Assembly: GCF_039654945.1 (NCBI RefSeq)
Contig: NW_027361698.1
Span: 22,940,001 to 23,004,000, forward strand
Source: Dendrobates tinctorius
Taxonomy: Eukaryota
DNA: 64,000 bases
Direction: 5' to 3'
Shown: piece after piece, positions 1-64,000 of the stretch
Position numbering within the stretch: the stretch's first letter is position 1
Layout of the letters: each line of letters starts with the position of its first letter
Notes under the pieces: generated by a model
The model's input: only the letters and a program-made list of their open reading frames with translations
Database searches by the model: none
What the model was told of the DNA's origin: nothing
Program-made: the position numbers and the translations under genes

Positions 1-330
1 CAGGTTGCTTTGATAGCAGCCTTCAGCTCATCTGTATTGTTGGCTCTGGTGTCTCTCATCTTCCTTTTGACAATACCCCATAGATTCTCTATGGGGCTAA
101 GGTCAGACGAATTTGCTGGCCAATCAAGCAGTGATACTGTTGTTTTTAAATCAGGTGTTGGTACTTTTGGCAGTGTGGACAGGTGCCAAGTCCTGCTGTA
201 GAAAGCTTGTCAGCAGTGGGAAGCATGAAGTGCTCTAAAATTTCCTGGTAGATGGCTGCGCTGACTTTGGTCTTGATAAAACACAGTGGACATACACCAG
301 GAGATGACATGGCTTCCCAAACCATCACTG
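1..330 (-). mobile_element. Degenerate Tc1 transposase C-terminal fragment (continues left of window)
   Basis: Minus strand reads SVMVW..., YQEILEHFMLP, then WPANSSDLSPIENLWG (the Tc1 [12 protein letters not shown] motif); contains frameshifts and deletions. Confidence 0.8.
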
Positions 331-1271
331 ATTGTAGAAATGTAAAAATAGAACAAACTTCACTGCGCTTATGCTCAAGAAGTAACAGGTGAATACAGAC
401 CAAGAAATCGCAACAACCAAGGTTACAATTGAAATATAACCCTTTGCTGATGTTGCACACAATTTCTGACAAATAGCGGTGAGGCTATAATTTAACCACA
501 CAAACGTTGTGTATATTCAGCTCATAAATCCCTAAAAAATCTCAGATGAATAGAGGCCAAAAAAACCCTTCTCGAAACGGAGGTTTACAATAGCACTGTA
601 TCCTTAGTCTTTATAATAACATCCATAATGAAAATGATTGCATAATTTATTTACTTTAAATACAGCCTTATATATCACAACTACAAACGTTTGTTGAAAG
701 ACTGAATGGGAAAATAATGTAATAATAACGACGTGTAGAATTTATGTATAGAAATGAGCAAATCTTCTAAATTTCAAATTTGCTATGTTTGTCAAATTAT
801 TTTAAAAATTGAATTTGCTGCAAATCAATTCTGCATGAAAATATATATTTGAATTACCCTGGAAAGACACATGTAACACTTTGAGATCTCCTATGACAGT
901 ATCTTACCCCTTTTAAGCTCTTTAACACAAACACAGACTTAGAAATGTCAAAGTGAACTCACCATAGAAATGTATGGTAACCCAGTAGTAACCAAAAGTC
1001 TATTTCCTTCATAGAACATTGACAGAGTTTTCATGCTTTTTTTCATAAAAAAAAATCAATCCTCTTTGTAAGGGTGCACTCACTGCATATAAAAAGTAAC
1101 CGAGTTTCTCAGCCAGAAAAGCTAGAGAGTGTCAAGCGAGTGTCATTCGTTTTTTTTCTCACCTAGCATCAGTATGACATGTGAGTGCTATGCATGTGTC
1201 CATTTTTTCCCTCAACTAGCATCCATATGAAATGCATTTGCAATGCATTTTTAACATTGGCTTTTACTTAA

Positions 1272-2267
1272 CCCCTTAACCCCAGGAGCTTTTTTCAGTT
1301 TTGTGTTTTCGTTTTTCGCTCCCCTTCTTTCCAGAGCCATAACTTTTTTATTTTTCCATCAATATGGCCATGTGAGGGCTTATTTTTTGTGGGATGAGTT
1401 GTACTTTTGAATGATACCATTGGTTTTACCATGTCATTTACTAGAAATTTGGTTAAAAATTCCAAGTGCGGTGAAATTGCAAAAAAGCGCAATCCCACAC
1501 TTGTTTGGCTTTTTTACTAGGCTCACTAAATGCTAAAACTGACCTGCCATTATGATTCTCCAGGTCATTATGAGTTCATAGACACCAAACAAGTCTAGGT
1601 TATTTTTTATCTAAGTGGTGAAAAAAAATTCCAAACTTTACTAAAAAAAAAGCGTAATATTCCAATACTTGTAGTGTCTCGGGATGGGTGAGGGCTTATT
1701 TTTTGCGTGCCGAGCTGTCATTTTTAATGATACCATTTTGTTGCATATACAATTTTCGATCACCCATTATTGCATTTTAATGCAATGTCACGGCAAACAA
1801 AAAAACGCAATTCTGGCATTTTGACTTTTTTTCTCACTACGCCGTTCAGCAATCAGGTAAATCCTTTTCTTTAATGATAGATCAGGTGATTTTGAACACG
1901 GCAATACTGAATATGTGCATGTTTGATTTTATTTTTATTGTTTTATTTTGAACTGGGTGAAAGGGGGGTGATTTGAACTTTTATATTTTTTTATTTTTTT
2001 ATATTTTTAAACACAATTTTTTTTACATTAGTCATGCTTCAATAGTTTCCATGTGAGACTAGAAGCTGCCACAACCTGATCGTCTCTACTACATGGAGGC
2101 GATGGTCAGATCGCCTCTATGTAGTAAAATTGCTCACTTGATATGAGTGTGGACCATAGAAAGCTCCAGGAGACCTCTGGTTGTCATGTTAACACAATGG
2201 TGACCCACGATTACGTGACGCGGGTTGCTGGTGTGCGTATTTCCAGCGCAATTGCCGGAAGCGCTGG
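1272..2267. mobile_element. piggyBac-like non-autonomous element (one arm), interrupted by a second element
   Basis: Begins TTAA|CCCCTTAAC. Internal sequence is related, in reverse complement, to 34500-35170 and 59500-60170. Broken at the TTAA at 2268-2271. Confidence 0.6.
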
Positions 2268-2271
2268 TTAA

Positions 2272-3950
2272 CCCCTTAACACCCAGGGTGGTTTGCACGT
2301 TCATGACCAGGCCAATTTTTACAATTCTGACCACTGTCCCTTTATGAAGTAATTACTCTGAAGCGCTTCCATGGATCCCAGTGATTCTGACATTGTTTTC
2401 TCATGACATATTGTACTTCATGTTAGTGGCAAAATTTAATTCATATAACTTGCATTTATTTGTGAAAAAAATGGAAATTTGGCAAAAATTGTGAAAATTT
2501 GAAAATTTCGCAATTTTCCAACTTTTCATTTTTATGCCCTTAAATCACAGAGATACGGCACACAAAAATCTTAATAAGTAACATTTCCCACATGTTTACT
2601 TTACATCAGCACAATTTTGGAACCAAAATTTTTTTTCTTAGGAAGTTATAAGGGTTAAAAGTTGACCAAGAAGTTTATTAACCCTTCAGGTGCTTCACAG
2701 GAATTTTTTGAATATTAAAAAAAAAAAAAAATGAACATTTAACTTTTTTTCACAAAAAAAATACTTCAGGTTCAATTCTTTTTATTTTACCAAGGGTAAA
2801 AGGAGAAATTTGACTGGAAAAGTTATTATGCAATTTGTCCTGAGTACGCTAATACCTGATATGTGGGGGGAACCACTATTTTGGCGCATGACAGAGCTCA
2901 GAAGGGAAGGAGCGCCGTTTGACTTTTTCAATGCAAAATTGGCTGGAATTCAGATCGGACGCCATGTCACATTTGGGGAGCCCCTGATGTACCTAAACAG
3001 TGGAAACCCCCCACAAGTGACCCCATTTTGGAAACTAGACCCCCCAAGGAACTTATCTAGATATGTGGTGAGAACTTTGAATCCACAAGGGCTTCACAGA
3101 AGTTTATAACGTACAGCGGTACAATTAAAAAATCATATTTTTTCCACAAAAATGATCTTTTCACCCTCAATTCTTAATTTTCAAAGGGTAACAGGACCCT
3201 AAAAGTTATTGTGCAATTTGTCTTGAGTACGCTGATACCCCATATGTGGGTGTAAACGACTATTTGGGCGCATGGCAGAGCTCGGAAGGGAAGCAGCTCC
3301 ATTTGACGTTTTTGGCTGGAATTGAGATCGGACACCATGTCGCGTTTGGAAAGCCCCTGATGTACCTAAACAGTGGAAACCCCCACAAGTGACCCAATTT
3401 TGGAAGCTAGACCCCCTAAGGAACTTATCTAGATGTGTGGTGAGCACTTTGAACCCCCAAGGGCTTCACAGAAGTTTATAATGCCCAGCATGAAAATAAA
3501 AAAATCGTATTTTTTCCACAAACATGATCATTTAGTCCCCAATTTTTTTATTTTCCCAAGGGTACCAGGAGAAAATGGACCCCAAAAGTTGTTGTCCAAT
3601 TTGTCCTGAGTACACTGCTACCCCATATGTGGGAGAAAACTACTGTATGGGCACACGTCGGTGCTCGGAAGGGAAGTAGTGATGTTTTGGAATGCAGACT
3701 TTGATGGAATGGTCTGCGGGTGTCATGTTGCCTTTGGAGAGCCCCTGATGTACCTAAACAGTGGAAACCCCCAACAAATGACACCATTTTGGAAACTAGA
3801 CCCCCTAAGGAACTTATCTAGACATGTGGTGAGCACTTTGAACCCCCAAGGGCTTTACACAAGTTTATAATGCCCGGGCGTGAAAATATAAAAATCGTTG
3901 TTTTCCACAAACATGATCATTTCGTCCCCAATTTTTTTATTTTCCCAAAG
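2272..3950 (+). mobile_element. Truncated piggyBac-like non-autonomous element with ~390-bp tandem array
   Basis: TTAA|CCCCTT terminus; near mirror image of ~36500-38278. The anchor GAACTTATCTAG recurs at ~3048, ~3421 and ~3810. Confidence 0.8.
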
Positions 3951-3959
3951 GTATGCATT

Positions 3960-4172
3960 TTTTTTTAAACAGGTCGGGCGGACCAAAAATTCAACAGGTT
4001 GAGTCCGGCGCGCCTAGGCGCACACTACAAAAAAACGCAGGCGCACGAAAACGCATACGATCGCGTGCATAAGCTAGACCATGCACCCCTATGTTAAAGA
4101 TGGAGGCGCAGGATGCATGTGCATGGACGCGCATGAAGCGCAGCGTTAAAAAACGCTAGTGTGAAACCAGCC
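3960..4172. mobile_element. Right half of a Harbinger/PIF-type MITE
   Basis: Ends GTGTGAAACCAGCC|TTA, matching the GGCTACTTTCACAC TIR type seen at 60830. Confidence 0.55.
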
Positions 4173-4179
4173 TTAGATA

Positions 4180-4930
4180 TATAATTAATGGAGTGTGTGT
4201 AGCTTACTGTACATGTATTTAGGTAATAAAGAATTAAAAGAAAAAATGTTGTGGGATCCCCTAATTTCTAGTAATCAGCTGAAGGAAAGCTGACAGCTGA
4301 GGGCTGATGTTTATAACCTGGGAAGGGGTAGTAAACATGGAGCTTGCTATTAATATCAGCTCACAGCTGTTTACTTAGCTACTTAGCCTTTACAAGTTAT
4401 TAAAATGGGGTACTCCCCAAAAAAGGCTTAAAACCTGCAAAGGCTGGGTAGACAGCTGTAGGCTGATATTAATAGGCTAGGAAGGTGCCATGGATATTGG
4501 CCCCCCTGCAGACTAACAACATCAGCCCTCAGCCACCCCAGAAATGGCACATCCATGTTCCAAAACTGCCGCTTAGCCTCGCTCATGCTACTTGCCCTGG
4601 TGCAGAAGCAAATAGGGTAATAATTATGGCGTTGATGTCGGCCTTGTATTAGCAGCTGACATCAAGCTCAGTGGTTAGTAATGAAGAGTCATCTATATGT
4701 ATCTATTACTAACCTCATAGTCATATTGTGAAAAATACGCAGCCAGAGAAGTGTCCTTTAATTGAAAGAAAGACACAAACTCTTTTATTTGAAATTAAAC
4801 TCCCTACCCTCTTTTACCCATTTTTTAATGTAAATTAAAAAATAATAAGCTACCATATTCCTCACCTGTCCAACGAAAAGATAATCCATATGTGTCTCAC
4901 AAAGAACTCCAGCTTTGGTACATCTGGGTG
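4180..4930. mobile_element. Arm of a dispersed fold-back (long inverted-repeat) non-autonomous DNA element family
   Basis: Similar to 13757-14948, 19560-20110 and, reversed, to 20430-21030 and 26810-27250. Confidence 0.6.
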
Positions 4931-5009
4931 GTTTGTTGAGGAATATGTCTTAGTAAGGTGAAACATTAAGATTTACCTTCTATGGAACTAAGAGATCTAA
5001 GCCAACCCC

Positions 5010-5290
5010 TAAAAGGCAACATCATAACATTATTCTTCCACCAAACTTTACACATGGCATAATACAGCCAATGTTCTCCTAGCATTTTCAATACCCACAC
5101 TTGTCTATCACACTGCCTGATAGACAATCATGATATTTTACCCAACAGAACATATTTCTATTGCTCTACCTTGATGTAAACTGGCATGCAGCTATTCATC
5201 CATGGAAATCCAGGCCATGGAGCTCCTGGAGGACAGTTTTTTGTGCTTATGTTAATTATAGAGTAGATTTGGAAGTCCACAGCTGCTGAT
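5010..5290 (-). mobile_element. Old Tc1 transposase remnant
   Basis: Minus strand gives VKFGGRIML, resembling Tc1 VKxGGGSVM; heavily degraded. Confidence 0.45.
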
Positions 5291-5312
5291 GTAATATAGC
5301 CCAAATTATTAA

Positions 5313-5898
5313 AGCACCACTGCAGCAGGTTTTTTATTGCACCGCTGAAGTGATGCTTTAAGGCCGGGGTCACACTTGCGAGTGCAATGTGAGATACTCT
5401 TGCGAGTCTGCCACTGGAGTGTTCAGCTGCATAGAAAGACGTGCAGCTGCACACTCCGGTCCCTGCTGCTGGGTATTGAGGCGAGAGACTCACACGAGTT
5501 TCTCGCATTGCACTCACAAGTATGACCCCAGCCTAACTGTAATTCCCCTGTCTCATATTCAACTGCCAATGCCTTCATCCTTTTCCAGTGTCGCTCCCGT
5601 AAGTCTCCGGTGAAAAGTGACCTGCGAGCAGCTCCAGTGCTTCATGAAGCATGCCGGAGGACATTTTTCAATACATTTCTATGAGAGCTTTGTTCTTGCT
5701 CTCACAGAGTTGCATTGAGTTTTTGTGACGTAACTTCTGACTTCCGGCCAGTCAGAAGTTATGGGCATAAGAAGGCGCCACGTGACCAAAGCGGCGTGAA
5801 TCCATCTGAAGATGAGTATAATAACTGGGGAAGTGGGGAAGGATGCCTCCATTTATGCCGCCACTTCAGCGCTAAAAAAAGAATGCTGGAGTGGTGCT
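5313..5898. mobile_element. Kolobok/T2-type MITE
   Basis: TTAA at both ends (5309-5312, 5899-5902); TIR AGCACCACT(G/C)CAGC...GCTGGAGTGGTGCT. Confidence 0.7.
5362..5533. mobile_element. Harbinger-type MITE nested in the Kolobok-type MITE
   Basis: TAA TSD (5359-5361, 5534-5536); TIR GGCCGGGGTCACACTTG / CAAGTATGACCCCAGCC. Confidence 0.75.
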
Positions 5899-6787
5899 TT
5901 AAGACAGGTGCTATTCAGTCTTAGGCCTTTTTCGCATGTACTATTTCCAGTACCGGAAAAAACGGTACAGGAGATATCCGTGCCCGTGTGTGTAATACGT
6001 GCTGCAAACGTGTGGCAACCATGTGCCGCATCAGTACCACATGGACAGCCGCCTGGGAATAAGCGCAACGGTAAGCACTGTTCCCCAGTGGCAGGTGCTG
6101 AAGATTGCTCTCATCATTCTCTCCTGCACTGCGATCAAAGCGAGCAGAGGAAAATGATGAGAATTATACTAAAGTCCGAAATATGACAGCAGGTGGGGGC
6201 TTCTGGGACAATTACTCCCATCATCCGACACATGCTGCCGCTAATAACAGCTACAGCATGAGTGGATGATAGGGTTTTCCTCAGCCACCACCTGCGATCT
6301 AATGAAATAAATGAATGAAAAACCCGACGTGGGTTCCCAAATATTTTCTTCTACCAACTAGGCAAAACTCACAGCTAGGAGCTGCAACCCTCAGCTGTCA
6401 GTTTCAGCAAGGTTGGCTTTCAAGAATAGAGGAGTCCCCATACTGTTTCTTTTAATTATTTAAATAAATAATTTTAAAAAACGGCATGGGGTCCCCCCTA
6501 TTTTTTGACAACCAGCCTTGCTAAAGCTAACAGCTGGGGGCTGTTATTCTCAGGCTGCTAAGGGGCCATTGATATTGCCCCCCAGCTTAAAAACAGCAGA
6601 AAAGGCACAGATTTTTGACAGTTGCTGTTTTGTTACAGCATATGTAGGTTAATTATGTTAATGCTCCTACATAGGCTGGTGACTGTGTGTGTGTGTATGT
6701 GCGTGCGTGTTTTATTAATGAGGGTATATGGCTGACACTTATTCATTACTAAACACTGGCTTGGCATTATATATATATGTATATAAA

Positions 6788-7132
6788 TCCAACAATGTAG
6801 ACCAGCTCACTCCTGTGAACCACCTGGAACCTCAGCTGACCTGGTTAACTCCGTTGTGCCCGGATCTGGATGTAGGAGTCCATCCATACAAATGTGAACA
6901 ACAACAAAGCAAAGTCCAGCAATAACGTGAGCAATCCAGGATGCTGTTAACATTTTTTTTCTTTTTATTCATAAATCCATTAAAATGCAATGGTCCAAGC
7001 AGTTCAAAACAGCAATAACGCAGGAAAGTCGTGCAGATAGGACTACGCGTTTCAACGGTAGAACCCGCCTTCTTCACGGTCCAGAATCTGGATTGCTCAC
7101 GTTATTGCTGGACTTTGCTTTGTTGTTGTTCA
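6788..7132 (-). mobile_element. Penelope-like pLTR fragment with inverted terminal segment
   Basis: Perfect 45-bp inverted repeat (6895-6939 vs 7088-7132), a hammerhead-like motif inside, (TA)n flanks, and a second copy at 13553-13744. Confidence 0.6.
7040..7082 (-). ncRNA. Minimal PLE-type hammerhead ribozyme-like motif (atypical core)
   Basis: Minus strand GGAC-CG-UGAAGA-AGGCGG(GUUCUA)CCGUU-GAAA-CGCG-UA-GUCC: helix I GGAC/GUCC, helix II, and palindromic helix III ACGCGU. The C3 position is non-canonical. Confidence 0.55.
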
Positions 7133-9955
7133 TATATATATATATGTATATATATTTATATATACTGTAAATATATATTATATTCACTTATATTTGTTTT
7201 GTGTGTAAACATTATATTTGAACACGTTATGTAATGACATTATGGTCTTCAATGGAGAATGAAAAAGAAGAGGCTGAACAAGGAAATGATATCACAATTC
7301 TTTTTTTCTAAAATATCTTTATTTAGGTCTATGGATTTACAAAAACACATAAAAATCACATAAAAACGCTAGTATAGTTTGGCGAGCTTAGTGGCATAAC
7401 CATCGACATAGAGGTAGAGGAATGTATATAGGGTGGATGGATCACTGACCCGAATTCATGTAGAGATATATATACACCACAGAAATGAATGGATATATTT
7501 GAATGAAAATGAAATTTACTTAAATATTACAAAATGCAGCTTTTACAAAATGTGCTGCTGGCTTCTGTAACTAGCTCAGGTGGAAGGGCATTATGTAGAA
7601 TACATGAGCAGACAATAAGCTACGTTTTTGCATCATTTGTACATTTATTTATATATGCCAAGCTGTACATTGCTACTACCATTTGTAATGCAATGTTGTC
7701 ACATAGTCAAATCATATCCAAAATGGGACATGTGATTAACCTTGTCATTCCAAGCAATGCAAAGTGGTCAAGGGTAAGTTAGAGTTGCCTTGCCAACAAT
7801 GTCATAGTTGGGATCCAAGGCAACTCTCATTATTGTGATATGATCATGATTGAAGCAATAGGCATGCTATGCAGGGCATCTAGAGCAGCAGTAATGCAGA
7901 CATGCATGCAATGTGAGAAAATGCATAAAAAATAAGATAATCTATTTCACACAAATCTTTCACAATGTTACGGGATATGATGGTATTCTATGTTGAAAGT
8001 CAAATCAGCAACTAAAGACTGTGTAGTTTTTCGGATACTTGTTCATGAATCCGTTCTTAAGACCCATGTTGAAAGAACTTAAGTTAAATATAAGAAATAA
8101 AAACAGTAAAAAAGTCAACAAAGTATTAAGTTACTAAATACAAAGTAAAACACAATCCATGGTCTTGAAAAAGGCTAAAATGTGCTGTGCTAGAAAAGCC
8201 AAGCGCAAGAAAGCTGTGGAGTAAAATGTAAGGTATGTAAGCTTTAAGTCTATTAGGTGAGATGTCTCTCAACCTTACACATAAAGTACCCACTGCTATA
8301 GATTTTGGTCTTAAGGCGACATCAGGATAGCATGTAAGAGCAGTTACTGTTGATCTTTTATACTAATTTTGGATTAATTGTGATCTGCTGCAGTGTGTAA
8401 ACATGCTAACCTAGCGCTTCAGCTTCACCACAGATAAACATTAATCCCTCTTAATGCTCTAAGTCAACTTTTAGTCCTTAGCAGAATTTACCTTAATCTC
8501 AGGCGAGGAAGCAAACTGATTTGCAAGACATAATCCCAGGTCTTCCGATACAGACTATAGAACTGGTCAGCTGCTGTTTCCCATGATAGGAGTCTCGGAA
8601 TTGAAAGAGTCTTGTAGAAAGTGAAATCGGTCTGATTGAAAATCACATACTTATTTTTCCTTCTCAGTTATATTTTGTTCATATGTATACACTCATTTCC
8701 ATTATAATTCAATCCAGGCTGCAGAGTCTTAAAAAAGTCTTCTTTGATTATTTTAGGTAAGAATTTGGGTAAAAAATAAACAGCTTAAAACAATTTGCTT
8801 AAACAATGGTCAGCATGTTTATTTACACACACCACTTGCCTATTATATCACTGTTATTGGAAACACTACCTTAGTTAGTAGGGGGGTTTCATCACTGAGC
8901 ATAAAAAAAGTGGGTAAAGCAAATTTTTTTGTTTTAGCATTTTCACAGTTTTCAACTTTACAGTACGATTGACATGTAACAATTCCTATATTTAACAACA
9001 GTAAATGCAAAAAATAATGAATACACAATCAAGTAAAAATTTACAATTCTGAAAAATTGGTCCATGCTTAAAAAACATTATAAAGTACTTTTTTTTTATA
9101 AATGTGAATGCTCCATACATGTTTTTTTTTCTACAAGTAAATTGTGGGAACAAGCAAATTGGGGTTAGAACAGTAATGTAGTAATAGTAGATGGATGTGA
9201 TAACTTTATTAAATGGTAAATCCAGGGGTGTCAAACTGAAATAAACAGAGGGACAAAATTAAAAACTTGGACAAAGTCATGAGCCAAACTTGATATTTAT
9301 TACAAAAAAATGTCTACAGTTGAGGAAGTTTTCTTTATGGCCGAGAGAGCAGATTTTGGCTGCATCGGCACATATCCTTTAAATTTGCATTTAAATGATT
9401 CAAGTGCCAGTAGTTTGGTCAACATGAGTTTCATTTCATGATTGGACAGACTGACAAGGTGTCACCTGTGCACTGCACAGTGAACACATAACGTCACACC
9501 AGGCCGGCGAATCAAATGCTGTGTCTGGGAACCCAGAAGTTCAGGAAATTTGTTCCAATCCTATCCATGGCCAGAGATAGGGGATAACTTTCTGATTGAT
9601 TGTGGACCCAGCAGGTAAACCCCCGGTGATTCCAAGCATGGGGCTTTGGATCCAACAATTGGGCTCTGCTGAATACTGTTTGGAATATAGCGGGGAGATA
9701 AATCACTGTCAGAGAAGTCTAAAAGCAGCAATGAGCATCAACTCGGCTTACTCAAGTGTTCATTTGTATATGGGAGTCAGGAGAGATGGCTTGCCTATGC
9801 CAATTAATAAATATATATGTAAAGACAAAAATACATTATATAATATATATTTATTATATATACACACAGGTAGGATATACTCATATACAATATATATGTT
9901 TTAAATATGTGTATATACTAGATCTTTATGAGTATTTATTGAAGCTGATCATTTA

Positions 9956-10854
9956 CACTCACTGGCCACTTTATTAGGTACACCTGTCCAACTGTGTGTT
10001 AAGACTTAATTTCTAATCAGCCAATCACATGGCGGCAACTCAGTGCATTTAGGCATGTAGACATGGTCAAGACAATCTCCTGCAGTTCAAACCGAGCATC
10101 AGTATGGGGAAGAAAGGTGATTTGAGTGCCTTTGAACGTGGCATGATTGTTGGTGCCAGAAGGGCTGGTCTGAGTATTTCAGAAACTGCTGATCTACTGG
10201 GATTTTCACGCACAACCATCTCTAGGGTTTACAGAGAATGGTCCGAAAAAGAAAAAAAATCCAGTGAGCGGCAGTTCTGTGGCCGGAAATGCCTTGTTGA
10301 TGCCAGAGGTCAGAGGAGAATGGGCATACTGGTTCGAGCTGATAGAAAGGCAACAGTGACTCAAATTGCCACCCGTTACAACCAAGGTAGGCAGAAGAGC
10401 ATCTCTGAACGCACAGTGCGTCGAACTTTGAGGCAGATGGGCTACAGCAGCAGAAGACCACACTGGGTACCACTCCTCTCAGCTAAGAACAGGCATCTGA
10501 TGGCTACTTTCAGCAGGATAATGCGCCATGTCATAAAGCTCGAATCATCTCAGATTGGTTTCTTGAACATGACAATGAGTTCACTGTACTCAAATGGCCT
10601 CCTCAGTCACCAGATCTCAATCCAATAGAGCATCTTTGGGATGTGGTGGAACGGGAGATTCGCATCAGGGATGTGCAGCCGACAAATCTGCGCCAACTGT
10701 GTGATGCCATCATGTCAATATGGTCCAAAATCTCTGAGGAATGCTTCCAGCACCTTGTTGAATCTCTGCCACGAAGAATTGAGGCAGTTCTGAAGGCAAA
10801 AGGGGGTCCAACCCGTTACTAGCATGGTGTACCTAATAAAGTGGCCAGTGAGTG
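9956..10854 (+). mobile_element. Tc1 element with both TIRs and an internally deleted transposase
   Basis: TA flanks; perfect 29-bp TIR CACTCACTGGCCACTTTATTAGGTACACC. ATG at 10104 (MGKKGDLSAFERG, paired-like HTH). The region with the first catalytic Asp is deleted near 10493; FQQDNA and [11 protein letters not shown] remain in another frame. Confidence 0.92.
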
Positions 10855-12825
10855 TATATATAATACACAGGTACAGTGTGTATATTACAGGTACAGTATT
10901 TCTCTATTAATTTACAGACTCCAATGGATGGGGGTAGGGGCAGACATATCATTGGTGCAGCCTGTGTAGCTGCACAGGTGCCCAAGAGGTAAGGGGGCCC
11001 ACTACCACCTACAAAGTAGGTGGAATTGTGCATTACGAGGAGCTATTGCACTGGAAAGGGCCCATATACTGTTCTTGCAAAGGAGCCCTCTTCTGTCTGT
11101 GTCTGCCAATGGGGTAGGGTCTGGGGATAGGGATCAGTCCCAGCCTAGATTTGTCACAGTAGCAGTTACAGGAGGCCGCTCTGTCAGACTTTAGAATCTG
11201 TGATGGCAATTGTGTCCTCTGAGTTTCCTACTGGTTGGTGCTATGTGTGGCTGGAAAACCTGATCCTGCACCGATCAGCATGGAGTGCGGAATACAGAGT
11301 CACTAAAACACTCAGACTCTGCGACCATTCCTGCCTTGAAAAAGCTGACAGGCAGCAGAAAGCATTCTCACCTCCATCAGTAGAAGAGGTTTTGGGTGAG
11401 TGAGTGAAAACATGCCATTCTGCACAGGCTGAAGGCTGGGAGGAGGCTCTATGTTTGTAGGCTGTGGAGACCAGCAAGTGGGAGGAGGATCAGACTGCTT
11501 GCAAGGACTGAGACGCCAGAGTGTGAGTTCAGGCTCATACTAATTTGCGAGAAAAACGGACAAGTGCAATCCGATAAAAAATCGGATTGTACTCTGACCA
11601 ATGTTATTCGAGGAGCTACATCTCATCTGCAACTTTATTCTCAGCTGAAATTGGACTGAGAAAAAAGAAACAGCATGCTACTATTTGCAGCTTATCTCGA
11701 ATGAGACTCGCTAATGCAAGTCAACGGATGCAAGAAAAAAATAAGAAAAAAATTGCACAGCACCGGTATCCTTAGAAAAGATGGCAATTCATGTGCAGTG
11801 TACAGTAAAATCACACTGACAGGTTATAATAGAAAAGATAGAATAGATACAGTATATAGACATAGAATATACTGTATATATCTCTATATATAAAAATCAG
11901 TGTGTGTGTGTGTGTGTGTGTATCACCAACCAATCACGAAGCATCTTTCATTTCACCAGAGCTGTTCAAAAGAAGCTAAGCTGTGATTGATTGCTATGAC
12001 CAACAGTTTTCCTTGCAACCAATCACTAAGCATCTCTCATTTCACCAGAGCTGGTTAAAAGTAGCTGAGCTGTGAATGGTTGCTATGCGCAAGTTTTCGC
12101 ACTTGACAACACCTCAGCAGACACTGACATGGTGGGAGAAATCTAGCATCCCCAGGAACATAAGCTCCAGCCATCGTCTGTCCCCCAAAAAGGAGCAGTG
12201 AGTACATGACAGAAATTAATCCCAGCCTCCCATGTGGTATCATTAAGTGACACACATGCATGTAGGAAAGTGCACATATTAAATGTCATGTGGATTTAAT
12301 ATTTTCTCACAGACACTTTTATGTATTATTGATGTGTTACTGTGCTCTGATGCTGTGAGTTTTTTTTAAAGTGCTACTTTCCCCACAATTCACCTGAATA
12401 TACCCATATAACACGTAATGCTTTTCCCATAACAACCCATTAAATATGATACTATACTGCATACAGATACTGTACATCCATGAGCAACTCAGCCAGACAA
12501 ATTACAAGTTGTCGGTGCATGAAAATGTGTGTGAAGGTTTCTCTACTGCACTAATGTATAAGGTTTGTGCCTGTCCATTGGTGAAAAGCATGACTGTGAT
12601 ATTTATGGCAGCTGATAAATGAGAATATCAGCCTGATCAGTAGAAAACCTGGGAACTTAGTGAACCATGTTTCTGTGCAATTTCACTATTCTACTTTTAC
12701 TGGCTTTGACGGGATGATGTGGGATATTAGGGGTAGTAGTCCAGTAGCTCTGGCTGACGGGATGATGTGGGATATTATAGTGAATGTGGCTATGCGGAGT
12801 GGGTGGGGCTCTACACTCAGCTTTA

Positions 12826-13539
12826 TCTAATATATAAAGCTCAATGTGTGTATGTATGTATGTATGTGTGTATGTCCTGGATTAGCATCCGGACCATCAA
12901 AGCTACAGCCACAAAATTTGGCACAGTCACACATCTGGACCCCGAGAGTGTCCTAAGCTATGTTGTGAGGTGAAATTTTAACCCCGCGCATTCCAATTCA
13001 CCAAACAACTTTGCCCCTATCTACATAATGGGGAAACAGTGTGTGCGTATCATGCCCCACCCCTCATTATGATGTCACAATGGTTGCCATGGCGACGCTT
13101 ATGTCATCATAGGTTGCAAGCCCCGCCGCTCATTATGATGTCATAATGGTTGACTATGGGATGTAGGATGTGTGATGGGTATATGGGCACTGGGCTATGG
13201 GATGGAGGATATGTATGACGGGTATATGGGCACGGGACTTTGGGATGGAGGATGTGTGATGGGTATATGGGCACTGGACTATGGGATGGAGGATATGCAT
13301 GACGGGTATATGGGCACGGGACTATGGGATCGTGGATATGTATGATGGGTATATGGGCACGGGACTATGGGATTGAGGATAATTATAATTTGCTATAACT
13401 AACCACAGTTAGTTACTATGCCTGGGCAGCACCGGGCTCTTCAGCTAGTATATAGATATAATCATTATAATTTGTTATAACTAACAGTAGTCATTTACTA
13501 TAGTTACTATGCCCGGGCAGCGCGGGGCTCTTCAGCTAG
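12826..13539 (+). mobile_element. Non-autonomous Helitron with duplicated 3' end
   Basis: A|TC 5' start; GC-rich subterminal hairpin followed by CTAG|T at 13445-13449 and again at 13536-13540; no TSD; internal micro- and minisatellites. Confidence 0.7.
13155..13380. repeat. ~40-bp minisatellite inside the Helitron
   Basis: About 5-6 copies of ATGGGATGGAGGATATGTATGACGGGTATATGGGCACGGGACT variants. Confidence 0.85.
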
Positions 13540-13552
13540 TATATATATATAT

Positions 13553-13744
13553 ATGAACAACGACAAAGCAAAGTCCAGCAATAACGTGAGCAATCCAGGA
13601 TGCTGTTAAAACATTTTTTCTTTTTATTCATAAATCCATTAAAATGCAATGGTCCAAGCAGTTCAAAACAGCAATAACGCAGGAAAGTCGTGCAGATAGG
13701 ACTACGCGTTTCAGCGGTAGAACCCGCCTTCTTCACGGTCCAGA
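13553..13744 (-). mobile_element. Second Penelope-like pLTR fragment with hammerhead-like motif (13699-13741)
   Basis: Nearly identical to 6895-7085. Helix II here is GGCGG/CCGCU. Confidence 0.6.
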
Positions 13745-13756
13745 TTCTGCAATTAA

Positions 13757-14948
13757 TGCAATTAGTACAGTGTGTGCAAATTACTGGACATGTATTTAAT
13801 GAATAAAAGATTATGTTTCAGAAAAAAATGGTATGGACTCCCGCGCAATTTTTGTAGTCATCAGAGGGTAAGTTGACGGCTGTGGGCCAATGTTTATAGC
13901 CTAGAAAGGGGGTAATACCCATGGAGCTTCCGAGGCTATTAATATCAGCTCACAATTGTATACTTAGCCTTTACTGGCTTTTAAAATGGTGGATCTCAAA
14001 AAAATGACATGGGGTTCCCCTATAATTAATAGCCAACAAAGGCTATGCAGACTGCTGCAGGCTGATAATAATAGTCTAGGAAGGGGCCATAGATACTGGA
14101 CGCCCCGGCTAAATACATCAGCTCTAAGCCGCCCTAGAAAAGGTGCATCTCTAAGATGCGGCAATTCTGGCACTTAGCCTTTCTCTTCCCATTTGCCCTT
14201 TAGAGGTGGCAAGTGGGGTAATAGTTGTGAAGGTTGATGTCACCTTTGTGACATCAAGCCCCAAGGTTAGTAATGGAGAGAGTCAATAAAATGCCCCTAT
14301 TACTAGCTCCATAGTCAAATTGTAAAGAAAACACAGACACTCGGGGTAAAAATCCTTTAATTGAAATAAAAACACAGAAGACTCCTTTAATATTGTTAAT
14401 TAAACCATACTTACAACCTCACCTAATTCCTGCAAAGCCCTCGATCTCCTGTAATAAAAGTAAAATAATAAACCAACAATATACCATATCTGTCTGTCAT
14501 TGTGTCCCAAGCAGTAATCCATATCTGGGGGACACACAATTTTCAACCTGGATGGTGCCAAGATGCGACCGCCCTGGCTGAAATCCACTGGTGAATGAGG
14601 AGATGCTGGGAGCAAAGCTTGAGTAACAAGCAGTGATGTCCCTGAAGCTGCACTCCCTCACAGCCTGAACTGAGGTGACCTCTGGACCATGGGAAAAAGC
14701 CAGTGGTAAGGTGACTGCAGTTCATGCTCAGTGTCTTCAAAGCAGATCACCGTGAAAACTTGTCACGGTGATCTGCTGTAAAGACACTGAGCATGAACTG
14801 CGGTCACCTTATCACTGACATTTTCCCACAGTCCAGAGGTCATCGCAGTTCAGGCTATGAGGGAGCGCAGCCTCAGTGATGTCACCGCTGGCTCCTTCCT
14901 AGGCTATTAATATCAGCCTGCAGCTGTCTGCATAGCCTTTGCTGGCTA
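13757..14948. mobile_element. Fold-back family element fragment
   Basis: Homologous to 19560-20400, with a central palindrome around 14640-14885. Confidence 0.6.
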
Positions 14949-14952
14949 TTAA

Positions 14953-15978
14953 CCCCTTTACCCCAAGGGTGGTTTGCACGTTAATGACTGGGACAATTTT
15001 TACAATTCTGACCACTGTCCCTTTATGAGGTAATAACTCTGGAATGCTTCCATGGATCCTGGTGATTTTGACACTGTTTTCTCGTGACATATTGTACTTC
15101 ATGATAGTGGTACAATTTCTTTGATATGGCTTGCATTTATTTTTGAAAAAAATGGAAATTTGGCCAAAATTTTGCAATTTTCCAACTTTGAATTTTCATG
15201 CCCTTAAATCACAGAGATATGTCACACAAAATACTTAATAAGTAACATTTCCCACATGTTTACTTTACATCAGCAGAATTTTGGAACTAAAATTTTTTTT
15301 AGTTAGGAAGTTATAAGGGTTGAAAGTTAAACTGTGATTTCTCATTTTTACGACACCATTTTTTTTGGGTGACCACATCACATTTGAAGTCACTTTGAGG
15401 GGTCTATATGATAGAAAATACCCAAAATTGACACCAATATAAAAACTGCACCCCTGAAGGTGCTCAAAACCACATTCAAGAAGTCTATTAACCCTTCAGG
15501 TGCTTCACAGGAATTTTTGGAAAGTTTAAAAAAAAAATGAACATTTTACTTTTTTTCACAAAAAAAATTACTTCAGGTCCAAATTTTTTATTTTCCCAAG
15601 GGTAACAGGAGAAATTGGACCCCAAAAGTTGTTGTACAATTTGTCCTGAGTATGCTGATTCCCCATATGTGGGGGTTTTGGTGCATGGCAGAGCTCAGAA
15701 GGGAAGGAGCACCGTTTGACTTTTCAATGCAAAATTGGCTGGAATTGAGCTCAGACACCATTTTGAAAACTAGACCCACAAAGGAACTTATCTAGATGTG
15801 TGGTGAGCACTTTGAATCCCCAAGTGCTTCACAGAAGTTTATAACGTACAGTCGTAAAAATAAAAAATCATATTTTTTTCAAAAGAGATCTTTTAACCCT
15901 CAATTTTTTATTTTTACAAGGGTAACAGGAGAAATTGGACCCCAAAAGTTGTCCAATTTGTCCTGAGTATGTTGATAT
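14953..15978 (+). mobile_element. Truncated piggyBac-like non-autonomous element (same family as 2272)
   Basis: TTAA|CCCCTTTACC terminus; colinear with 2272-3240. Confidence 0.8.
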
Positions 15979-16142
15979 TCAGGACAAATTGCTCTGCTGT
16001 GCAACCCTCAGCTGTCAGCTTTAGCAAGGTTGGTTATCAAGAATAGAGGGGTCCCCCAAAAGCCAGGAATTCATGTGCCGCATTCAGTAAGATCACAGCG
16101 TAATAGGTTAGAATAGAATAAATAGAATAGATATATACACAT

Positions 16143-16904
16143 TATAAGGGATGGCGGAACACACTAATTCGCAACCCAGGGTCCACCATGCAGAGATGTA
16201 AAACTGCAGCTAATGTGAACATCGGCGAACAAGTACTATACCCTGTTAGACTGCACAGGCGTATAGAAAAATACTAATTGGGGTCCCTGTACCTTAACTC
16301 CCCAGCGAAGACTAAGCTGGTAGTTGACCCTGCTCCGACACATGGTGTGCTTTAGCATGCGCACCTGAGGACGCCCGGTGCAGACGCTAAGTTTAAGCGG
16401 GAGTTCCCACCCTACACTGCATGTCTAAACCAACACTCACAGCGCTATTAGTGGCACATGTGCACACAGGGTAGTAAAGTAGTTGCCAAGACACCAAACA
16501 CACATGATACTAGCTCACAGGCTTGCGCCATTGAGAGCTTTTTATAACTTGCTCAAGTCCAGACAAGCAGGACCTTGCCTGTGGACCAATCTGAAGCTGC
16601 CACATCAACAGAGCACCTGAAGTCCGAGCACCAATAGGAAGGCAACATATCATGGACATGCTCTGTAGGGTGAAATCTGGACTTAGGCTCCAGAGCACAG
16701 TGCTGCACGTGTAAACTAGTAGTCACCATAGGCTTAGCTGGAGGGCCACCAGTAACTACATATGCAGCACGAGCCTGCACAAGGCCCTGGGACCGAAGTC
16801 TGTACTGATTAGTCATCCCAGCAGCCAAGCCTGAATGGGAAACCACAGCACCAGACAAGGCTTGAGATCCATCCTGTGCAGCGGGAGAATCCCGGAGCCT
16901 AACC
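16143..16904. mobile_element. Probable solo LTR
   Basis: Flanked by the direct repeat CACAT (16138-16142, 16905-16909) and interrupts a fold-back arm. Termini TAT...ACC are degenerate relative to TGT...ACA. Confidence 0.45.
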
Positions 16905-17427
16905 CACATAGAATATATATATTTATACATGTGAGTGACAAACATATACAGTGGGGAAAAAAGGTATTTAGCCAGCCACCAATTTTGCCCACTTAAAAAG
17001 ATGAGAGAGGCCTGTAATTAACATCATAGTTAGACCACAACTATGAGAGTCAAAATGAGAAAACAAATCCAGAAAATCACCTTGTCTGATTTGGCAAGAT
17101 TTATTTTTCAAATTATGGTGGAAAATAAGTATTTGGTCACCTAAAAACATGCAAGAATTTTGGCTCTCACAGACCTGTAACTTCTTCTTTAAGAGGCCCC
17201 TCTGTCCTCCACTCGTTAACTGTTGCAATTGCAATTGTTTGAACTTCTTATCAGCATAAAAGACACCTGTCCACAACCTCAAACAGTCACACTCCAAACT
17301 CCACTATAGTGAAGACAAAAAAGCTGACGATGGACACCAGAATCAAAATTGTAGCCCTGCACCAGGATGGCAAGGCTGACTCTGCAATAGGCAAGCAGCT
17401 TGGTGTGATGAAATCAATTATGGGAGC

Positions 17428-17746
17428 CAGGAGAGAAAGTGGTCGCAGTTAACGGAAGGTGAAGAATCTGGACCCGTAGAAGCGCTGCAATAGCGTGAAA
17501 CGGCCGTTGTCAGCCTTCATTCACTCGTGCTACCACTCCCCCGACTGTGACATGTAACTAGATATGTCAATAAACAGATTCTTCACCTTCCGTTGAGTGC
17601 GACCACTTTCTCTCCTGGATTCCAAGACTTGAACACTACAAGGTCAAGCACCCGGGAGCCCAAGCTGTTGGTTTTCTGCCTGCCGCACACCATTAGTCCA
17701 GTCACGGTAACAGCAGTGCCGTCCGCTCTTTTTTCTTATTTATCAG
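17428..17746 (+). mobile_element. Penelope-like pLTR insertion with inverted segment and 14-bp target duplication
   Basis: TCAATTATGGGAGC is duplicated at 17414-17427 and 17747-17760. 44-bp inverted repeat at 17427-17470 / 17575-17618. Degenerate hammerhead-like motif ...AGA-AGCGCU(GCAAU)AGCGU-GAAA-CGGCCG-UU. Confidence 0.55.
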
Positions 17747-18594
17747 TCAATTATGGGAGCAATAACAAGAAAATGGAAGACATACAAGACCACTGATAAT
17801 CTCCCTCAATCTGTGGCTCCACGCAAGATCTCACCCCGTGGGGTTAAAATGATCACAAGAACGATGAGCAAAAATCCCAGAACCACACTAGGGGACTTAG
17901 TGAATGACCTACAAGATCTGGGACCACCGTAACAAAGGCTACCATCAGTAACACACTACGCCGCCAGGGATGCAGCTCCTGCAGTGCCTGACATGTCCCC
18001 CTGCTTAAACCAGTACATGTCCGGGCCTGTATGAAGTTTGCTAGAGAGCATTTGGATTATCCAGAAAAGGAGAATGTCATATGGTCTGATGAATCCAAAG
18101 TTGAACTGTTTGGTAGAAACAAAATTTGTCGTGTTTGGAGGAGACAGAATGCCGAGTTGCATCCAAATAACACCGTACTTACTGTGAAGCATGGGGGTGG
18201 CAACATCATGTTTTGGGGCTATTTCTCTGCAAAGGGACCAGGATGACTGATCCGTGTACATGAAAGAATGAATGGGGCCATGTATCGTGAGATTTTGAGT
18301 GCAAATCTCCTTCCATCAGCAAGGGCATTAAAGATGAAACATGGATGGGTCTTTCAGTATGATAATGATCCCAAGTACACCACCAGGGCAATGAATGAGT
18401 GGCTTCATAAGAAGCATATGAAGGTCCTGGAGTGGCCTAGCCAGTCTCCAGATCCCCAGATCAACCCCATAGAAAACCTTTGGAGGGATTTGAAAATCTG
18501 TGTTGCCCAGTGACAGGCCCCAAACATCACTGCTCTAGAAGAGATCTGCATGGAGGAGTGGGCCAACATACCACCAACAGTGTGTGCCAACCTT

Positions 18595-19085
18595 TGTTTT
18601 TTTTATAATTCTTTATTTAAAGACTCACAACAAAATCCAGGTTAACATAATAATTGAAACCAGACAAGTAGACGAACACAAGCAATACAACTTAACTCTC
18701 AAAAAAGACAATCATCCACAAGTCCTTAACATCCGGGGACCGGGTAGTAGAGGTCAATTTGGAGGGTCTTTCAATTTTTAACTTTTAACAAACAGTATAG
18801 GAAAGAAAAGACAGAGCAGAGGACGAAGAAGGAGAGCAGTTGAAGCGAAAAAAGAGAGTGGGGGAAATAAGTAACGGAGCAAAGAGAGGCAAAAAAAAAT
18901 GGGGGAAGGAAAAAACAAGGGGGTAACAGCAAATAATTTCCCACACCCCTGTCCAAAATGATTGCAAAATGTCACATTGCCAGAAAATATGAAAAATCGT
19001 GCCCCCTGCCCTTCCACACCTCCAGCAGTTGGGGTCAATTTCTAGAAATATGGTGTGCAACCTCGAGGTCACTCTGTACCATCGC
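18595..19085 (-). mobile_element. 5'-truncated L1-clade LINE insertion
   Basis: 13-bp TSD GTGTGCCAACCTT (18582-18594, 19086-19098). A-rich tail and AATAAA on the minus strand. ORF2 C-terminal CCHC knuckle RWY...CWRC.....TIFHIFWQC....FW. Confidence 0.85.
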
Positions 19086-19378
19086 GTGTGCCAACCTTGT
19101 GAAGACTTACATAAAACGCTTGAACTTTGTCTTTGCCAACAAAGTAATGCAAACAAAATATTGAGATTAACTTTTGTTAATGACCAAATACTTATTTTCT
19201 ACCATAATTTGAAAAGTAAATCTTGCCAAATCAGGCAAAGTAATTTTCTGGATTTGTTTTCACATTTTGACTTTCATAGTTGTGGTCTACCTATGATGTC
19301 AACTACAGGCCTCTCTCATCTATTTAAGTGGGAGAACTTGCACAACTGGTGGCTGACTAAATACTTTTTTCCCCACTG

Positions 19379-19413
<35 letters not shown>

Positions 19414-19415
<2 letters not shown>

Positions 19416-21152
19416 CATAGCTAGAAGAAAAGCTTGCAATTCAGCAGCTGCAGTACTGTAAACTCACAGCAGGAGCTGACAGGATGGAAAAGATGGATTA
19501 CATACAGTAATACAGTAAATACAAATAGAATAGGTAGATATATAGATGTCTATGACAAATACAATTAGTACAGTGTGTGCAGAAGCTTACTGTACATGTA
19601 TTTAATTAATAAAAAATTATTTTTCTGAAATAAATGGCGTGGATTCCCGCATAATATTCTTAACCAGCAGAGGGAAAGCTGATGACTGGGGGCCGATGCT
19701 TATAGCCTAAGAAGGGGGTAATACCTATGGAACTTCCCAGGGTGTTAATAACAGCTCACAGCTGTATACTTAGCCTTTACTGGCTATTAAAATGGGGGAC
19801 CATAAAAAAAGACGTAGGCTCCCCTATAATTAACAACCAGCAAAGGCTATGCAGACAGAAGTGGGCTGATATTAATAACCAAAGAAGGAACAATGGCTAT
19901 GGCCACCCCAGGCTAAAAACATCAGGTCTCAGCTGCCTAGAAAAGACACATCTATAAGATGTTCTAATTCTGGCACTTAGCCTTACCCTTCCCACTTGCC
20001 CTGTAGCGGTGGCAAGTGGGGTTCATATTTGTGGGGTTGATGTCATTTTTGTATTGTCAGGTGACATCAAGCCCAAGGTTAGTAATGGAGAGGCATCAAT
20101 AAGACACATATCCCAGCTGGGAACACAGCCTCGGTGATGTCACCGCTAGTCACTGAGGTTGCGCTAGCAGCAGTTCAGTCACCAGTGGTTTTCAACTTGG
20201 ACAGTAGCATGTTGGCACAGTCTATGTTGAAAATTATTTCTCCAACAGACATGGATTACGGCGTGGGACAGAACGACGGCCAGGTAGGGTTTATTGTTGT
20301 TTTTTTTATTTTAATTATATTACAGGAGAACGAGGGCTTTGGTGGAATTAGGTGAGGTCGAAAGTATGGTTTATTTGAGATTATTAAAGAAGTCTGTGTC
20401 CTTTCTTGAATTAAAGGACTTTATTCTGCTGTGTCTTTATTTACCAATATAGCTACAAGATTAGTAATGGATATGTGTCTTATTGACACCTCTCCATTAC
20501 TAACCTTGGGGCTTAATGTCACCTTACAATACAAAGGTGACATCAACCCCCACAACTATTACTCCATTAGCCGCCGCTACAAAGCAAGTGGGAAGAGCGA
20601 GGCTAAGTGCCAGAATTGGCACATCTTATAGATGAGCCTTTTTTGGGACAGCTGAGAGCTGATGTCTTTAGCCTGGGGGGCCAATATCCATGGCTCCTTT
20701 CTAGGCTATTAATATCAGCCTGCAGCTGTATGCATAGGCTTTGCTGGTTATAATATATGGGGGATCATACATCATTTTTTTAGGGTCCCCCATTTTAATA
20801 GTAAGTGAAGGCTAAGTCTACTTCTGTTAGCTGTTATTAATAGCCTGGGAAGCTCCATGGGTATAACCCCCTTTCCAGGCTATAAGCTATGGCCCTAGTC
20901 ATCGACTTTCCCTCTGCTGGTTAAGAAAATTATGCGGGAGCCCACACCATTTTTTTTAGAAAAAAATAATCTTTTATTAATTAAATACATGTACAGTAAG
21001 CTGCACACACACTGTACTAATTGTATTTGTCACTGACATCTATATATCTACCTATTTTATGTGTATTTACTGTATGAAATCCATCTCTTCTATCCTGTCG
21101 GCTCCTGCTGTGATTTTACACTACGCGACTGCTGAATTGCCAGCTTTTCTTC
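19414..21152. mobile_element. Core of a large fold-back element (~700-bp inverted arms; host extends ~16070-24210)
   Basis: 19422-20110 is the approximate reverse complement of 20440-21152, e.g. AGAAGAAAAGCTTGCAATTCAGC / GCTGAATTGCCAGCTTTTCTTCT. Confidence 0.75.
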
Positions 21153-21174
21153 TATCTATCTATCTATCTATCTA

Positions 21175-22422
<1,248 letters not shown>

Positions 22423-22446
22423 CTATCTATCTATGTAATATATATA

Positions 22447-24093
22447 CAGTCATATGTTAAAGTTTGGGCACCCCTATTAATGTTAACCTTTTTTCTTTAT
22501 AACAATTTTGGTTTTTGCAACAGCTATTTCAGTTTCATATAACTAATAACTGATGGACTCAGTTATATTTCTGGATTCAAATGAGGTTTATTGTACTAAC
22601 AGAAAATGTGCAATCTGCATTTAAACAAAATTTGACCGGTGCAAAAGTATGGGCACCCTTATCATTTTCTTGATTTGAACACTCCTAATTACTTTTTACT
22701 GACTTCCTGAAGCACTAAATTGGTTTTGTAACCTCATTGAGCTTTGAACTTCATAGTCAGGTGTATCAAATCATGAGAAAAGGTATTTAAGGTGGCCACT
22801 TGCAAGTAGTTCTCCTATGTGATTCTCCTATGAAGAGTGGCATCATGGGCTCCTCAAAACAACTCTCTAATGATCTGAAAACAAAGATTATTCAACATAG
22901 CTTTTCAGGGAAAGGATGCAAAAAGTTGTCTCAGAGATTTAACCTGTCAGTTTCCACTGTGAGGAACATAGTGAGGAAATGGAATAACACAGGTACAGTT
23001 CTTGTTAAGCCCAGAAGTGGCAGGCCAAGAAAAATATCAGAAAGGCAGAAAAGAAGAATGGTGAGAACTGTCAAGGACAATCCACAGACCACCTCCAAAG
23101 ACCTGCAGCATCATCTTGCTGCAGATGGTGTCACTGTGCATCGGTCAACAATACAGCGCACTTTGCACAAGGAGAAGCTGTATGGGAGAGTGATGCGAAA
23201 GAAGCCGTTTCTGCAATCAAGCCACAAACAGTCGCCTGAGGTATGCAAAAGCACATTTGGACAAGCCAGTTACATTTTGGAAGAAGGTCCTGTGGACTGA
23301 TGAAACAAAGATTGAGTTGTTTGGTCATACAAAAAGGCGTTATGCATGGAGGCTAAAAAACAAAGCATTCCAAGAAAAACACTTGCTACCCACAGTAAAA
23401 TTTGGTGGAGGTTCCATCATGCTTTGGGGCTGTGTGGCCAATGCCGGCATCGGGAATCTTGTTAAAGCTGAGGGTCGCATGGATTCAACTCACTATCAGC
23501 AGATTCTTGACAATAATGTGCAAGAATCAGTGACGAAGTTGAAGTTATGCAGGGGATGGATATTTCAGCAAGACAATGACCCAAAAGACCGCTCCAAATC
23601 TACTCAGGCATTCATGCAGAGGAACAATTACAATGTTCTGGAATGGCCATCCCAGTCCCCAGACCTGAATATCATTGAACATCTGTGGGATGATTTGAAG
23701 CGGGCTGTCCATGCTCGGCGACCATGAAACTTAACTGAACTGGAATTGTTTTGTAAACAGGAATGGTCACAAATATCTTCATCCAGGATCCAGGAACTCA
23801 TTAATAGCTACAGGAAGTGACTAGAGGCTGTTATTTTTGCAAAAGGAGGATCTACGAAATATTAATGTCACTTTCATGTTGAGGTGCCCATACTTTTGCA
23901 CCGGTCAAATTTTGTTTAAATTCAGATTGCACATTTTCTGTTAGTACAATAAACCTCATTTGAATCCAGAAATATAACTGAGTCCATCAGTTATTAGATA
24001 TATGAAACTGAAATAGCCGTTGCAAAAAACAAAATTGTTATAAAGAAAAATGGTTAACATTAATAGGGGTGCCCAAACTTTAACATATGGCTG
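22447..24093 (+). mobile_element. Full-length IR/DR Tc1 element (1647 bp)
   Basis: TA TSD; ~210-bp near-perfect inverted repeats, each containing two AAAGT(T/A)TGGGCACC direct repeats. Confidence 0.95.
22845..23865 (+). pseudogene. Tc1 DD34E transposase pseudogene
   Basis: MGSSKQLS...GRPRK. Frameshift near 23232; premature TGA at 23725-23727 and 23818-23820; ends GSTKY*. Confidence 0.9.
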
Positions 24094-25586
24094 TACATAT
24101 ATATGTGTCACTGATATCTATATATATTTATATCTATATATATATATATATGTATTCTATGTGTACATATATATATTCTATCTTTTCTATTCTAACCTGT
24201 CATGCTGTGAATCCGAATGTGCCATATTCGTGCCGAATTTATGTTTGGTGATCGTTTTCCAAACATATTCGCTCATCTCTATTCCCTACATGCAGTTACG
24301 AAAAGGGCCCCTTGGCTAGAGATCATTCATAAAGATACAACCAATTATATAAAGACCACTCTTAATTTAACATCAACGTACACACCAATTGGAATGATAC
24401 AGCTGCGTGGTTTGACGAACTTTTATTCTCAGAACCATGCTTTTTCACACTGTCTAAACAAACATGAAAAAGGTTTATCTGAGCTGAAATGCGTCGGTTG
24501 TATCCACTGTGACCAGAACCACATTTATTATGTTTTTATGGATGTGTTTTATTTCTTCAACAAAATTGGACATATAACTTACCAGCTTCTACACTGGATT
24601 TTCCTCTTCATTGATCTGTATAGTTGTTTTCAAAGTCAGTAAAATCTATTTTTTGGCCCATTTTACCTGCGGAAAACAAGCTGTCTAATAATAATGCAGA
24701 TCTTGATAAGGTTTAAGGTAGATTATAGCAGTGCTAGTATATAAACGCTGGATCAGTTGCAAGTACAAGAGCCCCCACCACAAAGGGGGAAATCTAATAA
24801 TAATAGAAAATGTATATAGGATGTCCTCGCGCTATGATTCAGACATATGAACACAAATACTGATCAATGTTAAATACCTGTGGTAGTGTAGTAAATTTTC
24901 ATATACGAAGTGCTGGTTGATGTGAGATCAGTATAGCGAACTAGAATGAAGGGATAAGATGATTAAAAATGCATGTAAAAGATAGCGCTTGCAAATATAA
25001 AAATAAACAATAAGGAATGACTCAGTTAGAACCACTGACTACATGCCTTTAGAGCTGTGCAAATGAGCAAATGATGATTGCACTAAGGTGCTAAAGTGCT
25101 GAGTACATTTATATACTTGTAGCTATAGGAATGTGCAGAGACGTTAATAGAAAAACCGCACTAAAGTGCCAAGAGTGTGTCCAAGACCTACAAACCTATA
25201 GAGCTGTGCAAACAAGCATATGACAATAGCACTAAGGTGCTAATAGTGCTGGGTGTATTAAGAGGAGTGAGCGGTTAACCAGCAAACACTTAAGCAAGTC
25301 CGATACCTGTGGCTTAATGTATAGAATAGAGTCCGCTTTGATAGAATATTTAGTACTTAGCTTGAATTGAGTCTTTAGGTTTCTCCAGGGGTGAGGTAAG
25401 TCCTGGAGCTCTGCCCCGGCCGGTGGCAGACGCTCACTATGCCAGACGCTGAGGCGTGGGTACCTGCGGTGAACGCTGACAGGACCTGTGTGACGTATTC
25501 GGGTCACGTGATTCGAGCAGTCACGTGGTTCGAGCAGTCACGTGGTGCCCAGAGGCCAGCTACGGCATGCAAAAGGAGCCAAAATA

Positions 25587-25630
25587 GTCCAACGCGTTTC
25601 GGAATTACTGCGGATTCCTTTGTCAGAGGT
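25587..25630 (-). ncRNA. Degenerate PLE hammerhead motif
   Basis: CUGACAA-AGGAAU(CCGCAGUA)AUUCC-GAAA-CGCG-UU. G8 is changed to A, so it is probably inactive. Confidence 0.55.
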
Positions 25631-26034
25631 GGCTCCACTTGCGTTGGTGGCTTTAAATACCATTGGCTCATTATGTATTCAATTAGTCAAAAGCGAACAG
25701 TTCAACCTCATTATTAAGTCCTTTTGGTTTCAGGATGTCTAATTAAAAAATCCACCATGTTTCCTCTCTTGACATCTGCCTTATAAAGTCCCCTTTTCGA
25801 CAATTTTTATGAACTATTTTGATGCCCATTACTTTCACACCTTTAACGGACCCCTTGTGGAATAATTTAAAATGTCTGGATAAAGGGTGATTGTCCACAT
25901 TATTCCTTATATTCCTAAGGTGCTCTCCAATTCTTTTGCAAAAGGGGCCTATAGTTCGTCCCACATATATTTTGTGGCACAGGAATTCTATAATATAAAT
26001 TACTCCTGTTGTACTACAAGTTATAAAATCCTTA

Positions 26035-26391
26035 GGCTATGTGCACACGTAGTTTTTTGGGTCTGCGGATTTTGTAGAGAAAACCGCAGGTAAATACGCA
26101 GGACAAAAGTTCTGCGGTTTATCTGTGGTTTTGCCTGTGGTTTTGACCTGCGGTTTTACACCTCATAATGGATGAGGTGTAAAACTGCAGCATTTCTGCA
26201 CCAAACAATTGACATGCTGCGGTTTGTAAACCGCAGTAAAACCTCGCGGAAAAAACCGCAGCATGCGCACAGCTTTTTTTTATTTCCATAGGAAATAAAG
26301 GTACTGTACAACGCAGCAGAATCTGCTGCGGACCCGCAGGTGCAGAAACGCTGCGGAACCGCATCAGAATCCGCACCGTGTGCACATACCC
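26035..26391. mobile_element. Harbinger-type MITE inserted in the Penelope ORF
   Basis: TTA TSD; TIR GG(C/G)TATGTGCACACG; internal CCGCAG repeats. Confidence 0.85.
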
Positions 26392-27580
26392 TTAATCTGA
26401 AATTGTGTTCCACTTTAGGATGTCACTGATTTCTGTTTGGTAAGATGTACTGTCTTACACATTTTACATCTTTGGCAAGGGTAAATGCCTTTGGTTTGTG
26501 TTTTGAAGGGGCCAATAAAATTGTTAATGTGCCAAGGGTTCCGTACTGTAATTTTTTGCTTTCCTAAAAATGAATTTTGGATGTTCAGTTATTTTATCAC
26601 CTATTTCCTTATCCTCCCTCAGGAGTTCCCAATGTTTCCTATTTTCTTTAGGAGGTGGGTGTTATATTGTGTGATAATGGTGATAGATATTGGACCTAAG
26701 GTCTCAGATTGGTGCTCCTCCCTTGGTTTGTTAATGCAAAGGAGTTCTTCTCTTAGGATATTATTAACATTATCTTTAATTTTTAGTAAATATTTTCGTT
26801 CATAGCCCTTACCCTGACATTACCAAGCTGACATCAACCCTAATTCTATGACCCCACTTTCCACTGCACCAGGGCAAGAGGGAAGAGCAGATGCTAAGAG
26901 CCAGAATTGGCACGTCAAATAGTTGTGCCATTTCTGGGGCGACTGAGGGCTGAAGTTCTTAGTCTGGGAGTAGACCAATATCCAAGGCTCATTTCTAGGA
27001 TATTAATATCAATCCACAGCTTTCTGCCTAGTCTTTGCTGATTATTTATTATAGTGGGCACCCCACATCATTTTTTGGAGTTCACCCCATGTTAATAAAC
27101 AGTTAAGGCTAAGTAGGCAGCTGTGAGCTGCTCTTAATAGCCTGGGAAGCTCCATGTTTATTACCTCCTTCCCAGACTGTAAATATCATCCTTCAGCAGT
27201 CAACTTTTCCTCAGCTGGTTAATAATATTATGAGGGACCCCACACCATTATTTTTATTTTATATACGTCTTCTATTGTATTCTGATGGTTCACGCTGTAA
27301 ATTTGCTGTACTCGGCTGATGAAATGTCAGGTTTCCTATGAGATGGGTACATAAAACTTGCATGGTACATGCATGGTCCATGTGCATTGCAATTTTTTTC
27401 TTGCACCCATTGACTTACATTGGCGAGTCTGATATACACAGCCACCTGCAGCATGCAGTGATTTTTTTCTCAGTCTGTACTGAGAAAAAAAATCGCAGAT
27501 GAACACATAATCAGTGACTTACATTTGTCAGAGTGTTTTATCAGATTACACTCATCCATTTTAAACGTATGTGCTCTTAA

Positions 27581-27813
27581 AGGGACTCGGTGCTTCATGG
27601 CAGGGCCAATCATTTAGATTCACTTTTCCACCTGCTTATTGTTCTTCTATGTTCACCCTCCCCCTTATTTGATTGACAGCTCTGGCTTCCTACAGCCAGA
27701 GAAGGGAGAAGATAAATGGAAAACAAGGAAGGTGTATTTAAATGATTGTCAGCCATGATGCATTGAGAGCCTATACTTGGTTTGAACAGTCATTCTGGGC
27801 TGACAGAGTCCCT
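27581..27813. mobile_element. Kolobok/T2-type MITE
   Basis: TTAA|AGGGACTC...GAGTCCCT|TTAA. Confidence 0.65.
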
Positions 27814-29512
27814 TTAAAAAATTCCATCAAGACGAGTAGATATATCCAGTGCAGTGATTATCCATAGACTTTGGGACACCAGTCATCTAGGGAACCCTTT
27901 GTGCTATGTTTTTGTCTACAATGTGCTTTGCACCATTAGGTAGGCACAACATGTATTCCACTATATGCTTAGCATTTATATTTTGTTTTTCCCACTACAG
28001 ATCATTCAATTCTGACTCTTGGTTCATTTTAGTGCATTTACTATTTTAAACTTTCCAATTTACTTCTTATTAAAAGTTGGTATTGCTACCTTGGTCTACC
28101 ACCTGTGGTAGCACATGTGTAGTGCTTACAAGGTCTTTTCTATTGAACTTGTTAGCACTGTCACTGCACTAAAGCTGGCTGATTTGCTGGAGCGCAGTTA
28201 GCTCCCAGTATCGCCCAGCATCAGTGCAACTGCACTCCTCCAGTGATGCAGAAGTCAAGTGACCATCAGATGAATCATTGGATTAATTGCAAAGATTTAC
28301 CATTACAAAGTTACATTCCCTATAATTTTATTTCAATATAATTATCTCTTTTTACTAAACTTATACAGTGACACACAATATGTTTGATGCTTTTATGATT
28401 CTAGTTATTTCAAGTGTTTTTTGTGGGTCTAAATTTGGACACACACTTTTAGCAAGCTTTTGCTTAGGCATTTTTTCTGATGCTAAATTGTATAGAAAAA
28501 GATGACATAGATCTTGCTGCATTTTGAAAAACAAATGTATTGCATTTCATTTTTTCATGGCTAATGGTGTGCACTGCAGGAACCATGGTGGTATCCCTCA
28601 AAAGCATGGAACAAATTCTTATACGAAACATGGAAAACATGTTTACGAAACACAGAAATGTTTAAAAGAAAAACATAATCGGAATTATATTGTGCCATGA
28701 TTTGTTATGTGTAACTTTAATGTATTGGCTGTGTCTTATTTTAGCAATTTATGGATACATTGTACATTCACAGTCAAAAAGAACAACTGCATCGACAACT
28801 TTCAATAAGTCCTGACAGCTGACAATGCCAAGAAGCCACAGTCTTCTTTTGTCTTCTCCAGTCTTCTATATTGGGACTTACAGTCTGACAATAATAATCC
28901 TACATCATCCTAAAACCTTCATTGAAAAGGTTTGGATCATCTTCCTTGTGATGTTCCTGCTGCTGAATCAATTTATTGCTCATTGTCTGAATGTGTGTAG
29001 TATTTGTAAAGTATGATGATGCTCAACACATTCCATTCCAATTCTATAATATGTTAGGTATGCCCTGAGGTAAGAGATGGTGCAGTCAAATTTTATTTAA
29101 AAATATCAAATATTTCTGTATGTTGCATTGATTCAGGAAGATACCTTGTTATTTATTTTGCCTCTGCATTATTTCTGGCACATTTTCTTTTGAAATGATT
29201 GCCAATATATTAGCGACCAAAGTATTTGGCATCTATTGGGTGTTATATAGTTTTCACTGGGTGCATGTACAGTTCTTTTTCCAGTATGATGCTGACTAAT
29301 CATAAGCAGGGAGCAAAATACTAGAGAAAAAACAAGCCCATGGTAGCTTAGGCCCTATTCACCTGATACATCTCCTGTTAGCTCCTTAGTCTGTGCCAAG
29401 GAGAGGGGCAAAGGGTGTAATAGGGGTGTAATAAAGTTCAGACTGCACTGATAATACTAGCACTGCATTAGCTGTGCAGTATACGGAAGTACATGTGCCT
29501 GCCAGTCTAATT

Positions 29513-29916
29513 GTCCCGTTACATTTAGCGATGCACCAGCGATCCCGACAACGATACGACCCGGTCAGGATTGCTGGTGCATCGCTAAATGGTCGCTAGT
29601 GAGCTGCCAAACAGACATATCTCACTAACGATGCAGCGGCGGGCAGCGGTCGTTACTTACTTGTCAAACGCGGCGATGAATACGTCCTCATGCCCGCGTT
29701 CACGCGTTGCTCGTCGGCGGCTTCCTGCTGGGCTTCCTGTTGGCGCCGACGAGAAACGGCCCAGGAAATTTTCACGTGATCAACGATAGCCAGCGGGGGA
29801 GCCGGTCGGAGGTAAGTGTCACATATAGCGATATCGCTAGCAATATCGCTGCTGCGTCACAAAATCAGTGACGCTTTAGTGATATTGCTAGCGATATCTC
29901 TATGTGTGAAACCCCC
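29513..29916. mobile_element. Harbinger-type MITE (AGCGAT/ATCGCT-rich)
   Basis: Right end GTGTGAAACCCCC|TTA, a degenerate left TIR, repeated AGCGAT motifs and a central hairpin. Confidence 0.55.
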
Positions 29917-30005
29917 TTAAGTGTGAAGTTTAAATAATCCTTCACTATTCATTACACAACACAGTATTGTGGAGCCATTACCTGTAGACATAGCATTGGT
30001 GGATA

Positions 30006-30183
30006 TTTATTTATTTTACTCATTTATATAGCGCCATTAATTCCACAGCGCTTTACAGACATTATTAGCACTGTCCCCGATAGAGCTCATAATATAGATT
30101 CCCTATCAGTATGTCTTTGAAATGTGGGAGGAAACCAGAGAACCCAGAAGAAACCCACACAAACACGGGGAGAACATACAAAC
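30006..30183 (-). mobile_element. 5'-truncated tRNA-derived SINE (V-SINE-like)
   Basis: Colinear with 40925-41098; L2-type 3' tail GGCGCTATATAAAT. Confidence 0.75.
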
Positions 30184-30265
30184 TGTGTAGAGTGCTCTTA
30201 TAGCCAGTAGTATATGAGCAAACATTTATTCAGCGACATTATTTTGTAATAGCCTTATGGTTTTG

Positions 30266-30905
30266 GGATATTATGAGGTTCTGCTGGACCTGAGATGTAT
30301 TATAATGTTCTACATCAGTTGAGGTATGTATTATGAAGTTCTGTAGAAGCTGAGGTGTGTATTGTGAGGGTCTACACCACCTGAGATGTATACTATGAGG
30401 CACTACACCAAATTTGGTATGTAATATGATTTTCTGCAGCAGCTGAGGTGTGCATTATGAGGTTTTTCAGGAACTGAAGAATGTATTATGAGGTTCTGAA
30501 ACAGCTGGTGTGTATTATGATATTCTGCGGCAGCTGAGGTGTGTATTATGAGGATCTTTACCTCCTGAAATGTGTTTTATGAGGTTCTACTCCACCTGAG
30601 ATATATATTATGATGTTCTGCAGCTGCTGAGGTGTGTATTATGAGGTTCTGCATCAGCCTAGGTAAATTATGAGGTCTGCAGAAGCTGAGATGTATATTA
30701 CGTGGTTCTGTAGTAGCTGAGGTATGTATTATGAGGTTCTACAGGATCTAATGTAGATATTATTAAGTTCTGCAGTAGCTAGCTGAGATGTGTATTATGA
30801 GGTTGTGGAGCAACTGAAGTGTGCATTATGAGGTTATTAAGCAACTGAGGTGTGAATTGCGAGATTCTGAAGCAACTGTGATGTGTATTAAGAGGTTCTG
30901 CAACA
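30266..30905. repeat. ~30-bp minisatellite
   Basis: About 21 diverged copies of GCTGAGGTGTGTATTATGAGGTTCTGCAGCA. Confidence 0.9.
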
Positions 30906-31331
30906 GATTAGGACCCAAATTTATCAAGACAGGAGATTTTTTTAGTTGATGAGAGAGTGTGGCGGAGTCAGAGGCTCCTGATTCATGATTTGTATGCCTC
31001 TTTATAAATCTAGAGCATCTGATAAGTGGAGAACACCTCCGTGCGCTACGCCAGAAGTCTTACTCCACAAATCTTATGGGGGTGCGGTTCCTGCCACATC
31101 CCATTTCCGCCCCAGCTCTGCCCATTTTGCTAGAAATAGGAGAAAGTGAGGTGGAAATGCCAAAAGTTGCAACCCTGAGTTGTGGCAAAAGTTTGAAACT
31201 TTTTACAGCTTTTACAACACTTTTTGGTGAACTAGGTGTTTGTTATGATGGTATAGCTCTCAGTTATGCTGGGAGTATATTGTTTCTCTACTATGTTGCT
31301 GCCTGCTTATGATTTTATAATTGGTCAGCAT

Positions 31332-31778
31332 TAGAGTTGAGTGAAACAGGTCGGCCAGATTAATAAGTCGCTGACTTATGATAAAGTCGGGTTTCGCCGA
31401 CCAAAACCCGACCACAGCGTGTAGTCGGCCATGTGGTCAGCAAAATGAGCACCAAAGTCGGATATCCCAGAATGCTTGCACGTGACTTTTTTCAGCCACT
31501 GAGCAAGGACGTACACTGTGGGCAATGAGATGACATGTGCAGCGTCCGGGGAGAGAGAGAGAGTTTTCACGCACTTTAAAAAAGCGGTCTGGCATGTAGG
31601 TGTGTTTACTGTCCTCCACTCCCTGCTGACTTTGCTTCCCCATTGACTTGCATTGGGTTTCATGTTTCAGTCGGACCTTCAACTTTTCACGATAGTCGGC
31701 CGATTTCGTTTCTTTTGAGAAAGTCGGGTTTCATGAAACCCGACTCGACCCTAAAAAAGGCAAAGTCGCTCATCTCTA
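31332..31778. mobile_element. hAT MITE related to the element at 46461
   Basis: Perfect 8-bp TSD GTCAGCAT; TIR TAGAGTTGAGTGA / TCGCTCATCTCTA; subterminal AAAGTCGGGTTTC repeats shared with 46461-46580. Confidence 0.9.
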
Positions 31779-32005
31779 GTCAGCATCATACTGGGAGAAG
31801 AATTATACTCTCACAGTGAAAACTTTATGGTAATATCCACTTTGACTTAAAAAAAAATAATTAATTTGTTTGGTGTGAAGTATTTGACAATTAATATCTC
31901 TACAATGGAGAGGTAACATTTAAAAATAACAAAAACATTTTATTCTACTCTGCAGCCACTAATATATCATGTGCCCAGTTCAAGATGAATGGTATTCCTC
32001 AGTAA

Positions 32006-32339
32006 GGGTATGTGCACACGTTGCGGATTTGGCCCTGCAGATCCGCAGCAGTTCCGCAGCCATTGTACAGTACAATGCAAAGCAATGGATTTCAAAACCG
32101 CAGTGCACATGCTGCAGATTTTTCCGCACGGATTTGCTGTGGTTTTAAATCCGCAGCATGTCAATTCTTTCAGTGGATTCTGCAGCGGTTTGACACCTGT
32201 TCCATTGTTCAGGTGTCAATCTGCTGGGGAAAACCACAGGCAAATCTGCAGATAAACCACAGGTCACTTTACCTGCGGTTTTACCTGCAAATCCGAGCGT
32301 AAAAATCCACAGCTGAATCCGCACTGTGTGCACTCACCC
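32006..32339. mobile_element. Harbinger-type MITE (same family as 26035)
   Basis: TAA TSD; TIR GGGTATGTGCACAC / GTGTGCACTCACCC. Confidence 0.85.
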
Positions 32340-32599
32340 TAAGTCCTCTAACCTTGGCGGATTGATTGTTTCCGTGGCATGGACGTTTGGTTGAAACAAT
32401 TTACAATTGTACAATTTATTCACTTTATATTCTCTGGAAATCATTTTTTGGGCTACTTGTATTATGCTTGACACTAAGTATTTGTAGTTTACAGCCTGCC
32501 TGAATGTTATGGCTTATACTCTGCTCTACCTCTCCAGCATCTCTTCTACCTATTTATACTAGGACCCATAGCTCTTACTTGCTCATCCCCTTTCTCCAA

Positions 32600-33130
32600 A
32601 TATAACAATACTCATTTTAAACCAAAAAGCTTTAATTTGTTCTCATCTAGTCACGAAAAATTGTTTCAATAGCTTTTGACTTTTCCAGGAAATTTTTAGC
32701 AAACTGCACATAGCAGTAAAGTACTTCAGATTGTGGACTCATGAACAATACCTTTAGCTAATGTGAGAGAATCCTTTACATAATTAGAGGTAGCCTTGAT
32801 GACCTTTGTGACCTCCAGACTATTATACCGTTGCTCTTGGAATGACAGTGGATTGGTTGAGTCCAAAATCTTTAGCATCAATTTTATAAACTTTAACAGC
32901 CTGATGAACATCAATAACTCTTATTCTGAGGTCCTCAGATATCCTTTTTGCTCAGGGATAAATAATATTACGGGTCACCCACTCACTCTTGATTATTATT
33001 CCATTGATTGAAAACAACAAACTCTAATTTCACTTAAAGAATCACATACTTTCCCACTGAGACATGTGATATTTTATCTTTTTCCTCACTAAAAAATTGA
33101 CAAAGTTTAAAGTTTTTGACTCATTTGTTT
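32600..33130 (-). mobile_element. Old Tc1 5' remnant
   Basis: Minus strand ISEDLRIRVIDVHQAVKVYKIDAKDFGLNQSTV matches the Tc1 N-terminal HTH; contains stops and deletions. Confidence 0.6.
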
Positions 33131-35347
33131 GATGTGTTCTTCTGGTTACACGGCGCAACTTCTGACTGACCGGAAGTCAAGGCTAACAAGTTATCAATGT
33201 GATTCTATGAGAACCTTATTCTGGCCTCATTCTGGCTCTCATAGAAGTACATTGAGCAGTGACCTCTGACTCAACATGCAAACAGTGGGGCAATCCGGCA
33301 AGGTCACAACCTGCAGAAGATGATCAGAGCAGCGCAGATTACAGAAGAAGTAAGAACTGGTAAGTATATTACAAGGGGCAGGGAACTTACATTAGTGACA
33401 CCACTCCAGCTACAAAATAAAAAAAATGCTAGAGTGATGCTTTAACGATGTTTATTAATTTACTAAATAAATAAACATTTAGTAAATGAATACATGAGCA
33501 AGGGAAACATTCGAGTTTACAAGCTTTCTTTATGTAATAAAAATACAAACCATAGAACTTGTGGTAATTTGAGTAACTGAACACACTTTGTGAAATGAAT
33601 GTATAAGTTACAGAGGACAAGAGCCTTTGCATGTTTTTGTTTCTATTTAGTGAGTTATATATCGCCTGTGTTACATATAAAATACAAGAAATCCAACCCT
33701 ACTTCACAGGAAATTTTTCCAAGACTTCTATCTTGAGCAACAGCTGTCAGACAGAGTCCATATAACACATTACATGTACAGTAAATTAGATGAAATTGAG
33801 AATAATTACCTTGCTGCAGAATCCAACATACTCTAAAATAAATTTGAGAATAAAAGTGCATACATCACGTGTCATAGTTAAGCTGACTACAGCATACTCA
33901 AAACATAGCATCACATTAACCCCTTACCTACAATGGACGTAATATTCCGTCCATGTGACCCTGGACCTAACTACCATGGACGGAATATTACGTGGTGAGC
34001 GCCGCTGATCGCGGCCGGGTGTCAGCTGATTATCACAGCTGACACCCCGCACAATGTGTCAGGGGCGGTCACGGACCGCCCCCGACATGTTAACCCCTTG
34101 TACACCGCGATCAAACGCGATCGCGGTGTACCGGGGGTTAAAGGGAAGCTTTTCCAGGGAGGGGGCTCCCTCCTTGCTTCCCTGAGCCCCCCACGGCAGC
34201 GCAATGTGCAGCGCTGCTGCGGGGGGCTCTTTCCCTACAGGCCCCCGGATCCAAGATGGCGACGGGGGCCTGCAGGGAGCTGACTTCCTCACTGCCTGCA
34301 AAGCGCAGGCATGAGGAAGTCTGCAGCAGTGCCTGTGACAGATCGCTGATCTGTCACAGTGATCGTGATGTGACAGATCAGCGATCTGTCACAGGACAGT
34401 GATGTCCCACCTGGGACAAGGTAATAAAGTAAAAAAAAAAAAAGTGTTAAAAATAATTTTAAAAAAATCGCTAAATAAATTAGTAAAAAAAAAAAAATAT
34501 TCCCCAATAAATCCATTTTTTCAAAATAAAAAGAAACAAAAACAACAAAAGTACACATATTTGGTATTGCCGCATCCGTAGCGACCCGCCCTATCAAACT
34601 GTCCCATTATTTAACCCCTTTAGCGAACCCCTTAAAAAATAAAAATAAAAAACGAAGCAAAAAATAATGATTTATTATCATACCACCGAACAAAAAGTGC
34701 AATAACGCGAGATCAAAAAGACGCATATAAATATCCATGGCACCGCTGAAAATGTCATCTTGTCCCGAAAAAACGAGCCACCATACAGCGTCATCCGCAA
34801 AAAAATAAAAAAGTTATAGCTCGCAGAATAAAGCGATACAAAAATAATTATTTTTTATATAAAATTGTTTTCATTGCAAAAAACCGAAAAAACATAAAAA
34901 AACGACCTAAATGATGTATCGCTGTAACCGTACCGACCCGAAGAATAAAACCGCTTTATCAATTTTACCGCACGCGGAACGGTGTAAACGCACCCCCCAA
35001 AAGAAGTTCATGAAACACTGGTTTTTGTTCATTCTGCGTCCCAAAAATTGGAATAAAAAGCGATCAAAACATGTCACGTGCCCGAAAATGGTGCCAATGA
35101 AAACATCAACTCGTCCCGCAAAAAATAAGACCTCACATGACTCAGTGGGTCAAAATACGGAAAAATTATAGCTCACAATATGTGGTGATGCAAAAACTAT
35201 TTTTACAATAAAAAGCGTCTTTTAGCGTCTGACAGCTGCCAAACATAAAAACCGCCATAAATAGTAAATCAAACCCCCCGTTATCACCTCCTTAGTTAGG
35301 GAAAAATAATAAAACTAAAAGAAAATGTATTTATTTCCATTTTCCCG

Positions 35348-35491
35348 CTAGGGTTAGGGTTAGGGTAGGGTTAGGGCTAGGGTTAGGGTTAGGGCTAGGG
35401 TTAGGGTTAGGGTTAGGGCTAGGGTTAGGGCTAGGGTTAGGGCTAGGGCTCAGATTAGGGTTAGGGGTGTGTTGGGGTTAGGGTTGGAGTT
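35348..35491 (+). repeat. Interstitial telomere-like (TTAGGG/CTAGGG)n tract
   Basis: About 20 hexamers read directly. Confidence 0.95.
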
Positions 35492-35494
35492 ATA

Positions 35495-37670
35495 ATTGGG
35501 GGGTTTCCACTGTTTGGGCACATCAGGTGCTCTCCAAAGGCAACATGGCGTCTGATCTCAATTCCAGCCAATTCTGCGTTGAAAAAGTCAAATGGTGCTC
35601 CTTCCCTTCCAAGCTCTGCCATGCGCCCAAACAGTGTTTTACCCCCACATGTAGGGTATCAGCCTACTCAGGACAAATTACAAAACAACTTTTGGGGTCC
35701 AATTTCTCCTGTTACCCTTAGGAAAATAAAAAATTGGGGGCAAAAATATAATTTTGCGGAAAAAAATGTTTTTTTTATTTTCATGCCCAGGCGTAATAAA
35801 CTTCTGTGAAGCACTTGGGGGTTCAAAGTGCTCTCCACACATCTAGATAAGTTCCTTGGGGGGGTCTAGTTTCCAAAATGGGGTCACTTGTGGGGAGTTT
35901 CAATAGTTTAGGTACATCAGGGGATCTCCAAACGCACATGACACCCGCAGACCAATCCATCAAAGTCTGCATTCCAAAACGTCACTACTTCCCTTCCGAG
36001 CCCCGACGTGTGCCCATACAGTAGTTTTCTCCCACATATTAGGTATCAGCGTACTCAGGACAAATTGGACAACAACTTTTGGGGTCCAATTTCTCCTGTT
36101 ACCCTTGGGAAAATAAAAAAAATGGGGACTAAAAGATGATGTTTGTTGAAAAAATGCGATATTTTTATTTTCACGCACGGGCGTTATAAACTTCTGTGAA
36201 GCACTGGGGGGTTCAAAGTGCTCACCACACATCTAGATAAGTTCATTAGTGGGTCTAGTTTCCAAAATGGGGTCACTTGTGGGGGGTTTCCACTGTTTAG
36301 GTACATCAGGGGCTCTCCAAAAGCAACATGACACCCGCAGACCATGCCATCAAAGTCTGCATTCCAAAACGTCACTACTTCCCTTCCGAGCCCCGACGTG
36401 TGCCCATACAGTAGTTTTCTACCACATATGAGGTATCAGCGTACTCAGGACAAATTGGACAACAACTTTTGGGGTCTAATTTCTCCTGTTACCCTTGGGA
36501 AAATAAAAAAATTGGAGACTAATTGATCATGTTTGTGGAAAAAATACGATTTTTTTATTTTCATGCCCTGGCATTATAAACTTCTGTGAAGCCCTTGGGG
36601 GTTCAAAGTGCTCACCACACATCTAGATAAGTTCCTCAGGGGGTCTAGTTTCCAAAATGGGGTCATTTGTGGGGGGTTTCCACTGTTTAGGTACATTAGG
36701 GGCTCTCCAAAGGCAACATGACACCCGCAGACCATTCCATCAAAGTCTGCATTCCAAAACGTCACTACTTCCCTTCCGAGCCCCGACGTGTCCCCATACA
36801 GTAGTTTTCTCCCACATATGGGGTGTCAGCGTACTCAGGACAAATTGGACAACAACTTTTGGGGTCCAATTTCTCCTGTTACCCTTGGGAAAATAAAAAA
36901 AATGGGGACTAAAAGATGATGTTTGTGGAAAAAATACGATTTTTTTATTTTCACGCCCGGACGTTATAAACTTCAGTGAAGCACTGGGGGGTTCAAAGTG
37001 CTCACCACACATCTAGATAAGTTCCTTGGGGGGTCTAGTTTCCAAAATGGTGTCATTTGTGGGGGGTTTCCACTGTTTTGGTACATCAGGGGTTTTCCAA
37101 TCGCGACATGGTGTCCGATCTCAATTCCAGCCAAAAACGTCAAATGGCGCTGCTTCCCTTCCGAGCTCTGCCATGCGCCCAAATAGTGGTTTACACCCAC
37201 ATGTGGGGTATCAGCGCACTCAGGATAAATTGCACAATATCTTTTAGGGTCCTGTTACTTTTTGAAAAATAAGAATTGAGGGTGAAAAGATCATTTTTGT
37301 GGAAAAAATATGATTTTTTAATTGTACCGCTGTACGTTATAAACTTCTGTGAAGCCCTTGGGGGTTCAAAGTTCTCACCACACATCTAGATAAGTTCCTT
37401 AGGGGGGTCTAGATTCCAAAATGGTGTCACTTGGGGGGGTTTCCACTGTTTAGGTACATCAGGGGCTCTCCAAACGCGACATGGCGTCCGATCTGAATTC
37501 CAGCCAATTTTGCATTGAAAACGTCAAACGGCGCTCCTTCCCTACTGAGGTCTGCCATGCGCCGAAACAGTGGTTCCCCCCACATATTAGGTATCAGCGT
37601 ACTCAGGACAAATTGCAAAATAACTTTTGCAGTCCAATTTCTCCTGTTACCCTTGGTAAAATAAAGAAAA
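35495..37670. repeat. ~390-bp tandem array (about 5.5 units)
   Basis: Anchor CACATCTAGATAAGTTC at ~35838, 36228, 36618, 37008 and 37381. Confidence 0.92.
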
Positions 37671-39342
37671 TTGAACCTGAAGTATTTTTTTTTAATATTC
37701 AAAAAATTCCTGTGACGCACCTAAAGGGTTAATAAACTTCTTGAATGTGGTTTTAAGCACCTTAAGGGGTGCAGTTTTTAGAATGGTGTCACTTTTGGGT
37801 ATTTTCTATCATATGGACCCCTCAAAGTGGCTTCAAATGTGATGTGGTCCCTAAAAATAAAATGGTGTTGCAAAAATGAGAAATCGCTGGTCAATTTTTA
37901 ACCCTTATAACTTCCTAACAAAAAAAAATTTTGGTTTCAAAATTGTGCTGATGTAAAGTAAACATGTGGGAAATGTTATGTATTAAGTTTTTTGTGTGCC
38001 GTATCGCTGTGATTTAAGGGCATAAAAATTCAAAGTTGGAAAATTGCGAAATTTTCAAAATTTTCGCCAAATTTCCGTTTTTTTCACAAATAAACGCAAG
38101 TTATTTGAATGCAATTTTACCACTAACATGAAGTAAAATATGTCACGAGAAAACAATGTCAGAATCACCGGGATCCATGGAAGCGTTCCAGAGTTATGAC
38201 CTCATAAAGGTACAGTGGTCAGAATTGTAAAAATTGGCCCGGGAGTTAACGTGCAAACCACCCTTGGTAGTGAAGGGGTTAAACTTTAGAACCACAACCC
38301 AAACTCCAGGGAACGCCAGGCGGCAATACAACAAAGAAAGCTAACCTGTTTTAAAAAAAAAAAGATATATACGGTATAGCTTTTATATACAGTATTTTCC
38401 TCCACTGACTGCATTTGAAAGTCTTTAGAGTGAAAAAACAAAAATTTCTGGCACAGATCCATTTTAGGGACTGATGTTAGTGTAGCACTATATCCTTGAG
38501 AAAAAACTTAAAACATGATTTTAAAGTCTATCTCCAGAACATTTTTACTTCGATAATGCAGTGACAAACCACTAATTGCAGCAGACCAGGCTATGGACCC
38601 CATGAGTCGGGCGACAGTGCCGGATCTTGGGCCCCCCACTCACACATCACACTTTCAACACTATCTTCATGCTGAATGCAGATACACAGTAGTTGAATAC
38701 AATGATGACACAAGAAGATGTTTATTCCCAGGACTGCAAATTATTCATTTTCCACAGGATAAGTGGGTATTTCACCAATGGGCCCCCTACTTAACCCAAA
38801 AAGGGTCGGAAATGGCCCATCTCAATGGAGGTGCTAGCCCTGTTCTGGGTGTTTGATCAATAGGACCCCCCTCATCATCAAGTTGTCAACTGCCCACAGG
38901 ATAACTTGCACTGTTGGGGATAACCTTTTAACTGTTTCCTGACCCATGATATAATTTTCAATTACAACAAAATGACATGATAGTATGTCTTAATGACACT
39001 AGCTGTACCTATGTGATCAGTTACAGGAGATGGACTGCAGCTGAGATAACTATGATCATGGCTGTTTAACCTCTTACATGCTAATTTAAATTTTATTTAC
39101 TGTAAGCCATTGCACCCCCCAATACATGATTAACACAATCCTGCATGATGGTCAGATTATTATGACCTGCAAAGTGTAGTTAGCATGTGTACCTTACATA
39201 AACACCATAAAAAAGAACAAATAAAACACTAAGTATTGCATAAATATGTTTGTTTTCCATACTTCTCCCCCATAAAAGAATAAAAATAAGTAAAGAAAAA
39301 ATAAATAAATGTAATCAAGTTACATATAGCCCAAGCAAAGAT

Positions 39343-39963
39343 TTGTGTGCTATGGATGTAACAGAGTAGGTGTGCTATAAATATAGCAAAACTGTGTGTG
39401 TGTAATATGGTTGTAGCAGAACTGTGTACGCACTATGGAAGTAGCAGAGCTGAATTTGTGTAGTACAGATGTAGTTTGGCTGTATAAGTGTATTATCTGT
39501 TAGCAGATCTACTGTATGTGTGCACTATGGATGTAGCAGAGCTGAATGAGTGTAGCATATTATTATTATTATTATGCATTTATATAGCGCCATTTATTCC
39601 ATGGCGTTTTACAGGGAAAAGGGGAAATATAGACAAGTATAATAAACATGTGCAAGACAAGGGACACACAAGTACAGAAGGAGAGGGGACCCTGCCCGCG
39701 AGGGCTCACAGTCTACAGGGATGGGTGAGGATACAGTAGGAGAGGGTAGAGCAGGTCGTGCTGTGGTTCAGTAGACCGAGGATCATTACAGCATAGATGT
39801 ATTATAGCTGTATAAGTGTATTATGTTGTATGTAGCAGAGCTGTGTGTGTACTATGGATTTAGGTGACCTGTGTTTGTATTATGGCTGTAGTAGAAATGT
39901 GTGAGTGCATTCGAATATAGCAGAGCTGCATGAATGTACTGTGGAGATAGCAGAGCTGTGTGT
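39343..39963. repeat. Degenerate ~30-bp minisatellite interrupted by an L2-type 3' end (39558-39791, minus strand)
   Basis: Repeats of ATGGATGTAGCAGAGCTGTGTGTGTACT. The insert has a (TAT)n tail and ATTTATATAGCGCC. Confidence 0.65.
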
Positions 39964-40911
39964 GTAAAACCTTTATTCAGCAGGTAAGTGAGTACTTGCA
40001 CACTATACTCTGCTTATATCATCTACTGAACACGCCCTATGTACGTGTCCTTTGACATATACCATACCAGAATGTTCGTATGGTCAGTGGAATACCGCTA
40101 ATAAAGGCGGACCAAGCAGCTGTTGAATTTCCCCGCCCAATTACTGGCATCCACCTATTTTTGCAAAACTGGTCTTGATTACCAAGTCATGCCAATAAGC
40201 TGCTGAACCTTTTGACATTTCCATACCACTTCTTCTACGCGCCATTACCCTGATGACTTTTTTTTTAAGGGGGAGAGTGTCCAATTTGGACTTTGCTTTG
40301 AGGCTCCTTGATACCATTTACTTTTAGAATGAAATGAAGTGAAATAGGGTCTATGGTTGATTTTAATGTTCATAATGTCATAATGAGGTTTCTCTGTTGC
40401 ATAGAATCCTTACAAGTCGTTCTAGTGCTCATGCTGGGAATATTCTTCTTAGGTTTAGCAGACCTTGGTGATTTAAAACTCACAATTCACTGTACACATT
40501 ACTCATGCTATCTCTCATTCCCCAAACCAGCTCTTATCTTCAAAATATGTCAAGATTAAATTGTTTATGTGTTGTCTAAACAAGCTCCCTGCTCTATTCT
40601 CAGACTTTTCCCTCACCGCACACTGAATTACACACTCCAGGACTATTCTCTACACAAACCCACTGCATGACACATCATTAATATGTCAGGCTTCTGTAAA
40701 GACACAGTTTCTGGGAGATTTTCAACAACATTGTGAGAAATCACAGCTACTGTATATGGACATTTCCAAATCCTTTGCCTGGTTATTATTTAAGGTAAGC
40801 ACATGGTTTAATCAAATGTGCAAATTGTAAGAACTAGTAGGACTGGTAAACTCTCACAAAAGAAATAGGTTGATGGTTGGGCATTTGTCTGGTAAACAAT
40901 CATATCAATAC

Positions 40912-41182
40912 TAATAATAATCTTCATTTATATAGCGCCAACAAATTCCGCAGCGCTTTACAGTTTTGCACACATTATCATTGCTGTCCCTGATGGGGCT
41001 CACAATCTAATTTCCCTATCAGTATGTGTTTGGAAAGTGGGAGGAAACTTGATAACCTGGAGGAAACCCCATGCAAACACAGGGAGAACATACAAACTCC
41101 TGGCGGATGTTGTCCTTGGTGTGATATGAATCCGGGACTCCAGCGCTGCAAGGCTGCAGTGCTAACCACTGAGCCACCGTGC
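40912..41182 (-). mobile_element. Full-length tRNA-derived SINE (V-SINE-like)
   Basis: Minus-strand 5' end GCACGGTGGCTCAGTGGTTAGCACTG (A box), degenerate B box GGATTCATATC, central GTTTGTATGTTCTCCCTGTG, and an L2-like tail with (TAT)n. Confidence 0.85.
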
Positions 41183-41296
41183 AATATAACTATACACAAT
41201 TATAGTTGTACAAAGTGCCAGTGTACAGTATGCTTAGTTAGAAAAGGCAAAGTGATATCCGTTGTAGGAGGAATGAATGTTGGTTAACCATGAAAA

Positions 41297-42564
41297 TGGG
41301 TTGCCCTCCCAGGCCTGCGGGGTACTCGATACCGGGCCGGTGTCAGGGGGATGTGTCACAGCAGCGGTGACCCGGTCCGTGGCCCTGGGCACCCAAGTAA
41401 ATGGTGGTTGGTAGTTAATGTAATAGTTCGTGACCCCACCTGTGGTGTTCGGCAAGGGAGGTATTAAGCCGACGCTGCATGCAGATTCGCTGGGACTGAT
41501 GGTGTGGTGCAGCAAAGATGGTGTAGCTCCCCACAGGTGGAGCTGTAGTCCCAGGGCAGTGTAGGTGCAATGGATGAGGAGAGGCGCAGAATGGTGTGGA
41601 TGCTGGTACCCAGATGTAGCGGTGCTGAAGGTGTTAGCGCACAAATGAGTGGAGGACACCAGGGCTTACAGTTTCAAAGCTTTACTCACAGTCCGTGGTA
41701 CACACTGGTGCCTGCCTCCGTGCCGTGTCCTCCAGGGCAGAGACTCAATCAACATCCCGGGCAAGTCAGGGCTCTCCTCTCCAACACTCCGCCAACATGT
41801 ACCTTCCTGAATGACTCCTCTATAGCGCCTTGTGGTGTGAAGCACCCCAGTACTTAGTTACCCTGGAATGCCTCTTGCTAGATGTTCCCTAGAACTCTCC
41901 TTGTACGGCAGACAGCTGTAGCCTACTTCGGGGACTCCCTTCTCCTGAGCCCCGGCTCTCTATACAATTGCTGTTGTGCCCCAAGTCTTGGATGGGAGTA
42001 GTGCATTTACAGCCAACATACTCCACCGGTGTCTGCTGCAGAACCATAAGTGTCCATACAACCTCGGGGACCGGGCCCCGGCCTTGCGCTGAGAACCTAT
42101 AGGCAGGGTTCCTCTTCCAACCCACGTCTCTTCTCTGTTAGCTCTACTCCTTTGTTCCGTACTTGTCTCTCTCTCTTATGGATGCTTAGGTTGCAGTTCT
42201 ACGTCTTCCTCCTTCTCTTCGGACCCGTCCTCAGACTCTCCTGACTGACTGTCCTACTCCCGACTGACCTCCCATCAGACTGACCTCAGACTGATCTGTA
42301 ATTCTAAACCTTCCCAATCTTTTATATGGATCTCAACTCCACCCACCTCCCAGCACATCCAGTGTCCAATGCAGGGAACCACCAAAGGTGCTCTGCTACT
42401 CTCTAAGCACTGAGCCGCAATGTGGCTGTGCAAAACTACCCTGTTGTGTGGGGTACGAGTGTTGGAGCGTGGAAAGGAGTTCCCAACTTACCCAGACGGT
42501 GGGGCACCACACCTTAGGAGAAGGTGTAGTACCTCTGTGACGACTGAGCCTCAGGGGCGCCACA
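41297..42564. mobile_element. Probable solo LTR (Gypsy-like, 1268 bp)
   Basis: TG...CA termini with imperfect terminal IR (TGGGTTGCCC / GGGCGCCACA), 4-bp AAAA flanks, and GC-richer than the surroundings. Confidence 0.6.
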
Positions 42565-42701
42565 AAAACACATGCCCACACTTCTACCTTGTAGGCTGTT
42601 TCTCTGAATGGTGAAAAGCAAACATACATTCAGATGTTACATTTGACCCAGTATGGATGAAGTTGTTTGTTTCAAATTTGGACTAGCATGTGTCACCTTA
42701 A

Positions 42702-43002
42702 GCGGGTTGTCAACTACTCGGATAGCCCAATGATAATTTTCAGACTTCCATCAGATGAAACTGATGCCAGGAAAAATTGAGAGAGATGCTGCTGTTCTCT
42801 TACTTCCTCCAGATATCATTTATGTCCAGTGGATTTGAGATTGAAGTGGCCCATTAGCGGCTGCTAATTGGCTGTATGGCTTACGTCACAGGAGCCTTGG
42901 GATACCCAGTAATGACAATGCTATAATGGAGGCGATTCCAGGGGTGAGTGTACTTTATATATAGCAATTGAGATAGGGTTGTCCAAGTTATGAGTAACCT
43001 CT
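42702..43002. mobile_element. Degenerate Kolobok/T2-type MITE
   Basis: TTAA|GCGGGTTGTCAACTACTCGGA...GGGTTGTCCAAGT; related to 43480-43924. Confidence 0.5.
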
Positions 43003-43479
43003 TTAGGCTATAAGCTTATTTATTCTTTATAATGATAGTTTAAAATCTGAAATGGATTCTGAATTGTCACTGTCCTAGTTTAGGCAACATCTTTTACAAT
43101 TAAATGTTGCTGGAAACATCCTGTGTGCCCATGAAAATGAGTGAAAATGTTTGGTCATGTAGTATGAGTCTTCCAAGACAGAACATTGCAGAGTTATTTC
43201 TTAGATCTGGCTGGTTGAGGAAGGCAATAAGAAAAAGCACTAAAACTGCCAATAAAAAAGGGATAGGATAAATACCTGCAAAAACAAAAGGGACATATGA
43301 AAGTGGCATTTATTTATTATTAATTAGACATCTATTACAATAGCTGACTATAGAGACTTTTTACATATCCATAAGCAATCTCTAAATATGAAAGTACTGT
43401 AAAGTCACCCAAAACAGTGTCTTATACTTGTTCCATATGTTGGATAAATCTGTGATATATTCATGAAGATAATCCTTAA

Positions 43480-43924
43480 AGGGATTGTTTACCACTTGGA
43501 CAACCCCTTCTCATTCCCCATGTTTGGCTTCTTTATAATAAAAATACCTATACTCATCTCTGGTTCAGGTGCCATTTCAGTGGAGTCAGAACTCGCATTT
43601 CCAGGAATCATGTGAGGTTGTTATGTCACATGAGTCCTGCGCCAATCAACTCTGGCATCACTGTCCCCATCTTCCGACAAATAGAACATCAAGAGGGATT
43701 CAAAGAGCAGCTACAGCCCTAACTTCCTCTTTATGTCCAATGTGTCTAAAAGTGGGGAGAGTGAAGCCGGAGCTGATTGTGCGACTTACCAATCTCGCAT
43801 GAATCCTGGGAGAGCTAATGCCGACACCGCTGGAACAGTGTCAGAGGTGAGTATAGATGTTTGTAATTTAATTAGGCCAAATATGAAGAAAGAGAAAGGG
43901 TTGTCCAAGTAGTGGACAACCACT
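43480..43924. mobile_element. Kolobok/T2-type MITE
   Basis: TTAA at both ends; long imperfect TIR ...CTTGGACAACCC / GGGTTGTCCAAG... Confidence 0.75.
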
Positions 43925-43954
43925 TTAAAATATTCTAACAATACCAAAAGACCA

Positions 43955-44485
43955 AATCAGTTATCATCTTTGCCTTGATGAGGGGCAATACCCACAAACA
44001 CCGTGTCTGAAAACTGAGATTCTGATTTGCCTTTTATCTGAAGTCACATTTCAAGGCCCGTTAAAGGGTCGATAGTGACTTGTAGAATTGCTGCATCCAA
44101 CAGGTGACGCTATAGAGTTCAAGTCCTCTTCCTCTCTGAAGAGGCAATTTGTATATAAAATTGCCCAGAGGATCATTGCACAGCAAATAAGCCTACAAAC
44201 GTTGAAATGCCAGAGCTGGTATGTCACTCTGCACAATGAGAAACTACCCCTTTGACCTCAGTCCAGAGACTCACACCTAGCCTAATCAATTCTCACACAT
44301 TGCACTGATGAGGGGCAGTACCCCGAAACACCATGTCTCAAATTGAAATTCTGATTTGACTTTTATCCTAACTCACATCTTAAGGTCTGTTAAAGGGTTG
44401 ATAGAGACTTTTAGGTTTGCTGCTTCCAACAGGTGGTGCTCTAGAGTTCAAGTTCTCTTCCTCTCTGAAGATGCAATTTGCATAT
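43955..44485 (+). mobile_element. Satellite-2-like / non-LTR retrozyme tandem repeat (330-bp period, ~1.6 units)
   Basis: (T/C)TGATGAGGGGCA recurs at 43975 and 44305, with colinear downstream sequence. Each unit carries a hammerhead motif. Confidence 0.8.
44291..44350 (+). ncRNA. Type I hammerhead ribozyme motif
   Basis: UUGCA-CUGAUGA-GGGG(CAGUA)CCCC-GAAA-CA(CCA)U-GUC with a canonical core and predicted cleavage after 44337. The 3' strand of helix I is mutated in this copy. Confidence 0.8.
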
Positions 44486-44663
44486 TATCTAACAATATCA
44501 AAACTCAGTAATAGAGCTGAAGAAAAACAACTAATCCAAAAAATAAGTTTTACAGAAATATATTTTCACAACACACACAATGTCTTCTTAGAAATAGTGA
44601 CCCAATCCCCTATGCTCTCAGGGGTCAATTTGTAAGAAAACAGGCTGTCCATGCAACCATTAA

Positions 44664-45268
44664 AGGGAATATGTCACCGACTCACCACATTTGACCTATC
44701 TAAACTGTTAATATGGGCATCCAGGTTATAGACTGCTGAAACAAGTCCAAACTGTATGACTCATATCAGATGCCTTGTTGTTGAGAAATCATATTTTCTT
44801 ACTTTATTTAAATGACATGATCCAGGCTATGGGGAGGATGCTGCCTGGAAGACAACTTTGCTGTCAGAGATTATTTTACAGGAACGAGGAATTACCAGTG
44901 TGATGTGTAATCGTTACCAGTGTGATACGTAATGGCCGCTCTCTGCTCTCCCGATCTCACTGCAGAGCTAACGCATCTGCAGGTTCCGCTAAGCTTCAGC
45001 TTCCATTTCATAGGCAGACAGGGATGTACCACATTTTTCAGACTTTAAGACACACTAGAGCTGCAAAATACTCTGGAGGCAGAGTTATCTTCCAGGCAGC
45101 GTCCTTCCCAGAGCCTGGAAGAGGTAATTTACATAAAGAGATCAAAGTAGATTTATCAACAACAAGACCTCTGATATGCGGCCTACAGGTATCACTCTCC
45201 TCCACAGTCTATAACCTGTTTGCCCATAGTACTAGTTTAGATAGATCAAATGTGATGACAGATTCCCT
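44664..45268. mobile_element. Kolobok/T2-type MITE with long inverted arms
   Basis: TTAA|AGGGAATATGTCA...TGACAGATTCCCT|TTAA; arms are complementary over about 200 bp. Confidence 0.85.
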
Positions 45269-45536
45269 TTAAGGCTGTTTTCACATTAGTCAACAAATAG
45301 GCCAGTCATTGCTTGTGTCTATTGCTACTTTTGAGATTCGTTTCCACAAAGGTTTTTGTTAGGAATGTGTATTGCTGACTCATATAAGCTCTTAAAAACT
45401 TAGCTCTTGAAAACTTCTGATAACTTTTTCCCAGAGCATGGTCTGAAAAGGTAGACGGCTGAGAGCTGCTCTTTCATTCTCAGTGGTTAGTGCTCAAACT
45501 TTAGTCTGACTTTAATAGGCTAGGATGATTTCAGCT

Positions 45537-45676
45537 NNNNNNNNNNNNNNNNNNNNNNNNNNNNNNNNNNNNNNNNNNNNNNNNNNNNNNNNNNNNNNNN
45601 NNNNNNNNNNNNNNNNNNNNNNNNNNNNNNNNNNNNNNNNNNNNNNNNNNNNNNNNNNNNNNNNNNNNNNNNNNNN
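45537..45676. other. Assembly gap (140 N)
   Basis: Run of n. Confidence 1.
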
Positions 45677-46619
45677 GGGCTGAAGCGGTCTGTTTGTTAA
45701 GAAATTGGATCTGTTTATCTGAAAACAGAGCAGGGATGCCATGGTTAAGGAACCTTTGGGAAAGTACTGTTTGGCTGAGGTCTGACACTATAATGAAGTC
45801 ACAAGACTTTTTTGACTGACAGCTGTCAAGATTTAGGAAAGAGTTTATTTTCTTCAAATTAATTTTTGCTTATCAGCAAGGATTGTTAAAGTGAAAACAG
45901 CATAGTAGATTTACCTAAGGTGGTCACAACTATGCTAATACTATCGTTTGCTGTAACTGCAGCTTGTTGTGATGAGTTGTAAAAGTGCAGCTACTGCGGC
46001 ATATTTTGAAATTGGTGCAGAACTGTAAAATATGTAACATGTTGTGATTGGTACTTTTACTGCAAAATGGCAAAATATTATACTTAACCCCTTCATGACA
46101 CAGCCTATTTTGACCTTAATGACCTGGCCTTTTTTTGCAATTCTGACCAGTGTCCCTTTATGAGGTAATAACTCAGTAACACTTCAACGGATCCTAGCGA
46201 TTCTGAGAATGTTTTTTCGTGACATATTGTGCTTCATGTTAGTGGAAATTTAGGTCGATAATTTTTGCGTTTATTTGTGAAAAAATCAGAAATTTGGTAA
46301 AAATTTAGAAAATTTCGCAATTTTCACATTTTGAATTTTTATTCTGTTAAACCAGAGAGTTATTTGACACAAAGTGGTTACTAAATAACATTTCCCACAT
46401 GTCTACTTTACATCAGCACAATTTTGGAAACAAATTTTTTTTTTGTTAGGAAGTTATAATTAGAGCTGAGCGAAACGGATCGAAAAATTTCAAAAGTCGC
46501 CGACTTTTGGCAAAGTCGGGTTTCATGAAACGAAACCCGACCCTAGGATGAGGTCGGCCACGAGGTCGGCGACTTACGCGCCAAAGTCGCGTTTCAAAAG
46601 TTTGTTTTGCGCTCTTTTT

Positions 46620-46770
46620 CAGCCAATCAGGATCCACGGACACTGTGGGCATCGTGATGACATAGGCACGGGTCACCACCATCTTTCAGAAGGGCATGCA
46701 AGTGATTGGCTTACTTTGGTGGGCGTCACAGGGGGTATAAAAGGGCGTGCACGCCGACCGCCATCTTACT
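46620..46770 (+). promoter_or_regulatory. Candidate hAT transposase promoter
   Basis: CCAAT (~46623), inverted CCAAT (~46705), TATAAAAGG (~46736) and a YY1-like CGCCATCTT (~46759). Motif inspection only. Confidence 0.4.
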
Positions 46771-47330
46771 TCTGCCGATCTTAGCATAGGGAGAGGTTGC
46801 TGCTGATTCTGTAGGGAGAGTGTTAGGCAGGGAAGAAGAAAAAAAAACTGCTTCTGCTGCTAGCGATTGTGCCTGTACAACACACCAGTCACTGTGTGTG
46901 CAGTGCAAGGGGAGGCTATATTGTGGTGTATCAGTGGTGTTGGTTGTTGGGCTGCCTTCTAAGGCTTCCTGACAGCTGCATTGCTGTTTACCCACTGCTC
47001 TGCAAACTGCTTTTTTAAAAGCAATCCCAATTTTTTTTTTGTCCTGCTGAGGTACTGAGCTGCAAACTGCTTTTTTAAAAGCAATCCCAATTTTTTTTTT
47101 GTCCTGCTGAGGTACTGAGCGTGCATGTTTTCACACCATACAGCGGTGTACGCTCCTCACACAGTACCGTGTAACGGCTGTTATCACAGCCACAGTGAAG
47201 CTATCTGTGTCACTCTGTGAGAATAAGTCGAGGACATGTTCCGTTCTTACAGACCTGCACTCTAGGGAGATTCCTACTCTGCCCAATTCTACATACACCT
47301 TGTAGTTTGTGATACACTAGCCAATTTCTG

Positions 47331-48195
47331 CCTGTGACATAGCGCTGTGATATTCAGTGGGCCTCACACAATCCAAAAGTGTCCAGTGTCCACAAGTGTC
47401 TGCAGAAATTCAAAATCTCCCTTATCCTCTAGTCACTTTGGTCACAGCTGTGCCATCGAGCCTGTGACATAGCGCTCAGATATTCAGTGGGCCTCACACA
47501 ATCCAAAAGTGTCCAGTGTCTGCAGAAATTCAAAATCTCACTTATCCTCTAGTCACTTTGGTCACAGCTGTGCCATCGAGCCTGTGACATAGCGCTCAGA
47601 TATTCAGTGGGCTTCACACAATCCCAAAGTGTCCAGTGTCCACAAGTGTCTGCAGAAATTCAAAATCTCACTTATCCTCTAGTCACTTTGGTCACAGCTG
47701 TGCCATCGAGCCTGTGACATAGCGCTCAGATATTCAGTGGGCCTCACACAATCCAAAAGTGTCCAGTGTCCACAAGTGTCTGCAGAAATTCAAAATCTCA
47801 CTTATCCTCTAGTCACTTTGGTCACAGCTGTGCCATCGAGCCTGTGACATAGCGCTCAGATATTCAGTGGGCCTCACACAATCCCAAAGTGTCCAGTGTC
47901 CACAAGTGTCTGCAGAAATTCAAAATCTCACTTATCCTCTAGTCACTTTGGTCACAGCTGTGCCATCGAGCCTGTGACATAGCGCTCAGATATTCAGTGG
48001 GCCTCACACAATCCAAAAGTGTCCAGTGTCCACAAGTGTCTGCAGAAATTCAAAATCTCACTTATCCTCTAGTCACTTTGGTCACAGCTGTGCCATCGAG
48101 CCTGTGACATAGCGCTCAGATATTCAGTGGGCCTCACACAATCCAAAAGTGTCCAGTGTCCACTAGTGTGAGCAGAAATTCAAAATCTCCCCTGT
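47331..48195. repeat. 130-bp tandem array (~6.7 nearly identical units) upstream of the hAT ORF
   Basis: CCTGTGACATAGCGCT starts at 47331, 47461, 47581, 47711, 47841, 47971 and 48101. A separate 60-bp duplication lies at 47000-47119. Confidence 0.95.
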
Positions 48196-48267
48196 CCTAT
48201 AGACACATTGTATCTTGTTTTACATTACTATATAGTTTGTTGGATTTTGTCTACATTTCTACCAAAA

Positions 48268-51200
48268 ATGAGGAAGGCTGGTGGAAGAGGCCGTGGAATT
48301 GGGCGGGGGTTGGCAGCTGGTAATGATGGTGTTGGTGGTGGATCTGATGGTAGTGGCAAGAGCAAAATAGGACCGAATGCAGGAGGTGTTGAGCCTGCGT
48401 TATCGGCTGGCTCCATAAGGCTTCGAAGGCTTAGTTTTCTAGGAGTTGGCAAACCGCTTTTAAAGCCAGAGCATCAGGAAAAAGTTTTGTCTTACATTGC
48501 TGACTCAGCCTCCAGCTCTATCGCCTCCTCTTCTGAAGTTGTAAAAAGTAAAAGCACTGAGTCGTCATTGGAGGCTCATGTTCATGAACCACACCTTTCC
48601 TTGTGTCCTTCACCCCAACCAAGATTGAAGGATGACGCAGGCCATACTACTGATTACTCCATGGAGCTGTTTTCACATACCATGCCTGGATTATCAAGTC
48701 AAATGGTGAATTACCCAGGCCAAGATGAATCTGACATGGAGTGCACTGATGCACAGCCGCTGATGGATGATTCTGCTGGTACATTCAGTCAGAGCACTAC
48801 ATTGTCCTCACAGTGTACAGAGCCAGATTCTGACCCTGATGAGACTCAGGTGCCCCTTCCCGCACACTATACCACCATACACGGTGACACAGAGGAAGGT
48901 GCACATGACATTGAAGAGGAGGTGATGGATGACCCAGTTGTTGACCCAGATTGGCATCCATTGGGGGAAGAGGGTGCTGCTTCCAATAGCTCAGATGAGG
49001 AGCATCCACAGCAGACATCGACATCGCAACAGCTGTTATCTGGCAGGCCCGGAGCACTCCAAAGACAGGTTCCAAAAATTGCTGGACAGCTTGTCCAGAG
49101 GGTCAAAAGATCACAGCGTGCTAGGCCGCAAAATGTCTGCCAAAGTAGGAAGAGTGCAGTGTGGCACTTTTTTGAACAAAATCCTCATGATCAGGCCAAG
49201 GTTATCTGTAAGAAGTGCGCAAAGACCTTTAGCCGAGGGAAAAATCTGAAAAATTTGAATACCAGTTGCATGCTTAGACATTTAAACACCATGCACTTGC
49301 AAGCGTGGACACAACACCAAACCTCAAGTGCCACACGTGCAACTGATCACAACGAAGGTAGTCAGCAACGCTACATTGTTTCCCCCACTGTAAGCCCACC
49401 GGTTAGCACAGCAGCAAATGTTGAGGTGTCGTTGCAAGGCCACAGCAGTCAGGGAATCCCACTGTTATATCAACGAAAGACTGATTCTAGGCCATCAGAA
49501 AGAACACCAACTCCATCACCATCATCAAACCTCTCTCAGTCTGCCCTGTCCACCGCTACTTCCACCATATGCAGCTCTCAAGTCCAGCTCAACCTCCCAG
49601 ACACTATGAGTAGGTCAAGAAAGTACTCAGTCTCTCATCCGCGTACACTGGGTTTGAACGCCCACATTGCCAAACTAATCTCGTTTGAGATGATGCCGTT
49701 TCGGTTGGTGGAAAGCGCAGCTTTCCGCGAACTCATGGCCTATGCAGTACCACGCTATGACCTACCCAGTTGCCACTTCTTCTCTCGCAAAGCCATCCCA
49801 GCCCTCCACCATCATGTGAAAGACCACATTGTCCATGCACTCAAGCAGTCAGTGAGCGGAAAGGTGCACCTCACAACTGATGCATGGTCCAGTCGGCATG
49901 GCCAGGGCCGTTACGTGTCCATCACTGTGCACTGGGTTAATGTGGTGGATGCAGGGTCCACAGGGGACAGCGGTGGTGGGACAGTGCTGCCTAGCCCACG
50001 GTCTAGGAAACAGTTGGCTGTAGGTGTTCGACCCTCCTCCTCCTCCTCCTCCAGAAGCGAAAGCTCGTCCACAGAGCGCAGTCGTACGAGCACTCCATCT
50101 GCAGCTGCCACTGTTGCACACGAGGTGTCCCCCTATCGAGCAGCTAGTGGAAAGCGTCAGCAGGCTGTGTTGCAGATGATGTGTTTGGGCGACAGACACA
50201 CCGCCGAGGTGCTGGCCGAGTACTTGAAGCGACAAACTGAGTCATGGCTGGGCAGTGTACATCTTGAGGCAGGCAAGGTAGTTAGTGATAACGGCCGTAA
50301 TTTTGTGGCAGCCATAGCCCTTTCAAAACTCAGCCACATACCTTGCTTGGCTCACACCTTGAACCTGGTGGTGCAGTGCTTCCTCAAAAATTATCCGGAG
50401 TTAACAGCCCTGCTCCAGAAGGTGCGAAGACTGTGCGCGCACATACGCCGGTCGCCGTGTACACTCCGTTCGTATGCAGAAGCTGCAGCGATTGCCCCAC
50501 CTTCCCAACCACCGCCTCATTATCGACATTGCAACAAGGTGGAACTCCACCCTGCACATGGTGGAGCGGCTGTGCGAGCAGAGGCAGGCCATAATGCATT
50601 TGTGGGAGGATACACGGCCAGGCACTTTGAGAGCAGACATGTAGTTGACAGGTGTGCAGTGGTCGAAGCTGAAAGACCTCTGTAAAGTCCTTCAGTGTTT
50701 TGAGGAATGCACACGGCTGGTAAGCGCAGACAACGCCATCCTAAGCATGAGCATCCCACTTATGCGTCTGCTCATGCAAACTTTGACGCACCTTAAGGAG
50801 CAGGCTTCTGCAGCCAATGTTGATGAGGAGGAAGAGGAGGAGGGAATCCTTGATGACATTCAGCCATTGTCTGCTCAGGGACCTCTCCTGGACGAGGTGG
50901 AGGAAGAAGAGGAGGAGGAGGAGGAGGATGATGGGGATGATTACTTAGGGGAGGAGGATGCATCTCGTGGGGCAAGTGAAAATGTTGGCGTGGCAAGGTC
51001 TGGTACAGGGTTTGTGCGTGACTGGAGGGATGTGGATTTGCCAGAAAGTGCTCCTCCAACCAGCACTCGCAGTGCATCATTGACACCGGGAACATTGGCC
51101 CACATGTCAGATTATGCCTTGCAGATCCTAAAAAGGGACCCCCGCATTGCCAAAATGATGAACGATGACGACTACTGGTTGGCCAGCATCCTGGATCCAC

Positions 51201-51801
51201 GCTATAAAGGCAAATTACAAAACATCATGCCACAGGAGAACCTTGACCTAATATTGGCTAATAAACAAGCAACTCTGGTAAATCGGTTGCTTGAGGCATT
51301 CCCAGCACACAGCAGCGGTGATGGTTCTCACACGAGCCGTACGGGCCGGGGTCAGCTTGGCAGAGGTGTTCGTGGTGCACACAGCAGAAGTGGCGTTGGA
51401 GACAGGGGTTTCATGACAATGTTGTGGACTGATTTTTCAAGTACCGCTCACACAACTGGTAATACTGCATCGATGGAAAGTAACAGGAGAAGAGCAGTTG
51501 TCAACTATGGTTACAAACTACTTTTCCTCCCATATCGATGTTCTCCCACACACGTCATTCCCCTTTGACTATTGGGCCGCTAAACTGGACACCTGGCCTG
51601 AATTGGCACAATATGCCTTACAGGAGCTCGCTTGCCCAGCTGCAAGTGTGCTATCGGAAAGTCTTCAGTGCAGCTGGATCAATCCTGACAGAAAAAAGGA
51701 CCCGTCTGTCAACCCAAAATGTGGATGATCTAACCTTCATTAAAATGAACCACGCATGGGTTTCCAAGGATTTTGTCCCACCTTCCCCTGATGACACATA
51801 G
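48268..51801 (+). pseudogene. hAT transposase pseudogene (BED finger, DDE, hATC dimerisation domain)
   Basis: BED finger VWHFF...CKKC...LRHLNTMH; LTTDAW, VVSDNG, CLAHTLNL, TRWNST, WPELAQ...SE.VFSAAG. Frameshifts near 50458, 51495 and 51658, and a TAG at 50642-50644. Confidence 0.92.
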
Positions 51802-52491
51802 GGTTACAGAAAAATGACTTGCTTTGGTCCACCTCTTCCTGGGACTTGACCTATTTCACCTTTTGCATCAGCTGAATGTCCAACATCAACATATGCCACT
51901 TTCTAAAACTCCCTAACTGTGCTGCCTCCCCCCCCATGGCCGGGGTCACCACCTAGCGCACGACACCGTGCGAGTGCCGTTGCCCTGGACAGGTGGGTAG
52001 GCCGACTCTTGGGCGCAGGCACTGGCACAGGGTCCCTCATAGTGCAATCAAGTATCTCTGACGGTGGTGGTGCACACCCGCCGTCAGACACACCGCCGTA
52101 CTATGAGGGGCCCAGTGCCAGTACCGACGCCCACGAGTGGGCCCCCCTTGCTTGGGCAGGGCCCCAGCATTTGCAATCTTTACCTCTCCCTGCTCCTCCG
52201 CTGTGTAGTCTGGGCCGTCAAATCCATACTGTGCCTGACACCGTTTGAGCCTGCCTCCTGATGTATAGACATATATTTTGAATGTGTACGCTATCCATAC
52301 ATGTTATCTGGGGATACGGTACCCTTTCTCACCTTTGTGCAATCACGTGCAATCCATACTGGGCCTAACACCGTCTGAGCCTGCCTCCTGATGTATAGAC
52401 ATATATTTTGAATGTGTATGCTATCCATACATGTTATCTGGGGATACGGTACCCTTTCTAACCTTTGTGCAATCACGTGCCAGAGCCTCAC

Positions 52492-52766
52492 GTGTCCCTC
52501 TAGTAAGCTGGACTCGGACCGCGGGGCATGACGGAGTCTCGTTCGTTAAGGGAATTAAGCTTGCAATGTGTGCATCTGTTCTGTAGCTGGCATGGTTGAG
52601 GTTTCCCAGGTGGAGTCGAATTTAACCGTAGGCTCCACTCCTGGTGGTGCCCTTCTGGACATTCCTTTAAGGTTCAGCTTTGCAACCATACTGCCCACGT
52701 AAAACAAACACTTTGCCTTCATGAACGCTGTTTGGAGGGTCATGACTCGTGGGAATAACGCCGCCC
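52492..52766 (-). pseudogene. Degenerate 18S rRNA fragment in two blocks (52492-52558, 52595-52766)
   Basis: Plus strand has GAGTCTCGTTCGTTA.GGAATTAA, GGCTCCACTCCTGGTGGTGCCCTTC, TTCCTTTAAG.TTCAGCTTTGCAACCATACT and GGGAATAACGCCGCC, the reverse complement of conserved eukaryotic 18S rRNA segments in the correct order. Confidence 0.85.
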
Positions 52767-53835
52767 AATCAGTTAACCTGCTAGAGAGATCCTTCGTTGC
52801 TCCCAAGCATGACATCACACTCCCTAGGAAGAAGGTAATGTCACTGTGGCGACCGTACTCCTGGGCGCGACACAAGTGCACTGATGCCCAGCCACTGCTC
52901 GATGAATCTGCTGGTACATTGACCCAGACCACTACATTCCCCTCGCACGCTACACGGCCTGAATCTGACCCTGATGAAACTCAGGTTACCCTTACCATAT
53001 ACAGTTCCATCTTACACGGTGACAAAGAGGAAGCTGCAGATGAAAGTGCAGGTTCGGCCCACCCGCCATCAGACACACCACCGTACTATCAGGGGCCCTG
53101 TGCCAGTGCCGTCGCCAACGAGTGGGCCCCCCCTGCTTGCTCAGGATCACAGCACTTGCAAAGTTGAAATACTGTGCAGTGAGATGGAAGATGGGGACGA
53201 CGAGGAGTCCAGACAAGTACAGGGATTCCCTAGCGAGGAGACTTATTTGATTGTTTTCAATGTTGGGACAGCAATTTTTGGGGAGCACTATACTCTGGAG
53301 AATGATAGATGGGGCCCACCATACACTGGAACATTCCAAAGGTGGACATCAGACACTGGAGCAGCATTTACAGGGCCCATTATACACTAGAGCATTAGAA
53401 ATGGGGCCCATTATGTTTGGAGCATTATTTGGGCCCATAAGACAGTGGAGCTTCATCCATGGGGACCAACATATACTGTAGCATTATGTGGAGCTCATCA
53501 TATACTGTTTCAAACATTATATGGGACCAATGATTCTGTATGGAGAAATAGATGGGCCTCGTCATGAGATGTAAAAAGTGAAGTATTTTTCATTGTACTA
53601 TACCGCTATTTCTCTGCCGTATCGGAGCATGATGAGTTGTGGTATGTGTTAAAGGGGCGCTCTTTCGCCCAGGGCACATGAAAACCTGGAGCCAGCCCTA
53701 CCCCCCCACAACTTTAGCCAAATAACTCCCATTTTTCAGTGCGTAACTTGTATTATGAAGTTAATTAAGGTTGACAAGCTTAAGTAAGAAGAATTGATGC
53801 TTTTGGCATTCAAATGGGCACTGTTGGTGTGTTAT

Positions 53836-56800
53836 TTAGCGGACACCATGTCGCGTTTGGAGAGCCCCTGTGTGCCTAAACATTGGAGCTCCCCCACAAG
53901 TGACCCCATTTTGGAAACTAGACCCCCCAAGGAACTTATCTACATGCATAGTGATCACTTTGAACCCCCAGGTGCTTCACAAATTGATCGGTAAAAAAAA
54001 AAGTACTTTTTTTTCCACAAAAATTTTCTTTTAGCCTCAGTTTTTTCATTTTCACATGGGCAACAGGATAAAATGGATCCTAAAATTTGTTGGGCAATTT
54101 CTCCTGAATACATCGATACCTCATATGTCATCATAAACCACTGTTTGGGCGCACGACAGGGTCCGTAAGTGAAGGAGCGCTATTTGACTTTTTGAGTGGA
54201 AAATTAGCTCCAATCGTTATCGGACGCCATGTCGCGTTTGGCGAGCCCCTGTGTGCCTAAACATTGAAAACTCCCACAATTGACCCCATTTTGGAAACTA
54301 GACCCCTTATGGATCTTACCTAGATGTGTAGTGAGCACTTTGAACCTCCAGGTGCTTCACAGAAGTTTATAACGCAGAGCAGTGAAAATAAAAAATCATT
54401 TTTTTCCTCAAAAATGATATTTTAGCACGCTATTTTTTATTTTCACAAGGGTAACAGGAGAAATTGGACCACAAAAGTTGTTGTGCAATGTGTTCTGAGT
54501 ACACCGATACCCCATATGTGGGGGGGAACCACTGTTTGGGCGCACGGCAGGGCTTAGAAGGGAAGGAGCGCCATTTGACTTTTTGAAATTAAAATTACCT
54601 CTAATCGTTAGCGGACACCATGTCGTGTTTGGAGAGCCCCTGTGTGCCTAATCATTGGAGCTCCCCCACAAATAACCCCATTTTGGAAACTAGACCCCCT
54701 AAGGAACTTTTCTAGATGCATAGTGAGCACTTAGAACCCCCAAGTGCTTCACAAAAGTTTATAACGCAGTGCCGTGAAAATAAAAAATATTTTTTTTAAC
54801 TCAAAAAATTATTTTTTAGTGCACAATTTCTTATTTTCACAAGGGTACCAGGAGAAACTGGACCCCAAAAGTTGTTGTCCAGTTTGTCCTGAGTACGCTG
54901 GTACCCCATATGTGGGTGGGGGCCACTGTTTGGGCACACGTCGGGCTCGGAAGGGAAGTAGTGACGTTTTGGAATGCAGACTTTGATGGAATTGTCTGCA
55001 GGCATCATGTTACATTTGCAGAGCCCTGATGTACCTAAACTGTGGAAACTCCCCACAAATAACCCCATTTTGAAAACTAGACCCCCTAAGGAACTTATCT
55101 AGCCTTTGGAGAGCCCCTAATGTACCTAAACAGTGGAAAAACCCCACAAATGACCCCATTTTGAAAACTAGACCCCTAAGGAACTTATCTAGATGTGAGG
55201 TGAGCACTTTGAACCCCCAAGGGCTTCACAGAAGTTTATAATGCCAGGGCATGAAAATAAAAAAATCGTATTTCTTCCACAAACATGATCAATTAGTCCC
55301 CAATTTTTTTATTTTCCCAAGGGTAACAGGAGAAATTGAACCCCAAAAGTTGTTGTCCAATTTGTCCTGAGTACGCTGACACCCCATATGTGGGAGAAAA
55401 CTGCTGTATGGACACACGTCAGGGCTCGGAAGGGAAGTAGTGACGTTTTGGAATGCAGACATTGATGGAATGGTCTGCGGGTGTCATGTTGCCTTTGGAG
55501 AGCCCCTAATGTACCTAAACAGTGGAAAACCCCCACAAATGACCCCATTTTGAAAACTAGACCCCCCAAGGAACTTATCTAGATGTGTGGTGAGCACTTT
55601 GAACCCCCAAGTGCTTCACAGAAGTTTATAACGCAGAGCCGTGAAAACAAAAAATCTTTTTTTTTGCTAAAAAAAAATGATTTTTAGCCAGCAATTTTTT
55701 TTCCACAAGGGTAACAGGATAAATTGGACCCCAAAAGTTGTTGTCCCGTTTGTCCTGAATACGCTGATACCCCATATGTGGGTGGGGACCACTGTTTGGG
55801 CACACGTCGTGGCTCGGAAGGGAAGTAGTGGCATTATGAAATGCAGACTTTGATGGAATGGTCTGTGGGCATCATGTTACATTTGCAGAGCCCCTGGTGT
55901 GCCTAAACTGTGGAAACCCCCCACAAGTGACCCCGTTTTGGAAACTAGACCCCCCAAGGAACTTTTCTAGATGTGTGGTGAGCACTTTGAACCCCCAAGT
56001 GCTTCACAAAAGTTTATAACGCAGTGCCGTGAAAATAAAAAATATTTTTTTTTAACTCAAAAAATTATTTTTTAGTGCACAATTTTTTATTTTCACAAGG
56101 GTACCAGGAGAAACTGGACCACAAAAGTTGTTGTCCAGTTTGTCCTGAGTACGCTGGTACCCCATATGTGGGTGGGGACCACTGTTTGGGCACACGTCGG
56201 GGCTTGGAAGGAAAGTAGTGACATTATGAAATGCTGACTTTGATGGAATGGTCTGCGGGCGTCATGTTGCATTTGCAGAGCCCCTGGTGTGCCTAAACTG
56301 TGGAACCCCCCCACAAGTGACCCCATTTTGGAAGTTAGACCCCCCAAGGAACTTATCTAGATGTGTGGTGAACACTTTGAATCCCCAAGTGCTTCACAGA
56401 AGTTTATAACGCAAAGCTGTGAAAATAAAAAATCATTTTTTTTCCTCAAAAAATTATTTTTTTAGCTCACAAATTTTTATTTTGCCAAGGGTAACAGGAG
56501 AAATTGGACCCCAAAAGTTGTTGTCCAGTTTGTCCTGAGTACACTGATACCCCATATGTGGGGAGGAACCATTGTTTGGGCGCACGTAAGGGCTGAGAAT
56601 GGAAGTAGTGACATTTTGAAATGCAGACTTTGATGGAAAGGTCTGCGGTCGTCGTTACGTTTGCAGAGCCCCTGATGTGCCTAAACAGTAGAAACCCCCA
56701 CAAGTGACCCCATTTTGGAAACTAGACCTTCCAAGGAACTTATCTAGATGTCTGGTGAGCACTTGGAACCTCCATGTGCTTCACAGACGTTTATAACGCA

Positions 56801-57090
56801 GAGACGTGAAAATAAAAAAATAATTTCTTTTCCAAAAAAATAATTTTTTAGCCCCAATTTTTTATTTTCCCAAGGGTAACAGGAGAAATTAGACCACCAA
56901 AGTTGTTGTGCAATTTTTCCTGAGTACGCTGATACCCCATATGTTGGGGTAAACCACTGTTTGGGCACACGTCGGGGCTTGGAAAGGAGGGAGCACCGTT
57001 TGACTTTTTGAAAGCAAAATTGGCTGGTATCAATGGTTGCACCATGTCGCGTTTAGAGACCCCCTGATGTGCCTAAACAGTGGAAACCCC
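53836..57090. repeat. ~390-bp tandem array (about 8 units)
   Basis: Anchor GAACTT(A/T)TCTA at ~53932, 54313, 54705, 55091 (with a partial duplicate at 55181), 55571, 55959, 56349 and 56735. Confidence 0.92.
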
Positions 57091-57094
57091 ATAA

Positions 57095-57546
57095 TTCTAA
57101 CTCCAACCCTAACCCCAACACACCCCTAACCACAACCCTAACCCCAACACATCCCTAACCCTAATCCCAACCCTAACCATAACCCTAACCCCAACACACC
57201 CCTAACCCTATCCGTAACCCTAATTCCAACCCTAACCCTAATTCCAACTCTAACCCTAATTCCAACCCTAACCCTAGTTCTAACCCTAACCCTAATTCCA
57301 ACCCTAACCCTAATTCCACTCTAACCCTAATTCCATCCCTAACCCTAATTCCAACCCTAACCCTAATTCCAACCCTAACCCTAATTCCAACTCTAACCCT
57401 CTTTCCAACTCTAACCCTAACCCTCTTTCCAACCCTAACCCTAACCCTCTTTCCAACCCTAACCCTCTTTCCAACCCTAACCCTAACCTTCTTTCCAACC
57501 CTAACCCTAACCCTAACCCTCTTTCCAACCCTAACCCTAACCCTAA
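57095..57546 (-). repeat. Interstitial telomere-like (CCCTAA)n tract with TTCCAA/CCCTCT variant higher-order units
   Basis: Read directly. Confidence 0.95.
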
Positions 57547-58314
57547 TGGAAAAATAAAAATAAAAATAATTTCTTTATTTTATTAGTTGATCCTGCTTAT
57601 GGGGGTGATAAACGGGGGGGATTATTTACTTTTCATTCTATTTTGATCACTGTGAGAGTTTATCACAGTGATCATAATAGAATGAAGGGAAATTGCAGCC
57701 GGCGGGCGGATTGCGCATGCGCCCGCCATTTTCAAGATGGCGGCGCCCATGGTCCGGGACCGCGGGACACCGGGAGGCGGAGGGGGACATCGGAGGTACC
57801 TGGGGGGGTTGGAAGGTGGGGGGAGCACAGAGAAGGGGAAGGGGAGCCGATGATGACGGCGTGAGCCGTGGGGGGGTGGGATCACGGTCTCCAGCCATGT
57901 CCGATGCTACTGCAGCATCGGCCATGGCTGGATTGTAATATTTCATCAATTTTCATTGATGAAATATTACTATCGCTCTGATTGGCTGTTTCACTTTTAA
58001 CAGCCAATCAGAGCGATCGTAGCCATGTGGGGGCGAAGCCACGCCCCCTGTGGTGAAGAACAAAGCCCCCTGTCGGGTGACCTTTCAGTGACCTAGGTCA
58101 CCCGACCCACAGGGGGGCTTTAAAGTCATGACGCCACATAGGCGTCATGGGTCGTTCTGGCGCGACTTTTCATGATGCCTACGTGGCGTCAAAGGTTGTG
58201 AAGGGGTTAAATGGTATTAGCTAGCCATTCCCTTTTCTGGGAAAATGACATAACATAATGAAAATACATCAAATATGCATATATGTACATAGGTGTGAAA
58301 AAAATGCTGTAAGG

Positions 58315-58862
58315 TAATAATAATAATATAATAATAAATTTTATTTCTATAGCGCCGACATATTCCGCAACACTTTACATTTCAGAGGGGACTTGTACAG
58401 ACAATAGACATTACAGAATAACAATAATCACATAGATCATAACAGATACCAAGAGGAATGAGGGCCCTGCTCGCAATCTATGAGGAAAAAGGTAGACACG
58501 AAAGGTGGGTGGTAACAATTGCCCTGATTGTTTGGACCAGCCATAATATTAAGTGTGTAACAGTGCAGACACAGAGGACTAATGGATGCATAAAGCATGT
58601 GGCAACATGATGCGGGGAACCTGGTTATGGTAAAACTTTTGGCTGTGCCACACAGGGATAGTTAGGTTAATGTGTTGAGGCGGTAGGCCAGTCTGAATAA
58701 ATGTGCTTTCAGGGCACACTTAAAATTGTAGGGATTGGGGACTAATCGTATGGACCTGGGAAGTGCATTCCAAAGAATTGGCGCAGCACGTGTAAAGTCT
58801 TGGAGACGGGAGTGGGAGGTTCTGATTATTGAGGATGCTAACCTCAGGTTATCAGCAGAACA
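58315..58862 (-). mobile_element. L2-clade LINE 3' end
   Basis: Minus strand SRLQDFTRAAPILWNALPRSIR...FKCALKAHLFRLAY (L2 ORF2 C-terminus), followed by 3' UTR and a (TTA)n tail. Confidence 0.8.
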
Positions 58863-58986
58863 GATTGTTAAAGTAAGGTAAGAACAATTTCAAAAATAAA
58901 AGTTTTATTAGATTGTTTTTTACATTATATTTATAGTACTGTGCAAAATTTTTAGGCAGGTGTGCTGCAAAGTAAGAACAGTTTTA

Positions 58987-60826
58987 AACGCTTTATGACA
59001 TATGATATATACAGCGCTGCAGGGCTGCGTTCCCACAAACCGCTCTGTATATACGAAATGATTGTGTGAGCTCACACTGAGTATCGCTGCTATCGAATGC
59101 GGGTGTCAGCTCTGAGAGCTCTCACCCTGCAGCAACGACAATGATTGGTGCAAGCACCGATCACAAATGTTTAACCCCTCTGATGCCACTGTTAATAGTG
59201 ACAGCGACATTGACGGGCATTGCAGCGGAGGGAGCTGTCTCTCTGCTCCCATCAGTACAACGTGATTGCGATCCATGGTGACACCGGGCTGAAAGATGGT
59301 CACGGCGTCACCCAAGGATGGCGGCCTTTAGGCTCCTGATCAAAGCAGGATCTGACATGCATCCTCCCTGCCTGCGACGATGCACAGATCTAATGCCCTG
59401 CAATGCAGAAGCGATCAGGGCAGGGACAATGTTAAAAAAGTTTAAAAAAAAAGTTATTAAAAATTGTAAAAATATTTTTAAAAAAATCCCAAAATAAAGA
59501 ACAAAAAAAATATTAATCCAATAAATACATTTATTTATGTGAAAACAAAAATAAACCAAAAAAGTACACATATGTGTATATAATATCGCTGCATCCGAAA
59601 TGACCCAACCAATAAAACTATCCCACTAATTAATGCCTTACATTAAAAAAAGATATAAATGATGCAAAAATCAATCTTTATCATCAGACAGCAAAACAAA
59701 AAGTGGAATAAACCGTGATTAAAAAGATGAATGTAAATAAAAAAGGTAACTGAAAACGTCATCTTGTCCCGCAATAAACAAGCCACCATACAGCTCCATC
59801 AGAGGAAAAATAAAAAAGTTATAGCTCTCAGAATAAAGAGATGAAAAAATATTTTTTTTCTCTAAAATAGTTTTTAATTTGTAAAAGTACCAAAACCAAA
59901 AAAAGATATAAATGTGGTATTGCTGCAATCGTACTGACCTCAAGCATACAGCTACCTTATCAATTTTACCAAACGTGGAACAGCATAAGAAACCCCACCA
60001 GAAAACAATTCCTTAATTGCTGACTTTTGTTCATTCTGCCTCCCAAAATTCGCAAAACAAAGCGATCAAAAAATGTCATGCGCCCGAAAATGGTACCAAG
60101 AATACGTCAACTCGTCCTGCAAAAAACAAGCCCTCACATGACTCTGTCAGCCGAAATATGGAAAAATGATAGCTATCTATATATGGGGATGCAAAACACG
60201 ATATTAATCTGGTATCGCTGAAATCCACCCGAAGAGTAAAGTCATCTAATCTCTTATACCGCAAGAAGAACAGCGTAAAAAATAAATAAAACCAATTCTT
60301 CATCTGATCTTGATTCATTCTGCCTCCCAAAAGATTGCCGTAAGGCTCAGCTAACATTTATCCTGCGTGCTATGCTGAGTGCTTACACTGCGATTTTCAT
60401 GTAAATCTTTGAAATACGTGATTCAAATGGAACCCCTGATGTAAGATACCCTATAAAGAGGCAGATGAGGTCACTGTGGACGAAATAAAACAAATTCTTT
60501 ACCTGCTGTTGATTCATTCTGCCTCCCAAATATTGCAGTAAGGCTCGGTTAGCATTAATCCTGCGCGCTATGCTTAGAGCACAGGATAAATGTGATCTAA
60601 AATTTTATGTAAAATGTTCCTAACAAAAGCTTCAACTCAATTCACAAAAAATGCAAGTCCGCACTCAGGTTCTTCATCTGTTAATGGAAATATGCGGGGC
60701 TTCCAAGTTACTGGTAGTACAAAGGCTCTGGAGAAACACTATGGAACCCCACCCCCCCAAAGAAATTCAGCAAATTCTCTGCTCCCCAAACCAAATGCCC
60801 GTCTCCCTTCTGAGCCACAGTGTGCC
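58987..60826. mobile_element. Degenerate piggyBac-like non-autonomous element interrupted by the Harbinger insertion
   Basis: Colinear with 33920-35170; contains duplicated GATTCATTCTGCCTCCCAAA blocks. Confidence 0.6.
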
Positions 60827-61175
60827 TAAGGCTACTTTCACACTTCAGGTTTTCGGCGTCAGGCGCGATCCGGCGTCGTGCCGGAACGCCGGATCCGGCA
60901 AATGTTTAGTAAAACCGGATGTGACGGATCCGGTTTTCTGCCGGATCCATCTTTTTCTTGACAGACAAAACCGGATCCGTCTCATCCGGTTCATCCGTTT
61001 TTCTATCCGTTTTTCGACGGATTACGCCGGATCCGGTTTTTAAAATTGACCCTTGTGGCCTTCCGAACGGGATTGGCTACTGGAAAACTATATATAGCAT
61101 GTTCCTACAGCCCTTCTTTGACAGGTTGTAGAGGAGAAAGTGCAGGTTGGAGAGAAGAGCAAGTTACTGGCGAAG

Positions 61176-62558
61176 ATGGATGTTGTCATTGGAAATATTT
61201 TGAAGAATTTGGCGGATTTTATAGCGGAGGCGAATCGTTTGAGGGTGATTGTTCTGGAGAAGGAGAGAGCGAGACAGCAGCGCATCAGGCATCGTAGACG
61301 ACGTTTGTGGATCCACCCCATCACAGCCAAGAGAATGACGCGTGGGGTCTATTCTACACTCTGCATGGACCTTCGACGAAACCTGGATAAATTTTTTGGA
61401 TATGTTAGGATGAAAATGGAGAATTTTGATTACTTGGTGGAGCGCATTGCACACCTCATAAGAAAAGCGGACACCTATTGCCGCTTCTCTGTTTCACCCG
61501 CAGAGCGTCTGATGGTGACTTTAAGGTAAGCCACATTTATTGGATGTGATCGCATCAGAGCACACTTTCACTGCAATCTTGTTGGTGGTAGTTTGTATCT
61601 CCAAGTGTTATAGCTCAGTTTTGGTATGTAATGCTGTGATTTAAAACTAATTTATTGTTTTTTAATTCCCCACAGATTTCTTGCAACTGGAGAATCCCTT
61701 TCGTCACTGCATTTCCAGTACAGACTCAGGATTTCCACCATATCTGGAATAGTGAAGTACACATGCCGTGCACTGTGGGACTCCTTAGCTGAAGAGTTTT
61801 TACCAGAGCCCACAACAGAGAGGTGGATTGAAATTGCTGACAAGTTTCAACAGATATGTCAGTTTCCCAACTGCTTGGGCGCTGTGGACGGGAAACATAT
61901 CCGCATTGTAAAGCCAGCTGGATCGGGATCGGAATATTTAAATTACAAGAAATATTTTTCAATTGTCCTCATGGCCATCGCTGACGCGGAATGCAAATTT
62001 ATTGCGGTTGATATTGGGGCCTATGGCCGCTCCAATGACTCTCAAGTTTTCAAACTGTCTGCCATGGGGCGTAAACTGTATGGAAACACCTTCCAGTTCC
62101 CACCACCTAGACCGCTGCCGCAAACATCTGGTCCACCTATGCCATTTGTCTGTGTAGGGGATGAAGCCTTCCAGCTGTCAGAACACCTTTTGAAACCGTA
62201 CTCTAGCAGAGGATTGACAAGACCAAAACGCATTTTTAATTACCGCCTCACAAGAGCAAGAAGAATGGTTGAATGTACCTTTGGTATTCTGACAGCCAAA
62301 TGGCGGGTCCTATTGACTGCGATCAACCTCAAGACAGAAACTGTGGACGAGGTGATCAAAGCGTGCGTGGTACTCCACAATTTTGTTATCTGCAAGGAAC
62401 CCATTTCCATTGAGGACACCTCTGAAGAAACCACCTTGCAAGATTACCATGACATTACCACTAGAAGTTCTGTGACGGTTTCAGTAATGAGGGACAATTT
62501 TGCACTATACTTTATGTCACCTCAAGGCAGAGTACACTGGCAGGATGACAGAGTGTGA
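61176..62558 (+). CDS. Harbinger DDE transposase, 2 exons (61176-61525, 61676-62558), 410 aa, intact
   Basis: A GTAAG...CACAG intron (150 bp, branch-like AACTAAT) restores TLR|FLATGES. Catalytic motifs GAVDGKHI, VGDEAF and RRMVECTFG; no stops. Confidence 0.9.
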
Positions 62559-63043
62559 AAGATTTGTGCCCAACCAAACTTGTGTACCTTCTGTACCAAC
62601 AGTATATACCTTTGCCAACCAAAGTTGGCTATCTTGTCATGGTCTCTATTTTTAGCTTTAGGCCACAGGTGTGTACCTGGTTGTGTTTTATGCAAAGTAT
62701 TTCACCTTTTAACAAAAGTTGTGTACATTGTTATGAAATCACCAACAATAAACACAACTTTTTAGGTGAAATACTTTGCTTCAAACACAACCAGGAACAC
62801 AACTGTGGCAAAAAGCTAAAATTTACCCACAGTTATATACCTAGTTTTGAATACCATTTCACCTTTTAAATACCCTGTATTTAACCTTTTTCGCCGCAGA
62901 AAGAAATGACAGACAACCAGTGTAAAATAATTTAACTTTTATTGAAAAATGTTTTTTTTAGTAAACTTTTTTAAAATTTTAATAAACTTGTTTAATAAAG
63001 CTTTGAAACCATAAAACTGGTCATTTTTATTTAAATACACACA

Positions 63044-64000
63044 TTATAAATTTGTGTAGTGTGTGGTGGAAATACTGCTGGAGGGACTGCGGGACACTTC
63101 GACACTGGGAGTGTGGAGAGAGGACTGGGATCGTGGTGGGGAAGGAACAGTTAGAGGTGAAGGTGTGGAAAAAACTACCGAATGGGTGGACATGTGGGAA
63201 GCAGAAGAGGTGGTGGGTGGTGGAGTGGAGGGTTGGGCAGGGACTGTAGGAGCAGATGATGTTGATGGCAAGTTGTATGGGGAAGGAGTTTGGTACGGGG
63301 CAGGTTGCTGGAAGTGGGGAGATGTCTGGTACGGGGCAGGTTGCTGGAAGTGGGGAGATGTCTGGTACGGGGCAGGTTGCTGGAAGTGGGGAGATGTCTG
63401 GTACGGGGCAGGTTGCTGGAAGTGGGGAGATGTCTGGTACTGGGGAGGTTGCTGGTACTGGGGAGTTTGCAGGTACTGGGGAGGTTGCTGGTACTGGGGA
63501 GGTTGCTGGTACTGGGAAGGTTGCTGGTACTGGGGAGGTTGCTGGTACTGGGGAGGTTGCTGGTACTGGGGAGGTTGCTGGTGCTGGGGAGGTTGCTGGT
63601 GCTGGGGAGGTGGATGGTGCTGGGGAGGTGGATGGTGCTGGGGAGGTGGATGGTATGTAATAGGAGGGGGAGGATGGAAAGTGGCTGGAGGGGGTGTAGA
63701 TGTAATAGGAGGGGGAGGATGGAAAGTGGCTGGAGGGGGTGTAGATGTAATAGGAGGGGAGGATGGAAAGTGGCTGGAGGGGGTGCAGGTGGAGGAACTA
63801 CTGTGGTGGGAGGAGGAGGTTGGGAGGTAACTTGCTGGAGAGCAGCGTGGCATGAATGCATTACATGCATCTGCTTGGCAGGAGAGAGCGTTTCCATGCG
63901 CTCCACAACAGACCTGAAAAAGGTGTGGTTTGGCGAAGATCTTGCTTCTGAATGCATGGTTTGCAGAAGTGTCTTCACCTCCAGAATGCTGGAGTTGATC
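63044..64000 (-). CDS. 3' part of the Harbinger second gene (presumed MADF/Myb-like partner) with BESS-like motif and Pro/Gln tandem repeats; one frameshift
   Basis: Convergent to the transposase. NHTFFRSVVERMETLSPAKQMHV resembles a BESS motif. Repeats QYQQPP (18 nt), HFQQPAPYQTSP (36 nt) and PPPITSTPPPATFHP (45 nt). A 1-nt-short G run lies at ~63756-63759. The N-terminal DNA-binding domain is not in the window. Confidence 0.7.
   Translation of the reverse strand, partial: DQLQHSGGEDTSANHAFRSKIFAKPHLFQVCCGAHGNALSCQADACNAFMPRCSPASYLPTSSSHHSSSSTCTPSSHFPSSPPITSTPPPATFHPPPPITSTPPPATFHPPPPITYHPPPQHHPPPQHHPPPQHQQPPQHQQPPQYQQPPQYQQPPQYQQPSQYQQPPQYQQPPQYLQTPQYQQPPQYQTSPHFQQPAPYQTSPHFQQPAPYQTSPHFQQPAPYQTSPHFQQPAPYQTPSPYNLPSTSSAPTVPAQPSTPPPTTSSASHMSTHSVVFSTPSPLTVPSPPRSQSSLHTPSVEVSRSPSSSISTTHYTNL

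Follow-up and report, generated by a model that had tools for sequence, protein, structure and literature searches.

The telomere-like tracts described here probably belong to a very abundant, non-coding, non-autonomous family of cut-and-paste TTAA transposons, in which a block of TTAGGG variants is inherited and copied by transposition. Tract-bearing copies of this family were read directly in two instances, e1 and e2, within the window, i.e. the whole stretch of 64,000 nucleotides that was analyzed (Table 1); two further copies, c3 and c4, end before the position of the tract. The initial annotation had portrayed e1 and e2 as complete TTAA-flanked elements with CCCCTT ends in opposite orientation. 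The ends and the orientation are borne out and e1 is indeed complete, but e2 is interrupted by a foreign 7.4-kb block that sits inside its right module, part of which is missing. A matching 3' inverted end of this block was sought and none was found.

Architecture of the elements

The order of modules is common to e1 and e2, namely left hairpins, box and spacer, tract, 390-bp array and right end, and in both the G strand of the tract points away from the left module, in the direction of the array; the tract occupies an equivalent internal position and strand in the two copies, as had been claimed. The units of the array are positional: the tract-proximal unit of e1 (u0) is best matched by u0 of e2 (83%), and e1 u4 and u5 match c3 u2 and u3 at 95% and 91%, respectively. 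The copies are otherwise 72-86% identical, with e1 and e2 about 80% alike. The left hairpin module of e1 showed no detectable sequence similarity to that of e2 when the two were compared, and a search of the hairpins against Rfam returned just sub-threshold miRNA-like matches. Most of the A-rich module of e1 (34413-35195) shows 74% identity to 59423-60196, which is part of a separate partial element outside e2. Left-type elements are also found standing alone, at 1268-2271 and at about 59170-60330. The window contains 9 occurrences of the motif TTAACCCCTT, as against 0.2 expected, and each of the six ends of the family within it reads CCCCTT. An internal TTAACCCCTT at 34611 was considered as a possible nested insertion and rejected, because the 59170 copy has a diverged version of it at the corresponding site, indicating that the motif is internal to that module.

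Table 1. Positions in the window of the two tract-bearing elements, their modules and two truncated copies
Feature	Positions	Strand	Remarks
e1, whole element	33920-38278	+	4,359 bp, CCCCTT...AAGGGG, TTAA on each side
e1, left TTAA target-site duplication	33916-33919	.	Match to contigs of relatives breaks off at 33915 and continues from 38279
e1, left terminus (CCCCTTACCTAC...) and hairpin cluster	33920-34412	+	11 inverted-repeat pairs in 505 bp
e1, A-rich module	34413-35256	+	No counterpart in e2
e1, conserved box AGTAAATCAAACCCCCCGTTATCACC and AT-rich spacer into tract	35257-35348	+	Aligns with e2 57547-57636 (alignment A1)
e1, telomere-like tract (TTAGGG/CTAGGG) with shared variant junction at its end	35349-35492	+	34-nt identity with e2 on the array side
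e1, ordered 390-bp tandem array	35493-37673	+	~5.6 units; TRF period 390
e1, right module and terminus (...GGTAGTGAAGGGG)	37674-38278	+	Terminal ~400 bp 81-90% identical to three other copies
e1, right TTAA target-site duplication	38279-38282	.	TTAA match; contigs of relatives resume here
e2, whole element	46088-58206	- (opposite to e1)	12,119 bp, CCCCTT...AAGGGG, flanked by TTAA
e2, TTAA on right-end side	46084-46087	.	Sequence of ends
e2, right module terminus	46088-46460	-	81% identity to e1 37905-38282
Foreign, non-family 7.4-kb block within e2	46461-53835	+	hAT-type end TAGAGCTGAGCG..., BED-finger ORF 48208-50685, other repeats
e2, 390-bp tandem array	53836-57090	-	~8.5 units; TRF and unit alignments
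e2, telomere-like tract	about 57091-57546	-	18-, 24- and 30-nt higher-order units of TTAGGG variants
e2, AT-rich spacer and CCCCCCGTTTATCACC box	57547-57636	-	Aligned to e1 box and spacer; box pattern scan
e2, left hairpin cluster and terminus (CCCCTTCACAACC...)	57637-58206	-	7 inverted-repeat pairs
e2, TTAA on left-end side	58207-58210	.	Sequence of ends
c3, right end and ~3.3 array units	2272-3953	-	Truncated within array; no information on tract
c4, right end and ~1 array unit	14953-15977	-	Truncated at fold-back junction; no information on tract

The tract and its junctions

The window contains two TTAGGG-like tracts (0 expected), at 35349-35485 and at about 57092-57546, and their lengths differ, as first reported, being 137 bp in e1 and ~450 bp in e2. 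The commonest unit in both is TTAGGG, the exact vertebrate hexamer; both are degenerate, with 13 canonical hexamers in e1 and 36 in e2, a longest perfect run of 3 units, and the variants CTAGGG, TTGGAA, AAAGAGGG and TGTGTTGGGG. The tract is a decayed minisatellite rather than a clean telomeric array. The proposed homology of the junctions was recovered on both of its sides. On the left lies the conserved CCCCCCGTTATCACC box, of the form AGTAAAT..CCCCCCGTT(T)ATCACC, followed by an AT-rich spacer and then by TAGGGTTAGGGTTAGGG, which is identical in e1 and e2; box and spacer together are 82% identical, and 17 nt are identical at the junction itself. The box pattern CCCCCCGTT(T)ATCACC is present at 2 places only in the window, one in e1 and the other in e2. 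On the array side the two copies share the junction GGTTAGGGGTGTGTTGGGGTTAGGGTTGGAGTTA without a difference over 34 nt. The interiors of the two tracts are unlike, suggesting from their sequence that they expanded separately.

An empty site in related genomes and the abundance of the family

Contigs from related organisms join position 33915 to position 38279, implying that e1, including its tract, is a single insertion. In organism F, an 800-nt contig (depth 7.06) places its letters 178-771 on 38279-38871, while a piece of equal depth on 33739-33915 comprises exactly 177 letters; the contig thereby joins the two flanks letter for letter with a single TTAA, i.e. a precise empty site. Organism C has a 1,763-nt contig that matches 33359-33915 and 38460-38870, the two parts being separated by 171 letters where an empty site would give 181, which is an approximate version of the same join, and the fit of a contig from organism B ends at 33915. 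A contig from organism A spans the boundary between flank and element (33381-33940) with 0 differences; the flanks of A and F diverge by ~2.5-3%. Thus, the whole of the 4,359-bp e1 with its tract is one insertion with TTAA duplication, restricted to the source lineage. Precise excision, instead of later insertion, could in principle have produced the empty sites, and e1 would have moved as one piece either way. The absence of the whole of e1 in relatives, together with the shared junctions and the matching u0, supports the view of the initial annotation that the tract belongs to the element and spreads by transposition.

Summed contig depth is 5-18 in the flanks and ranges from 2e4 to 4.6e6 in every bin of the element, in four species and including the flanks of the tract, in a comparison that covered the sequence on either side of 35341-35457; 247,000-425,000 contigs were placed per run. 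The left terminus and hairpin cluster of e1 is high-copy in 4 species, where all modules reach extremely high copy numbers. The joints listed in this comparison are almost all register shifts inside the 390-bp array. Exact-pattern scans of metagenome contigs with a 29-nt tract/array junction and a 28-nt conserved array motif gave no match, and for a 53-aa ORF over the array/tract junction and a 90-aa array ORF the protein collection yielded neither candidates nor an exact record.

Superfamily affinities

PiggyBac elements duplicate TTAA and have short inverted ends whose first base is C (PMC5381638). Kolobok/T2 elements also target TTAA, but have the ends AG/AGGRR (PMC6004289). The 4-bp TTAA duplication is present at both e1 and e2, and the site in organism F keeps one TTAA. 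The termini fit CCC...GGG, with the fourth base (C) outside the published motif C[C/A/T][C/A/T][T/G/A][T/A/G][T/G/A] (PMC5381638). Over the terminal 20 nt the two ends match at 14/20 positions in e1 and 10/20 in e2, as compared to the ~12-19 bp inverted repeats of piggyBac, with an uninterrupted terminal inverted match of CCCCTT in e1 and CCCCTTCA in e2. No piggyBac transposase ORF was found within the window. The TTAA duplication and the CCC...GGG ends are the grounds for a putative assignment to the piggyBac type. Beyond these two features, e1 and e2 resemble non-autonomous piggyBac elements in having palindromes and variable repeats in the subterminal region, and seemingly also in their short, imperfect terminal inverted repeats (PMC5381638); they differ in the fourth terminal base and in being far larger than a typical MITE. 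Of the other superfamilies considered, Kolobok/T2-MITE fits the TTAA target, yet the termini are CCCCTT...AAGGGG rather than AG/AGGRR. PIF/Harbinger, with its 3-bp TWA target, would have TTA at the left end and TAA at the right, which do not form a direct duplication, and sequence of the GGCTACTTTCACAC type, with no relation to CCCCTT, precedes the Harbinger-type copy whose DDE_Tnp_4 ORF lies at 61752-62555.

Spread of the block and possible origins of the tract

These observations are best accommodated by a family that would insert at TTAA in a frog-like genome via piggyBac-type CCC...GGG ends, using a piggyBac-type transposase presumably supplied in trans. The full element comprises a left terminus in which short hairpins form a variable cluster, an optional A-rich module, the conserved box and AT-rich spacer, the TTAGGG-variant minisatellite, an ordered 390-bp array in which unit number appears to vary in the middle units only, and a right end that is conserved. 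Two subfamilies, now ~80% alike, would have inherited the telomere-like block from their shared ancestor, and the block would travel to new TTAA sites along with the remainder of the element. After insertion the tract might grow or decay locally by slippage, which would explain the differing lengths and the higher-order units. The tract itself probably has no required role. The family may have arisen by fusion of two types of element, given that the left modules are unlike and that a left-type element stands alone at about 59170-60330.

With respect to the origin of the tract, a reading to which we give appreciable but clearly minority weight is that it began as a microsatellite, which developed within the ancestral element from the G-rich motif at the edge of an array unit (GGGGGGTCTAGTTTCCAAAATGGGGTCACTTGTGGGGGG), so that its likeness to telomeric DNA would be superficial; its spread by transposition would be unaffected. 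The many variants and short perfect runs of the tract are in line with such a birth, as is alignment A3, in which the junction GGGGTGTGTTGGGGTTAGGGTTGGAGTTATAATTGGGGGG falls with partial identity on the G-rich boundary of ordinary units, although the similarity upstream of TTGGAGTTA is weak. The lack of an adjoining telomerase-RNA fragment points the same way: searches of 33900-38300 and 56900-58250 against Rfam (E up to 1), which very short fragments could escape, gave no Telomerase-vert match, and on the same ground an origin of the TERC-ITS kind was rejected for both the e1 and e2 regions. On the other hand, the prevalence of the exact vertebrate hexamer in both copies argues against a microsatellite birth, and the G strand is directed away from the left module, as telomerase healing of a broken end predicts. 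The corresponding scenario, which we regard as rather unlikely, is that the telomere-like block is a birth scar rather than passive cargo, perhaps with continuing importance for the family, formed when a broken or excised left-module fragment was healed by telomerase and joined to a satellite-bearing element, and that this chimera seeded ~10^5 sites in several frog genomes that bind shelterin or form G-quadruplexes. If this were true, the sites could affect replication, fragility, chromatin and the targeting of the element.

It is still less probable that e1 and e2 are chance composites, in which a left hairpin/A-rich TTAA element lies beside, or is nested with, an element made of the array and right end, leaving the tract between transposons. 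The occurrence of the left-type elements on their own and of the array-plus-right-end pieces c3 and c4, the dissimilarity of the left modules of e1 and e2, and the frequency of TTAACCCCTT ends in the window would be compatible with this. However, organism F lacks all 4,359 bp of e1 in one block and has a single TTAA at the site, and organism C shows approximately the same; the order of modules and the box-spacer-tract-u0 junctions recur in two copies ~80% alike; and the lone array copies are visibly truncated, without a second terminus. Finally, a local segmental duplication, for which the 8-kb distance between e1 and e2 in one window could be cited, is contradicted by the comparison of their flanks, which are unrelated outside the TTAAs, and by their opposite orientation, 72-86% identity and differing left modules; independent addition of the tract at a chromosome break or fusion point, which we place with it as highly improbable, would not yield 34-nt and 17-nt identical junctions at equal positions in the element, and no fusion point is indicated at e1, where the site is empty and the flanks contiguous in relatives. 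A chromosome-fusion relic is likewise at odds with a tract of single orientation inside a TTAA-bounded element, with flanks contiguous in organisms F and C.

Relationship to known systems and significance

Interstitial TTAGGG repeats (ITS) in the cytogenetics of frogs and other vertebrates are usually read as footprints of chromosome fusion or break repair. Short ITS at double-strand breaks, including TERC-ITS, resemble the tract of e1 in being internal, TTAGGG-like and lineage-specific, with an empty orthologous site (PMC8537989; PMC9693754). In those cases what enters otherwise continuous DNA is just the tract, at times accompanied by a fragment of telomerase RNA (PMC8537989; PMC9693754), whereas the insert here is a 4.36-kb transposon whose tract junctions are shared by copies and which has no telomerase-RNA match. 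An origin of ITS from transposable elements containing telomeric repeats has been proposed; in the review that cites it, this is a hypothesis drawn from ITS that adjoin repeats (PMC9693754), while e1 and e2 represent an element whose ends and target duplication are defined, whose tract junctions recur between copies and for which an empty site is at hand. A close parallel in frogs is Xmix/Xstir (Xenopus T2-MITE, Kolobok), a TTAA-inserting non-autonomous transposon that spreads internally amplified tandem repeats (PMC6004289). Its ends are AG/AGGRR as opposed to CCCCTT, and Xstir is a short satellite without telomere-type repeats, unlike the e1/e2 family with its 4.4-4.7 kb, ordered array, telomere-like block and hairpin cluster. 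In the papers searched, no TTAGGG cargo is described for any frog transposon or piggyBac element.

The family thus provides a concrete, sequence-level case in which mobile elements spread ITS, as has long been proposed; the new observation is the absence of the whole tract-bearing e1, as one piece, from the orthologous site in related species. TTAGGG-type repeats in the middle of chromosomes need not signal old chromosome fusions; transposition spreads such repeats. Dispersed or weak signals of telomere probes in these genomes may represent transposon cargo, and the family offers thousands of dated ITS for the study of tract expansion and decay.

Architecture of the tract-bearing elements

The window contains two TTAA-bounded elements with CCCCTT...AAGGGG ends, termed here e1 and e2, each holding a telomere-like (TTAGGG-type) tract. 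The initial annotation described both as complete; both are present, in opposite orientation, although e2 is not intact, being interrupted by a 7.4-kb foreign block. The left terminus is followed by a group of short, nearly perfect hairpins (11 inverted pairs in e1 and 7 in e2, with arms of 12-27 nt), a box (AGTAAAT..CCCCCCGTT(T)ATCACC) that is found at no other position in the window, an AT-rich spacer, the tract, a 390-bp tandem array and a right module whose final ~400 bp can be aligned across the window's four copies with 81-90% identity. The two left modules share the same hairpin-chain architecture, with no sequence similarity between them. The terminal repeats are imperfect over ~13-20 nt (14/20 matches in e1 and 10/20 in e2). 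The decamer TTAACCCCTT occurs 9 times in the window versus 0.2 expected, and CCCCTT-type ends are therefore a common feature of this genome.

Features of the tract-bearing elements and other content of the window
Feature	Coordinates	Strand	Remarks
e1	33920-38278	+	TTAA|CCCCTT...AAGGGG|TTAA, 4,359 bp
e1 left hairpin module	33920-34412		
e1 A-rich module	34413-35256	+	absent in e2; 74% identical to separate partial element 59423-60196
e1 telomere-like tract	35349-35485		
e1 390-bp tandem array	35493-37673	+	
e2	46088-58206	-	TTAA|CCCCTT...AAGGGG|TTAA, 12,119 bp; 4,744 bp without foreign block
e2 foreign block	46461-53835		7.4 kb; hAT-type 5' end, BED-finger ORF
e2 390-bp tandem array	53836-57090	-	
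e2 telomere-like tract	57092-57546		
e2 left hairpin module	57637-58206		
Third copy	2272-3953		right end and part of array; truncated within array
Fourth copy	14953-15977		right end and part of array; truncated within array
Tc1/mariner transposase remnants	10104-10625; 21394-23724		
PIF/Harbinger DDE_Tnp_4 ORF	61752-62555		
G-rich tandem array	63291-63655		18-nt

The foreign block takes the place of the inner right module of e2; its BED-finger ORF spans 825 codons and is followed, after a stop, by a second ORF. It also contains internal tandem repeats of 130 bp and 60 bp, and no matching or recognisable 3' inverted end was found for it. The third and fourth copies are uninformative on the tract because both are truncated within the array. 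The fourth terminates at 15955-15992 in a fold-back junction (CAATTTGTCCTGA, 12 nt, TCAGGACAAATTG), which suggests truncation through hairpin or template-switch repair.

One hairpin of the e1 left module (34090-34141) is a 44-bp palindrome with CCCCTT/GGGGG ends and TTAA on each side, and occurs at very high copy number in each of the four species whose contigs were compared; position 34117 is G in the window copy and A in nearly all related contigs. The motif AAGATGGCG, which we take to be a YY1-type core, is present in both left modules (34253-34261 and 57734-57742) in opposite senses relative to the element, with 3 hits in the window versus 0.3 expected. Lone TTAA/CCCCTT elements of the left-module type, with hairpins and A/T-rich units and neither tract nor array, lie at 1268-2271 and ~59170-60330, suggesting that two element types were joined to form the tract-bearing family.

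The remainder of the window is TE-dense eukaryotic DNA with remnants of Tc1, hAT and PIF/Harbinger transposases. A hammerhead retrozyme had been proposed at 43955-44485, and is left without backing at the gathering threshold because an Rfam search of the whole window at gathering score returned no matches.

The tract as an ancestral part of the element

Matches to three TTAGGG units with up to two mismatches occur only inside e1 and e2, with 0 expected in the window. On the left the spacer is 82% identical overall and leads to an identical TAGGGTTAGGGTTAGGG in both elements, while at the array-side junction the two elements share all 34 nt of GGTTAGGGGTGTGTTGGGGTTAGGGTTGGAGTTA and then enter the same array unit, in agreement with the earlier claim of homologous junctions. 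The array units are positional rather than those of a homogenised satellite: in e1 the tract-proximal unit is closest to its counterpart in e2 (83%), the two distal units resemble those of the third copy (95% and 91%), and unit number varies only in the middle of the array. Outside the junctions and matched units e1 and e2 show 72-86% identity, and they lie in opposite orientation between unrelated flanks. This argues against a local segmental duplication, a point that the initial annotation had drawn from the flanks. These shared junctions in such diverged copies indicate that the tract belongs to the element and, with both junctions, goes back to the ancestor shared by two diverged subfamilies.

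The tract interiors are completely different: TTAGGG alternates with CTAGGG in e1 (13 canonical hexamers), whereas e2 has higher-order units of 18, 24 and 30 nt (36 canonical hexamers); perfect runs reach at most three units in both. Most of the present length of each tract thus stems from local slippage after the copies separated.

As to the origin of the tract, its G strand runs outward from the left module, the orientation expected had telomerase healed a broken end there. The array-side junction also shows partial alignment to the G-rich motif at the boundaries of ordinary array units, and the tract may alternatively have arisen within the element as a microsatellite, a reading that we hold with fairly low confidence. 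The tract is not a TERC-ITS, an interstitial telomeric sequence (ITS) carrying a telomerase-RNA-derived fragment, since no such fragment was detectable beside it.

Mobility and abundance

Logan contigs of four coded organisms (A, probably the source, and its relatives F, B and C) were compared with 33300-38900 on both sides of the repeat-masked segment 35341-35457. The e1 flanks are single-copy in all four (summed depth 5-18). One contig of organism A crosses the boundary between flank and element, covering 33381-33940 with zero differences. In organism F letters 178-771 of an 800-nt contig of depth 7.06 correspond to 38279-38871, and a left-flank piece of equal depth, 7.06, covers 33739-33915, exactly 177 letters (the start being derived from from_end values at 33808, 33854 and 33880). 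Given this exact fit, the contig links 33915 straight to 38279 with a single TTAA left. A 1,763-nt contig of organism C lies on 33359-33915 and 38460-38870 with 171 letters between, versus 181 for an empty site, and in organism B the fit of the flank contig ends at 33915, with 35 further letters. Thus e1 in its full length of 4,359 bp, together with its tract, was inserted in one event that duplicated TTAA and is confined to lineage A, bearing out the proposed spread of the tract by transposition. Divergence between the A and F flanks is only ~2.5-3%. Precise excision in the relatives could also produce empty sites, but is less parsimonious, as it would be required across three species; either way e1 moved as one piece.

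With 247,000-425,000 contigs placed per run, summed contig depth ranges from 2 × 10^4 to 4.6 × 10^6 across all 187-bp bins of the element in all four organisms, these depths not being copy numbers; the spacer immediately to the left of the tract and the junction immediately to its right reach such depths too. By a crude extrapolation, meant as no more than a check, the four right ends found in 64 kb would translate into copies numbering around 10^5 in a genome of several gigabases.

Classification and relation to known systems

TTAA duplication is common to piggyBac and Kolobok/T2. The Kolobok/T2 superfamily has AG/AGGRR termini (PMC6004289) and is rejected, the ends here being CCCCTT; Harbinger is likewise rejected, as a 3-bp reading yields no direct duplication. 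The ends of piggyBac begin with C, classically CCC...GGG, with short inverted repeats (PMC5381638). The present ends show the CCC and GGG, but the fourth terminal base lies outside the published motif; the imperfect inverted repeat may fit, and the window has no piggyBac transposase. The earlier piggyBac-like assignment may accordingly be kept in the narrower form 'piggyBac-type by its ends', short of proven membership.

Tandem repeats are known to be carried and spread by non-autonomous DNA transposons, in frogs for instance by Xmix/Xstir of Xenopus (PMC6004289). Creation of ITS by mobile elements with telomeric repeats has been proposed (reviewed in PMC9693754), while insertion at breaks is the best-documented mechanism (PMC8537989). 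In the literature covered, which is incomplete, we found no published description of a TTAA/piggyBac-type element with TTAGGG cargo. The status of the tract as element cargo is well supported for e1 and e2, and mobility is well supported for e1. A tract-bearing transposon adds no new principle; its relevance lies in the reading of telomere-probe signals in anuran cytogenetics.
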